Source: Candidatus Woesearchaeota archaeon (GTDB lineage: Archaea > Nanobdellota > Nanobdellia > SCGC-AAA011-G17 > UBA489). Taken from it: a stretch of DNA of 41,487 bases. Of this stretch, positions 1 to 41,487 are shown one piece after another. The notes under the pieces are model-generated. The model worked only from the letters and a program-made list of their open reading frames with translations, did not search any database and had not been told where the DNA came from. Each line of letters starts with the position of its first letter. Within the stretch, counting starts at the first letter, position 1. A program made the translations under genes and the position numbers. The stretch lies in assembly GCA_018658955.1 (NCBI GenBank), contig JABIPM010000040.1:1-41487 (forward strand), written 5' to 3'.

Positions 1-105
1 AGAAACATTTTTCCTAGCTTTAAGCAATACGTGTAATAATTTAACAGTATCAGAACCAGCTATATTCTTAACAAGATCAATAATTATTTCTTCAGGAACT
101 TTCAT
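1..105 (-). CDS. 5' end (35 codons) of a gene that runs off the window; best guess is transcription factor E (TFE / TFIIE-alpha-like)
   Basis: Reverse-strand ATG at 105 gives MKVPEEIIIDLVKNIAGSDTVKLLHVLLKARKNVS. This resembles the winged-helix N-terminus of archaeal TFE (..L..LAK.L.GDD.V.VL..LL.K..). TATA-like A/T boxes lie 10-35 nt upstream on that strand. The gene is partial, so the call is weak. Confidence 0.35.
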   Translation of the reverse strand, partial: MKVPEEIIIDLVKNIAGSDTVKLLHVLLKARKNVS

Positions 106-152
106 CGTAGGAATTATAAAAATAGGAGTCTTATTTAAATATCTTACGGATT

Positions 153-1805
153 TTAACGTCCATCAAATAAATAATTGCCTAAATCTCGTAATTTTTCCAG
201 TTTTCCCCCTTCATAAATATCTTCCAGCTCCTCAAAATGAGATTTACAGCAATCCATATGATGTTTTTTTGCTAATTCTAACTTTTTTCCAGCAAATTTT
301 TCACTTAGGCTGCATAATCTTAGATTCTCTAAAATTCCTAAAATATGTCCATATTTCATAGATTTTTCAAAACTATCCACTATTCCAGAATCAAAAGCAT
401 TTTTACAATAAGTTTCTAATTGATTTTTTTTATCTTCAAATCCTTCAAAAACGTTCAAACAAGAATAATTATCAATTAATGTAATTGGATCCATGTAAGG
501 TAAACCTATTTTACTTTTTTCAAAATCAATTATACATGGGTCTCCTTTTCTATTCAAAACAATATTTCCTGGATGTAAATCTCCATGAACAATTGACTTC
601 CAACACTCTCTTGAATCAATGAATAAAAAGTTTAATTTTTCAACTATTGTATCGGAATATTTTTTATCTAATTTCTTCTTAAAATTCTGATTATCAAATA
701 AATTCATAGTGTCACTAATGGATTTATTAGATTTTAACTGCAATAATAATAAATTTTCAAGACTTGTTTTTATGATCTCTTTTCCTTCTTCATAATGTTT
801 TAAATCCAAATAATCTTTCAAATCAAAATTTCCTACATTTTTTGTAATGCTAAATACTTCTCCATCAACTTCTAGAAGCTTAATGGGCCTAACAAATTTA
901 TTTTTTGTATCTTCAAAAAAAGAATAAATAAATTCTGTTTTTATATAATCTTGAATTATTTCTTCAGAATTTTTTCCAGTCTTAAATATAAACAACCTAT
1001 TTGCTAAATCTGAGTCAGATAAATAAATTTCATTTGAACCCTTTTCCACTAAGCTTTTTTTACTTCTTTTAATCTTTTCAATAGCAGTTCTAAATACTTC
1101 TTCAGAACCTTCTATATTTTCATTTTCTAATATCTGCCCTAGAATGCAACAAGAATTCAAAACAGCCTCATCATTCCCTTTTTCAATATTTAATCTCAAT
1201 ACGTCTAAGGATTCATCTAATAATCCACCAATATAAAGTCGCACCCCATAATCTAAATTTTTCTCAAAATCAACAGTACCAGCCCTTTCAATTCTGTTTA
1301 TTCTAAGTTTAGCTAAAGTTTTGTAACTTAATTTTTCAATAGCAGAGATGGAATAATTGAATTGCCGGGATTCATCTAAAAGTTCAATCAGCCCTTCCAA
1401 ATTTTGATTGTAATGGTTTTCTAAAGTTTTTTCAGCATATTTTTTCTCAAAATATTTGTCTTCAGGAATATCTTGAATATGTTTTTGAATGTAGTCAATA
1501 TTATCTTCAAAAGTATCTTTTCCTCTTAAAAGTTTAAAACCCTCTCTCAAATTTTCTAAGAATCTATTTGGTTTTATTGTGTCAAATAAGTTCATGGTAC
1601 TGAGATTAGTAGTGGCTACCTGATATGTGAGGGCTCCAAAAACAAATCCTAGTGGCCAAGAATCTTGCGAATAACCAATAAAACATCCAATTGCAGTAGA
1701 AGGTAATACAGAAATAATTCTTTTTATTCTATTTTTTTTATTCTCTTTTAAAATTAATTCCGAACTTTTTTCATATTCGTTTCTCTCTTTTTCAATAAGA
1801 TCCAT
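153..1805 (-). CDS. Membrane-anchored protein with a C-terminal protein-kinase-like / aminoglycoside-phosphotransferase-like fold
   Basis: 550-aa ORF. The N-terminal hydrophobic hairpin is IISVLPSTAIGCFIGY..PLGFVFGALTY. The catalytic-loop signature HGDLHPGNIVLNRKGDPCIIDFEKS carries the HxDxxxxN and DF[GE] equivalents of APH/ABC1-type kinases. It lies 8 nt downstream of the preceding minus-strand gene. Confidence 0.6.
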   Translation of the reverse strand: MDLIEKERNEYEKSSELILKENKKNRIKRIISVLPSTAIGCFIGYSQDSWPLGFVFGALTYQVATTNLSTMNLFDTIKPNRFLENLREGFKLLRGKDTFEDNIDYIQKHIQDIPEDKYFEKKYAEKTLENHYNQNLEGLIELLDESRQFNYSISAIEKLSYKTLAKLRINRIERAGTVDFEKNLDYGVRLYIGGLLDESLDVLRLNIEKGNDEAVLNSCCILGQILENENIEGSEEVFRTAIEKIKRSKKSLVEKGSNEIYLSDSDLANRLFIFKTGKNSEEIIQDYIKTEFIYSFFEDTKNKFVRPIKLLEVDGEVFSITKNVGNFDLKDYLDLKHYEEGKEIIKTSLENLLLLQLKSNKSISDTMNLFDNQNFKKKLDKKYSDTIVEKLNFLFIDSRECWKSIVHGDLHPGNIVLNRKGDPCIIDFEKSKIGLPYMDPITLIDNYSCLNVFEGFEDKKNQLETYCKNAFDSGIVDSFEKSMKYGHILGILENLRLCSLSEKFAGKKLELAKKHHMDCCKSHFEELEDIYEGGKLEKLRDLGNYLFDGR

Positions 1806-1813
1806 GAGTATGA

Positions 1814-3031
1814 TTAAAATTTAGTTAAAACAAAAAATAATGCCGCACCTACAACACCGACGATTAAGCCAAATACAAAAGGCCAAGGAGTTTCTTTGGG
1901 TTCATCTTTCTTTTCTTCTTTTTCAGTTTCTTCTTCTTGTTCTTCATCAGAGTTATCAGTTTCTAATACTTCTTCCTCTTCCTCTTCCTCTTCAGTTCCA
2001 TTAGGTGTTTGGTCCCATCCATCACACACTCCATCACCATCAGAATCTAAATCGCAACCGTCAACTTCAACAATACATCCAGGAACATGGTCTATTGGAC
2101 AAACATCTACATCATCATTAACTCCATCACCATCAGAATCTAAAGGGGCATCTACAGGTTCTTCCTTAACATTTAGTTTAAATTCAAAAATTTCTCCATG
2201 TAACCCACCATCAATTTCACCAGTTAATTCTAATCTAATATTATACTTAGCAACATCGTAATCACTCAAGTCCAATGTTAATTCTCTAGCAACTCCTACT
2301 TCTTCACCAAGCACATCATCCTCTCCGGTAGATGCCTCTTCTCCATAACTCCTATCGTCTACAAATAAAATAATTTGGATATCATTATCTTCAAACTTAA
2401 AACTATCATTGGAAAAAGTATTCTTATAACTTACAATAATTTCTACATCGTCACCAACATAAGCATCCACCGTATTTCCATCACTAATATTATCTGCATC
2501 CTCTCCATCAACCTCTACCTGGACCTTATTACTATAAAATTCTAAATTATTTTCAACTTGAACTGTCACAGGAAATATTTCAGAAACTCCAAATGTCTGA
2601 ATTGTCATGTTTGTAATATTGTTTGCAGTTCCACTAATATTAATTTCTCCCACATTCCACGCAACTTCTTTAAACTCAGAATCAATAGCGTCTATGCCTT
2701 TAGGGATAGTAAGTTCTACAGAAGTAGCATTTGAGGATGAATTTAAGATAGATTCTCCATTAAATGGAAAAACAAATCCAAAATTAAAGCTGCCAAAAGA
2801 ACCATTACTTACAAAATTAAAATCCAAGTTTTCAATACTATAATTAACATAACTATTACTAAGTGTTAAAATTTCATTATCTCCAACAGTATGTTCAAAA
2901 TTATCTCCTCCAAAAGCAAGAGTAGTAACGTTAGCACTAAAACTAGCAACACCAAAAGAAACTAGCAATATTAAGAATAAACTCGAAAGAATAATTAACC
3001 TATTTTTCAATAAAGCCTTTCTAAGTATCAT
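1814..3031 (-). CDS. Secreted, C-terminally anchored surface protein with thrombospondin type-3-like Ca-binding repeats and an acidic linker
   Basis: 405 aa. N-terminal signal or anchor is LIILSSLFLILLVSFGVASFSA. There are many N-x-S/T sequons. Repeats are DSDGDGVNDDVDVCP and DLDSDGDGVCDGWD. An E-rich stretch (EEEEEEEEVLETDNSDEEQEEETEKEEKKDE) precedes PWPFVFGLIVGVVGAALFFVLTKF, which is a PxF motif plus TM helix plus short tail, reminiscent of PGF-CTERM-type sorting signals. Confidence 0.6.
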   Translation of the reverse strand: MILRKALLKNRLIILSSLFLILLVSFGVASFSANVTTLAFGGDNFEHTVGDNEILTLSNSYVNYSIENLDFNFVSNGSFGSFNFGFVFPFNGESILNSSSNATSVELTIPKGIDAIDSEFKEVAWNVGEINISGTANNITNMTIQTFGVSEIFPVTVQVENNLEFYSNKVQVEVDGEDADNISDGNTVDAYVGDDVEIIVSYKNTFSNDSFKFEDNDIQIILFVDDRSYGEEASTGEDDVLGEEVGVARELTLDLSDYDVAKYNIRLELTGEIDGGLHGEIFEFKLNVKEEPVDAPLDSDGDGVNDDVDVCPIDHVPGCIVEVDGCDLDSDGDGVCDGWDQTPNGTEEEEEEEEVLETDNSDEEQEEETEKEEKKDEPKETPWPFVFGLIVGVVGAALFFVLTKF

Positions 3032-3116
3032 ATTATCATACTCCCAAAAACCTACTTTTTAAAGTTTCCCAGTACTCACCCTAAGGTTTATAAACAATAT
3101 TCAGAAACTTATAAAC

Positions 3117-4961
3117 ATGCCAATTGCAGAAAATTCTCAATCTCCAGAAATGGATAAAAAGACCAAAGAAGAGATTTTAAAGAAAGTAGAAAAAATGAAG
3201 GCAAAGGTAGAATCCTTCAAAAAGAAACTTCTTACAAAAAATAAAAAAGATATTTTGGGAATGTCAGTATTACCTCCAGAAAGATTTGAAGACGCAGTAA
3301 ACAGGTTAAAATCAGAGAAGTTAGATGAAAAACAATTAAGAAAGAAAATTGAAGAAGAAAAACAAAAAATAAACATTCTAATTTTACTAGATGATCAAGA
3401 ATTAAAATCTCCTAAGGAAAGATACAATTTAATAAAAAAAGTAGAAGAAACATCAATCAAAGTTGCAGAATCAGTTGATAAATTAATAAGACCTCAAGCA
3501 ATGTTAATGTCTGAAGTAAGAGAAGCATGTTATGATGGAAAATCCGAAGTTCTAAGATTATTAACAACTAGTGTGCATATTCATGACCCCAAAGATGTTT
3601 TAGGGGCAATTAAAGTTAGTGAAATTCACAAATCCATGGTTCTAAGAAAATTCGAAAAGTACATTGTTTCTTATATTGCAGTTGGAAGTGTGTTTAGGGG
3701 AGATGCATCGAGTCATGATATTGATGTAGCAATAATTATTGACGATACAGACGTTAAAAGAATGAGTCGTGGAGAATTAAAAGAAAAACTTTCAAGCATT
3801 ATTCGTTCAATGGGATTCGAAGCAAGCGATATTGCACAAGTAAAGAAAATATTTCATATTCAAGTGTACATTTTAACAGATTTCTGGGATGGAATAAGGG
3901 ATGCAACACCCGTATTCTTTACATTCCTAAGAGATGGAATTCCTTTATACGACAGAGGAGTATTCATGCCTCAAAAATTATTATTAAAAATGGGTAAAAT
4001 CAAACCAAGTCCGGAAGCAATTGAAATGCATATGGATGTGGGTGGAAGATTAATTGAACGATCAAAAGGAAAACTCCTAAGCATTGTTGCAGAGGATCTA
4101 TACTATGCAGCGTTAAATCCTTCACAATCAGCACTTATGCTTCAAGGTTATCCTCCTTCAACACCAAGAGAAACAATGAGGTTAATGGATGAAATTTTCG
4201 TAAAAAAAGAAAAATTAATGACTTCTAAAGATGTTGAAGCATTAAAGAACGCATTTAAGATTTACAAAGAAATCGAACATGGAAAATTAAAAGAAATTTC
4301 TGGAAAAGAAATAGACAGATTAACAAAAGAAGTTTCAGATTATTTTAATAAAATAAAAGTTATTGTAAAGAAACTAGAAAAGAAAGCAGTAAGAGCGACT
4401 GCAAGTAATTTATTAGAGGCCCTAACTGAAGCATTAGTCAACTTAATGAGCTTAGAAAATCTTTCAACAAATAAAGCAGACTTAACTAAAAACTTTTCAA
4501 AATTAGTTACTAAGGGACATTTCAATAAAAGAGAAAAAGAATTATTAACAAACACTTTAGAATTAACAAAGAAAGCTTCTTCAAAAGAAGAACTTGAAAA
4601 ATTAAGAAGGGAGTCCTCACAACTATTAAGAAAGATTCAAAGACATGCTCAAACCGAAAGAGGAAAAGAAATAGGCAGGGCAAAGATTAGAGTAAAATAC
4701 GGGGATCAATTTGGAGATATTTATTTACTAGATAAAGAAATTTACATGGTGGGAGATATAGACTCTCAAACAAAAGTAGTTTCAAAAGCAAGGATGCTTC
4801 CTTCAGGAAACTTAGGTACAGTAAAACCTTCAAGTATGGAAGAATTAGATAAAATATTAACCACTGCCAAAATCCCTCCAAGGGTATTCATTAAAGAGGC
4901 ATTATTCGAGGATTTAAAGAAGATTTTTGGTAAAGATGTAGAAGTATTAATCACATCTTAA
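3117..4961 (+). CDS. Large coiled-coil protein with a Pol-beta-superfamily nucleotidyltransferase core and HEPN-like helical region(s)
   Basis: 614 aa. The minimal NTase signature is AVGSVFRGDASSHDIDVAIIIDD (GS..DxD). A helical region follows (AEDLYYAALNPSQSALMLQGYPPS...). The termini are K/E-rich coiled coil. A TATA-like ggtttataaaca sits about 25 nt upstream of the ATG, suggesting a leaderless mRNA. Confidence 0.55.
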   Translation: MPIAENSQSPEMDKKTKEEILKKVEKMKAKVESFKKKLLTKNKKDILGMSVLPPERFEDAVNRLKSEKLDEKQLRKKIEEEKQKINILILLDDQELKSPKERYNLIKKVEETSIKVAESVDKLIRPQAMLMSEVREACYDGKSEVLRLLTTSVHIHDPKDVLGAIKVSEIHKSMVLRKFEKYIVSYIAVGSVFRGDASSHDIDVAIIIDDTDVKRMSRGELKEKLSSIIRSMGFEASDIAQVKKIFHIQVYILTDFWDGIRDATPVFFTFLRDGIPLYDRGVFMPQKLLLKMGKIKPSPEAIEMHMDVGGRLIERSKGKLLSIVAEDLYYAALNPSQSALMLQGYPPSTPRETMRLMDEIFVKKEKLMTSKDVEALKNAFKIYKEIEHGKLKEISGKEIDRLTKEVSDYFNKIKVIVKKLEKKAVRATASNLLEALTEALVNLMSLENLSTNKADLTKNFSKLVTKGHFNKREKELLTNTLELTKKASSKEELEKLRRESSQLLRKIQRHAQTERGKEIGRAKIRVKYGDQFGDIYLLDKEIYMVGDIDSQTKVVSKARMLPSGNLGTVKPSSMEELDKILTTAKIPPRVFIKEALFEDLKKIFGKDVEVLITS

Positions 4962-5002
4962 GTCAAAAAGCTTAAAAACAGAAATTCTATAAAAAAGACA
5001 CG

Positions 5003-5260
5003 ATGGAAGCACAAATATCTAATTTTAGACTAGGAAGACACACAAAGTCCAATAATCACATGATTTTGATAGTTCCTGGTGTAGATAGCAAAGAACAGGC
5101 AGATGCAATGAAAGACAAAGTAGTTGTCTGGAAATCAAGTGCAGGTAAGGAAATCAAAGGCATAGTAGCTTCAGCACATGGAAATAATGGTGCAATCAGA
5201 GTAATATTCGAAACAGGGATGCCTGGTCAAGCAATTGGCACAAAAGTGGAGATCCAATAA
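5003..5260 (+). CDS. rpl35ae: 50S ribosomal protein L35Ae (eL33)
   Basis: 85 aa. The sequence ...NFRLGRHTKSNNHMILIVPGVDSKEQADAMKDKVVVWKSSAGKEIKGIVASAHGNNGAIRVIFETGMPGQAIG is typical of the L35Ae family in length and motifs. Confidence 0.85.
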   Translation: MEAQISNFRLGRHTKSNNHMILIVPGVDSKEQADAMKDKVVVWKSSAGKEIKGIVASAHGNNGAIRVIFETGMPGQAIGTKVEIQ

Positions 5261-5266
5261 TTAAAA

Positions 5267-5791
5267 ATGGCAACATTAAGAAGAGGACATTGTAGTTCCC
5301 CAGTAAAAAGGGCTTATACTAGAAAATCTAAATATAGAAGAAAGAATTACATCAGATCAGTTCCAACTAACAAGGTAATCAGATATGACATGGGTGAAAA
5401 GTCTAAAGGGTTTCCTTACAAAGTAGAAATTAAAGTAAAGGCGCCAATTCAAATTAGACACAACGCATTAGAAAGTTGTAGACAGATTATTAACAGGCAC
5501 TTAGCAAGATTAATTGGAACAGATTATTATCTTAAATTAAATGTTTATCCTCATCAAATAATCAGAGAGAATAAAATGCTTTCAGGTGCAGGATCCGATC
5601 GTTTGCAGACAGGAATGCAGCGTTCTTTTGGTACTCCTACAGGTGTAGCAGCTAGACTAAAAAAGAATCAAACTATCTTTTCAGTAAAAGTAACAAAAGA
5701 AAATATTAACCATGCAAAGACAGCATTAAAGAAATCAACACCAAGAATGCCAGGTCAATTTTCAATTACTTTTGCAGAAATTAAAAAATAA
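5267..5791 (+). CDS. rpl10e: 50S ribosomal protein L10e (uL16)
   Basis: 174 aa. The N-terminus (R)RGHCSSPVKRAYTRKSKYRRKNYIRSVP and ...MLSGAGSDRLQTGMQRSFGTPTGVAARL match the archaeal/eukaryotic L10e pattern. It lies 6 nt after rpl35ae. Confidence 0.9.
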   Translation: MATLRRGHCSSPVKRAYTRKSKYRRKNYIRSVPTNKVIRYDMGEKSKGFPYKVEIKVKAPIQIRHNALESCRQIINRHLARLIGTDYYLKLNVYPHQIIRENKMLSGAGSDRLQTGMQRSFGTPTGVAARLKKNQTIFSVKVTKENINHAKTALKKSTPRMPGQFSITFAEIKK

Positions 5792-6227
5792 TTTTTTATA
5801 TTTTAATTGTTTACTAGAAATTTCTCTATGTAAAAGTTTTACAAAGATTTAACAAAATTCACAAACGTTATCAGATTTGGTAATTTTGGGTTTACCTTTC
5901 TTTTTCTGTTTTTTCTTAAAAATATCAAAGATTCCCATATCTAAAAAAAGTGATTTTTCTATATTTAAACCTTTCTTGAAAATGATTCACCAACAAGTAA
6001 TGATATACTCTTAAATAAATTAACAACTTCAAATGATCAATGAACGTAATCAGTAGTAGGCCAAGTTATAGAACAACACTTACTACTGTGAAGAATATTT
6101 CTATTAAATTCAATTAACCTGGCTCAAGTCTTTGATTGTTTTCAACATCAATTGGTTTGGGCCTTACTTCTAAGACATAATTAGAGTTATCTAAATTAAC
6201 AGAACTATCAATGGAGGAAAATATAAA

Positions 6228-6476
6228 ATGGTTCAACAAATGGATGCAGGATTAGTTCCTGATAGGGTACAGAGGCCTTGTAGATTATGCATGGCGGAGC
6301 AGGCACATTACAGGATGGGAGAAGTAGAAGCAGACGAATTGGGATTATTAAGTGCCGAATTCCAATGTATGGGTTGTATGGAAATTGTTCCAGTAGCCGT
6401 AGGTAGGGAGGAGTTTAGACATGAAGAAATTTATATCAGATCAATCAATAACTCCAAAATCATAACATCTTTTTGA
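6228..6476 (+). CDS. Hypothetical small protein with two CxxC pairs (possible zinc ribbon); G+C-elevated
   Basis: 82-aa ORF. GGAGG at 6213-6217 lies 10 nt upstream of the ATG. The motifs CRLC...(35 aa)...CMGC are present. Local G+C is about 42-50% against a roughly 30% background. The 3' end overlaps the convergent ORF 6460..6729 by 17 nt. Coding status is unproven. Confidence 0.4.
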   Translation: MVQQMDAGLVPDRVQRPCRLCMAEQAHYRMGEVEADELGLLSAEFQCMGCMEIVPVAVGREEFRHEEIYIRSINNSKIITSF

Positions 6477-6729
6477 TGACATCTGGATATTCGGGAAAGT
6501 GCTTGGCAATTATCATAATGTCAAATTCACTTAGTATGGACTCTTTTGGTTCTCTCTCCAATAAAAATTCAAAAGACTTCTCAACTAATAATTCTTTACT
6601 GCACATCTTATCACTTAGCATTTGCCAATCTTGTTCATGAACCAAAATAATGTGTTCAGTAGTTTCACCATTCTGCTGTATTCTAACTAAAAATTCATCT
6701 TCGTTTTTTCTCTCAACAATGATCTCCAT
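6460..6729 (-). CDS. Hypothetical 89-aa protein, translationally adjacent to the M42 peptidase gene
   Basis: The ORF starts 1 nt after the stop of 6731..7753 on the same strand, which suggests an operon. No family was recognised. Confidence 0.5.
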   Translation of the reverse strand: MEIIVERKNEDEFLVRIQQNGETTEHIILVHEQDWQMLSDKMCSKELLVEKSFEFLLEREPKESILSEFDIMIIAKHFPEYPDVIKKML

Positions 6730-6730
6730 T

Positions 6731-7753
6731 TTACAAACAAATCCTTGGAGGATTTTTTAAAAGAAGTTCAATTAATTTTATTGCATCTTTAATATCTTGT
6801 TTATGTGCAACACTTGTAGTTGTATGTATATTTCTAACAGGAACACCCACAACACCGCAAGGTAATCCTCCTTTAGAAACTGCAACATTTAATGCATCCG
6901 TTGTTCCAAAATCACTAACATCTGGTTGGAATGGAATTTTGTTTTTTCTTGCAATATCAAATAACCATTTATTTATGCATCGAGTAGTCATCATTTCACC
7001 ATCCTTAACAACAATTACTGGGCCTTTGCCTAAACACTTTACTGCACCGCCTATTTTTCCATCTCCAGATTCAGTGACATCTACAACAATTGCATAGTCT
7101 GGATCAATTGAATAAACAGAAGTTTTAGCACCAAATAGTCCAATCTCTTCTTGAACAGTAAACACGTAATACATGTTTCCCTTAGATTTTTTTAATTTTT
7201 TAGCTAATTCAATTAACATATAACAGCCAACTCTATCGTCTAGAGCTTTACCAGAAACAAAGTTTCCACCTTCTCCAAGTTCTAAATAATCTTTTACAAT
7301 GTAAACATAATCTCCAGGAATAACTCCTGCCTTATCCACTTCTTCTCTAGTCATACCTACATCAACATATAAGTTTCCCATCCCAGGCAATTCTTCAAGC
7401 TCATGACTATCTTGAATATCTCGTGTAGTGATCAATCCTTCAAGTTTCTTACCTTTACTGGTAATCAGTTGAACATTTTCACCAAGCAAAGTAATCGGTT
7501 CTAATCCTCCAATTGCAGAAATAAATATCTTACCTTGACTATCGACTTCTCCAACCATTAATCCTACTTCGTCCATGTGAGCTGCAAGCATTACAGAAAC
7601 TCCTTTTCCTTTCTGTCTAGCAATTAGGTTTCCATACTTATCAGTATACATCTCATCAACATATGGTTTAAGCTCTTTTTTGATTATGGCTCTAACTACT
7701 GATTCATTTCCACTAGGGCCTTGCGCCTCACTAAGTTTTTTTAGAAGATTCAT
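6731..7753 (-). CDS. M42 family (TET/FrvX-type) glutamyl/leucyl aminopeptidase
   Basis: 340 aa. LSEAQGPSGNESVVRAIIKKELKPYVDEMYTDKYGNLIA...VMLAAHMDEVGLMV, ...GKALDDRVGC... and ..VQEEIGLFGA.. are hallmarks of the M42 co-catalytic metallopeptidases. Confidence 0.85.
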   Translation of the reverse strand: MNLLKKLSEAQGPSGNESVVRAIIKKELKPYVDEMYTDKYGNLIARQKGKGVSVMLAAHMDEVGLMVGEVDSQGKIFISAIGGLEPITLLGENVQLITSKGKKLEGLITTRDIQDSHELEELPGMGNLYVDVGMTREEVDKAGVIPGDYVYIVKDYLELGEGGNFVSGKALDDRVGCYMLIELAKKLKKSKGNMYYVFTVQEEIGLFGAKTSVYSIDPDYAIVVDVTESGDGKIGGAVKCLGKGPVIVVKDGEMMTTRCINKWLFDIARKNKIPFQPDVSDFGTTDALNVAVSKGGLPCGVVGVPVRNIHTTTSVAHKQDIKDAIKLIELLLKNPPRICL

Positions 7754-7857
7754 ACTTCACCTCTCTACAATTTAAATCCTTCAGTTTATTTAAATCCTTT
7801 CTTTATAAATATCTTAAACAAAGGCATATAAATCACTTATTTCTACTCAATTGTGAA

Positions 7858-9663
7858 ATGGCAAGAAGAATAGCAATCATAGAACAGGACAAGTGTCACC
7901 CAGATAAATGTGGCAACTTACTTTGTGCCAGACTGTGTCCTGTAAACAGAAAGGGAGAGGATTGTATTTCTAAAAACACACTAACAAAAAAGGCAATGAT
8001 TGATGAAAAACAATGTTCTGGGTGCGGAATTTGTCCAAAAAGATGCCCTTTCGAAGCAATTCATATTATCAATCTGCCAGAAAAATTAGAGGGAGAACCA
8101 ATTCACAGATTTGGAAGAAACTCATTTGAATTATTTAATCTTCCAACAATTAAACCAGGTTCAGTGGTTGGGTTAATCGGTAGAAATGGAATTGGAAAGT
8201 CAACAGCATTTGAAGTTTTAGCAGGAAACATAACACCTAACAATGGAAATTATGACACTGAACTAACAGAAGAAAATATCAAATTACTAAAAGAAAGTAT
8301 TTTACAAAAATATTCAAATTCACAAATTGGAGAATATTTCACCAAAGTTTTTGATAAGAAAATAACAATTTCTTACAAACCACAAAGAATAGAACTACTT
8401 CCAAAATTATTTTCTGGAAAAGTTATCGATCTATTAGAAAAAGTTGATGAAAAAGGAAAAGTAAATGAAATGATGGACCTTTTAGAATTAACGCAAGTAA
8501 AAGATAATAATATCTCTGATCTTTCTGGAGGAGAACTACAAAAAGTAGCAATCATTGCAACAGCATTAAAGAAAGCAGATGTTTATTATTTTGACGAACC
8601 TTCTTCATTCTTAGACATAACATCAAGAGTTAAGATGGCAAAGTTAATTCAGTCATTAAAAGAAGATAATTCAGCAGTTATGGTCATTGAACACGATATT
8701 GCAACTTTAGATTATATTTCGGATGAAATTCAAATAGTCTATGGTGAAAGGGCTTGTTATGGAGTTACATCCATCTCTAAAGGAGTAAGAAAGGGTATTA
8801 ATGACTATTTAGAAGGATATTTGCCTGAAGATAATGTACGTTTTAGGGATTATCAGATTAAATTTTCAAGATCGATTGCAGAACTAAAAGAAGATGCTCA
8901 AACTCTAGTTTCTTACAAAAACCTAAAAAAATCTTTTGAAAATTTCAAAATGAATGCCGAAGGCGGAGAAATAAAACGTGGAGAAGTTTTAGCAATTATG
9001 GGTTCAAACGGATTGGGTAAATCTACATTTGTAAAAATGATCACCAATCAATTAAAAGCAGATGAAGGTGAAATAGAAAGGGAAGCAGAAATGAAAATTT
9101 CTTACAAACCACAATATCCTGAACCAGAAGATATAGTAGTAGAAGATTATCTTAAACATCATGCAGGAAAGGAAATGCAATCTGGATGGTATGAACAAAA
9201 TATCTTAGAAAAATTAAATATCAAATCAATTCTAAAAAGTAATTTAAGAAATCTGTCCGGAGGAGAACTACAAAAAGTATTTGTTGCAGGATGTCTTTCT
9301 GGAGATTCAGATTTAATTGTACTAGATGAACCTTCAGCATTTATTGATATCGAAGATAGAATAAACATTGCAGAAGTAATTAAAGAATTTACAAGAAAAA
9401 AAGAAATTGCCTGCGTAGTAGTGGATCACGATGTTCAATTTATAGAATATCTTGGAGATAAAATGCTAGTCTTCGAAGGAATTCCTGGAAAAGAAGGTTC
9501 AGTTTATGGTCCATGTCCAAAAGAAGAAGGAATGAACCGAGTTCTAAAGATGTTAGAAATAACTTATAGAAAAGATAAGGATACTAACAGAGCAAGAATT
9601 AACAAACCTAATTCTCAATTAGATAAAGAACAAAGATCTACTGGAAATTATTATTACATTTAA
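7858..9663 (+). CDS. abce1: ABCE1 (RNase L inhibitor homolog), ribosome-recycling ATPase
   Basis: 601 aa. The N-terminal RLI/4Fe-4S region reads RIAIIEQDKCHPDKCGNLLCARLCPVNR...CSGCGICPKRCPFEAI. Two ABC cassettes are present, with GRNGIGKST / GSNGLGKST, LSGGELQK twice, and YYFDEPSSFLD / IVLDEPSAFID. Confidence 0.95.
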   Translation: MARRIAIIEQDKCHPDKCGNLLCARLCPVNRKGEDCISKNTLTKKAMIDEKQCSGCGICPKRCPFEAIHIINLPEKLEGEPIHRFGRNSFELFNLPTIKPGSVVGLIGRNGIGKSTAFEVLAGNITPNNGNYDTELTEENIKLLKESILQKYSNSQIGEYFTKVFDKKITISYKPQRIELLPKLFSGKVIDLLEKVDEKGKVNEMMDLLELTQVKDNNISDLSGGELQKVAIIATALKKADVYYFDEPSSFLDITSRVKMAKLIQSLKEDNSAVMVIEHDIATLDYISDEIQIVYGERACYGVTSISKGVRKGINDYLEGYLPEDNVRFRDYQIKFSRSIAELKEDAQTLVSYKNLKKSFENFKMNAEGGEIKRGEVLAIMGSNGLGKSTFVKMITNQLKADEGEIEREAEMKISYKPQYPEPEDIVVEDYLKHHAGKEMQSGWYEQNILEKLNIKSILKSNLRNLSGGELQKVFVAGCLSGDSDLIVLDEPSAFIDIEDRINIAEVIKEFTRKKEIACVVVDHDVQFIEYLGDKMLVFEGIPGKEGSVYGPCPKEEGMNRVLKMLEITYRKDKDTNRARINKPNSQLDKEQRSTGNYYYI

Positions 9664-9701
9664 TCAAATAGTTTAAAACATATATACCAATTCTATCAAA
9701 T

Positions 9702-9712
9702 CTTTATAAATA
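9702..9712 (+). promoter_or_regulatory. TATA-box-like element upstream of nrdR
   Basis: ctttataaata would place a transcription start around 9733-9737, at the edge of the first NrdR-box-like palindrome. Its position resembles the boxes upstream of the tRNA genes in this window. Confidence 0.4.
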
Positions 9713-9736
9713 ATTAAATACTTATTAATTCTCAAC

Positions 9737-9789
9737 ACACAAGATATAGTGGTTCATACAAGAAAAACACACTATCTCTGGTATAGTGT
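9737..9789 (+). promoter_or_regulatory. Two NrdR-box-like palindromes upstream of the nrdR-RNR-dut operon
   Basis: Box 1 (9737-9752) is ACACAAGATATAGTGG, a 14/16 match to the bacterial NrdR-box consensus acaCwAtATaTwGtgt. Box 2 (9769-9789) is ACACTAT-ctctggt-ATAGTGT, with perfect 7-bp inverted arms and a longer spacer. The ACAC half-sites are 32 bp apart, about three helical turns. Confidence 0.55.
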
Positions 9790-9808
9790 TACATAAGAGT
9801 GATTAACC

Positions 9809-10252
9809 ATGTTATGCCCATACTGTCAAAATCAAGATACCAAAGTAATTGATAGTAGAGAAACAGAAAACGAAGAGGCGACAAGAAGACGCAGAGAATG
9901 TCTATTGTGTAAAAAAAGATTCACTACGTATGAAAGAGTTGAAACAGATTTAAGAGTAATAAAAAAAGATGGAACAGTAACTAATTATCAAAGAGAAAAA
10001 TTAAAATCTGGAATATTAAGGGCTTGCGAAAAAAGACCTGTAAAAACAGAAACAATTCACAATACAGTTAATAAAATTGAAGCAGAATTAAGATCAAAAC
10101 AAAAAACAGACATCCCTTCAAAATTAATAGGAGAATTAGCAATGAAGGAATTAAAGAAACTTGACAAAATTGCATACATCAGATTCGCATCAGTCTACAA
10201 AGACTTTGAAGATATCGGTTCATTTGAAGATGAACTAAAAAAACTAAAATAA
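9809..10252 (+). CDS. nrdR: Transcriptional repressor NrdR (zinc ribbon + ATP-cone)
   Basis: 147 aa. MLCPYCQNQDTKVIDSRETENEEATRRRRECLLCKKRFTTYERVE is the canonical NrdR zinc ribbon. A C-terminal ATP-cone follows (..IAYIRFASVYKDFED..). Confidence 0.9.
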   Translation: MLCPYCQNQDTKVIDSRETENEEATRRRRECLLCKKRFTTYERVETDLRVIKKDGTVTNYQREKLKSGILRACEKRPVKTETIHNTVNKIEAELRSKQKTDIPSKLIGELAMKELKKLDKIAYIRFASVYKDFEDIGSFEDELKKLK

Positions 10253-10264
10253 GGAGAAAATAAA

Positions 10265-12370
10265 ATGAGTTTAGAATCAAAAATTAATTACACGAACGGG
10301 GATTTAAAGAATCCAATACAATCAAGAATAGTGGATCGTCTTAATGATGCAAGTTATGTTCCTTTTGAATTGGATCAGGGATTTGTAAATAAATATCAAA
10401 AAGAAAAAGCCCCCTTTGGTTTTAATGGTTTAGGAGAAATTACGTTTTATAGGACTTATTCTAGAATAAAAGAGGATGGCTCAAATGAAAATTGGGCAGA
10501 TACCATAGAGCGTGTGGTCAATGGAACATACAACATGCAAAAAAGATGGATTGAAGAAAGAGGAATTGATTGGAGCGAAGCAAAGGCGCAAGACAGTGCA
10601 CAAGAAATGTATGATAGAATGTTTAACATGAAGTTCCTTCCGCCTGGAAGAGGACTTTGGGGAATGGGAAGTGCAATTACAGAAGAAAGAGGAACTTATG
10701 CAGCATTAAACAACTGTGCATTTGTTTCTACAGAAAATTTACAAGAAGATTATTCAAAACCATTTACTTTCTTAATGGATGCTTCAATGTTAGGTGTGGG
10801 GGTAGGATTTGACACAAAAGGTGCAGGAAAAGTTGTAATCCGAGGTCCAGATCAACATAGGCAAAAAGAAGTTTACGATGTGCCTGACTCAAGAGAGGGA
10901 TGGGTAAAAAGTGTTGGAATTTTATTAGATAGTTATTTTTTAGGAACTCCTGAAGTAGAATTTGGTTATGGCCGAGTAAGAAAAGAAGGAGAATTAATTA
11001 AAGGGTTTGGCGGAAAAGCTTCGGGGCCAGGACCATTAAAAGATCTTCATGAAAGTGTAAGGGATATATTAAACAAAGAAAGAGGAAGGCCCATGTCCAC
11101 AAGAGCAATTGTAGATGTACAAAATTTAATTGGAAAATGTGTAATTGCAGGAAATGTAAGAAGAACTGCAGAAATTTCTTTTGGAGATCCTTTTTCAGAT
11201 GAATATTTAGATTTAAAGAATTATGAAGTTAATCCAGAAAGAGAAGCACATGGATGGGCAAGTAACAATTCTGTTTTTGCAGAATTGGGAATGGATTACT
11301 CAGACATTGCAGAAAGGATTAGAATAAATGGTGAGCCCGGACTTGCTTGGTTAGACAATATGAAAGAGTTTGGTCGTATGAATGGTGAAAAAGACCATAA
11401 GGATCATAGGGCAGGCGGAGGAAATCCTTGTTTAGAACAAACATTGGAAAGTTATGAACTTTGTTGTTTAGTTGAAAACTTTCCAAATAAGCATGAGTCA
11501 AAAGAAGATTTCCTAAGAACATTAAAGTTTTCATATCTATATGCTAAAACTGTGACTCTTGGAGAAACACATTGGCCAGAAACAAACAGAGTACTTCTAA
11601 GGAATAGAAGAATTGGTTGTTCAGTTAGTGGAATTGCCCAATTCATTTCAGACAAAGGGATTGGGGAATTAGAAACTTGGTTGAATGAAGGTTACGATAC
11701 CATCGATAAATATGATGAAGTTTACAGTGATTGGTTATGTATCCCTCGGTCAATTAAAACCACCTCAGTAAAACCTTCTGGGACAGTTAGTCTTTTAGCA
11801 GGTTCAACACCAGGAGTTCATTTTCCTGCATCAGAATACTACATTAGAAGAGTAAGACTTGCAAAGAACAGCGATATTGTTGGTAAGTTGGTCGAAGCAG
11901 GATATCCTGTAGAGCCCGCGGTAGGTTCAGAAAATACAACTTTAGTTACTGAAATTCCTGTTCATGCAGGAACAGGAATCAGGACAGAAGATGATGTTTC
12001 AATGTGGGAACAACTAGGAATTGCTGCATTTATGCAAAAGCATTGGGCAGATAATCAAATCAGTTGCACAGTTAAATTTGATCCTGAAACTGAAGGGAAA
12101 GATATTCAACACGCATTAGATATTTATCAATCTCAACTGAAGGGAATAAGTTTCTTACCTAAATTAGAAGATGGAGCATATCCTCAAATGCCCTACGAAC
12201 CAATAAGCAAAGAAGAGTATGAAGAAAAGCTTACACATATTAAACCTCTAACTCTTGGAAAAATAAAAAATGAAAAAGCCATTCCAGAAAAATTCTGTGA
12301 CGGAGATACATGTGCTTTAGAAATGGCTACCGAAGAAGTCAAAACAACAGAAGAGGTTAAGGTAGAATGA
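10265..12370 (+). CDS. nrdJ: Adenosylcobalamin-dependent ribonucleoside-triphosphate reductase (class II, monomeric RTPR-like)
   Basis: 701 aa, co-linear with remembered L. leichmannii RTPR blocks. These include FYRTYSR, ALNNCAFV, GVGVGFD, DSREGW, GFGGKASGPGPL, AGNVRRTAE, WASNNSV, NGEPG, GGNPCLEQTL..ELCCLVE, NRRIG.S.SG, KPSGTVS.LAG and a C-terminal CDGDTCAL. An SD-like aaggag lies 8 nt upstream. Confidence 0.9.
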   Translation: MSLESKINYTNGDLKNPIQSRIVDRLNDASYVPFELDQGFVNKYQKEKAPFGFNGLGEITFYRTYSRIKEDGSNENWADTIERVVNGTYNMQKRWIEERGIDWSEAKAQDSAQEMYDRMFNMKFLPPGRGLWGMGSAITEERGTYAALNNCAFVSTENLQEDYSKPFTFLMDASMLGVGVGFDTKGAGKVVIRGPDQHRQKEVYDVPDSREGWVKSVGILLDSYFLGTPEVEFGYGRVRKEGELIKGFGGKASGPGPLKDLHESVRDILNKERGRPMSTRAIVDVQNLIGKCVIAGNVRRTAEISFGDPFSDEYLDLKNYEVNPEREAHGWASNNSVFAELGMDYSDIAERIRINGEPGLAWLDNMKEFGRMNGEKDHKDHRAGGGNPCLEQTLESYELCCLVENFPNKHESKEDFLRTLKFSYLYAKTVTLGETHWPETNRVLLRNRRIGCSVSGIAQFISDKGIGELETWLNEGYDTIDKYDEVYSDWLCIPRSIKTTSVKPSGTVSLLAGSTPGVHFPASEYYIRRVRLAKNSDIVGKLVEAGYPVEPAVGSENTTLVTEIPVHAGTGIRTEDDVSMWEQLGIAAFMQKHWADNQISCTVKFDPETEGKDIQHALDIYQSQLKGISFLPKLEDGAYPQMPYEPISKEEYEEKLTHIKPLTLGKIKNEKAIPEKFCDGDTCALEMATEEVKTTEEVKVE

Positions 12371-12798
12371 TTAACATAAAGTTCAAAAGATTACATGAGG
12401 ACGCATTAATTCCTGCTTATGCAAAACATGGAGATGCAGGGATGGATGTTTGTTCAATTGATAATTATGAACTTTCTCCAAACAATTCTATTTTAGTTAA
12501 AACAGGTTTGGCAATGGAACTTCCATTCGGCTATGAGGCGCAAGTTAGACCTCGTTCCGGATTAGCATACAAAAATCAAATAACTGTATTAAATTCTCCG
12601 GGTACAATTGATTCAGGATACAGGAATGAAATTGGAGTAATATTAATTAATCACGGAAAAGAAATTTTCAACATAAAAAAAGGAGAAAGGATTGCACAAT
12701 TAGTTATTGCAAAACACGAAACACCTACAATTGAAGAAGTTATTGAACTTAGTGAATCTGAAAGAGGATTAGGTGGTTTTGGAAGTACTGGAAAATAA
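12367..12798 (+). CDS. dut: dUTP diphosphatase (trimeric Dut type)
   Basis: 143 aa. Motifs are GDAGMDV, RPRSGLA, NSPGTIDSGYRNEIGVILIN and RGLGGFGSTGK. The start overlaps the RNR stop (ATGA at 12367-12370). Confidence 0.9.
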   Translation: MINIKFKRLHEDALIPAYAKHGDAGMDVCSIDNYELSPNNSILVKTGLAMELPFGYEAQVRPRSGLAYKNQITVLNSPGTIDSGYRNEIGVILINHGKEIFNIKKGERIAQLVIAKHETPTIEEVIELSESERGLGGFGSTGK

Positions 12799-13185
12799 TT
12801 ACAAATCAAAACCTACAAGAAGTGTAGCTTCGTTTGGTTTTAAAGATAGATTTAAACTATCTATCAATTCTTTATGCATTTTAAATCCTGGAGATGAAGA
12901 GATTACATTATCTGCATTTATTTCTGGAAAACTAATTCCTGGAAAACTAATTCCTTTATCGTCTGATTTAACAATTTCTTGAGTAGGATCTCTAAAACTA
13001 GAATCATGAGACAATAACAATGTATGTCTTCTCGTTAAAGATTCAAAAACTCCATGATTATTTGCTTCTTCTAGTTTCATGATTCTTTCTTTAAATCCAT
13101 CATCTAAAACTTTCAGCACTTTAAGTCCTTGAATTTTATTCAAATCTTCTCTAATATTTAGTATTTCCATCTTTTCAAAAATCAA
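12799..13185 (-). CDS. Hypothetical 128-aa protein
   Basis: The ORF's stop codon abuts the dut stop with zero spacing (convergent). It contains an in-frame GISFP-GISFP duplication encoded by a perfect 15-bp tandem repeat at 12924-12953. No family was recognised. Confidence 0.45.
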   Translation of the reverse strand: MIFEKMEILNIREDLNKIQGLKVLKVLDDGFKERIMKLEEANNHGVFESLTRRHTLLLSHDSSFRDPTQEIVKSDDKGISFPGISFPEINADNVISSSPGFKMHKELIDSLNLSLKPNEATLLVGFDL

Positions 13186-13202
13186 ACCTTGTTTTTAAAC
13201 CT

Positions 13203-14033
13203 TTACATAGCACTTTTCAAGGCTTTAATTGCTACTTCTAATTGTTTATCTTCTGGTTCGTTAGTAGTTATTCTTTGCAACCATAATCCTGGCGTAACTA
13301 AAATTCCCAAAATTTTACTAGGATTTCTAGCATTTAATCTTAATAGTTCATAACTAATCATAGCTATAACTGGAATTAAAACTAATCGATGTAACAATTT
13401 AATTAGCCAGCTTTCGCTCCAAACTAAAGAAAACATAATAATACTAATAACTAACACAATAAAGATAAATGAAGTTCCACATCTAGGATGTATTGTTGAA
13501 AATTTCTTAGCATTCTTCACAGTTAATGCTTTCCCTGACTCATAGCAACTAACTACTTTATGTTCTGCTCCATGATATTGGAAAATTCTTTTAACATCTT
13601 CAAATCTAGAAATAAACCATAAATAACCCACAAAGAAAATAACTCTCCAAATTCCATCAACTATGTTGAAAATAATTCTGTCTTCAGAAGCAAACTTACT
13701 TAACCATAATGGCAATACAATAAACAATCCAATAGAAATAGAAAAAGAAAACATTAACATAAAGAAAATTCCCCAACTTCCAATTTCCTCTTCCTCTCCT
13801 AAACTTTCATTACTGCTCCAAGTTAATGCTTTTGTTCCAATTATTAACATTTCAAATAATGAAATTATTCCTCTCAAAAATATCATATCTTTAAATTTCT
13901 CAGAAATATTACTTCTTTTTTCAATTTTAGTCTTAATTTTTCCATCTTCCTTACGCACGGCAATGGCTATCTTCTTCCTACTAGCCATCATTACGCCCTC
14001 CATAACGGCTTGTCCGCCAATATATTCCTTCAT
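13203..14033 (-). CDS. DUF1385 family membrane protein
   Basis: 276 aa. IGGQAVMEGVMM, YHGAEHKV and HPRCGTSF motifs, together with several TM helices, are typical of DUF1385. Confidence 0.8.
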   Translation of the reverse strand: MKEYIGGQAVMEGVMMASRKKIAIAVRKEDGKIKTKIEKRSNISEKFKDMIFLRGIISLFEMLIIGTKALTWSSNESLGEEEEIGSWGIFFMLMFSFSISIGLFIVLPLWLSKFASEDRIIFNIVDGIWRVIFFVGYLWFISRFEDVKRIFQYHGAEHKVVSCYESGKALTVKNAKKFSTIHPRCGTSFIFIVLVISIIMFSLVWSESWLIKLLHRLVLIPVIAMISYELLRLNARNPSKILGILVTPGLWLQRITTNEPEDKQLEVAIKALKSAM

Positions 14034-14084
14034 AACCCTTCAATCTAAACAAGATTTAAAAAGCTTTAGAGCCCCTAAAAATCC

Positions 14085-14237
14085 ATGAAATGCGACATTT
14101 GTAAAGAAAAAATACAAGAAAATTTTCTAGAAAAGATTCAAGGAACATATATTGGATCAGGCAAAAGTAAAAAAGCAGTTTGTCAAAATTGTCAAAAAAC
14201 TCATTCTATCGAAGAACTAAAAGAGAAATTGAAATAA
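14085..14237 (+). CDS. Unannotated 50-aa zinc-ribbon-like small protein
   Basis: The ORF falls below the 60-aa track cutoff. It reads MKCDICKEKIQENFLEKIQGTYIGSGKSKKAVCQNCQKTHSIEELKEKLK, with CxxC...CxxC. It fills the gap between DUF1385 and tRNA-Thr and ends 5 nt before the tRNA. Confidence 0.45.
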   Translation: MKCDICKEKIQENFLEKIQGTYIGSGKSKKAVCQNCQKTHSIEELKEKLK

Positions 14238-14242
14238 CTTTC

Positions 14243-14314
14243 GCCACCGTGGCTCAATGGTAGAGCATCGCTCTCGTAAAGCGAAGGTTGAGGGTTCAAG
14301 TCCCTTCGGTGGCT
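14243..14314 (+). tRNA. tRNA-Thr (anticodon CGU)
   Basis: Manual cloverleaf. Acceptor GCCACCG/CGGTGGC, D arm GCTC-AATGGTA-GAGC, anticodon stem TCGCT/AGCGA with loop CTCGTAA, T arm GAGGG-TTCAAGT-CCCTT, discriminator T. No encoded CCA. Confidence 0.9.
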
Positions 14315-14716
14315 TTATTTACCTAATTTTATTTTACCTGGACCAACAGTGTAAAGTGCAAACAATCCGCCAAGAATTGCAATATTTTTTTGCAAACTAA
14401 TTATCTGTGCACCACTAGTAAAATCCAAATGGAATATTAATGTTGCAGGTATCAAAAACATTGCCAACATTAAAGCACCCACTTCAAGTTTGTAACCTGT
14501 TAAAATAAACAATCCCCCTGCCATTAAGAAAATAACTGCCGAGTAATAAAATAATTCAACACCGACCATTCCAGCAGAAGCCATGTAATCTTTAATTAAA
14601 GAGGGATTCATAATTTTATTAATTCCGGCCATTAAAAATATTCCAGAGATAAATATTCTAGAAAGTAAAAGCACATAATCATCATACTTGATTTTTCTTT
14701 TAATCATCTTAGTCAT
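14315..14716 (-). CDS. DoxX family membrane protein
   Basis: 133 aa with four TM helices. The N-terminal LLLSRIFISGIFLMAGINKI resembles the DoxX signature. Confidence 0.65.
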   Translation of the reverse strand: MTKMIKRKIKYDDYVLLLSRIFISGIFLMAGINKIMNPSLIKDYMASAGMVGVELFYYSAVIFLMAGGLFILTGYKLEVGALMLAMFLIPATLIFHLDFTSGAQIISLQKNIAILGGLFALYTVGPGKIKLGK

Positions 14717-14745
14717 TCAATTAACCCGCTTATAATTCTTTCTAA

Positions 14746-15438
14746 TTAAATTAGGCTATAAATGCCCAATAACGCCAATAAAATCAACACAATTCCTACA
14801 ACTCTAAAAATAATTCTAACAACTTTTTCAGTAATCTTTTCTCGATTTGCTTTAACCACAAAAATCATACTCACAGATCCAAAAAAGATTCCCAGTCCTG
14901 CAAAAATAGAGAACAATACAATATTAAAAACACTGCTCAAATTAATGAAATCAAACGAGATAAGCAATGCTGCAATCGCAGACCAACTTAACATAATGCT
15001 GGGATTAAGTGCAATCATCATTATTCCAGTAATGAAAGAACCCTTAACATCTTCATAAGTAGCCTGAACAAAAGTTCTTTTCATTCTAAATGATCTAATT
15101 GATAAAAAATAAGCACCAATAATTAAAAATATCAAAGAACTTAACCCTCTAATCCAAATATTTAATGTACTTCCTCCCTGAACAAGCATCCCAATAACAC
15201 CTATTCCTACCCCACAATAAAGTGCCTCCATTAATGAAGTCCCAATACTCATTGCAACACCCTCAGTATGTTTTCCATTTAATGCCCTATGCAATATTAA
15301 TGAAGAGGCTGGACCCAAAACTGGAATAATTGCTCCAAAAAATCCAACAAAAAAAGAAAGAACTGCAATATTAAGATTGTTTATCATATTTATCCCCTTT
15401 AACACTATTAACAACTTGTTTAACATAGCTAGGAGCAT
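14746..15438 (-). CDS. LysE/RhtB-type amino-acid efflux family membrane protein (likely true start at M18, 15387)
   Basis: Six TM segments. IIPVLGPASSLILHRALNGKHTEGVAMSIGTSLMEALY is the PGP-like N-terminal motif. SFITGIMMIALNPSIMLSW is the NP motif of LysE translocators. Confidence 0.55.
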   Translation of the reverse strand: MLLAMLNKLLIVLKGINMINNLNIAVLSFFVGFFGAIIPVLGPASSLILHRALNGKHTEGVAMSIGTSLMEALYCGVGIGVIGMLVQGGSTLNIWIRGLSSLIFLIIGAYFLSIRSFRMKRTFVQATYEDVKGSFITGIMMIALNPSIMLSWSAIAALLISFDFINLSSVFNIVLFSIFAGLGIFFGSVSMIFVVKANREKITEKVVRIIFRVVGIVLILLALLGIYSLI

Positions 15439-15916
15439 TAATAATTAAACTATCAAAACTAAATCCGGCATAAGATTTTTTATTATTCCATGCTTTAAAG
15501 ATTCTAGTTAAATTTCCACCAATTACTAATCCAGCAAGACCATATCCTGCAAGTTCATTATCCAAACTATTTGCAGCAAAATAATACTGGGGAGATAGTC
15601 CTATATTAATTAAAGAATTTTGAATTGTAAGTTTATATCCTTCTTTTCCAGCAACTTTAGCAAATTCTTCTTGATCTTCCTGAGTCATGGTTCCACCAAC
15701 ATAAGCTTGAAAAGTAGAATCAACAAATCCATGCATATTTTTCTTTTTTTTCAAAAATCTATATGCTTTAATCAACTGTTTATTGATGATTCCAGTATTT
15801 TTTCCATTTTTAAAATAGAGGTCCCATACATCTTCAAATTTCTCCCCTTCTAAATTAAGGTTCTTATTAGCCCCATAGGACTCATTTTCAGTAATCTTTT
15901 CCAAATCTATTCCCAT
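15371..15916 (-). CDS. Hypothetical 181-aa protein
   Basis: Long ORF upstream of and slightly overlapping the LysE-like gene. No family was recognised. Confidence 0.5.
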   Translation of the reverse strand: MGIDLEKITENESYGANKNLNLEGEKFEDVWDLYFKNGKNTGIINKQLIKAYRFLKKKKNMHGFVDSTFQAYVGGTMTQEDQEEFAKVAGKEGYKLTIQNSLINIGLSPQYYFAANSLDNELAGYGLAGLVIGGNLTRIFKAWNNKKSYAGFSFDSLIINAPSYVKQVVNSVKGDKYDKQS

Positions 15917-16005
15917 TTTAGAGAATTTTCAAGGAAATTACAACCTTTAAACTTTCCCCCTTTATAAACAAATAAAATTATAAACTCCAAAACAAAAATA
16001 TAATT

Positions 16006-16194
16006 ATGTCGTCTAACTATTCAACAAAGAAAAAGTCAAACTATTCAGATAGTAGCACTAAACAAAATAATTATTCTATAAATTCTTCAACAAACAAAGT
16101 AACTTTGTATGTTTCTAACAATCAAGTTAAAGAAAAAAAAGGGATTTGTACATGTAAAAAGAAAGGTCCTTGTAGGGGAACTTGCAGATTATAA
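16006..16194 (+). CDS. Possible 62-aa low-complexity peptide (S/N/K-rich, three NYS sequons, C-terminal Cys cluster)
   Basis: MSSNYSTKKKSNYSDSSTKQNNYSINSSTNK...GICTCKKKGPCRGTCRL. A/T-rich TATA-like boxes lie in the divergent gap 15917-16005. The 3' end overlaps the CBS gene stop by 6 nt. Coding status is uncertain. Confidence 0.25.
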   Translation: MSSNYSTKKKSNYSDSSTKQNNYSINSSTNKVTLYVSNNQVKEKKGICTCKKKGPCRGTCRL

Positions 16195-16641
16195 CTTTTT
16201 GAATAATTTTTTAGCTTCTTCTTTATCTAAACTAGATTTAAATGCAAGCATTTCAACCAGATGCGGTTCAATTCTCATAATGTCTTTTCCAGTAATTATT
16301 CCTACCAATTTACCATCATCAATAACTGGCAAATGTTTAATTTCAGAATTTCCCATTAAAATCATTGCATCATAAATGTCTCTTGTACTTTCAATAGAAA
16401 TAAGATTTTCATCTGCAACACCATCAACAATTGTCTCATTAGGATTATTTTTTTCTGCAACAACTTTTCTAACTACATCTTGTTCAGTAATTATTCCAAT
16501 GGGAGAATTCTCTTTTAAAATTATAATGCTTCCAACTTTAGCAGTTTTCATCTGATTAGCAATCTCACAAATGGTGGTTTCACATTCAGCCGTTTGAACA
16601 TCTCTGTTCATAATTTCATAAACTTTGTAACCTGTTTCCAT
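16189..16641 (-). CDS. CBS-domain pair protein
   Basis: 150 aa with two CBS repeats (..VGSIIILKENSPIGIITEQDVVRKV.. and ..IKHLPVIDDGKLVGIITGKDIMR..). Confidence 0.85.
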   Translation of the reverse strand: METGYKVYEIMNRDVQTAECETTICEIANQMKTAKVGSIIILKENSPIGIITEQDVVRKVVAEKNNPNETIVDGVADENLISIESTRDIYDAMILMGNSEIKHLPVIDDGKLVGIITGKDIMRIEPHLVEMLAFKSSLDKEEAKKLFKKL

Positions 16642-16763
16642 ATTATTACCTAATAATCTTAACTATATATTCTTTGCGGCTTTTTAAATATCGACATTGT
16701 AACCCTCAAAAAGTAGTTTCAAAAGAAAGCTTTTTAAAATGAATTTTAGAGAATATATCTGAA

Positions 16764-17465
16764 ATGATAATAGATAGCCATACCCACCTTGGATTTGAAG
16801 ATATGTACCAAAAACAGAACCCTAGAGAGTTAATTAAGCTAATGGACAGGGCAGGAATAGATAAATCTGTAATATTTCCATTTGGCCCAGTTTTTTCAAA
16901 AAATCAATCTTATCAATCAGAAAACATCAAAATTAGTAAATGTTCAAACAACCCTCGATTCATTACATTCGGGAGAGTGAATCAATTAGCTCCAGATTCT
17001 CTTGAAGAAGTAGAAAGAATTAAAGATTTAGATTTTAAAGGAATAAAAATTCACACAGATGCAGCACCGTTAAACACTTACAGAGATTTAGTAAAAAAGT
17101 TAAATGAGTACTGCCTTCCAATAATGATTCATGCAGGTAACAATGAAAACTCAAATGTTGAGAATTTAAAACATCTCGAATATGAAGGAAATATCATCAT
17201 AGGTCACGGAGGAAAAGATAATATTTCAAAAGCAATTGAATTAGTAAATTCAAGAGATAATTTTTACATTGAAACTTCATTGCTTTCATTAAGTAGAACA
17301 AAAAGGTTAGTTAGACAAGTTAAGGACAAATCCAAAATTCTTTTTGGATCAGATGCTCCCTACGATTTACCAGAATTAGAAGTTAAAAAAATAATGCATG
17401 CTTGCGATCATGATAGGAAATTAGTAAGAGACATATTAGGAAAAAACTTGGAAAAAATACTATGA
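16764..17465 (+). CDS. TIM-barrel metal-dependent hydrolase (amidohydrolase superfamily)
   Basis: 233 aa. N-terminal MIIDSHTHLG is the HxH metal motif. Later ..IMIHAG.., ..IIGHGG.. and ..LFGSDAPY.. supply the His/Asp ligand positions. Confidence 0.7.
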   Translation: MIIDSHTHLGFEDMYQKQNPRELIKLMDRAGIDKSVIFPFGPVFSKNQSYQSENIKISKCSNNPRFITFGRVNQLAPDSLEEVERIKDLDFKGIKIHTDAAPLNTYRDLVKKLNEYCLPIMIHAGNNENSNVENLKHLEYEGNIIIGHGGKDNISKAIELVNSRDNFYIETSLLSLSRTKRLVRQVKDKSKILFGSDAPYDLPELEVKKIMHACDHDRKLVRDILGKNLEKIL

Positions 17466-18553
17466 ATACAAAAACAAAATATAACACTTTAATCTTGACA
17501 AGAGGGAGAGATCTAACTCCTGATTCTACAGAGTTAGCATTAGCATATGAAGCAACAAATAGAAATCATAAAGTTTCTTTTCAAAAACCAGAAAATTTCT
17601 ACGTTAAAAATGGAAAATTATTTGGAATTACTCGCAGGCCAAATGCAGAGACTATAGACTCCTACGAGGCATTTGGACAATACATCCAAAATGAAACTTT
17701 CATGAAACGAGAAAATCTCCCATTAGAAGAATTTGATATTATTTTTTCAAGAGTAGCATATAGAAATCCGGATGAAAAAAGAGAATTTGAAAATATGTGT
17801 ATTTATTTATCTTCATTAGAATCTTTAAATCCTAAAGTTACAATGGTAAATTCTCCATTAGGTATGTTGATGGCGGGAGCAAAAATTTACGAAACACTTA
17901 ATCTGAAAACTTACATGCCAGAAACACACATCACTAAAGATTCTAAACGTCTTGAAACTTTGATGAAGGAAGCGGCAAGAGACAACCAAGGAATTATTGG
18001 AAAACCTATTGATGGGATGGGTGGAAGCGGAGTTATTGAAATTCCTCCTGCTGGTTACAGAGGATTAAGGACTTTAGCAGAAGTACTAGTTGAACCTTTA
18101 GAAAGTACTTCTTCAATTCCTGCAATTATTCAATCAAAATTAGAAGGTGTAGATCGTAGAATTTTAATAATGGGCGAAGAAATTCTTGGAGCATATAAAA
18201 GAGTCCCTGCTGAAGAAGAGATAAGGGCAAATATTCATTTAGGCGGAACGGTTCAAGCTTATGAGTTACAAGATATCGATAGAATGATTGTAAGTTATGT
18301 TGCAGAAAAAATCAAAAAAGATGGATTATATTTTTGTGGATTAGACATTATGGGTCCAGAAGAGGACGGAACACTTGAGAATACTAGGATGCTAGAACTA
18401 AATGTAAGGTGCCCAGGTTCAATTAGAAGTTTAGAGTCTTTAGCTGAATCCTATCATGAAAAAACAGAAATTAGAAATGCAGCAGCAAGCAAGATAATAA
18501 GGTATGCTGAAAATCTACATGAAAATAAGCTGTCTTTATTAGCTCAAGAGTAA
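17462..18553 (+). CDS. GshB-like ATP-grasp ligase (glutathione synthetase / RimK superfamily)
   Basis: 363 aa. GKPIDGMGGSGVIEI, RILIMGEEILGAYKRVPAEEEIRANIHLGGTVQAYEL and YFCGLDIMG...LELNVRCPGSIRSLE parallel the remembered E. coli GshB blocks (..HRGNLAAGG.., ..GLDIIG..TEINVTSP..). The start overlaps the upstream stop (ATGA). Confidence 0.7.
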   Translation: MNTKTKYNTLILTRGRDLTPDSTELALAYEATNRNHKVSFQKPENFYVKNGKLFGITRRPNAETIDSYEAFGQYIQNETFMKRENLPLEEFDIIFSRVAYRNPDEKREFENMCIYLSSLESLNPKVTMVNSPLGMLMAGAKIYETLNLKTYMPETHITKDSKRLETLMKEAARDNQGIIGKPIDGMGGSGVIEIPPAGYRGLRTLAEVLVEPLESTSSIPAIIQSKLEGVDRRILIMGEEILGAYKRVPAEEEIRANIHLGGTVQAYELQDIDRMIVSYVAEKIKKDGLYFCGLDIMGPEEDGTLENTRMLELNVRCPGSIRSLESLAESYHEKTEIRNAAASKIIRYAENLHENKLSLLAQE

Positions 18554-18562
18554 TCCACTAAT

Positions 18563-18570
18563 TTTATAAA
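18563..18570 (+). promoter_or_regulatory. TATA box for tRNA-Leu
   Basis: tttataaa ends 25 nt upstream of tRNA position 1. The same geometry is seen at the other tRNA genes here. Confidence 0.5.
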
Positions 18571-18594
18571 CCGTTCAAGAGCCTAAATCTTTGC

Positions 18595-18680
18595 GTGGGT
18601 GTCCCATAGTCTGGTCAATTGGGCAGGACTTAAGATCCTGTGGCTTAGTGCCTACGAAGGTTCGAATCCTTCCACCCACA
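18595..18680 (+). tRNA. tRNA-Leu (anticodon UAA), long variable arm
   Basis: Manual fold. Acceptor GTGGGTG/CACCCAC, anticodon stem CAGGA/TCCTG with loop CTTAAGA, a 15-nt variable arm (GGC..GCC stem), T arm GAAGG-TTCGAAT-CCTTC, discriminator A. Confidence 0.9.
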
Positions 18681-18684
18681 GTTT

Positions 18685-19014
18685 TTACCTATTATCGCCA
18701 GTACCGTTAACTTTGTTCCTCTTAATCCTACTAGTTATCTTTTCCAGATTAATTTTAGCAACTTCATCTAACTCAAAGTTTAATTCACTACATAAATTTG
18801 AAAGATACCATAGAACATCTCCTAATTCTTTTCCGATAGCCTCTCTGGCCTCCGGACTAACCTTTCCCTTACAGTCTCTAAATATTTTTTTTACTTTTTC
18901 AGCAACTTCTCCAGATTCTCCACAAAGACCCATCGTAGGATATGAAAGATTTTTCCCCACGTTTGGATAACTGGCAGTGCTTCTGGCAAGTTTTTGATAT
19001 CTGTTTAGTCTCAT
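18685..19014 (-). CDS. MazG-like nucleoside triphosphate pyrophosphohydrolase (small all-alpha NTP-PPase)
   Basis: 109 aa. ..MGLCGESGEVAEKVKKIFRD... and ...IGKELGDVLWYLSNLCSELNFELDEVAKINLEKI give the EXXE...E(L)GD(V)LWY pattern of MazG-type enzymes. Confidence 0.75.
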   Translation of the reverse strand: MRLNRYQKLARSTASYPNVGKNLSYPTMGLCGESGEVAEKVKKIFRDCKGKVSPEAREAIGKELGDVLWYLSNLCSELNFELDEVAKINLEKITSRIKRNKVNGTGDNR

Positions 19015-19081
19015 ATGAGTAATTTCATTATTTAATTAATAAGAATTTATCAATCTTAACCTAGATAATTCCTCCCAATAC

Positions 19082-19090
19082 TTTTAAAAA
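19082..19090 (+). promoter_or_regulatory. TATA box for tRNA-Thr(GGU)
   Basis: ttttaaaaa is centred about 30 nt upstream of tRNA position 1 (19116). Confidence 0.5.
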
Positions 19091-19115
19091 AGAAAATCAT
19101 CATGAATAAAACAGC

Positions 19116-19187
19116 GCCACCGTAGCTCAGTGGTAGAGCACTACATTGGTAATGTAGAGGTCGCGAGTTCAAGTCTCGTCGGTGGCT
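19116..19187 (+). tRNA. tRNA-Thr (anticodon GGU)
   Basis: Acceptor GCCACCG/CGGTGGC, D arm GCTC-AGTGGTA-GAGC, anticodon stem CTACA/TGTAG with loop TTGGTAA, T arm GCGAG-TTCAAGT-CTCGT, discriminator T. Confidence 0.9.
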
Positions 19188-19193
19188 TCTTAT

Positions 19194-19211
19194 CGTACTT
19201 ACCGTACTTAC
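19194..19211. repeat. Perfect tandem 9-mer (cgtacttac x2) immediately 3' of tRNA-Thr(GGU)
   Basis: Read directly from the sequence: cgtacttac at 19194-19202 and again at 19203-19211. Confidence 0.9.
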
Positions 19212-19271
19212 TCCTCGTCCGCCAAAACTATATCAAACAGTTCTAACTTATTTCTCCAAGGAGGAAACCCC

Positions 19272-19376
19272 ATGAAGCAGCCAAAAAGGTCAAAAACCAA
19301 GATGGACCAGTATATCAAAAAAACGCATGATAACTGGTCTGTATTAGAAGATTTTGGAATATATTTTTTGCAGTAG
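19272..19376 (+). CDS. Possible 34-aa micro-ORF with a strong Shine-Dalgarno
   Basis: GGAGG at 19260-19264 lies 7 nt upstream of the ATG. The product is MKQPKRSKTKMDQYIKKTHDNWSVLEDFGIYFLQ. The longer track ORF (19182) would begin inside the tRNA and is unlikely. Confidence 0.25.
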   Translation: MKQPKRSKTKMDQYIKKTHDNWSVLEDFGIYFLQ

Positions 19377-19450
19377 TATATATCCAAATTTTTTCTTTTT
19401 TCTTTTTAACAACATTTAAAAGCAAGTACAGCCAATAAACTAACATATTA

Positions 19451-19759
19451 ATGGAGGCTTACACAATGAGCAAAGATCTAAAAGACATAATCTCAGAAGA
19501 AAATTACGGAACATCAAGTAATCTGGAACGAGAAAAATATAATGGAACTCAATTACCTAGGCCTTCAAATTACACCGAAGATTTAAAATTTCAAGCAGAT
19601 TTACAAGATGGAATTACTGAATTTCTAAATGATATTGGTTATGATCCATTAACAGATGATGTACAATACCAAGACACTTTATCACCAAATGATGAATTAG
19701 ACATCTTGCACGGAAAAACCTATCATATAGAATCCGGAAGTAAAAGTACTAATTATTAA
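19451..19759 (+). CDS. Hypothetical acidic 102-aa protein
   Basis: ORF rich in D/E/Y/T, convergent with the sigma-like gene (stops 12 nt apart). No family was recognised. Confidence 0.45.
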   Translation: MEAYTMSKDLKDIISEENYGTSSNLEREKYNGTQLPRPSNYTEDLKFQADLQDGITEFLNDIGYDPLTDDVQYQDTLSPNDELDILHGKTYHIESGSKSTNY

Positions 19760-19770
19760 CTTGAATTACC

Positions 19771-20361
19771 TCAAAGGTAATTCTTTCTTTCCATTCTTTC
19801 TCTTATATTTTTCATAGTTATCGAAACGTATGTGCGAGACTTATCCAACACCTCAGCAATTTCTATATTTTTATAACCTAAAAGTTTCATATCTACTGAC
19901 AGTAGTTTGGAATAATTTAATCCATAAACTAAATCATCTAATGTTTCTTTGGCACAAACCATATCAAATCCCGAGTGGGCGCGCTTATCTTCAAACCGAT
20001 AATCTCCATTTTCAGAATTAAATTCCTCAGAGTTTATATTTGTAGAATATGTTTGAGGTTTGTTTTCTAATCTCATATATTTTCTTAAAACATTTCTGAT
20101 TCCAAATTGCATATGCATGCTTGCAAATTTTCTAAAATTTAGTCCACTATATTCCCTGTATTTACGTGTAGCCATAAGTAATCCCTCAATGGCACTATCA
20201 TAAAATTCATCCTCTGAAATTTTATAGAATTTTCGACCATATTTTTGAGAAATATTTTCTGCTAAATTCAATAAATAATCTTCATCATTTTCTATTCTTT
20301 CTCTATTTTCCAATGTAAGGATCTTATCCTTTATTCTTTCCATACTTGCCTTAGACAACAA
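19771..20361 (-). CDS. Sigma-70-family-like protein (region 2 + region 4 HTH)
   Basis: 196 aa. DSAIEGLLMATRKYREYSGLNFRKFASMHMQFGIRNVLRKY parallels sigma region 2 (D..QEG..GL..A...F....G..FSTYA..WIRQ.I.R). LSVDMKLLGYKNIEIAEVLDKSRTYVSITMKNIRERMERK parallels the region 4 HTH. Confidence 0.6.
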   Translation of the reverse strand: MLSKASMERIKDKILTLENRERIENDEDYLLNLAENISQKYGRKFYKISEDEFYDSAIEGLLMATRKYREYSGLNFRKFASMHMQFGIRNVLRKYMRLENKPQTYSTNINSEEFNSENGDYRFEDKRAHSGFDMVCAKETLDDLVYGLNYSKLLSVDMKLLGYKNIEIAEVLDKSRTYVSITMKNIRERMERKNYL

Positions 20362-20422
20362 CTCTTAATATTATTATTGGTTTTTCAGATACTCTTAAAA
20401 ATCCAAATTTCAAAGTAAAACT

Positions 20423-20911
20423 ATGAAAAATTTCAAAGAAAACTACAAATTATTACAAGAAAAATACAGTTTACCTTCATATGAAGAATTAGATAAAAAC
20501 TTCGAAATCTTAAATTCAGAAGAAAAAGTAGAATTATCATTCCCTTTAGCATTAGTAAGAAGAAGAATGTGCGAGAAACTATCTTGGATATCTTCAGGAA
20601 TTCAAACAATCATTCAACCGAATCCATCTTCACTAGTTAGTATAGAAGAGTCTTCATTTTTCACAAAAGAAGAAAAGAAGGAAGAGTTAATCAAACTATT
20701 AAAAGAATTAATGCATCTAGTAAGATCTTCAGTAGACTTAGATATAGAAAATTCAGAAGAAAAAGATGCAATTAATATTAATGAAACTTTCAAAAAATGG
20801 ACTGAACTAAAACCTAAAATAAAAGAATTTAGTAAAAAGATGAAAGATGGTTGGAAAAAAGAAACAAAAGTTACTAAAAAACCAAAAACCACTCACAATT
20901 ACTTGGGTTAG
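20423..20911 (+). CDS. Hypothetical K/E-rich 162-aa protein, first gene of the pilus-like locus
   Basis: ORF 61 nt from the divergent sigma-like gene, followed on the same strand by the pilin genes. No family was recognised. Confidence 0.5.
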   Translation: MKNFKENYKLLQEKYSLPSYEELDKNFEILNSEEKVELSFPLALVRRRMCEKLSWISSGIQTIIQPNPSSLVSIEESSFFTKEEKKEELIKLLKELMHLVRSSVDLDIENSEEKDAININETFKKWTELKPKIKEFSKKMKDGWKKETKVTKKPKTTHNYLG

Positions 20912-20948
20912 CCAAAACCTTAATAAATTTAGATTCGACCTTATAATT

Positions 20949-21548
20949 ATGAAAAAGGGACAGGTGTATCTTCTAGCAGTAATTATTATGGGATTTCTAA
21001 TCTACACAATGTTAACTCCCGTAAACTTTCTAAAAACTTCAGAGATAGAAGACGATTTTCAAGAAATTTCTAAAAATTATCAATTAGAAAGTGCAAAACT
21101 TCTAAATGAATTATTAAACACTCAAAACGTAAATCAAAATTTTGTAGAAGAAAGATTTCTTAATTTCACTGTTGCATTTACTTCATACTCCAAATCAAAG
21201 AATCCTAACTTTGGATTAGTTTATGCATTTCCATTTAACAACAAAGTTTTTTTAGGAAATTATGCAGATTCACCCCTAAATTATTCATCTACTGATCAAA
21301 TAGTGGGATGTCTTTCGGATGTAACTGCTTCAATATCTTTTGCGGGATTAAACATATCTTCTCCAAATATAGATGTGGATAACTACAGGCAATGTATAAA
21401 TTCAACAACTTACCCTCAAGAGGATAAACTAATATTAACTTTAGACGGTTTAGAATATCCTTTTACTTTAACATCCTCAAGTTCAAACTTAGTAATAATC
21501 AACAAAGAAAGCATTGAAGGAAATACTAAAATATTCATAAGTGAATAA
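20949..21548 (+). CDS. Prepilin-like protein (class III signal peptide)
   Basis: The internal ATG of track ORF 20847 gives MKKG|QVYLLAVIIMGFLIYTML. That is a short basic N-terminus, Gly, then a hydrophobic helix. Confidence 0.6.
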   Translation: MKKGQVYLLAVIIMGFLIYTMLTPVNFLKTSEIEDDFQEISKNYQLESAKLLNELLNTQNVNQNFVEERFLNFTVAFTSYSKSKNPNFGLVYAFPFNNKVFLGNYADSPLNYSSTDQIVGCLSDVTASISFAGLNISSPNIDVDNYRQCINSTTYPQEDKLILTLDGLEYPFTLTSSSSNLVIINKESIEGNTKIFISE

Positions 21549-21583
21549 AAAAACTAATAAACCAAATAAATCACTATAATAAC

Positions 21584-22015
21584 ATGCAAAATAACAAAAG
21601 AGGAATCTCGCCAGTAATCAGTTGGATATTAATAATTGGTTTTACCATGACTTTGGCAGGTTTTTCAATGACCTGGATGAGAGAAACAGCATCAACAACA
21701 TCTGAAAAAATGGTAGATAATATAGGCACCGATTTAGAATGTGGAGATGTTTCAATAAATGCATATAACACTTCAGGAAGCTGTGCAAAGATAAATATCA
21801 CTAACAAGGGATTTTTTACAATTACAGGAGTAAAGTTTAGATCAGGAAAGGGATTAAGCAATATTACCCAAACAATAATTCCAACAACTGAAATAGAAAT
21901 AAGTACTGGGGTAACTAATTTTTTACCAAATAATGAACTCGGAATAATTCCTGAAATATCTTATAAAGATAAAACACTAGTTTGTATAAATAAAGAGATT
22001 AGAATAAAATGTTAA
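21584..22015 (+). CDS. Archaeal type IV pilin / flagellin-N-terminal-domain protein
   Basis: MQNNKRG|ISPVISWILIIGFTMTLAGF matches the archaeal pilin N-terminal motif ([KR]G-[IV]SP[VL]I). Confidence 0.8.
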   Translation: MQNNKRGISPVISWILIIGFTMTLAGFSMTWMRETASTTSEKMVDNIGTDLECGDVSINAYNTSGSCAKINITNKGFFTITGVKFRSGKGLSNITQTIIPTTEIEISTGVTNFLPNNELGIIPEISYKDKTLVCINKEIRIKC

Positions 22016-22464
22016 ACAAAAAAGGAGTTTCACCATTAATCGCAACAAGTATTCTAATTGGATTCGCAGTAGTTATCACCACAATTGCATTTCTTTTTGG
22101 AGGAGAGTTAATCGAAGAGATTCAACAAAAACAAGGAAAGACTTTAACAAAAACAATTCAATGTGATAACATGCATTTCAAAGTTACAGACATTATTAAT
22201 GACGATATTTGGTTATTAAATGATGGGACTACAGATATTCACGCATTCATGTTAAGATATGGGGGAGATGATGCAGAATATATAAATTCTCATTTAAAGA
22301 CTACAATTCCCGAAGGTGGATCAGGAAAAATAACTGCTGCAACCCCTCCAGGGATAGGAGCACTAAAATCATTAACAATTTTTGCTAAAAGTGCTGCAGG
22401 GCCAGAAGGAAGCATAATCTGGGGAACCTGTGGATCTACAGAAACATCTGTAAACTTCCCATAA
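22009..22464 (+). CDS. Archaeal type IV pilin
   Basis: MLNKKG|VSPLIATSILIGFAVVITTIAF. Overlaps the previous gene by 7 nt. Confidence 0.8.
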   Translation: MLNKKGVSPLIATSILIGFAVVITTIAFLFGGELIEEIQQKQGKTLTKTIQCDNMHFKVTDIINDDIWLLNDGTTDIHAFMLRYGGDDAEYINSHLKTTIPEGGSGKITAATPPGIGALKSLTIFAKSAAGPEGSIIWGTCGSTETSVNFP

Positions 22465-22515
22465 TAGCAAACTTTAAGAATAACTAATAATAAAAATTAA
22501 ACGAGGTAATTAACA

Positions 22516-22980
22516 ATGATTAAAAACAAAAGAGGAATTTCACCATTAATCGCAACAGTTCTATTAATTGGATTCGCAGTAGCTCTGGCGGCTGTAGTAA
22601 TGACTTGGGGTCTAGATTTTATTCAATCAACAGCAGACACAACAGAGCAACAAACTGAAAACACATTAACTTGTGCAACAGAACTTTCTTTCACAATAAC
22701 TAATGTAGATCTTACTAGCGGAGAAGTTACAGTAGATAATCGTGGACAAGTAGATATTAGTTCGGTCACTTTTAGAGTTTATACTGCTACTGGAGTAACA
22801 ACTAATGAAACTATTGAAACCATTGCAAAATTTGAAGTTAAAACATTAACACCTACAATCGGGGGAGATAGTTTAGTAGATTCAACAGTAACTAAAGTTG
22901 AAGCAATCGCAACAGTACCTGGAAGTAATGGACAAGGCGACATAACTTGTTCACAAAATTTACAAAAATATCTAATTTAA
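22516..22980 (+). CDS. Archaeal type IV pilin (candidate major pilin)
   Basis: MIKNKRG|ISPLIATVLLIGFAVALAAVVMTWG. It has its own 51-nt upstream gap with SD-like gaggt, and is followed by a hairpin plus T-run. Confidence 0.8.
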   Translation: MIKNKRGISPLIATVLLIGFAVALAAVVMTWGLDFIQSTADTTEQQTENTLTCATELSFTITNVDLTSGEVTVDNRGQVDISSVTFRVYTATGVTTNETIETIAKFEVKTLTPTIGGDSLVDSTVTKVEAIATVPGSNGQGDITCSQNLQKYLI

Positions 22981-22984
22981 GTTT

Positions 22985-23015
22985 AATGGAGTAATCACTC
23001 CATTTTTTCTTTTTA
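22985..23015 (+). terminator. Hairpin + oligo-T after the candidate major pilin gene
   Basis: aatggagt-aatc-actccatt is an 8-bp stem with a 4-nt loop, running into ttttttcttttt. Confidence 0.5.
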
Positions 23016-23022
23016 TTTTCCT

Positions 23023-23559
23023 ATGACTATTAATTCCAAAGAAAAGCAAGGCCAAATCTGGATATCTGCAATTCTATTTTTATCAATAGGAGTTATGATT
23101 ATTGTATTAATGCTCTCTGCAATTATGCCTGTAGTAGATAGGTTAGCAGACAGAAACACACTTTCTTCAACAAAGAACCTTTTACTTGAAATTGATGAAA
23201 CAATCAAAACAGTTGCAAGAGAGGGACCTGGAAGTCAAAGAAACTTAGATATCACATTAAACAAAGGAGAATTATATTTTCAAAACGACACATATCAAAT
23301 AAAGTGGATCATGGAAACAGAATCAGAATTAATGGAAAAGGGAATAGATATACCTGAAGGAAACATAGTACAACATCTAAATGCTACAAGAGTAGACCAA
23401 ATATCCAATTTAATGCTCTGGATAACTTCAGATAAATACAACACATCAATTAACTCACGGTTCTCTAATCCTTTCACCGGAAAACACACATTAACAGTAA
23501 AACACACGGGAATAATCCTCCTTAATGAGAATCCATTAATTGAACTAAAAATAACTTAA
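23023..23559 (+). CDS. Prepilin-like protein
   Basis: MTINSKEKQG|QIWISAILFLSIGVMIIVLMLSAI has a class III-like N-terminus. Confidence 0.6.
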   Translation: MTINSKEKQGQIWISAILFLSIGVMIIVLMLSAIMPVVDRLADRNTLSSTKNLLLEIDETIKTVAREGPGSQRNLDITLNKGELYFQNDTYQIKWIMETESELMEKGIDIPEGNIVQHLNATRVDQISNLMLWITSDKYNTSINSRFSNPFTGKHTLTVKHTGIILLNENPLIELKIT

Positions 23560-23615
23560 TAAGATACTATTAAAAAAGCCAAAACACAGTATATAATTAT
23601 CAAAACTAGAGGTGT

Positions 23616-25205
23616 ATGGTGGATAATTCAACTAAAAGAGGGTCTTCTGAATCAGTGCCTATTCCGGCAGCAGATTTTGGAATAGAAAAAGTTACAGAGA
23701 TTCCATCCTTGCCAGATTTCTCAGAAAAAAGAAAAATAGATATCAAATATCCTTTAATCAAACCTTATACTTACGCACATATTCATTGGGATGATGATCA
23801 AAAAGAAGTGATTTACGAATTAAAAGAACCTTCCTTAAATCTAAAAGAGAAACATGTTTTAAAAGAATTAGAAAAAGGATTAGAAGAATTAATCAATATC
23901 AGTTTCATCAACATCAAAGATAAAGAAGCAGTTATTTCTTATCTAGAAAAAAATGCAAGAGTGTTATTGGCAGAGTTAGGATTAAAACCCCCAAAAGAAG
24001 TATTTCTAAAATTAATGTATTATATCTACAGGGACTTCGTTGGTTTAAACAGAATTGAAGCATTAATGAATGATTACCATATAGAAGATATTGAATGTAA
24101 TGGTTCAAATTTAGAATTGTACATAGTTCATAGAAAGTATAGAAATTTAAAAACAAATATCACTTTCAAATCAAATGATGAATTAACTTCTTTCGTTGAA
24201 AAACTTTCACAAAAATGCGGAAAATATATTTCATATGCTAGTCCGATTTTAGATGGAAGATTACCCGATAAGAGCAGAGTTAATGCAACATACACTCAAG
24301 ATATTTCTTCAAGAGGTCCAACATTCACAATTCGTAAATTTACTAGTGAGCCTTGGAGCCCAATCAAATTAATAGAAGTAAAAACTGCAAGTCCAGAACT
24401 GTTAGCATACTTATGGCTGCTAATAGAATATGAATCAAACATAGTAATAATCGGTGGAACAGGATCAGGTAAAACTTCATTCCTAAATAGTATAGCGTTC
24501 TTTATACCTCCACAATCAAGAATTGTTTCAATAGAAGATACTCATGAATTAAATTTATTACATACTAACTGGCTACCTTCAGTTTCTCGTGAAGCAACAG
24601 GAGTGGGGGCAGAAGGAAAATTCGGAGAAGTTTCTCTATTCACATTACTTAAGGCAAGTTTTAGGCAAAGACCGGACTATGTTATTGTTGGAGAGATTAG
24701 GGGTCAAGAAGCATTTGTTTTATTCCAGGGAGCTGCATCAGGACATCCAACAATGTGCACTATGCATGCAGAAGATGTTGAAACAATGATTAGAAGGTTA
24801 GAAACACCTCCTATTAGTTTGCCCCCTTCTTTAGTAGAAACTTTAGATGCCGTTTGTGTAATGGCGCAAACAAAAATAAATGGTCAAGAAGTAAGGAGAT
24901 TAAAAAGTGTGACTGAAATATTAAAAGTTGGACAGCAAGTAGGATCATTAGAGAAAAATGTTCCATTTGTTTGGGATCCAAAAACAGATCAATTCTTTTT
25001 CAAAAAACAAAGTGCATTATTTCAAAAATTACAAAGAGAGTTTGGAATGGACGAAAAATCTATTCAAAAAGAATTCCAAAGAAGAACAACCTTGCTTTGG
25101 ACCCTATATAAAAAAGGAATTTCCGGATACTCCGAAGTACAAAAAATAATCAGTGCATATTCAAAAACCCCTAACGAAGTGCTAAGAAGATTTAACATTC
25201 CATAA
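23616..25205 (+). CDS. Type II/IV secretion-family assembly ATPase (archaeal FlaI/PilB-like)
   Basis: 529 aa. Walker A is IIGGTGSGKTSFLNS, Asp/Walker B is RIVSIEDTHEL...RPDYVIVGEIRG, and the His box is GHPTMCTMHA. SD-like gaggtg lies upstream. Confidence 0.9.
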   Translation: MVDNSTKRGSSESVPIPAADFGIEKVTEIPSLPDFSEKRKIDIKYPLIKPYTYAHIHWDDDQKEVIYELKEPSLNLKEKHVLKELEKGLEELINISFINIKDKEAVISYLEKNARVLLAELGLKPPKEVFLKLMYYIYRDFVGLNRIEALMNDYHIEDIECNGSNLELYIVHRKYRNLKTNITFKSNDELTSFVEKLSQKCGKYISYASPILDGRLPDKSRVNATYTQDISSRGPTFTIRKFTSEPWSPIKLIEVKTASPELLAYLWLLIEYESNIVIIGGTGSGKTSFLNSIAFFIPPQSRIVSIEDTHELNLLHTNWLPSVSREATGVGAEGKFGEVSLFTLLKASFRQRPDYVIVGEIRGQEAFVLFQGAASGHPTMCTMHAEDVETMIRRLETPPISLPPSLVETLDAVCVMAQTKINGQEVRRLKSVTEILKVGQQVGSLEKNVPFVWDPKTDQFFFKKQSALFQKLQREFGMDEKSIQKEFQRRTTLLWTLYKKGISGYSEVQKIISAYSKTPNEVLRRFNIP

Positions 25206-25210
25206 TCAAG

Positions 25211-25393
25211 ATGTCTTTAGAATCAATAAAACAAAATGCTCAAAGCATAATCTCTGCAAATGAAAAATACTCCCAACTAGTTCTAAAACCAAATCACGAT
25301 AAAAAAGAAGCAGAAAAATTAAAAAAATACATCTTAACACTATCTAATGCCATTTCTAAACAGATAGGAGAAGTGAAGAAAGATGTCGATTAG
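25211..25393 (+). CDS. 60-aa helical protein, paralogous to the N-terminus of the next gene
   Basis: SIKQNAQSIISANEKYSQLVLKPNHDKKEAEKLKKYI aligns with SISDNAQEIVSLVSQLEKELVPKKKHEIIEKIEKANQRI of ORF 25383. Overlaps that ORF by 11 nt. Confidence 0.5.
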   Translation: MSLESIKQNAQSIISANEKYSQLVLKPNHDKKEAEKLKKYILTLSNAISKQIGEVKKDVD

Positions 25394-26648
25394 TGATAAT
25401 GCTCAAGAAATAGTTTCTTTAGTTTCTCAATTGGAAAAAGAACTTGTTCCTAAAAAGAAACATGAAATTATTGAAAAAATAGAAAAGGCAAATCAAAGAA
25501 TTCATTCAGAAGCCTCTTCAGAGTCAAGGCCGTTATTATATACTGGAGTAATGGACAAACTTCCAGTTAAAGAAAGAGCACCAGAACCTTCTCCTCCTGA
25601 ACCAGAAACAATTCAAACTAAACCTATTCAGAAAAAAAGAACATCCCCTAAAACTAAAAAGAAGCTAATGGAAGAATTAAAAATTAATCAAGAAGATTTA
25701 GAAAAAGCTTATCCTAAAAGAAAAACTAAGGTTTCACAAAAAAGCGATTTTACTGTATATGTTACTTCTCCGTTTGGAAAAATTTCAAATCAGTTCTTTG
25801 GAAAGTATGTTTCAAGTTTATTTGATAAAAAGAATTCATTCATTAGAAATTTAGCAGATTCAGTAAGAATCTCAGGAATGCCCATATTATCAAGAACTTA
25901 TATTTGTATGATGTATTTTGCTTCACTAGTCGGCGCAATGATTGCATTGTTTCTAGCAATGGTTGTTTCATATCTAGCAGGATTAAATACATCTGCCATG
26001 ATAATATCTATGTTTATTTCTTTAATTGGCGTAGGAATTTTAGTATTTCTTGGAATGTATGCCTACCCTGCATCAGAAGCAGCAGCAAAATCAAGAGCAA
26101 TAGATAATGACTTACCTTTCGCAACAATTCACATGGCTGCAGTAGCAGGTTCAGGCGCACAACCAATAGCAATGTTTAGATTGTTATTAAAATCCGGAGA
26201 ATACAAAGGCCTAGAGAGTGAAATAAAAAAGATTGTAAATTTAGTTAATCTATTTGGCTATGATCTTTCGACAGCATTAAAGAATGTGTCATTAAGAACC
26301 CCCTCTAGAAGACTTAAAGAATTATTAACTGGAATTGCCTCAACGATTGAATCCGGAGGAAGTCTAAAATCTTATCTTAAAAGTGTGGCAAATGAATCAA
26401 TGGCAACCTACAGATTAGAAAGAAAGAAATATGTTGAATCTTTAGCAACATATTCAGATATTTATACTGGAGTTTTAATCGCAGCACCATTATTATTCAT
26501 TGTGGCGCTTACAATTATAAACATGGTTGGAGGACAGATTGGTGGATTAGAGGTATCTACAATAGCATGGGGTGGAACATTAATTGTTTTACCTATTGTA
26601 AATATATTATTTTACCTTTTCCTAAACATCACACAACCTGGAGAATAA
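25383..26648 (+). CDS. Pilus platform membrane protein, T2SSF-domain (FlaJ/TadB/TadC-like), part 1
   Basis: 421 aa. A long cytoplasmic N-terminal region is followed by TM helices. One T2SSF-like cytoplasmic domain is present (..YDLSTALKNVSLRTPSRRLKELLTGIASTIESGGSLKSYLKSVANES..). Confidence 0.75.
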   Translation: MSISDNAQEIVSLVSQLEKELVPKKKHEIIEKIEKANQRIHSEASSESRPLLYTGVMDKLPVKERAPEPSPPEPETIQTKPIQKKRTSPKTKKKLMEELKINQEDLEKAYPKRKTKVSQKSDFTVYVTSPFGKISNQFFGKYVSSLFDKKNSFIRNLADSVRISGMPILSRTYICMMYFASLVGAMIALFLAMVVSYLAGLNTSAMIISMFISLIGVGILVFLGMYAYPASEAAAKSRAIDNDLPFATIHMAAVAGSGAQPIAMFRLLLKSGEYKGLESEIKKIVNLVNLFGYDLSTALKNVSLRTPSRRLKELLTGIASTIESGGSLKSYLKSVANESMATYRLERKKYVESLATYSDIYTGVLIAAPLLFIVALTIINMVGGQIGGLEVSTIAWGGTLIVLPIVNILFYLFLNITQPGE

Positions 26649-26649
26649 A

Positions 26650-27510
26650 ATGTCAAGAGTAAAATTTAAACCAGTATATATGTTGAGCATCTTAGCAGGA
26701 ATTATGATAGTTCTTCTTGCAGTTAAGTTTCAATGGGGTCAAAGATTTTTCTTTCCATTAATCATTTTATCATTAGTTATTTCATCACTTCATTTTTGGA
26801 TCGATTTTTTTACAGAACAGAATAGACAAAAATTAATCGAAGTCATGTTTTTAGAATTTATCAGAAATTTATCAGAATCAATTAAAGCCGGAATTTCTAT
26901 TCCAAGATCTATTCAAAACATAGCAAAAAGAAATTATGGAGAACTAACTCCCTATATCCAAAAATTATCAAATCAAATAGAGTGGGGAATTCCCACAAGA
27001 AAAGCACTTCAAACCTTTGCAGAAGATACAGAGAACAGAGTAATAATAAGGTCCATTGCATTAGTTTCAGAAGCAGAAAAATCTGGAGGAGATATAACAG
27101 ACATATTTTCTTCAGTAGTTGAATCTGTAGTAAGTGTAAAACAAATAAAAGGAGAAAGAAAATCACAAATACATTCTCAAGTAGTTCAAGGATACATAAT
27201 CTATTACGTATTCATTGGAATAATGTTAGTCTTAGACTTATGGTTATTTCCACAACTGACAGGTGTAGAAACATCTTCTTCACTTCAAGCAGGTGCAAGT
27301 GGGATGGGTGGAATGGGCTTAGCTGGAGCAGGTGCAAGCGCATTAGACATGGGTCCAATATTTTTAACATTAATTTTAATTCAAGGATTTTTTGCAGGGA
27401 TAATGATTGGTAAATTCTCAGAAGGAACAATAAAGAATGGATTATTACATTCATTGATAATGATGGTCTCAGCTGCACTACTCATTACAACACTAAAGGG
27501 AGGAATATGA
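26650..27510 (+). CDS. Pilus platform membrane protein, T2SSF-domain, part 2
   Basis: 286 aa. The sequence is ..FIRNLSESIKAGISIPRSIQNIAKRNYGELTPYIQKLSNQIEWGIPTRKALQTFAEDTENRVIIRSIALVSEAEKSGGDITDIF.. plus TM helices. It starts 1 nt after the previous stop. Confidence 0.75.
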   Translation: MSRVKFKPVYMLSILAGIMIVLLAVKFQWGQRFFFPLIILSLVISSLHFWIDFFTEQNRQKLIEVMFLEFIRNLSESIKAGISIPRSIQNIAKRNYGELTPYIQKLSNQIEWGIPTRKALQTFAEDTENRVIIRSIALVSEAEKSGGDITDIFSSVVESVVSVKQIKGERKSQIHSQVVQGYIIYYVFIGIMLVLDLWLFPQLTGVETSSSLQAGASGMGGMGLAGAGASALDMGPIFLTLILIQGFFAGIMIGKFSEGTIKNGLLHSLIMMVSAALLITTLKGGI

Positions 27511-28259
27511 TATCAAACAAAAAAGGAATTGGATATGTAGACTGGATTATTAGTATGGGATTATTCATACTGGTAGTTTCAATGACCTTCATATATCTTA
27601 AACCTGGAGTCACTCCTGAGTTTGAATCCAAAGACCTTATAGAATTAGTTGAATCTAATTTCCTCAAAGAGTATACTTGGTCTTCAATAAGCATTCCAAT
27701 TGCAGTACATAATTTATCAAGTTCAAATATTACAATAACAGGCGGAACAAACAATCAATGGAATATTTCCTCATACTATCTTAATTATTCTTCATTAATA
27801 CTGCATCCTAATTTTACAACAAACAATGTAATTTTAAAGTGCAAATCCCCGGGAGGCAATTGTAACACTCTTTTACATAACGGAATAAATCAAGGAATAT
27901 ATCTAATTTACTTAAAGAAAGACGGTGCAACAATCAACACATTTAATTTAAGTTACACTTGTAATCCTCCTCCATCAACATCCCCAGATTGCAATTTCAC
28001 AGTAGGTTCAAAAGAAATGTTTACTGGGTGGAACAAAGGAGACATAAATTCAATAACAGAACCCTATCAAACAAAGAAAGACGACTGGTCTTTCCCAGAA
28101 TCTAGGGACTTTTCAATTAAGTTCAATGGAGAGGATATACTAGCCCCAAATTATAAACCCTCAGAGCAAACAAATATTTACATAAAAGAATTATTAATTC
28201 AAACATTAGAAGGTGATGGTTTAAGATCATCTGCAAATACAACAATAAGTGTGTGGTAA
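27507..28259 (+). CDS. Large prepilin-like protein (250 aa)
   Basis: MISNKKG|IGYVDWIISMGLFILVVSMTFIYL. Many N-x-S/T sequons. The start overlaps the upstream stop (ATGA). Confidence 0.6.
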   Translation: MISNKKGIGYVDWIISMGLFILVVSMTFIYLKPGVTPEFESKDLIELVESNFLKEYTWSSISIPIAVHNLSSSNITITGGTNNQWNISSYYLNYSSLILHPNFTTNNVILKCKSPGGNCNTLLHNGINQGIYLIYLKKDGATINTFNLSYTCNPPPSTSPDCNFTVGSKEMFTGWNKGDINSITEPYQTKKDDWSFPESRDFSIKFNGEDILAPNYKPSEQTNIYIKELLIQTLEGDGLRSSANTTISVW

Positions 28260-28260
28260 A

Positions 28261-28704
28261 ATGAAAAACAAAAAAGGATTCATAAAAACATTAGAAGCAG
28301 TTTTAGCAATAATAGTTTTACTTTCATTAATATTTACATTAACACCTAAAACAGAAATAGATATTTCAAAACCAAATTCATTACAACAAGCACACAATAT
28401 TATGTTTTCAGAGATTTCTCAAAACATTTCATTTAGAGAGTGTATTCTTGATTTAACAAACAACAAAGAAATCAACAGTGCTCCAGGTTTCAACGATCCC
28501 TCAACAGGCCAATGTCTAACCTCCATCAACACCTTCCTAGAAACATACAGGCCACACGGTTACATTTACTTAGCAGAAGTTTGTGACAAATCTGCATCAT
28601 GTTTAGAAGGAGATTTACCAATAGACAAACAGATATATTCAGAAAGTATCATGTTAGCTTCAGACACTCCAAAAGTATTTAGAATTTACTTCTGGGAACG
28701 ATAG
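28261..28704 (+). CDS. Prepilin-like protein with a bacterial-looking G|F...LE N-terminus
   Basis: The ATG 1 nt after the upstream stop gives MKNKKG|FIKTLEAVLAIIVLLSLIFTL. The track ORF begins at an upstream GTG (28249). Confidence 0.6.
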   Translation: MKNKKGFIKTLEAVLAIIVLLSLIFTLTPKTEIDISKPNSLQQAHNIMFSEISQNISFRECILDLTNNKEINSAPGFNDPSTGQCLTSINTFLETYRPHGYIYLAEVCDKSASCLEGDLPIDKQIYSESIMLASDTPKVFRIYFWER

Positions 28705-28735
28705 AAATATAAACAATATAATTAATTAAACTAAA

Positions 28736-29728
28736 ATGGCAAGGAGGGATTTTATCATCACAGTTACATTAATTCTTGCAGCAGCTATGCTAGCAAATAA
28801 TTTAGATTCAGATTTAACAGGAATGCAAACTACGACGGGTAAAGGGCCAGATGCATTAGAGGGGCATAATGAATGTTTCATAGATACCTCACCCACAGGT
28901 CAAAAGAGTTTTTCTTGTAGGTCAGTTCAAGGACCTGGACAAGATCAATGTAGCTCATATGCAGACTGTGATGCTCAATGGGATTTATGCTGCACTTTAA
29001 CGACCTGTTCACCAGTTCAAGCAGGAACTTGTAAGGGAAGTTCATGCACTGCAAATTCAGATTGTCTAAATATTAAAGATGAAATAATCGTAACTAAAGA
29101 TTGCACAGGCAGAGACACAACAGGAAATAAAGACGCATGTATCTTTATTGGAAAGGGATTAGTTTGCGGAACAAGTTCAGACGAATCAAAGAAGTATTGT
29201 TGTGAATCAGATTCTTCTGGAGGGTGTAGCTGTAGTACAGAAATAAAAAATCCTTGTTCAAAGCAAGAAGACTGTTTGGGTGCAATGTGTTACGCAGAAG
29301 CGGCAGGAGAATCAGCTGCATGTAAAAAAGCAGTATCTTGTGTAATGAAAAATAGAAAAGATAGCGATTTATATCCGGATGATTATTGTGCACTAGCTTC
29401 AGAAGGGGCAGACAATAACAATCAGCCTTTACAATTCAAACCATTTAGGTGTGTTTGTCAAAAAGGGAGTAATCCTAATGGAAATAATAGATATTGCGAT
29501 GCCTGTGAGGGGACAATCACAAATTCCTTAGAAAAAAAAGCAGCAGATCAATGTAAAGAAATAGCTGATCAATTGGCTACAAATCCTAGTTTCTGTAATG
29601 GTTACAGCGCAGACTCATTTTATGCAGGAAACTCAAGTGGAAACTGTGATTCTGTTTGTGGTGAAGGAAAGGGAACAAAAGTATCTGCAAAAGGTTGTGA
29701 GGGTCACGTATTTTGTAAGTGTAATTAA
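28736..29728 (+). CDS. Secreted cysteine-rich protein with a SleB-like cell-wall hydrolase (Hydrolase_2-like) signature
   Basis: 330 aa with 34 Cys. The N-terminus MARRDFIITVTLILAAAMLA is a signal peptide with an RR-x-F motif. CYAEAAGESAACKKAVSCVMKNRKDSDLYPDDYC...QFKPF parallels the SleB-family hallmark Y.EARGE...(G)..AV..V..NR....FP...C...QF. G+C is visibly above background. Confidence 0.6.
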   Translation: MARRDFIITVTLILAAAMLANNLDSDLTGMQTTTGKGPDALEGHNECFIDTSPTGQKSFSCRSVQGPGQDQCSSYADCDAQWDLCCTLTTCSPVQAGTCKGSSCTANSDCLNIKDEIIVTKDCTGRDTTGNKDACIFIGKGLVCGTSSDESKKYCCESDSSGGCSCSTEIKNPCSKQEDCLGAMCYAEAAGESAACKKAVSCVMKNRKDSDLYPDDYCALASEGADNNNQPLQFKPFRCVCQKGSNPNGNNRYCDACEGTITNSLEKKAADQCKEIADQLATNPSFCNGYSADSFYAGNSSGNCDSVCGEGKGTKVSAKGCEGHVFCKCN

Positions 29729-30627
29729 TTCTTTTCAATCACAGCAATAAACAAACCATTTGTATCATAATATTGCGGCCAAATTTTAATATAATTTTTC
29801 AAACCACTTTTAATTTTATATCCATTTAATCTTGCAGGTTTAATTAATTTACAATCAGTATGGTCTTTCAAAAAACTTTCAATTAAATTTTCATCTTCCT
29901 CAGGTTCTAAACTACAAGTAACATAGACAATTCTTCCCTTTTTTTTCAAACAAGAGTAAGCTCGTCTCAATATCTTTTTTTGTAATCTTGCATACTTCTC
30001 AACAACTTTGGGATTCCATTCTTTCAATAATTTTTTAGTTTTAGCAGTTTTACCTTTAATCAATCCACTTCCAGTACAAGGCACATCCAATAAAATCCCA
30101 TCAAACTTTTCACTACAAAGATAATCTTCTCCTTTTTGGGCATCAAATTTAATTTTCTCAACACCACAACGTTCCATATTAATCTTCAAAATATTTCTTC
30201 TAAATCCATTAGGTTCATTAGCTTTCAAATATCCTTTTCCACCCATCAAACAAGCAATATTAAGCGTTTTTCCTCCAGGCGCAGCACACATATCTAAAAA
30301 CTTACTTCTGACCCCATACTTAAAATATTGAGCAGGAATCATACTAGGGGCCCCCATAGAAAAGATCATTCCTTTCTTATGTTGATCACTATTTCCTATG
30401 TCTCTTCGTCCAGTTTCATGTTCAATAAAGAATCCATTATTACACCAAGGAATTTTTTTTAATATCCACCCATCTTTTTCTAAACTTTTCCTAACAGAAT
30501 TAACAGAATAATTTAAAGTATTAATCTTAACACTCTTTCTTGCAAAATTATTTTCCACAGAATTTTTATACTCTTCAAAATTAGTTAACTTTTCGTATTT
30601 TTTCACAAATTTTTCTTTAAATTTCAT
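29725..30627 (-). CDS. NOL1/NOP2/Sun family RNA (cytosine-5) methyltransferase
   Basis: 300 aa. The SAM motif is DMCAAPGGKT. The catalytic motifs are ILLDVPCTGSG and YVTCSLEPEEDE. Confidence 0.85.
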   Translation of the reverse strand: MKFKEKFVKKYEKLTNFEEYKNSVENNFARKSVKINTLNYSVNSVRKSLEKDGWILKKIPWCNNGFFIEHETGRRDIGNSDQHKKGMIFSMGAPSMIPAQYFKYGVRSKFLDMCAAPGGKTLNIACLMGGKGYLKANEPNGFRRNILKINMERCGVEKIKFDAQKGEDYLCSEKFDGILLDVPCTGSGLIKGKTAKTKKLLKEWNPKVVEKYARLQKKILRRAYSCLKKKGRIVYVTCSLEPEEDENLIESFLKDHTDCKLIKPARLNGYKIKSGLKNYIKIWPQYYDTNGLFIAVIEKN

Positions 30628-31631
30628 ATGTAATCTAAAAGGGGAACATGTTCAACACCAATCTTTCCAACATAAAGTTTAGACATGTCTCCACCTTTCT
30701 CCGCGAAGTCTTTAACTTTCAAGAATCCTTTCAAGTATAAATGGTCTTTGGTAAATGCACCAGGTTTTGAGGTATCTCTTAATCCCCTTTTAGCACGTAA
30801 AGTTAATGTCCACGCATCACCCTTAGGAAAATATTCTAGCAATGCATTGTAAACCGCACTAAAACTATTTTTCAAACTCAGTTCATTTGCAAATACTCTT
30901 CCCGCATAGTTTTTTAAAATTCTAGGAGTTAACAAACCAGAACAATATTCATTATATGCTGCCAATCCTTCTTCAGTGTCTAAATAACCAGGAAAACCAA
31001 ACTTAAACATCTTATATTTACAAGCATTAGCATTTTCAGAGCGAGTAATGTGTGTCCCTATTTCATGTACGATTAAACGTTTAACATCGTTTTCAGAAAA
31101 ATCTCTATTTTTATTGATAAATAAAGTTCTATTTTTTACATTAAAAGTAGCTCCTGCAACCATTTCTTTCTCCTTAACGGTCCAATTAAGATTTTTTAAT
31201 GCAAATGTATCCATAAATTTTTTAGTCATTGAAAGTCGAGAATATCTTTTCCAAACATCTTCTTCATCACTTCGTAATATTTTTCTCGCCTCACAAATTA
31301 AATCACTAGAAGGTTTACCATAGGTCTTAATGGAATACTTAGTAAACTCTTTTTTACCAACATGCCTCAACATATTTAACATATTATTTAATTCACTAAT
31401 CTTACTTCTCAATAATTTTCCATAAACCGTATCGTCTGTTCTCAAGGACAACAAATGTTTTTCAACAGAATCATATTTAGAAAGATTCACACAATAATCA
31501 AATTTAGGATTGTAACTATTATTCCCAAACATCTTCTTCATTTCTTCAGAAGTATTAGTTGGTCCAAGAACAGAAATTCTAATCTTGCTATGTATTCTTG
31601 CCAAATCTCTATCCACTTTTTTAAGAAGCAT
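30624..31631 (-). CDS. DUF1704-type gluzincin metalloprotease-like protein (QEGLA-motif family)
   Basis: 335 aa. HEIGTHITRSEN is an HExxH motif. It is followed by GYLDTEEGLAAYNEY, an (Q/E)EGLA motif. The 4-nt overlap with the downstream methyltransferase gene suggests translational coupling. Confidence 0.7.
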   Translation of the reverse strand: MLLKKVDRDLARIHSKIRISVLGPTNTSEEMKKMFGNNSYNPKFDYCVNLSKYDSVEKHLLSLRTDDTVYGKLLRSKISELNNMLNMLRHVGKKEFTKYSIKTYGKPSSDLICEARKILRSDEEDVWKRYSRLSMTKKFMDTFALKNLNWTVKEKEMVAGATFNVKNRTLFINKNRDFSENDVKRLIVHEIGTHITRSENANACKYKMFKFGFPGYLDTEEGLAAYNEYCSGLLTPRILKNYAGRVFANELSLKNSFSAVYNALLEYFPKGDAWTLTLRAKRGLRDTSKPGAFTKDHLYLKGFLKVKDFAEKGGDMSKLYVGKIGVEHVPLLDYI

Positions 31632-31659
31632 ATAGACTCATAAAAAATTTCACTTATAT

Positions 31660-31803
31660 CTATTTCTTTATTGGAGTATCTTCTTCAACAATAATTGCAC
31701 CAGAATATCCACAATTTTTACAGTGATAAATTCCAGTCAATCCTCCAGCATAAAAATCAATAGCTCCAGAACCGCATTTTGGACAGCTTTTTTTACTAAC
31801 CAT
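31660..31803 (-). CDS. Unannotated 47-aa zinc-ribbon small protein
   Basis: The reverse strand reads MVSKKSCPKCGSGAIDFYAGGLTGIYHCKNCGYSGAIIVEEDTPIKK, with CPKC...CKNC. A TATA-like atatttaaaga lies about 25 nt upstream on that strand. The ORF is below the track cutoff. Confidence 0.5.
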   Translation of the reverse strand: MVSKKSCPKCGSGAIDFYAGGLTGIYHCKNCGYSGAIIVEEDTPIKK

Positions 31804-31823
31804 GATATCTTTAAAACAACAAT

Positions 31824-31833
31824 CTTTAAATAT
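31824..31833 (+). promoter_or_regulatory. TATA box for the tRNA-Val/tRNA-Gly pair (A/T box also usable on the opposite strand)
   Basis: ctttaaatat is centred about 30 nt upstream of tRNA-Val position 1. The same A/T block read on the minus strand sits about 25 nt upstream of the zinc-ribbon ORF. Confidence 0.45.
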
Positions 31834-31858
31834 GCTTTGAAAGTAGAATAAGACACAG

Positions 31859-31931
31859 GAGCCAGTGGTCTAGTGGCTATGACAGCGCCCTTACAAGGCG
31901 TTAATCGGAGGTTCGAGTCCTCCCTGGCTCA
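31859..31931 (+). tRNA. tRNA-Val (anticodon UAC)
   Basis: Acceptor GAGCCAG/CTGGCTC, anticodon stem GCGCC/GGCGT with loop CTTACAA, T arm GGAGG-TTCGAGT-CCTCC, discriminator A. Confidence 0.9.
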
Positions 31932-31938
31932 TTTTTAC

Positions 31939-32010
31939 GCGGTGGTAGTATAGTGGTTAGTATTCAACGTTGCCAACGTTGGGACTCGGGTTCGAACCCC
32001 GGCCGCCGCA
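31939..32010 (+). tRNA. tRNA-Gly (anticodon GCC)
   Basis: Acceptor GCGGTGG/CCGCCGC (one G-U pair), anticodon stem CAACG/CGTTG with loop TTGCCAA, T arm TCGGG-TTCGAAC-CCCGG, discriminator A. It lies 7 nt after tRNA-Val and is probably co-transcribed. Confidence 0.9.
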
Positions 32011-32015
32011 TAGGT

Positions 32016-32600
32016 TTATTTATACTGGGGATTGTGCCAACTCATAATACTAATTTCATTAAGTATATTAGAAATTCCCGAATTAATGAATTCGTTATTC
32101 TCAAAAAATTTTGTAGGTCCAGGTCCATTGGCCAAAAGTTCAATAAGCTCAGAATCTTTTCCTTTCAAATAGTCAATCATTTCCGTACCGAATCCTTTTC
32201 CCATGAATTTTTCATTACAATCAATTATTCCTAAATGGAGTATGTTTCCTTTACCAGTATAGTCTCTAAATCCTTCATATTTTTTAAGATCTGGAATCAA
32301 CACAGACGTGCCTTCAAGGTCAAATAATTTTCCAGGATTATTTAATCCATCAATCAAGGAATTCCATCCAACATCCTTGGAAGGATTGCCTAAGTAACAA
32401 GAAGCATAAATTAAAGGCTCATCATTTTCACAACCTACAACAAATAAATCTTGATTAAGAAATGGAGATCTATCGTCTGGATTGTTCCATCTCAAGTAAG
32501 TATAATTTTTATAATTGTTTTCAATCTCTTTAACTAACTCATTTTCATTGTCAGTAATATCATAAAATTTCATCTTAGAAAAACCTATAGTCTCCAGCAT
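32016..32600 (-). CDS. GNAT-family acetyltransferase-like protein
   Basis: 194 aa. ..LHLGIIDCNEKFMGKGFGTEMIDYLK.. resembles GNAT motif A (Q/R-x-x-G-x-G/A). ..NGPGPTKFFENNEF.. resembles the C-terminal FYEK-GF element. Confidence 0.55.
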   Translation of the reverse strand: MLETIGFSKMKFYDITDNENELVKEIENNYKNYTYLRWNNPDDRSPFLNQDLFVVGCENDEPLIYASCYLGNPSKDVGWNSLIDGLNNPGKLFDLEGTSVLIPDLKKYEGFRDYTGKGNILHLGIIDCNEKFMGKGFGTEMIDYLKGKDSELIELLANGPGPTKFFENNEFINSGISNILNEISIMSWHNPQYK

Positions 32601-32677
32601 ATAAGTCTTACTCTTTCCAAAAATCCTTTAAAAACCGCCAAAAACACTTAAATTCTAACAAATATTCAAATTTGTAC

Positions 32678-33058
32678 ATGAAATGATCAACATATGTAAG
32701 GTCAGAAGGTCACGTCCATCAAGCCCCTCAAGAAATAAAAGCAAGGTTCAGATTAATTCATGATGAAGAAAATGGTCTAGAAAAAAGAGTTTTTCAAGAG
32801 TTTTTCATTAAAAAAACATATGATTCAGATTTCGAACATTATTCTGCACTAGAGTTATCTGGAGAAACTTTGGACAGATTAGAAAATAGAGAAGCATATA
32901 TTATCTCTGACAGTTTAGTTTATTCTTTAGCACCAAATCAATCAAAAAGAGTAACTAGAAAAGAAAATAACAAACAAAGTTTGAATCAATCTGATATCTG
33001 GAAAAAAGATCTTTTAAGGACATCTTCCTATAGAAAGCAATTAAATCAATCGTCATAA
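32678..33058 (+). pseudogene. 127-codon reading frame opened by ATG 32678 but interrupted by an in-frame TGA at codon 3 (32684-32686)
   Basis: atg aaa TGA tca aca tat... then stays open to TAA at 33056-33058. The only internal near-canonical start is TTG at 32870, which the track uses. The upstream 60 codons look protein-like (..HQAPQEIKARFRLIHDEENGLEKRVFQEFFIKKTYDSDFEHYSALELSGE..). Confidence 0.35.
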
Positions 33059-33816
33059 CTTTCAAGAATTGGTTCAAGAGCCAGGTTAATAGTATTCATC
33101 CAAGAATCATTAAATTTTAGAGTACTTTGGTTTCTAACTTTTCCCAAAATTCCATTTCTTTGAAGATTGACAGCAATACCCTCTCCTAAATTATTGATTC
33201 TAAATGTAGAGCTATCGTAATTATCAGTTGTAAAATTATTAAATATTAATGAAAAATTATATTTTGCATCATCTGAAGATAGAGTTTTTCCACGAATGTT
33301 GATTGACCCATAACGAGGATTACTAAATTTAATATCTGCTTGCCTATTTTCATTTTTAGATCTTAAGTTTACGCTAAGTTCTAAATATTCGTTTGAATTA
33401 GGATTTCCGAATTTAGCAGAATACTCATTGTTAGTTATTTCAGAAGGATTAACTCTGAGTAACATATCAGAAACTAAGTTTTCTAACTCCTGAGGATTAG
33501 ATAAATAGTCTTTTCCATTTAACCATTCTTTAATTGCATTATCAAATTGTTGGACATTAGAATAAGATTCATTGGTTCTAGAAATTAAATGATTATAATC
33601 TGAATTTTTTTTAATAGAGATATCCTCTAAACCTTCAGAGGGTTTAGTTGTAGGTGTTTCAATTATTGATTCTAAGGATTTTTGAAAAACTGGAATTTCA
33701 ACAGCTGAAGACATTTCAATTTTTTTAGGCGGCGTAGGGCAAGCATATGAAATATACGTGGAGGCCCCAGCTAGGGCACCTAAAATTCCACAGTATATAT
33801 ATTTTAAAGAACTCAT
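33046..33816 (-). CDS. Hypothetical secreted or membrane-anchored 256-aa protein
   Basis: The N-terminal hydrophobic segment is YCGILGALAGASTYISYACP. The remainder is N/S-rich and looks beta-rich. The start overlaps the upstream stop (ATGA at 33813-33816). Confidence 0.55.
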   Translation of the reverse strand: MSSLKYIYCGILGALAGASTYISYACPTPPKKIEMSSAVEIPVFQKSLESIIETPTTKPSEGLEDISIKKNSDYNHLISRTNESYSNVQQFDNAIKEWLNGKDYLSNPQELENLVSDMLLRVNPSEITNNEYSAKFGNPNSNEYLELSVNLRSKNENRQADIKFSNPRYGSINIRGKTLSSDDAKYNFSLIFNNFTTDNYDSSTFRINNLGEGIAVNLQRNGILGKVRNQSTLKFNDSWMNTINLALEPILESYDD

Positions 33817-34223
33817 GGATTTATTAGTTCACTCTCTACTCCATCTGCATCATAACACTGACAATGGCCACATGAAATCTTTCTGTGATATTTGCCGTCC
33901 TTTTTTCCAAAACTCCTATCGTTGCAACTTTTTGCATCTCCTTGAGCATTATTGTGTCCTGCTTCAGTATCGGTACAAGTATCATGGCAAAATTGGTCTG
34001 CCTCATCTTGTGCAGCAGAATCTGCTTCTTTTTGGGTGGACCCAGTTCCACATGCTTTGACATCTTGGTTTTTTGCAATTGCTCCAGGGCATTGAAGCTT
34101 TTCTTGTCCACTTGCACTATCCTCTGCAGCACCGATACTAGAAGTTTGTCCATAAACAAAACTAGTACTAGAAATCACAAATAACGTCATGATAACCAAT
34201 AATATTTTAATATTTCTTTTCAT
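33813..34223 (-). CDS. Small secreted cysteine-rich protein (8 Cys), G+C-elevated
   Basis: 136 aa. The signal peptide is MKRNIKILLVIMTLFVISSTSFVYG|Q. The mature part carries 8 Cys, including FCHDTCTD and SCGHCQC. Three overlapping shadow ORFs in the track reflect the locally higher G+C. Confidence 0.6.
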   Translation of the reverse strand: MKRNIKILLVIMTLFVISSTSFVYGQTSSIGAAEDSASGQEKLQCPGAIAKNQDVKACGTGSTQKEADSAAQDEADQFCHDTCTDTEAGHNNAQGDAKSCNDRSFGKKDGKYHRKISCGHCQCYDADGVESELINP

Positions 34224-34301
34224 ATTTCTTTTCTCCTATTTTTTAATAGTAAATTAATAGAACTCTTAACTTTATATTCGTTGCGAAAAGAAAAAAAGAA
34301 A

Positions 34302-34607
34302 TTAAGCGGAGTAATTTCCGCCATCAAACTTAAGAGCATAGTAACCTCTTACTTTGCTATTAAATGAGTCTCTTGCAGGCCCAATTAAGTGATTTTCTGA
34401 ATTTTCATTAAAGTATTTTCTAGAAAAAGCCATTCTGTCCATTATATTGCCTTCTTCTAATAAAGTAATATATTCCTTAGCTAACAAAAATCCTTTTGTT
34501 TTACCCGTTTCGCCTTCTGAGTTAACTTGGTTAAGCTCATCACATAAGGTTTCTCTAACTGTGTCTTTAACACTCTTTAATATTTTTTCTAAATTTTTAT
34601 CTGTCAT
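34302..34607 (-). CDS. Hypothetical 101-aa protein, paralog of 34646..35176
   Basis: LAKEYITLLEEGNIMDRMAFSRKYF and the tail YYALKFDGGNYSA* align with MANEYIFMKRNGNLEEAEEFRRDYLF and LFALGYTGGSLP* of the neighbouring gene. Confidence 0.55.
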   Translation of the reverse strand: MTDKNLEKILKSVKDTVRETLCDELNQVNSEGETGKTKGFLLAKEYITLLEEGNIMDRMAFSRKYFNENSENHLIGPARDSFNSKVRGYYALKFDGGNYSA

Positions 34608-34645
34608 AGTTCAATTACCCTCAAATTTCAATTTAAAAAACTTGC

Positions 34646-35176
34646 TTAGGGTAGGGATCCTCCAGTATATCCTAATGCAAAGAGCTTATCCTCTACACTC
34701 AATGATCCTGACCGATATCCGAATGTAGGCTCCTTCTGAATAACTTCATAAGTTTTACTTGTATTTTTCCCACTATCTCTTACATGATGTCTAAATGCTA
34801 CTCTGCTTGTTTCAAAATAGGTTCTCAAACTTTCGCCAAACAGGTAATCGCGCCTAAATTCTTCTGCTTCTTCTAAATTTCCATTTCTTTTCATAAAAAT
34901 ATATTCATTAGCCATATTTCTTCCAATCTCTAATCTTCCAGCAATGTACAGTTCTATGCCTCTTTCTATTTCAGATCTTTTTCCGTCTGTTTTTATCTCT
35001 TTAAACCTGAAGTTTGATTTAGGTTTTACTATCTTAACTTCTACTGGTTTTTCTGCTACACTTGCAGTGTTCATTATCGTTTCTAAATTACTATTTTGTT
35101 TCATTGAACGCCAAAAGTCACAACTTCCCTTTTTAAATATTTTTAAAGGGCCTTTTAAAGGCAGAGAGTAAATCAA
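34646..35176 (-). CDS. Hypothetical protein, paralog of 34302..34607 (true start probably M25 at 35104)
   Basis: The first 24 codons of the long ORF read through an A/T block (ctttaaaaatatttaaaaagg on the coding strand). That block looks like a TATA box about 30 nt upstream of ATG 35104 (MKQNSNLETIMN..). Confidence 0.55.
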   Translation of the reverse strand: MIYSLPLKGPLKIFKKGSCDFWRSMKQNSNLETIMNTASVAEKPVEVKIVKPKSNFRFKEIKTDGKRSEIERGIELYIAGRLEIGRNMANEYIFMKRNGNLEEAEEFRRDYLFGESLRTYFETSRVAFRHHVRDSGKNTSKTYEVIQKEPTFGYRSGSLSVEDKLFALGYTGGSLP

Positions 35177-35243
35177 AACCTACTCTCAGAAATCAAAATC
35201 ATTTTCAAAACATATAAAAAGAGAACAATGAATCTGTTCTTAA

Positions 35244-36464
35244 GTGGTAAGATTAAAAAGAGAGTTGAGCCTTTGGCAAGTAACTATAGCAGGGGTAGGT
35301 ATTATTCTAGGTGCAGGTATTTATGCACTAATTGGGGTGGCAGCAGGTACTGCTGGAAACGCAATTTGGTTAGCATTTTTAATCTCTGCAGTGGTTGCAG
35401 GATTAACTGGTTTAAGTTACGCAGAATTAACTTCAATGTTTAAGGGTGATGCAGCAGAGTATGATTACATTAAGGAAGCATTCAACCATAAAATTGCATT
35501 AGCGGTAGGAATAATGATTATTGCTGCAGGGTTTGTAAGTGCAGCAACAGTAGCATTAGGTTTTGCAGGTTATTTTATTAAAATTTTACCAATCTCTATG
35601 GTTCTTGCAGCAATTGGATTAATTGTTTTAATGACTATAATTAATTTTACAGGAATTAAACAAACGGCATGGTTCAATACAGTTTCTACATTCATCGAAT
35701 TTGGCGGATTAGTATTAGTTATTTGGATAGGATTTCAACATCTGGGCGAAGTAAATTATTTGGAAATGCCATTTGGAATGTCTGGAGTTCTTAGTACTGC
35801 TTCATTGGTATTCTTCGCGTATATGGGATTCGAAAGCATTGTAAAATTAAGAGAAGAAACAAAAGACCCAGAAAGAACAATTCCTTTAGCATTGATTTAT
35901 TCAGTAATCATTACAGCAGTAATGTATGTATTAGTTGCAATTGCAGCAGTAAGCATAGTTAATTGGAAAACACTGAGCAATTCTACTGCCCCCTTGGCAG
36001 AAGTTGTAGCAACATCGATAGGTCCCAAGGCATTTATTATTGTAGGTATAATTGCATTATTCTCAACAGCTAACACAGTGTTAATCACATTAGTAACAAC
36101 TTCAAGAATGATATATGGAATGGCAAAACGAAAAACCTTCCCAAAAATATTTGCGGCAGTTCATAAAAAAACAAGAACTCCCTGGGTTGCAATAATTCTG
36201 TTATCCTTAATTACTATGATATTTACATTAATCAATGATCTAGAATTTATAGCAAACTTAACAAACTTATTCTTATTTGCAACCTTTGCAATGGCAAACC
36301 TAAGTATGATAATTTTAAGATACAAATTCAAGAAAAAAAGAGGATTCTATTGCCCTGTAAACATTGGTAAGTTTTCAGTAATTGCATTCCTAGGTTTCTT
36401 AACTTCAGTTATAATGTTTGGATTTGTAGTTCTAAACTTATTGGGAATTAATTTAATCTTTTAA
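35244..36464 (+). CDS. APC-superfamily amino acid permease
   Basis: 406 aa with about 12 TM helices. The N-terminal LSLWQVTIAGVGIILGAGIYALIG is typical of APC transporters. The start is GTG. Confidence 0.8.
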   Translation: MVRLKRELSLWQVTIAGVGIILGAGIYALIGVAAGTAGNAIWLAFLISAVVAGLTGLSYAELTSMFKGDAAEYDYIKEAFNHKIALAVGIMIIAAGFVSAATVALGFAGYFIKILPISMVLAAIGLIVLMTIINFTGIKQTAWFNTVSTFIEFGGLVLVIWIGFQHLGEVNYLEMPFGMSGVLSTASLVFFAYMGFESIVKLREETKDPERTIPLALIYSVIITAVMYVLVAIAAVSIVNWKTLSNSTAPLAEVVATSIGPKAFIIVGIIALFSTANTVLITLVTTSRMIYGMAKRKTFPKIFAAVHKKTRTPWVAIILLSLITMIFTLINDLEFIANLTNLFLFATFAMANLSMIILRYKFKKKRGFYCPVNIGKFSVIAFLGFLTSVIMFGFVVLNLLGINLIF

Positions 36465-37558
36465 TATTTCTGAATTTTATGTCTAAACTTAGCATCAACT
36501 CTATCCTTTGTTCCTCTTCCACTTAATCCTGGACCCGTAGGTGTTTTTTTCAAATAGTTTTCAGTTGTAATTTCCGTTCCAGATTTAAATAATTCATGAA
36601 ACTTATCAAAATCAATCCAAGTATGCCATTCGCCCTCTTTCTTGAATTTTTTCTTAGCAAACAAAACAACTCTAGATCTAATGTGTTCTGAAGCAATTTC
36701 ATAATCATCTAAATATTTATCTAACTCTTTTGAAAATTCAACAACATCTTCATGCAAAGGCATATTGCTTTTTTCTAATCTTTCTCTAGATGCCCCAATA
36801 AACATGTATCCTTTAACTTCAATAAAATCCGGATTTCCAATTTTAATTAAATCAGCATACTTTTCAGGTTCACACATATTCAAATCTTTAATCGCAGTTA
36901 ATCTAATTGCAGTTCTTTCTTTCTTCTTCTTTAAATTTTCTAAACTTTTAATCATTCGTTCCCAATAGTCTTCAAACAAAGGATTATCTATTTCTTTCAA
37001 TAATTTTTTAGTTGGAGCATCAATACTCAAATACAATTGTGTAACCGGAGTTAATTTTTTTATTTCATCAGGGTATTGTGCATTTGTAACTAAGAATGTA
37101 GAAATTCCCCTTTCATGATAATTATTAATCATCTCATTTATTTTAGGATAAATAATTGGTTCTCCTGTTAATGAAAGTGCAACATGCTTAACAGTTTTAG
37201 ATTGCTCATGCGCAGTATGGTTTGGATTCTTATTATCTCCAAAACCTGTTAGTAAATTTTTATGTGCTTTCAAACTTTTATTAATAATCATTTCAGGATT
37301 ATCCACTTCCCATTTCCAATCTTTTGAAACTGGCGCCTTATACCCTCTCCAACAAAAACTACATCTATTTGCACAACTCAAACTAGGAGAAGTCTGCATA
37401 CATTGATGGCTTTGAATACCATAGAATTTTAGTTTGTAACACCCGCCATCACCACGAATCATACTTCCAGTCCACCCACAAACCTTTACAACAGAATGGT
37501 TTCCAACTACCCTATAGCCCTGTTTAGTTAGAGTTTTTTTTGCTTCTGGAGTTATCAT
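36461..37558 (-). CDS. taw1: tRNA 4-demethylwyosine synthase (TYW1/Taw1), radical SAM
   Basis: 365 aa. The radical-SAM cluster motif is CANRCSFCWRG. An N-terminal second Cys cluster region is present (..VKVCGWT..CYK..). ..LSLTGEPIIYP.. and the overall length fit TYW1. Confidence 0.85.
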   Translation of the reverse strand: MITPEAKKTLTKQGYRVVGNHSVVKVCGWTGSMIRGDGGCYKLKFYGIQSHQCMQTSPSLSCANRCSFCWRGYKAPVSKDWKWEVDNPEMIINKSLKAHKNLLTGFGDNKNPNHTAHEQSKTVKHVALSLTGEPIIYPKINEMINNYHERGISTFLVTNAQYPDEIKKLTPVTQLYLSIDAPTKKLLKEIDNPLFEDYWERMIKSLENLKKKKERTAIRLTAIKDLNMCEPEKYADLIKIGNPDFIEVKGYMFIGASRERLEKSNMPLHEDVVEFSKELDKYLDDYEIASEHIRSRVVLFAKKKFKKEGEWHTWIDFDKFHELFKSGTEITTENYLKKTPTGPGLSGRGTKDRVDAKFRHKIQKY

Positions 37559-37630
37559 ACTCCTTTTGAGAAATAGCTTTATTTAATCCTTTTGGGCTTC
37601 GCTAACTTCTTTAGAAAACCGTATATGTGT

Positions 37631-37644
37631 ATAGTATATACTAT
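37631..37644. promoter_or_regulatory. Perfect 14-bp palindrome (candidate RHH operator / TATA overlap)
   Basis: atagtatatactat is self-complementary and ends 6 nt before ATG 37651 of the RHH gene. Confidence 0.4.
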
Positions 37645-37650
37645 GACTAT

Positions 37651-37908
37651 ATGGCGACAAACATGATTACACTGAAGTTAGAAAATAAATTTCTGAAAGA
37701 AGTAGACACTATAGTGGAAAATGAGGGTTATCAAAATCGAACAGAGTTTATTAGAAATGCGCTAAGAGAAAAAATTGAAGAAATTAAAATTAGAAAAGCA
37801 ATGCTCAAATTAGCTTCATTGAAAGGAAGTTCTAATAAAAAAGTAAATGAAGAAACTTATAGAAAAGCAAGATCAAAAGCATTTGATAAAATTTCAAAGA
37901 ATATTTAA
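37651..37908 (+). CDS. Ribbon-helix-helix (CopG/NikR-N-like) DNA-binding protein
   Basis: MATNMITLKLENKFLKEVDTIVENEGYQNRTEFIRNALREKIEE follows the beta-strand, helix, helix pattern with the ..R(S/T)EFIR.AL.. signature. The track ORF starts at an upstream GTG (37627). Confidence 0.7.
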   Translation: MATNMITLKLENKFLKEVDTIVENEGYQNRTEFIRNALREKIEEIKIRKAMLKLASLKGSSNKKVNEETYRKARSKAFDKISKNI

Positions 37909-37963
37909 GAAACAAATAAAAATTTTGAATTAACTACAAATAAGGCAATAGCAGAATTAAAAA

Positions 37964-38226
37964 ATGGAAACTGATGAAATACAAAAAAAGTAAAATCTTA
38001 TTTTGAAAAAGGAGAATATGACATTTGGCCAAGATTTGCTATACTTGCAAGATTAGAAGAAGAGATTTCAGAAATAGGCAGGATTATTTCAGTAGAAGAA
38101 GGTCTGAGAGAAAAATGGAAAGTAGATAATATGAATTTCACTGACGAATTTGGAAATGCATTATTTCAGTTGATTCATTTGGCTAATCAGTGCGATGTAA
38201 ATATTAGTGAAGCAATTGAACAATGA
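37964..38226 (+). pseudogene. MazG-like NTP pyrophosphohydrolase gene split by a frameshift at an A7 run
   Basis: ATG 37964 gives METDEIQKK then TAA (37991-37993). The frame starting at 37993 continues KSYFEKGEYDIWPRFAILARLEEEISEIGRII...TDEFGNALFQLIHLANQCDVNISEAIEQ* (MazG-like EEExxE ... E(F)G(N)ALFQL). One extra A in the run 37983-37989 would fuse both parts. Confidence 0.6.
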
Positions 38227-38280
38227 ATCGTTAGGAAGAAGTTAGCAAAAATTAACAAAACTACTTTTCAAAAAATATAA

Positions 38281-38694
38281 TTATTTTAAATAGAATTCGA
38301 GTTCTTTCATTAAGGTTTTGGAGTTTTCTATGGATTGTTTAGCTGTTTCAAAGTCCATTTTATTTCCGTAATAAGTAAGGGAATTTCTTTTATATCTTAA
38401 ATCGTCAAATAGGTTGTATAATCTATCTTCTTTTAGAACATCTCTTAAAAAATATCCCAGACAAATATGGTTCAATATTTTGTAACCTCTTTGAATTATT
38501 AATGCTTGTAAAAGCTCTAATAATGACGTGTAGTAATCTTCAAATACAAAGTTACAGTTTTTTAGGGTTATTTCTTTTATTATTCCTATTCTTTCTTCTG
38601 CTACCCCCCTTAATGAATCAGCCCTTTCAAGATTCGGAGAAACTTTTTTTGCCGAATTATATTCAACGCATTCCTCCCATGAAGCCTCTTTCAT
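38281..38694 (-). CDS. HEPN-domain protein (putative toxin partner of the adjacent nucleotidyltransferase)
   Basis: 137 aa, all helical. ..YYTSLLELLQALIIQRGYKILNH... and ...LRYKRNSLTYYG match the HEPN (PF05168-type) pattern. The 4-nt overlap with the upstream MNT gene suggests coupling. Confidence 0.7.
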   Translation of the reverse strand: MKEASWEECVEYNSAKKVSPNLERADSLRGVAEERIGIIKEITLKNCNFVFEDYYTSLLELLQALIIQRGYKILNHICLGYFLRDVLKEDRLYNLFDDLRYKRNSLTYYGNKMDFETAKQSIENSKTLMKELEFYLK

Positions 38695-39224
38695 TTGAAT
38701 ACCGCTATTGGATTATTTAGAGTTATTCCATTTATGATATTATTTGCTAGATGTTTGTTGGAAATTTGGTTTAAATTACTGAATTTGAATATTTGAATTT
38801 TTCTTTGTAATGTTTTTTCGAATTTTTTTAGGTTTATTGTTTTTTTTGAAGGTGTTTCTAAGTAAATATCTATGTCACTATCTTCTATGTCTTCTCCTTT
38901 TGCATAAGATCCAAACAGAATTATTGAGGGATTATTTAATGACTCTTTTATTGATGCAATTATCTTGGATTTGTAAATTTGTTTTAGGTTGAAAAGTTTT
39001 TTTTCCAATTTGTAATTTTCGTTTGATCTATCTGCAGTATAAAATTGTATATTGCCCATTTTAATTATTTTTAATATGCCTTCTTGGTTTAATTCCTTGC
39101 AATACCTTATTGCTGAAGGTAAGGGAATATTTACTTCTCTCTCTATTTCTCTAACCCTCATTTTCTTTGTGGGATTCATTAGGAAATATCCTTTTAATTT
39201 TTCTTTGATATTAAGTCTTATCAT
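38691..39224 (-). CDS. wHTH + minimal nucleotidyltransferase (MNT)
   Basis: 177 aa. The N-terminal wHTH-like region is MRVREIEREVNIPLPSAIRYCKELNQEGIL. The NTase core is IILFGSYAKGEDIEDSDIDIYLE (GS...DxD). Confidence 0.75.
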   Translation of the reverse strand: MIRLNIKEKLKGYFLMNPTKKMRVREIEREVNIPLPSAIRYCKELNQEGILKIIKMGNIQFYTADRSNENYKLEKKLFNLKQIYKSKIIASIKESLNNPSIILFGSYAKGEDIEDSDIDIYLETPSKKTINLKKFEKTLQRKIQIFKFSNLNQISNKHLANNIINGITLNNPIAVFK

Positions 39225-39365
39225 ATGATAATTTATATTATCAATTGATATTTAAAGTTATCGCTTGCTTTTGATTATTATTGTGAAGTGTAGGTTATTT
39301 ATAAAACATCTCCGGAGGGACAGTAAGTATGGTAAATGCGTTTTAATTTCCGAGAATTTCGAAGA

Positions 39366-39608
39366 TTATTCAGATTTGCTTGGTTCAGGTTCCCTATATC
39401 TTAATCTAAAACTCAATCCGACTCCAATTGAAGAATCATCATATGCATAAATCTCCTCGCCCATATTATAAAAATTATTGATATATCCCTCAATACATTC
39501 ATTAGAACAATAAATTTCTGAAATTCCACAAGGTTTTGCTAAGACTACTGGAGTAAATTCCATATTTGCACAACTCTCTAAAGATAATATAGTCGCACCT
39601 GTAAACAA
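39366..39608 (-). CDS. Orphan ORF or gene fragment without a canonical ATG start
   Basis: The frame is open from 39665 down to 39366. The first near-canonical start is TTG at 39608. An ATG at about 39650 is in another frame and stops after 10 codons. The product is Cys-containing (..SCANMEFTPVVLAKPCGISEIYCSNECIEGY..). No family was recognised. Confidence 0.3.
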   Translation of the reverse strand: MFTGATILSLESCANMEFTPVVLAKPCGISEIYCSNECIEGYINNFYNMGEEIYAYDDSSIGVGLSFRLRYREPEPSKSE

Positions 39609-39717
39609 CGTAGAAGTTAATCCTTTTTTTAAATAATCTTTAATTTTTTCCGTAGTAACATCACTTCGTAGAAATTAAGAAGTAAAAGAAATATATATGG
39701 TTTTGGGTAAGAAGAAA

Positions 39718-41292
39718 TTAATTTCTTCTTCCACTAAAGTTTCCGCTTCTACCAGAGTTTCCGCCAGAACGGCCTCTAAAAGAAGAGCCACCTCTTCCGC
39801 CAGAACCTGAGGAACTTCTACTTCCTCCAGAATTTCCGCCCCTGTTTCTGCCAAAGCTTCTTCCACTTCCGCCAGAACTTCTATTCCCGCCAAAGCTTCT
39901 TCCACTTCCGCCAGAACTTCTACTTCCTTCAGAACTTCTTGAACCTGAAATTCCTCTTCCTCCGGAATTTTCGCCTTGACCTCTGTTTCCGCCAAAGCTT
40001 CTACCGTTTCCACCAGAGTTTCCGCCAAAGCTTCTACCGTTTCCACCAAAGCTTCTTCCTCTGTTTCCACCAGAACTTCTATTTCCGCTTCTTCCGCCAG
40101 AACGGCCTCTAAAGTTTCCGCTTCCACCTCTAAAGTTTCCTCTACGTTTATCTCCTTGAGGAGAACCAACAAGATCCACCCTTTGAAAATTAGGAAGGTC
40201 TATACATCCTATCTTAAAACTTCTATTTTCGCCTTCGATTCTTCTGAAATCTTGTCTTTCAGAGGAGGATAAGAAATTAAACACTTGTCCTTCTTCTCCA
40301 GCTCTAGCAGTCCTACCGATTCTATGTACGTAATCCGTGGGATCTCTAGGTATATCATAATTGTAAACATGTGAAATTCCATCAACATGAATTCCTCTTG
40401 CCGCAACATCAGTACAAACTAATACGCTAAAGTGATTACCTGAAAAAGATTTAATATTCTTCAATCTTTTATTCTGAGATAATCCTCCATGAATAGCAAT
40501 TGCATCAATATCATTTGCTTTCAAATTTTTAGCAACATAATCTGTATGTCTTCTAGTATTACAGAAAACCATTGCAAGGCCTTTTTCTTCTGCTTTCAAT
40601 AAATGTAACAATAAAGGTATTTTTTCCTTTCTTGAAATATTAAAATATCCTTGAGTTAATTTACTTGGATCAACCTGACTCTCAGCAAAAATTTCTTTAG
40701 GTTTGTTTAATTGATGATTTGCTAATTTTCTCAATTTTGGAGAAACAGTAGCAGTAAACATCATAGTATGTCTATTTACTGGACATGCTTCCATGATTTC
40801 TTGAACATCCTCAATGAAACCCATATCAAGCATACAATCTGCTTCGTCTAAAACAACAACTTTGATGTTTTTAGTGTTCACAGTTCCTCTTCCTAAATGA
40901 TCTAACATTCTTCCAGGAGTTGCAACAACAACATCTGCTTTAGCAAGTTGACTAATTTGAGGGTTAATTGAAACTCCACCGTAAACTGCCATAATTCTTA
41001 ATTTTTTACCAATTGCTAATTCCCATAAGGCTTGCTTAACTTGCTCAGCAAGTTCTCTTGTTGGTGTTAATACTAATGCTTGAAGTCCTCTTCCAGGTTC
41101 AACCTGTTCGATTATTCCACAGCCAAAAGCTAATGTTTTTCCTGAACCTGTTGAAGATTCAGCAACTACGTCTTGTCTTTCCAATATAATTGGTATTGAT
41201 TTTTTTTGTATTTCTGTAGGCGTATCGTGTCCTAATTTACTAATAGATTCAATTAAATGATCACTCAGTCCTAATTCTATAAATTTTTCCAT
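39718..41292 (-). CDS. DEAD-box ATP-dependent RNA helicase with a ~140-aa C-terminal RGG/GNRS-rich low-complexity tail
   Basis: 524 aa. The Q motif is PTEIQKKSIP and motif I is SSTGSGKT. PTRELA, VLDEADCMLD, FTAT, HGGLSQNKR, CTDVAARGIHV and HRIGRTARAG are also present. The tail is GNFRGGSGNFRGRSGGRSGNRSSGGNRGRSFGGN... Confidence 0.9.
   Translation of the reverse strand: MEKFIELGLSDHLIESISKLGHDTPTEIQKKSIPIILERQDVVAESSTGSGKTLAFGCGIIEQVEPGRGLQALVLTPTRELAEQVKQALWELAIGKKLRIMAVYGGVSINPQISQLAKADVVVATPGRMLDHLGRGTVNTKNIKVVVLDEADCMLDMGFIEDVQEIMEACPVNRHTMMFTATVSPKLRKLANHQLNKPKEIFAESQVDPSKLTQGYFNISRKEKIPLLLHLLKAEEKGLAMVFCNTRRHTDYVAKNLKANDIDAIAIHGGLSQNKRLKNIKSFSGNHFSVLVCTDVAARGIHVDGISHVYNYDIPRDPTDYVHRIGRTARAGEEGQVFNFLSSSERQDFRRIEGENRSFKIGCIDLPNFQRVDLVGSPQGDKRRGNFRGGSGNFRGRSGGRSGNRSSGGNRGRSFGGNGRSFGGNSGGNGRSFGGNRGQGENSGGRGISGSRSSEGSRSSGGSGRSFGGNRSSGGSGRSFGRNRGGNSGGSRSSSGSGGRGGSSFRGRSGGNSGRSGNFSGRRN
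39721..40140. repeat. Imperfect tandem nucleotide repeats encoding the helicase RGG tail
   Basis: Repeated units are gccaaagcttcttccacttccgccagaacttcta (x2) and gtttccgccaaagcttctaccgtttccacca (x2). The region is open in several frames, which produces the shadow ORFs 39675..40172 and 39976..40272. Confidence 0.85.
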
Positions 41293-41487
41293 ATTTTTCT
41301 CCTATAATATAATAGCACTTAACTAGAAAAAGCGAAATGTTCATATTGAACCAGTGCATTCTCTTAATTGTCTATCTATATGTTGTAGTATATATATTGG
41401 AACGCTTTATAAGAGTTGCTATTGGACTTCGCTGGTGTTTTTTGGTTGTTTTGATGCTAAGAATTAGTTTTGGTTTATAACTACTCG

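Follow-up and report, generated by a model that had tools for sequence, protein, structure and literature searches.

Sigma-70 homologs have already been published in DPANN archaea, and one protein family, fam00359, occurs in 39% of the 196 Woesearchaeota genomes surveyed (Castelle 2021, PMC8204110). The row for this family in Table S3 of that survey gives a typical length of 280 aa and the annotation of a primary sigma factor. Where the survey treats these genes, they are reported from genomes with TBP, TFB and TFE and with no recognised anti-sigma factor, and the mechanism of the homologs is left open (PMC8204110). The surprise expressed in the preliminary description of this DNA, that a sigma-type gene occurs in an archaeon, was therefore overstated, as sigma-70 genes of DPANN, and especially of Woesearchaeota, are in print at least in that survey. 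Among the genomes analysed here, the Sigma70_r2 domain is found above the Pfam cut-off in 104 of the 201 genomes of the order Woesearchaeales. A literature search returned no other publication that deals with what archaeal sigma homologs do.

A second group of known proteins consists of the small sigma factors of phages (phrog_351), which have a length of 174-206 aa and are composed of a sigma-2 domain, a linker and a sigma-4 domain, with no sigma-3 domain. An example is an unannotated CDS of 187 aa (CB473P1_00096) in Enterocloster phage CB473P1. The gene described below encodes a protein of the same length class. It is located in the window (the whole stretch of DNA analysed, 41,487 nucleotides of contig JABIPM010000040.1) and is filed as a divergent sigma-70-family homolog, not as a model-verified member of the family.

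Gene models and layout of the locus

The sigma-like gene (19771..20343, minus strand) probably starts at the ATG at 20343, which gives a protein of 190 aa; a TTG at 20361 is an alternative start (ORF 19771..20361, minus strand, 196 aa). The ATG is favoured because the closest homologs, P0001 and P0002, begin at MERI.. and because the residues that precede it show no conservation in a second species, G010 (Candidatus Woesearchaeota). Both segments quoted in the preliminary description as resembling sigma regions 2 and 4 are present in the longer ORF, in the order given there.

The gene is divergent to a gene coding for a 162-aa protein (20423..20911, plus strand), from which it is separated by 79 bp (ATG start) or 61 bp (TTG start). 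The divergent arrangement with the first gene of a pilus-like locus had been recognised correctly, but the distance of 61 bp then given is likely to be 79 bp, counted from the ATG. Furthermore, this neighbour heads the conserved genes of the pilus operon but is not a pilin, and it belongs to no Pfam family. It lies ahead of the pilin, ATPase and platform genes in each of the seven genus members examined, its product being 45-83% identical in the six others (6/6, upstream of the pilin genes in each). In the divergent intergenic region (20344..20422), AT-rich TATA-like boxes precede both start codons by about 25 nt and are candidate promoters, and the 60 bp adjoining the 162-aa gene are nearly unchanged in G010. 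A scan of positions 19000-20700 for bacterial-type promoters gave 7 sites against 9.0 expected from shuffled sequences, i.e. no signal.

On its other side, the sigma-like gene is convergent with an acidic orphan gene (19466..19759, plus strand; 97 aa, pI 4.2), the two stop codons being 11 bp apart, so that a small acidic protein does face its 3' end as previously reported. A terminator-like hairpin (19763..19783), with a 9-pair stem followed by a T-rich tail, lies between and over both convergent 3' ends. The start of the acidic ORF is likely to be at 19466; a GGAGG motif is located 8 nt upstream, and a further-upstream ATG runs into a stop codon in G010. The acidic ORF has three database relatives only, all at least 73% identical and all from close kin. 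It is syntenic in G010, and the two genes of the pair are inherited together. The acidic ORF matches no family at E<=1 in Pfam (FlgM included) or NCBIfam and none of the known anti-sigma families, its best PHROG match (E 0.19) being a family of unknown function, and a search of the ESM Atlas gave no usable match. A complex prediction for the two proteins scored 0.00, which, in a run without controls, says nothing either way; any link between them, such as the role of partner or anti-factor suggested at first for the acidic protein, would be hypothetical.

The left border of the variable slot that holds the gene pair is a tRNA-Thr(ggt) gene (19116..19187, plus strand), and a conserved micro-ORF of 34 aa (19272..19376, plus strand) is located ahead of the slot in all genus members examined. 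With a lax threshold, Rfam (positions 19050-19500) gave only the tRNA and two matches below threshold, which are regarded as fortuitous.

Relationship to the sigma-70 family and predicted fold

The direct domain searches suggested in the preliminary description gave a mixed result. The Pfam models Sigma70_r2 (PF04542), r4 and r4_2 do not match the sigma-like protein at E<=1 and Sigma70_ECF does not match it either, whereas the NCBIfam model TIGR02937 matches residues 40-192 of the 196-aa form over profile positions 16-163 of 165 (E 3e-7), at a score below the curated cut-off (30.2 vs 42.9 bits), and a profile-profile comparison (see below) is strongly positive. Within Pfam, GerE matches residues 162-194 (E 0.014). 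The direct score against phrog_351 is E 0.68, and a PDB search with the single sequence gave 0 matches at E<=1.

Since the direct Pfam, phrog_351 and TIGR02937 scores are below cut-off or absent, family membership rests on profile, transitive and structural evidence. In brief, this evidence includes: a profile of the protein's own small family (A2, a 4-row alignment), which matches the solved structures of FliA (6.9e-8, region 2) and WhiG (5.1e-6); an hhalign comparison of A2 with phage-type small sigmas carrying PF04542 (probability 99.6%, E 8.5e-24, 169 columns); a phmmer search against 1.84 billion representatives, with 11 matches at E<=1e-3 that comprise, beyond close kin, P0004 and P0006, then P0008, P0009 and P0011; and a tblastn match to the 187-aa CDS of Enterocloster phage CB473P1 (E 8e-5, 89% coverage, 25% identity). 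The last three phmmer matches carry Pfam Sigma70_r2 above cut-off and score 1e-26 to 1e-30 against phrog_351, and P0006 scores 1.1e-10. The sigma likeness is thus more than chance.

The protein consists of a sigma-2-like domain (residues 9-93; 20065..20319, minus strand), which includes a block resembling regions 2.1-2.3, a linker of about 40 aa that is predicted to be disordered (residues 94-133; 19945..20064, minus strand; AF2 pLDDT < 50 for residues 94-110 and 112-133), and a sigma-4-like helix-turn-helix (HTH) domain (residues 134-190; 19774..19944, minus strand). A sigma-3 domain is absent. The matches listed by Foldseek are all sigma factors or sigma-RNAP entries, for an AF2 model that is itself middling (pLDDT 69) and was made from an alignment in which true sigmas are included. 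In structural alignments, in which Z values below about 13 are common for helical folds according to the tool's own warning, sigma-2 aligns with the SigE N-terminal domain (Z 11.2, rmsd 1.3 A, 74 residues aligned, VIA-align), sigma-4 (model residues 122-190) with sigma-H, 3mzy (Z 9.6, rmsd 2.4 A, 69 residues aligned), and the predicted fold with the sigma-28/FlgM complex (Z 10.0). The predicted fold matches sigma-2 and sigma-4, and the earlier reading of the ORF as a two-domain minimal sigma homolog of about 190 aa stands, on TIGR02937, FliA, hhalign and fold matches alike.

Sigma-2 is the part most conserved in comparison with the distant relatives P0004 and P0006, and sigma-4 is 86% identical to P0002, i.e. 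between the two species. The retention of sigma-2 as the best-conserved domain is not explained by the role of a plain HTH regulator.

Archaeal host, distribution and origin

The host genome (G000) is a 625-kb Woesearchaeales MAG of a tiny marine DPANN archaeon, in 54 contigs and 95% complete. It has only an archaeal RNA polymerase and TFB. Indeed, the RNA polymerase subunit A' passes TIGR02390 at 1154.8 bits, TFB is present, and the bacterial rpoC model matches only the archaeal A' locus, below cut-off. The bacterial or phage type of the gene and the fragmented state of the MAG could have suggested that assembly or binning had attached a piece of bacterial or phage DNA to an archaeal contig. 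The probability of such an artefact is negligible, as the same order (GshB, tRNA-Leu, MazG, tRNA-Thr, acidic ORF, sigma, 162-aa gene, pilus genes) recurs on a 90-kb contig of G010, contigs of two further runs cover 18000-20810 and 19133-22000 and show 0 differences, 14 DNA runs each contain 98% or more of the words sampled, and the composition is typical of the window. Assembly chimerism, one of the three explanations offered at first, is ruled out by the syntenic copy together with the spanning contigs.

The sigma-like gene is rare: it is present in two of the 201 genomes of the order, with two clear matches among 401 genomes of the phylum. The slot beside tRNA-Thr holds other genes or none in all five of the other genus members examined, and these five, which lack the sigma-like gene, all keep the pilus operon with its 162-aa first gene. 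The survey of related genomes proposed earlier thus yielded a linkage to the pilus operon only in G000 and G010 among the genus members examined. Between the two tRNA genes, a phage-like MazG gene with atypical codon use is encoded, again only in G000 and G010.

By contrast with MazG, the composition and codon use of the sigma-like gene are typical of the window (z -0.27). A search around the slot for att-like direct repeats of the tRNA-Thr 3' end gave only short, low-identity repeats. These two observations, host-like composition and codon use and the lack of att repeats, indicate that the transfer was not recent. Viral contigs searched with A2, P0004 and P0006 contain no relative, and metagenome contigs contain one partial relative (L017), with the N-terminus of P0006. 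A viral context was considered for L017, whose adjoining ORF of 343 aa looked tail-fibre-like by eye, and is not claimed (no PHROG match, no tblastn match in a phage collection). Of the three original explanations, a horizontally acquired or virus-derived gene fits best, given that the nearest relatives are phage-type small sigmas and that the slot is lineage-specific. A horizontal transfer into the archaeon, with a virus or another mobile element as its source, is accordingly regarded as fairly probable.

Both genes of the pair are intact and equal in length in the two species (dS ~0.4-0.5). They are under relaxed purifying selection, with dN/dS (G000 vs G010) of 0.32 for the sigma-like gene and 0.44 for the acidic orphan, above the 0.04-0.25 of the seven neighbouring genes compared. 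An RNA library contains one contig of 160 nt inside the sigma-like gene and one of 202 nt inside the acidic ORF, which is a weak hint of their expression. These contigs may derive from DNA. In the RNA runs, parts of the stretch have no cover beyond these contigs, which is not evidence of silence.

Possible roles and comparison with known sigma systems

The explanation that best accounts for the whole, with a probability of roughly 0.55, is that an acquired phage-type sigma homolog now serves as a DNA-binding regulator. The ORF would encode a divergent minimal sigma-70-family protein of the lineage of small phage-encoded sigmas (sigma-2, disordered linker, sigma-4). The ancestor of two sister marine Woesearchaeales species would have acquired the gene horizontally, probably from a virus or another mobile element, together with or next to the 97-aa acidic orphan gene, and the pair would have settled in the variable slot that separates tRNA-Thr from the conserved pilus operon. 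As the only RNA polymerase of the cell is archaeal and initiation is of the TBP/TFB type, the protein is most likely no classical initiation factor. It would most probably act through its sigma-4 HTH as a sequence-specific DNA-binding regulator of a small regulon, and the two promoter regions flanking the gene pair would be the first candidate targets. This regulatory function, taken by itself, is put forward tentatively.

A narrower form of regulation, in which sigma-4 binds the 79-bp divergent region and switches the 162-aa and pilin genes as a dedicated regulator of the adjacent operon, is rather unlikely. It would suit the divergence from the first conserved operon gene, the almost invariant intergenic sequence next to the 162-aa gene in G000 and G010, and a loose parallel to the control of motility genes by FliA, which with WhiG is the closest solved relative. 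However, the likeness to FliA is confined to generic region-2 motifs, and the operon persists without the sigma-like gene in the five other genus members, where the slot holds unrelated genes; this conservation also speaks against the proposal, made in the preliminary description, of a sigma fold repurposed for the pilus genes. Alternatively, the gene could be a passenger of a decayed mobile element or provirus beside the tRNA genes, with no role in the cell and slowly eroding, as its variable slot, the nearby MazG and the dN/dS values above those of the neighbours might suggest. This is unlikely, because both genes have stayed intact and of equal length over the divergence of the two species with dN/dS well below 1, sigma-4 is strongly conserved, codon use is fully host-like, and no other element genes or repeats are present.

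The remaining alternatives involve an RNA polymerase. The clamp coiled-coil is, to our knowledge, common to all multisubunit RNA polymerases, and that of Rpo1N corresponds in structure to the site on bacterial beta-prime to which sigma binds. Docking of sigma-2 on this element, by which the protein would modulate or redirect initiation alongside TBP, TFB and TFE, would be in line with sigma-2 being the best-conserved block relative to distant homologs and with the presence of sigma homologs in about half of the order's genomes, which suggests a use beyond the HTH. It is nevertheless quite improbable, as the conservation of sigma-2 may be purely structural and we know of no precedent for a sigma homolog docking on an archaeal RNA polymerase. 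Extended to the sigma homologs of about half of Woesearchaeales, with sigma-2 on the Rpo1N clamp, sigma-4 on DNA and the acidic 97-aa protein as antagonist, so that bacterial-style promoter selectivity would be placed atop TBP/TFB, this idea is a long shot. Phage sigmas redirect the RNA polymerase of the bacterial cell, and a protein of this lineage could in principle be transferred into a bacterial partner or prey for the same purpose. Such a role is entirely speculative and very improbable: the protein has no evident signal peptide or secretion signal, we know of no route by which a cytoplasmic protein passes from DPANN archaea into bacteria, and the hosts of cultured DPANN known to us are archaea.

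The sigma-like gene with its acidic orphan forms a compact two-gene module that lends itself to tests in vitro. Should the protein do no more than bind DNA, this would be a case of ordinary domain reuse; if it does touch the archaeal polymerase, the textbook divide between bacterial and archaeal initiation would change.

Among known systems, fam00359 also represents sigma genes of bacterial type in Woesearchaeota that possess TBP, TFB and TFE, but its members of typically 280 aa, as tabulated in the survey, differ from the present protein, which has 190 aa and escapes Pfam entirely. Likewise, the similarity to the sigma-like ORFs of ~290-600 aa in sampled relatives is weak (173 ORFs, E 1.8e-8 to 3e-3). 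ECF-like sigmas of 154-171 aa, equally small and two-domain, are encoded in sister genomes (six of the eight other genus members), where they lie elsewhere in the genome, either beside MetRS or between TFB and S8e, and were not found in the searched genomes G000 and G010. Replacement of this ECF-like sigma by the sigma-like gene was considered, as an observation only; the MetRS locus of G000 and G010 is itself different. With these proteins, hhalign gives a probability of 34% over 43 columns of the HTH only, and the sigma-like gene is, judged by its sequence, a rare lineage apart from them. Among solved structures, FliA and WhiG (sigma-28, group 3) match the family profile best and the acidic neighbour of ~97 aa recalls FlgM, but the present protein has no sigma-3, and the acidic ORF has neither a FlgM match nor relatives outside close kin. 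Finally, the phage small sigmas share its architecture at 24-29% identity, although the gene described here sits in an archaeal chromosome without a bacterial RNA polymerase. Sigma-70 genes in DPANN were already known; what appears to be new is a different and rare phage-type lineage, by which this locus would add a second, independent entry route into DPANN, that of a phage-type minimal sigma and not of a 280-aa or ECF-like one.

A sigma-70-like protein in a Woesearchaeales genome

The window (G+C of about 32%) encodes archaeal or archaeo-eukaryotic markers, namely ribosomal protein L10e, ABCE1/RLI and a wyosine (Tyw1-type) radical-SAM enzyme, together with archaeal-type pilins, their ATPase and platform proteins. 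Its assembly (G000; 54 contigs, 625 kb in total, completeness 95%) encodes TFB and an RNA polymerase A' subunit that passes the archaeal model TIGR02390 (1154.8 bits); in this assembly the bacterial rpoC model matches only the A' locus, with a score under the cut-off. As the syntenic contig of a sister species (G010) is moreover titled 'Candidatus Woesearchaeota archaeon', the host is a DPANN archaeon of the order Woesearchaeales. Another bacterial-style transcription regulator is encoded in this archaeon, an NrdR-type repressor with zinc ribbon and ATP-cone (9809-10252, +), whose gene precedes those of a B12-dependent ribonucleotide reductase and of a dUTPase. An ORF at 28736-29728 has no Pfam match at E<=0.001.

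The ORF 19771..20361 (-) is present as initially described. Since its closest homologs begin at an internal ATG (MERI..) and the preceding residues are not conserved, we take the gene to span 19771-20343 and to code for a protein of 190 aa. It converges with an acidic ORF (19466-19759, +), the stop codons being 11 bp apart and a hairpin spanning the junction. The start of the acidic ORF is most likely 19466, with GGAGG located 8 nt upstream; in G010 the upstream ATG runs into a stop. From this start, the product has 97 aa and a pI of 4.2, with 20 acidic and 8 basic residues.

The preliminary description had pointed to a region-2-like and a region-4-like segment of sigma-70 in this protein. The Pfam Sigma70 models gave no match at E<=1, and the sole Pfam signal is GerE (E 0.014). 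However, other comparisons point to sigma factors, profile-profile alignment with phage-type sigmas among them. Indeed (i) almost the whole of NCBIfam TIGR02937 (profile positions 16-163 of 165) aligns with residues 40-192 at E 3e-7, the score of 30.2 bits being below the curated cut-off of 42.9, (ii) an exhaustive phmmer search of 1.84 billion representatives returned just 11 matches at E<=1e-3, which include close kin and the homologs P0004 (201 aa, 32% identity) and P0006 (176 aa, 29% identity), the remainder being proteins of 174-206 aa, three of which score above the cut-off of Pfam Sigma70_r2 and match phrog_351, a family of phage sigmas, at 1e-26 to 1e-30, (iii) a four-row profile of the protein's own family (A2) matches the solved structures of FliA (6.9e-8) and WhiG (5.1e-6) and aligns with the phage-type set over 169 columns (probability 99.6%, E 8.5e-24), and (iv) tblastn against 50,697 phage records matched two Enterocloster phages, the best match (E 8e-5, 25% identity, 89% of the query) being a 187-aa CDS annotated as hypothetical.

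The AlphaFold model (mean pLDDT 69), whose input alignment included true sigmas, consists of a helical domain at about residues 2-93, a disordered stretch and a second helical domain at about residues 126-186, and the matches listed by Foldseek are all sigma factors or sigma-RNAP entries. Residues 11-90 superpose on the sigma-2 domain of SigE (Z 11.2, rmsd 1.3 Å, 74 residues) and residues 122-190 on sigma-H, for sigma-4 (Z 9.6), values which the aligner itself describes as frequent among helical folds. Taken together, these profile, phmmer, tblastn and fold results lead us to regard the protein as a divergent member of the sigma-70 superfamily, under the curated model thresholds and with a sigma-2/linker/sigma-4 layout; we put the probability of this homology at about 95%. 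The profile, transitive and fold evidence, with the archaeal A' subunit and TFB, therefore bears out the claim of a sigma-70-like protein in an archaeal genome.

A variable slot between tRNA-Thr and the pilus operon

The gene order of G000 is also found on a 90-kb contig of G010: GshB-like ligase, tRNA-Leu, MazG, tRNA-Thr, acidic ORF, sigma-like gene, a 162-aa gene (20423-20911, +, first of the pilus operon) and the pilus genes, the proteins of this shared array being 73-96% identical. Fourteen DNA runs (marine/seawater metagenomes) each contain 98% or more of the words sampled from 19188-20950; this DNA may stem from some of them, and contigs from two of these runs span 18000-20810 and 19133-22000 with zero differences. 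Assembly chimerism, one of the explanations initially put forward, is rejected on the basis of this synteny and of these contigs across the region. In G+C and codon use, the sigma-like gene and the acidic ORF do not stand out from the window (z -0.27 and +0.58).

An array composed of tRNA-Thr(ggt), a conserved 34-aa micro-ORF, a slot, and the 162-aa gene with the pilus genes recurs in all seven genus members examined; tRNA-Thr was found in six of these arrays and none was seen on the short piece of G056. The slot contains the acidic ORF and the sigma-like gene in G000 and G010. In G037, G131, G056 and G115, it contains ORFs of 119-140 aa co-oriented with the pilus operon (loci L012 6793-7152, L014 4959-5381, L015 7479-7877 and L016 4006-4383), which match no PHROG family and did not turn up in BLAST with the acidic and sigma-like sequences as queries. 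In G093, the micro-ORF directly abuts the 162-aa gene. The slot is a hypervariable cargo site within an otherwise conserved array; the two genes that fill it in G000 and G010 thus form a lineage-specific insertion at a tRNA-flanked hotspot, and the pilus operon can do without them. With the sigma-like protein as query, just 2 of the 201 genomes sampled from the order gave matches, and linkage to the pilus genes, seen in G000 and G010, is absent from the slots of the five other genus members examined.

In G000 and G010 only, a gene for a MazG-like pyrophosphatase (18685-19014, -; Pfam MazG 9e-12; phage-type family phrog_229, 2.8e-37) separates tRNA-Leu from tRNA-Thr; its codon use is atypical (z -2.6). 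This gene was sought and not found in five further genus members, whose tRNA-Leu and tRNA-Thr are adjacent or have other inserts between them, and looks like a separate phage-derived insertion. At this position, G037 has a 241-aa ORF (L012 5093-5818) whose 3' end overlaps the predicted tRNA-Thr and which may be a putative homing endonuclease, with two LAGLIDADG-like motifs by eye. The micro-ORF (19272-19376, +), kept in 7/7 genus members examined (also loci L006 and L012-L016), is always upstream of the slot and the pilus operon, and 3' of tRNA-Thr in the six genomes where the latter was found. The spacer 19188-19465 is 92-96% identical in nucleotides between G000 and G010, and nearby coding genes differ at 30-67% of synonymous sites; the micro-ORF may be a leader peptide or an RNA element.

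Origin and possible role

In the comparison of G000 with G010, the sigma-like gene has a dN/dS of 0.32 and the acidic ORF one of 0.44, the values for seven neighbouring genes being 0.04-0.25; the first two are constrained, but loosely. Sigma-4 is the best conserved region between these two genomes (86%), and the sigma-2 core the best conserved one with respect to distant relatives (42% and 32%). RNA-library contigs with 100% identity, one per gene, cover 20118-20277 inside the sigma-like gene and 19508-19709 inside the acidic ORF, a weak hint only of expression of both, because such libraries can contain DNA.

The sigma-like gene is probably of horizontal, mobile-element origin: an ancestor of the two Woesearchaeales species would have taken up a phage-type minimal sigma. 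The initial interpretation thus holds in part: the virus-like origin considered in the preliminary description fits these data, whereas a dedicated pilus regulator is unsupported, as the operon is conserved without the sigma-like gene in the five other genus members examined. As the cell has no bacterial core enzyme, the protein would most simply function as an ordinary sequence-specific regulator acting through the sigma-4 HTH, a proposal that we make tentatively and to which we give slightly less than even odds. The flanking promoter regions would be its first candidate targets; an AT-rich box lies about 25 nt upstream of each start codon, its sequence largely conserved in G010, which would suit archaeal TATA-dependent, near-leaderless transcription. 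However, a plain regulator role leaves the retention of sigma-2 unexplained, and this keeps alive a bolder reading in which sigma-2 contacts the clamp of the archaeal polymerase.

Comparison with sigma genes of other DPANN archaea

Sigma-70 genes in DPANN archaea are, as a class, already published. Castelle et al. (2021; PMC8204110) reported them as 'particularly prevalent in Woesearchaeota', excluded mis-binning, detected no anti-sigma factors and considered the mechanism unclear; in their Table S3, fam00359 (typical length 280 aa) is present in 39% of 196 Woesearchaeota genomes. A 2025 article (PMC12647753) reports rpoS-like genes on DPANN viruses. Our own scan agrees with the 2021 report on Woesearchaeota: Sigma70_r2 is above the Pfam cut-off in 104 of the 201 genomes sampled from the order, including 6/8 other genus members. 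In the same 201 genomes, a PF04542 match is absent from G000 and G010.

Instead of the G000/G010 protein, the genus mates encode an ECF-like protein of 154-171 aa, which was looked for and not found in G000, G010 and G181, and whose profile aligns with A2 over the HTH only (probability 34%). Its gene adjoins MetRS in four genomes (L049, L050, L053, L054). In two others, G115 and G186 (L051 4780-5295 and L052 4333-4806), it is directly flanked by TFB on one side and by the gene of ribosomal protein S8e on the other, a curious linkage of a bacterial-type sigma gene to that of an archaeal initiation factor. The MetRS of G000 (contig C4 39289-40389, locus L061) and G010, in a 567-aa frame, is just 32-35% identical to that of G037, which suggests a different MetRS type in these two species.

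Of 401 genomes of the phylum, five match A2 at E<=1e-4, three of these matches being weak (2.4e-7 to 8.5e-5) and in frames of 334-623 aa. In a set of 173 ORFs, A2 matches the longer sigma-like ones from other Woesearchaeales with E 1.8e-8 to 3e-3, a weaker relationship than that with the phage-type proteins. The sigma-like gene is thus a new and rare member of the sigma class whose ancestry is distinct, and it belongs to a tidy two-gene module that lends itself to testing.

Follow-up and report, generated by a model that had tools for sequence, protein, structure and literature searches.

A divergent, cysteine-rich Hydrolase_2/SleB-type protein encoded behind a type IV pilus-like locus in a Woesearchaeota archaeon

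The gene, its neighbourhood and its export signal

The window, a 41,487-nt stretch of DNA, derives from a Candidatus Woesearchaeota (DPANN) archaeon, as indicated by the titles of Woesearchaeota MAGs and by archaeal neighbour genes. Positions 20423..28704 (+ strand, as for all features of the locus and gene described here) hold a type IV pilus-like locus, comprising prepilin-like ORFs, a T2SSE/PilB ATPase (23616-25205), and two T2SSF membrane proteins (25383-27510). The prepilin motif N-K-[KR]-G is found in five ORFs of this locus (21584, 22009, 22516, 27507, and 28249). On the same strand, 31 nt beyond the stop codon of the preceding pilin-like gene, lies a complete ORF (28736..29728) encoding an exported-type, Cys-rich, Hydrolase_2-like protein of 330 aa. 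An earlier reading of the DNA from its sequence only (the sequence-only reading) had described this ORF as the last gene of a pilus locus and as a 34-Cys protein of ~10% Cys. Positionally this is right, since the type IV pilus-like locus is genuine and the gene stands last behind it on the + strand, and the length, the 34 Cys, and the coordinates were exact. The peptides it quoted are likewise all present in the translation: MARRDFIITVTLILAAAM at aa 1-18, CSSYADC...SDC at aa 72-110, CYAEAAGES...DDYC at aa 185-218, and QFKPF at aa 233-237.

The Cys content of the protein is 10.3%, compared to 0–5.9% in the window's remaining 40 ORFs (binomial P ~4e-20 for 34 Cys at a background of ~1.3%). The ORF is a real gene under purifying selection, with a dN/dS of 0.18 against an ortholog of 80% identity, an omega of 0.13–0.26 in each of its modules, and 34/34 Cys kept in that ortholog. 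Each of the three modules beyond the N-terminus, namely a lineage-specific insert, a beta-module, and a catalytic domain, holds an even number of Cys (10, 8, and 16, respectively). Rfam and tRNA scans returned no feature overlapping the gene.

The protein begins with MARRD and continues into a hydrophobic helix of 15 residues, and aa 1-22 (28736..28801) were assigned as an N-terminal export signal or membrane anchor based on the helix in the AlphaFold2 (AF2) model (aa 2-20) and a hydrophobic maximum at aa 7-23. This stretch is 95% identical to that of the 80% ortholog, with an omega of 0.14. The proposal that its RR-x-F sequence marks a Tat signal was not borne out; the window protein reads A-R-R-D-F-I-I, the 80% ortholog (P0002) has K-R, and the relatives P0003-5 have KK or nothing comparable. 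Other members of the clade described below carry ordinary signal peptides, in which the Tat-type S/T-R-R-x-F-L-K motif is not conserved. No TatC was found among those ORFs of the window that were scanned, and aa 1-30 of the hydrolase contain no class III prepilin site ([KR][GAS]). Export would probably proceed by a Sec-type signal peptide or a type II N-terminal membrane anchor.

A divergent SleB-type catalytic domain

Taken as a single sequence, the protein has one match in Pfam, to Hydrolase_2 (PF07486; E=0.035, aa 191-295), at 15.2 bits against a gathering cut-off of 27, and one in NCBIfam, to the SleB equivalog TIGR02869 (aa 174-216 only), at 13.7 bits against a cut-off of 236.5. Its relatives behave similarly, with 3/5 of the closest members matching Pfam Hydrolase_2 weakly and members P0006-P0015, when scanned singly, all falling below the cut-off (best 26.1 bits). 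Matches in PHROGs were to two endolysin families. Pfam gave neither an SLT-family match at E<=10 nor a PG_binding_1 domain in the 330-aa protein.

Profile-level comparison gave a far clearer result. An exhaustive search of 1.84 billion representatives with a 5-sequence family profile yielded 95 matches at E<=1e-3, including Hydrolase_2 proteins retrieved at E 1e-6 to 1e-3, and 81/98 of the pooled proteins are Pfam Hydrolase_2 (best E=4e-33). When the Cys-rich clade was compared with 77 ordinary Hydrolase_2 proteins via hhalign, the two aligned over aa 171-329 (probability 99.1%, E=1.1e-18, 128 columns). Against the PDB, the pooled profile matched the SleB catalytic domains 4FET and 4F55 at E~3e-26, while the 20-sequence clade profile alone reached SleB at E 0.7–0.98 only, and sequence searches with the single sequence and the 5-sequence profile gave zero matches. 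The top PDB match of the clade profile was an endoglucanase-related protein (E=0.11), which we judged spurious.

The fold was modelled with AF2 using the 98-sequence alignment, as the 5-sequence alignment gave a pLDDT of 40. The resulting model has a pLDDT of 88–98 over aa 115-330 and 92–98 in the catalytic domain; since the alignment held ordinary Hydrolase_2 proteins, this fold evidence is partly dependent on the sequence evidence. The top three matches of the model in the PDB via Foldseek were SleB structures (4f55/4fet), with a probability of 0.93–0.99, a target-normalised TM of 0.50–0.57, and modest E-values (0.016–0.047), and the remainder was noise. In BFVD, the top 18 matches were phage SleB/cell wall hydrolases (E 1.4e-5 to 2.8e-2), again followed by noise. 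By this model, aa 175-330 are predicted to adopt the SleB catalytic-domain fold.

We therefore assign aa 175-330 (29258..29725, 16 Cys) as a true but divergent Hydrolase_2/SleB-type domain based on Pfam, hhalign, and Foldseek. The SleB/Hydrolase_2 signature noted from the sequence alone holds as a statement of homology, and its single-sequence Pfam score remains sub-threshold. The lack of a significant Hydrolase_2 match, named beforehand as an outcome that would count against the signature, is what the single-sequence Pfam search formally returns, and the profile-level and structural tests overturn it.

The predicted catalytic glutamate, E188 (codon GAA, 29297-29299), lies in an E188-A-A-G-E192 motif (29297..29311) and aligns with the first Glu of the SleB sequence Y-G-E-S-R-G-E, presumably the residue numbered E151/E157 in SleB. 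The proposed check of this residue was favourable, E188 being invariant in 20/20 members of the Cys-rich clade and present in >=90% of the 98 pooled sequences. Its neighbour E192, by comparison, varies in 10/20 clade members. Also kept in the window protein are N206 and R207 (N-R), Q233 and F234 (Q-F), and G323, H324, and F326 (G-H-x-F). The catalytic Glu is reported to be essential in SleB and in the T6SS homolog T6EC3 (E108Q) (PMC12331253, PMC11148199).

Cysteine-rich modules and their clade

The window protein belongs to a previously unannotated, Cys-rich sister clade, comprising 21 representatives with ~20 conserved Cys and an extra beta-module, which is common to DPANN archaea and some bacteria. 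The bacterial members carry signal peptides. A homolog search with the clade profile returned only six proteins, and a locus search with the 5-sequence alignment returned only two Woesearchaeota MAGs. Relatives were seen in marine water-column metagenomes (Tara mesopelagic, 0.1–0.22 um fraction). One member, P0009, is labelled as a Bdellovibrionales MAG; given that its contig is only 3.3 kb, the binning is uncertain.

The clade-defining element is the beta-module (aa 116-174, 29081..29257), delimited by conservation and the AF2 model. It is modelled as six short strands (pLDDT 88–95) and holds eight Cys (C123, C135, C144, C155, C156, C164, C166, and C174), each kept in 18–20/20 clade members. 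With its start at aa 171, the hhalign alignment with ordinary Hydrolase_2 does not take in the module, which may possibly be a substrate-binding element. A likeness of the C-x-CC-x-C pattern to hevein/chitin-binding proteins was considered and dropped, with zero supporting matches.

A second clade-specific element lies within the catalytic domain, where an R-C-V-C...C-D-A-C insertion (29447..29509) has no counterpart in ordinary Hydrolase_2 in the hhalign alignment. Its four Cys (C239, C241, C254, and C257) are kept in 18–20/20 clade members, and this CxC...CxxC arrangement may form two disulfides or a metal site.

The remaining module, the Cys-rich insert (aa 23-115, 28802..29080, 10 Cys), is lineage-specific; local tblastn and the family alignment place it only in the window protein and its 80% orthologs, and a homolog search with the insert alone gave zero candidates. 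The AF2 model has a pLDDT of <50 over most of its length, and its omega of 0.26 indicates that it is nonetheless under constraint. A Pfam scan at E<=10 of the insert and mid-module (aa 23-174) returned nothing credible.

Proposed function and comparison with known systems

The account that we favour, and consider fairly probable, is that the gene encodes an exported, disulfide-rich SleB-type enzyme that cuts bacterial murein, expressed from its own transcription unit and adjacent to the pilus locus by accident. The protein would leave the cell by the Sec-type signal peptide or stay on its N-terminal membrane anchor, with up to 17 disulfides stabilising its three disulfide-rich modules (aa 23-115, aa 116-174, and the catalytic aa 175-330) in the extracellular milieu. 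Outside the cell, E188 would serve as general acid in cutting the glycan backbone (MurNAc-GlcNAc) of peptidoglycan, probably in a reaction of the lytic-transglycosylase type by analogy with SleB. Its target could be a bacterium serving as partner, prey, or competitor, whose wall it would cut, or loose murein debris; the effect would be either to open that wall locally where the cells touch or to release nutrients. SleB and CwlJ are specialised for the spore cortex, so their substrate specificity is not transferable. PMC8204110 describes Archaea as normally devoid of murein transglycosylases, so that for a Woesearchaeota protein the wall of a bacterium is the likeliest substrate, in support of what the sequence-only reading had put forward.

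We consider it unlikely that the enzyme acts instead on a non-murein polymer, such as chitin or GlcNAc polymers on marine particles, methanogen pseudomurein, or the archaeon's own glycosylated envelope. Substrate specificity is unreadable from sequence, some relatives with lysozyme-like and transglycosylase-like folds are chitin-active, and the marine water column from which relatives were recovered is rich in chitin. On the other side, the bacterial clade members with signal peptides occur in murein-containing organisms, and the Pfam scan found no chitin-binding or pseudomurein-binding domain in the protein. Furthermore, the characterised Hydrolase_2 members all act on peptidoglycan (PMC12331253, PMC11148199, PMC7807722).

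A broader version of the murein-cutting account, which we regard as distinctly unlikely, would make the whole clade a contact-dependent wall-breaching tool exchanged between DPANN and predatory or epibiotic bacteria, recruited here beside a pilus such that attachment and cleavage act jointly. Were this true, the protein would show directly, from the genome, that the hosts parasitised by marine Woesearchaeota are bacteria, not archaea, and the beta-module would be a new murein-recognition domain.

The domain could also have kept its SleB-like fold as a non-catalytic murein- or glycan-binding module, tethering the archaeon to a partner cell. The high divergence of the domain (below the Pfam threshold), the extra Cys-rich modules of a kind typical of adhesive or binding proteins, and the possible membrane anchoring would all suit such an adhesin, and attachment was suggested by Castelle et al. 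for murein transglycosylase-domain proteins of DPANN archaea (PMC8204110). However, the invariance of E188 next to a variable E192 is the pattern expected from catalysis, and the N-R and Q-F motifs are kept as well, which makes an adhesin quite improbable.

Delivery of the enzyme coupled to the pilus had been suggested from the position of the gene. Under such a model, the enzyme would be part or cargo of the pilus machine, co-expressed with it and opening the bacterial wall at contact. The shared strand, the 31-nt spacing, and the preservation of this arrangement in the 80% ortholog across several contigs speak for it, as does the bacterial clade member P0015, which adjoins a prepilin peptidase; bacterial pilus or secretion loci often include genes for specialised lytic transglycosylases. 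However, synteny of the hydrolase and pilus is confined to the window and the 80% ortholog (several contigs; L001-L003 and L009), whereas in seven other archaeal homolog contexts pilus genes are absent within 5–10 kb. There, the hydrolase is found in gatA-X-dph2 (P0003 and P0005) or L35Ae/L10e (P0007) contexts, among others (P0008, P0006, and P0016). Beyond that lineage, linkage to the pilus is thus not seen in the archaeal homolog contexts examined.

The upstream signals also argue against co-expression. We read a TATA-box-like ATATAAA at 28707..28713, inside the 31-nt gap and 29 nt upstream of the hydrolase ATG, with no SD before the start codon. A scan for sigma-70 promoters and intrinsic terminators told nothing more, as is to be expected of archaeal DNA. 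The same box occurs at −29 to −32 before other first-in-unit genes of the window (3117, 7858, 16189, and 35244), and homologs in five other genomic contexts have TATA-like boxes at a similar upstream distance. The internal genes of the pilus operon, in contrast, lack a TATA-like box, carry GGAG-type SDs, and overlap one another. The hydrolase thus probably has its own archaeal promoter and a leaderless or near-leaderless mRNA. It also lacks the class III [KR]G signal carried by five ORFs of the locus, and since archaea have no outer membrane, a T2SS-like export route would be unnecessary. We give a pilus-coupled effector little probability, and read the gene's place after the pilus operon as a chance feature of gene order in this lineage and not as a conserved functional coupling.

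As for the origin of the gene, its raw G+C is higher than the gene mean of the window (0.383 vs. 0.318 +/- 0.028), as had been observed and read as a mark of acquisition. However, the entire excess is carried by GC2 (0.505) because of the Cys/Gly/Ala/Ser-rich composition, and GC3 is native (0.218 vs. a background of 0.211 +/- 0.030). The Woesearchaeota proteins P0001-P0005 form one subclade at 49–80% identity, therefore indicating long residence, and the nearest relatives of the window protein are all archaeal. On these grounds, a bacterial gene recently transferred into the Woesearchaeon is very improbable, even though the clade tree mixes archaeal with bacterial members and the gene's location differs among related genomes. 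An ultimately bacterial origin, the other part of that proposal, is plausible given that the superfamily is overwhelmingly bacterial or phage, and an old transfer of the Cys-rich hydrolase gene between the domains is what the data suggest.

The hosts of cultivated DPANN archaea are all archaeal (PMC11291902), and the case for Woesearchaeota and Pacearchaeota living on bacteria has so far rested on SLT/GH23-domain proteins (PMC8204110, PMC9723730). On sequence grounds, the window protein would add a second, independent murein-lytic-type family to this argument for Woesearchaeota. An archaeon without a bacterial-style wall that encodes a SleB relative fits the published idea of attacking or attaching to bacteria; as murein-degrading enzymes of Woesearchaeota from other families are already published, the SleB-type protein extends that concept, and current ideas are not overturned. 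Surveys based on Pfam thresholds undercount archaeal peptidoglycan hydrolases, since the sampled members of the Cys-rich clade score below the gathering threshold. Conserved and disulfide-rich, the beta-module may represent a new type of wall-binding domain. Lastly, the protein combines small size, expressibility, and strong conservation with an easily recognised catalytic residue, and so offers a practical biochemical handle that could bear on host range.

Among known systems, SleB/CwlJ of Bacillus (PF07486; 4F55 and 4FET) have the same catalytic fold and profile-profile homology to the window protein, and share with it the catalytic Glu of E-x-x-G-E and the N-R, Q-F, and G-H-x-F motifs. The window protein differs in lacking the PG_binding_1 N-terminal domain, the YpeB partner, and the sporulation context, in its archaeal host, and in having 16 Cys in the domain, the CxC...CxxC insertion, and two additional Cys-rich modules; by its TIGR02869 score, it is not SleB proper. 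SleB, moreover, requires the cortex-specific muramic delta-lactam. The best structural matches (E down to 1.4e-5, target-normalised TM <=0.71), and also the best sequence-profile matches, are phage and proteobacterial proteins annotated as cell wall hydrolase SleB or Hydrolase_2. C180 and C218 of the window protein are kept in at least 90% of the pooled 98-sequence set, whereas ordinary Hydrolase_2 proteins (~110–250 aa) have 0–4.7% Cys and neither the beta-module (aa 116-174) nor the insertion within the catalytic domain.

Two further proteins are alike in fold and use. T6EC3 is a SleB structural homolog that serves as a T6SS interbacterial toxin and requires its catalytic Glu (PMC11148199), and cwh of ladybird beetles is a Hydrolase_2/SleB-fold protein deployed against bacteria by a murein-free organism (PMC7807722). 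Both are precedents for Hydrolase_2 proteins that attack vegetative walls, and differ from the window protein in delivery (T6SS and the animal secretory pathway, respectively) and in not being Cys-rich.

In archaea, murein lytic transglycosylase-domain (SLT/GH23) proteins are known in Woesearchaeota and Pacearchaeota (PMC8204110, PMC9723730), and modular peptidoglycan hydrolases (PGHs) such as Woldo/Danwoldo have been described (PMC12352652). Their SLT/GH23, M23, and glucosaminidase catalytic families are unrelated to that of the window protein. The known archaeal enzymes are giants of up to ~3,000 aa or Pfam-recognisable modular PGHs, while the window protein, at 330 aa with a sub-threshold catalytic match and no Pfam wall-binding domain, falls outside the modular PGH definition (PMC12352652). 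The proposed biology is nevertheless the same for the SLT/GH23 proteins of DPANN archaea, the modular archaeal PGHs, and the window protein, namely that of extracellular enzymes directed against bacterial walls.

The Cys-Rich ORF and Its Hydrolase_2/SleB-Type Domain

The ORF at 28736..29728 (+), the longest in its region, encodes a 330 a.a. protein, in which every peptide quoted by the sequence-only reading was recovered in place. The protein contains 34 Cys (10.3%), compared to 0–5.9% in the 40 other window ORFs, an excess that is not due to chance (binomial P ~ 4e-20; background 1.3%). All 34 are kept in an ortholog of 80% identity, against which the dN/dS was 0.18 overall and 0.13–0.26 per module; judged from its sequence, the gene is functional. 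Another small ORF of the window, at 33813-34223 (-), is also relatively Cys-rich (136 a.a., 5.9% Cys, G+C 0.387) and displayed no match in Pfam.

By single sequence, the only Pfam match of the protein was Hydrolase_2 (PF07486; 15.2 bits, E=0.035, below the gathering score of 27) and the only NCBIfam match was SleB (13.7 bits; cut-off 236.5), so the murein-hydrolase signature proposed earlier was sub-threshold at this level but was confirmed as homology by profile and fold tests. Hydrolase_2 was independently matched by three of the five closest homologs in Pfam. A five-homolog profile retrieved 95 proteins at E<=1e-3 (exhaustive search, 1.84 billion representative proteins), and 81 of 98 pooled proteins matched Pfam Hydrolase_2 at E<=1e-3 (best 4e-33). 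Profile-profile comparison of 20 sequences from the Cys-rich clade, to which the protein belongs, with 77 ordinary Hydrolase_2 proteins gave 99.1% probability (E=1.1e-18) over residues 171-329. Against the Pfam model itself, the five closest clade members reached E=0.022 at best and the next 10 reached 26.1 bits at best. Among solved structures, the pooled profile matched the SleB catalytic domains 4FET and 4F55 (E~3e-26), with the clade profile by itself reaching SleB in the PDB only at E about 0.7–1; two endolysin families were weakly matched in PHROGs.

The AlphaFold2 model is confident over residues 115-330 (pLDDT 88–98), having been built on the 98-sequence alignment, including ordinary Hydrolase_2 members, on which a good model depended. 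A fold search of the PDB returned SleB only (three chains; probability 0.93–0.99, TM 0.50–0.57 normalised to target, with modest E-values), subsequent matches having E>5. In the viral library, phage cell wall hydrolases of the SleB type filled the 18 top places (E 1.4e-5 to 2.8e-2), with a sharp fall to noise thereafter. The decisive basis for the SleB/Hydrolase_2 identity is the combination of profile search, profile-profile comparison, solved structures, and fold search, by which the C-terminal half is a divergent domain of this type and the resemblance first noted from the sequence is upheld.

The stretch C185-Y-A-E188-A-A-G-E192-S aligns to the family consensus Y-x-E-A-R-G-E-S and to Y-G-E-S-R-G-E in SleB. 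All 20 Cys-rich clade members compared have E188, the predicted catalytic glutamate, as do at least 90% of the sequences in the 98-sequence set; E192 is kept in just 10/20 clade members. N206-R207, Q233-F234, and G323-H324-x-F326 are also retained. We take the catalytic residue of SleB (B. anthracis E151, B. cereus E157) to be the motif's first Glu, in agreement with the chain numbering of the SleB structures. One catalytic glutamate of SleB is described as essential in PMC12331253 (with reference to Li 2012 and Jing 2012), and in T6EC3, a SleB-like T6SS effector, toxicity is abolished by E108Q (PMC11148199).

The protein is most likely an extracellular or surface-anchored enzyme, which would be disulfide-stabilised and would cleave the glycan strands of bacterial peptidoglycan; on the model of SleB, the reaction is probably lytic transglycosylation. 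Action on a non-murein substrate seems rather unlikely, and a non-catalytic adhesin, set beside the invariance of E188 across the clade, is improbable.

The Cys-Rich Clade, Its Modules, and Export

The Cys-rich clade has sharp limits and comprises 21 proteins among representatives, with 6.7–10.8% Cys, compared to 0–4.7% in ordinary Hydrolase_2 matches, and is monophyletic in a neighbour-joining tree without support values. In residues 116-330, 20 of 24 Cys are conserved in at least 18/20 members; eight of the 24 lie in a beta-module (residues 116-174) and 16 inside the catalytic domain, where a clade-specific insertion (R-C-V-C...C-D-A-C) carries four. C180 and C218 are common to this protein and ordinary secreted Hydrolase_2 proteins. 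The beta-module, with six predicted strands (pLDDT 88–95, AlphaFold2), is absent from ordinary Hydrolase_2 proteins and had no Pfam match. An insert at residues 23-115 (10 Cys), confined to the window lineage and poorly modelled, is under constraint (omega 0.26). The even number of Cys per module (10, 8, 16) would fit complete disulfide pairing. The clade itself, sister to Hydrolase_2, rich in Cys, and equipped with an additional conserved beta-module, appears to be new; its sampled members fall below Pfam thresholds, it has no name in the sources examined, and it is common to DPANN archaea and some bacteria.

At the N-terminus, MARRD leads into a hydrophobic helix of 15 residues, a region previously read as an RR-x-F Tat signal peptide. 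The twin arginine is KR in the 80% ortholog and KK or nothing comparable in the next relatives, and given this lack of conservation the Tat reading is unsupported. On this sequence evidence, the region is more probably either a Sec signal peptide or an anchor; bacterial clade members carry ordinary signal peptides. The [KR]-G prepilin motif of five neighbouring pilus-locus ORFs is absent from the protein, ruling it out as a pilin-like subunit.

Genomic Context and the Adjacent Pilus Locus

Relatives of the hydrolase occur in two GTDB representative genomes, both Candidatus Woesearchaeota archaeon. The window (G+C 31.9%) carries the archaeal housekeeping genes L10e, ABCE1/RLI, and class II RNR, with five tRNAs; a wyosine radical-SAM enzyme gene lies in the syntenic locus. 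The type IV pilus-like locus reported upstream is genuine and complete-looking (20423-28704, +). It encodes a T2SSE/PilB-type ATPase carrying a PilB3_C domain and a pair of T2SSF membrane proteins, alongside several small ORFs; in five of these, the archaeal prepilin motif N-K-[KR]-G stands at the start, ahead of a hydrophobic helix. Three near-identical prepilins in tandem (21584, 22009, 22516) start with N-K-[KR]-G followed by [IV]SP[LV]I, and two larger prepilin-like ORFs (27507 and 28249) overlap the genes beside them. The scan of pilus-locus ORFs (20423-28704) revealed no prepilin peptidase.

Only proximity to this locus speaks for the suggested pilus-coupled delivery of the hydrolase, which we consider quite unlikely: the adjacency is confined to the window lineage (loci L001-L003 and L009), and the gene has its own TATA-like box and no SD. 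The three preceding pilus genes overlap each other and bear GGAG-type SD motifs, and a gap of 31 nt, with ATATAAA at -29, separates them from the hydrolase gene. Other first-in-unit window genes show the same signature, and homologs in five other contexts have TATA-like boxes at a similar distance; we infer that the gene would form an independent, leaderless transcription unit.

Elsewhere, the homologs P0003 and P0005 have gatA on one side and diphthamide synthase/DHH/ftsZ genes on the other, while P0008 adjoins aminoacyl-tRNA synthetases, P0006 aEF-1alpha, and P0016 a tRNA-intron endonuclease. P0007, from a marine relative (Tara mesopelagic, 0.1-0.22 um), lies between L35Ae/L10e and a 601-aa ORF with an APH-family kinase (L012 8001-8885 / L013). 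The window holds this gene set minus the hydrolase at 153-5791, indicating that the gene relocated within Woesearchaeota genomes. Apart from the window lineage, the only pilus-related neighbour seen for the clade is a prepilin peptidase (Peptidase_A24) adjoining P0015 (L016 5550-6467 and 7001-7951); the bacterium concerned is Gram-negative, with an Mla system and sigma-54 activator. Just upstream of P0006, an ORF of >1739 aa runs off the archaeal contig end (L017 2-5218), and the archaeal MAG of P0016 has an intein-containing TFIIB gene (L019 9031-11493, 820 aa, LAGLIDADG domain).

On the minus strand, in the interval 29725-31631, an RsmB/F-like rRNA methyltransferase gene is convergent with the hydrolase gene, with a 4-nt stop-region overlap, and behind it lies a homolog of the MATCAP/DUF1704-family metallopeptidases (PF08014, E=1e-49), known as eukaryotic microtubule-associated tyrosine carboxypeptidases. 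In the orthologous locus of the 80% relative, a LAGLIDADG_3 homing-endonuclease-like ORF (L001 13250-13954) occupies the interval that holds tRNA-Val and tRNA-Gly in the window (~31631-32016), an indel by which these close relatives differ. In the interval 16764-18553, directly 3′ of an amidohydrolase gene, a bacterial-type glutathione synthetase is encoded (GshB; PF02955, E=2.8e-31), with a DoxX-family membrane protein nearby (14315-14716); the synthesis of glutathione is uncommon in archaea, and here it may be linked to thiol/disulfide handling. An operon at 9809-12798 encodes NrdR (a bacterial-type repressor), class II ribonucleotide reductase, and dUTPase.

Origin and Comparison with Known Systems

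The G+C of the hydrolase gene does exceed the local background (0.383 vs. 0.318), as first noted, but fails as a sign of acquisition: the excess lies entirely at codon position 2 (GC2 0.505), owing to a Cys/Gly/Ala/Ser-rich composition, and GC3 is native (0.218; background 0.211 +/- 0.030), so there is no compositional sign of recent transfer. Recent acquisition by HGT is therefore highly unlikely. Woesearchaeota sequences form their own subclade in the Cys-rich clade, within which archaeal (P0001-8, P0016) and bacterial members (P0009, with a Bdellovibrionales MAG label; P0011 and P0015, both set among Nuo, Mla, and sigma-54 neighbours) interleave in the tree without support values. Since members of the broader superfamily come from bacteria or phages, the gene is likely to stem ultimately from bacteria, with old inter-domain transfer.

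No link between SleB/Hydrolase_2 and DPANN was found in the literature searched; the fold, chemistry, and ecological concept are already known. There are precedents for Hydrolase_2-fold proteins that attack vegetative walls and serve against bacteria, namely the T6SS effector T6EC3 (PMC11148199) and, in an organism without murein, ladybird cwh (PMC7807722). It has already been proposed that Woesearchaeota and Pacearchaeota, with their extracellular murein transglycosylase-domain proteins, may live on bacteria as episymbionts or predators (PMC8204110, PMC9723730); those proteins are SLT/GH23-type and unrelated to the one described here. For archaea at large, the idea draws on modular Pfam-defined hydrolases (PMC12352652).
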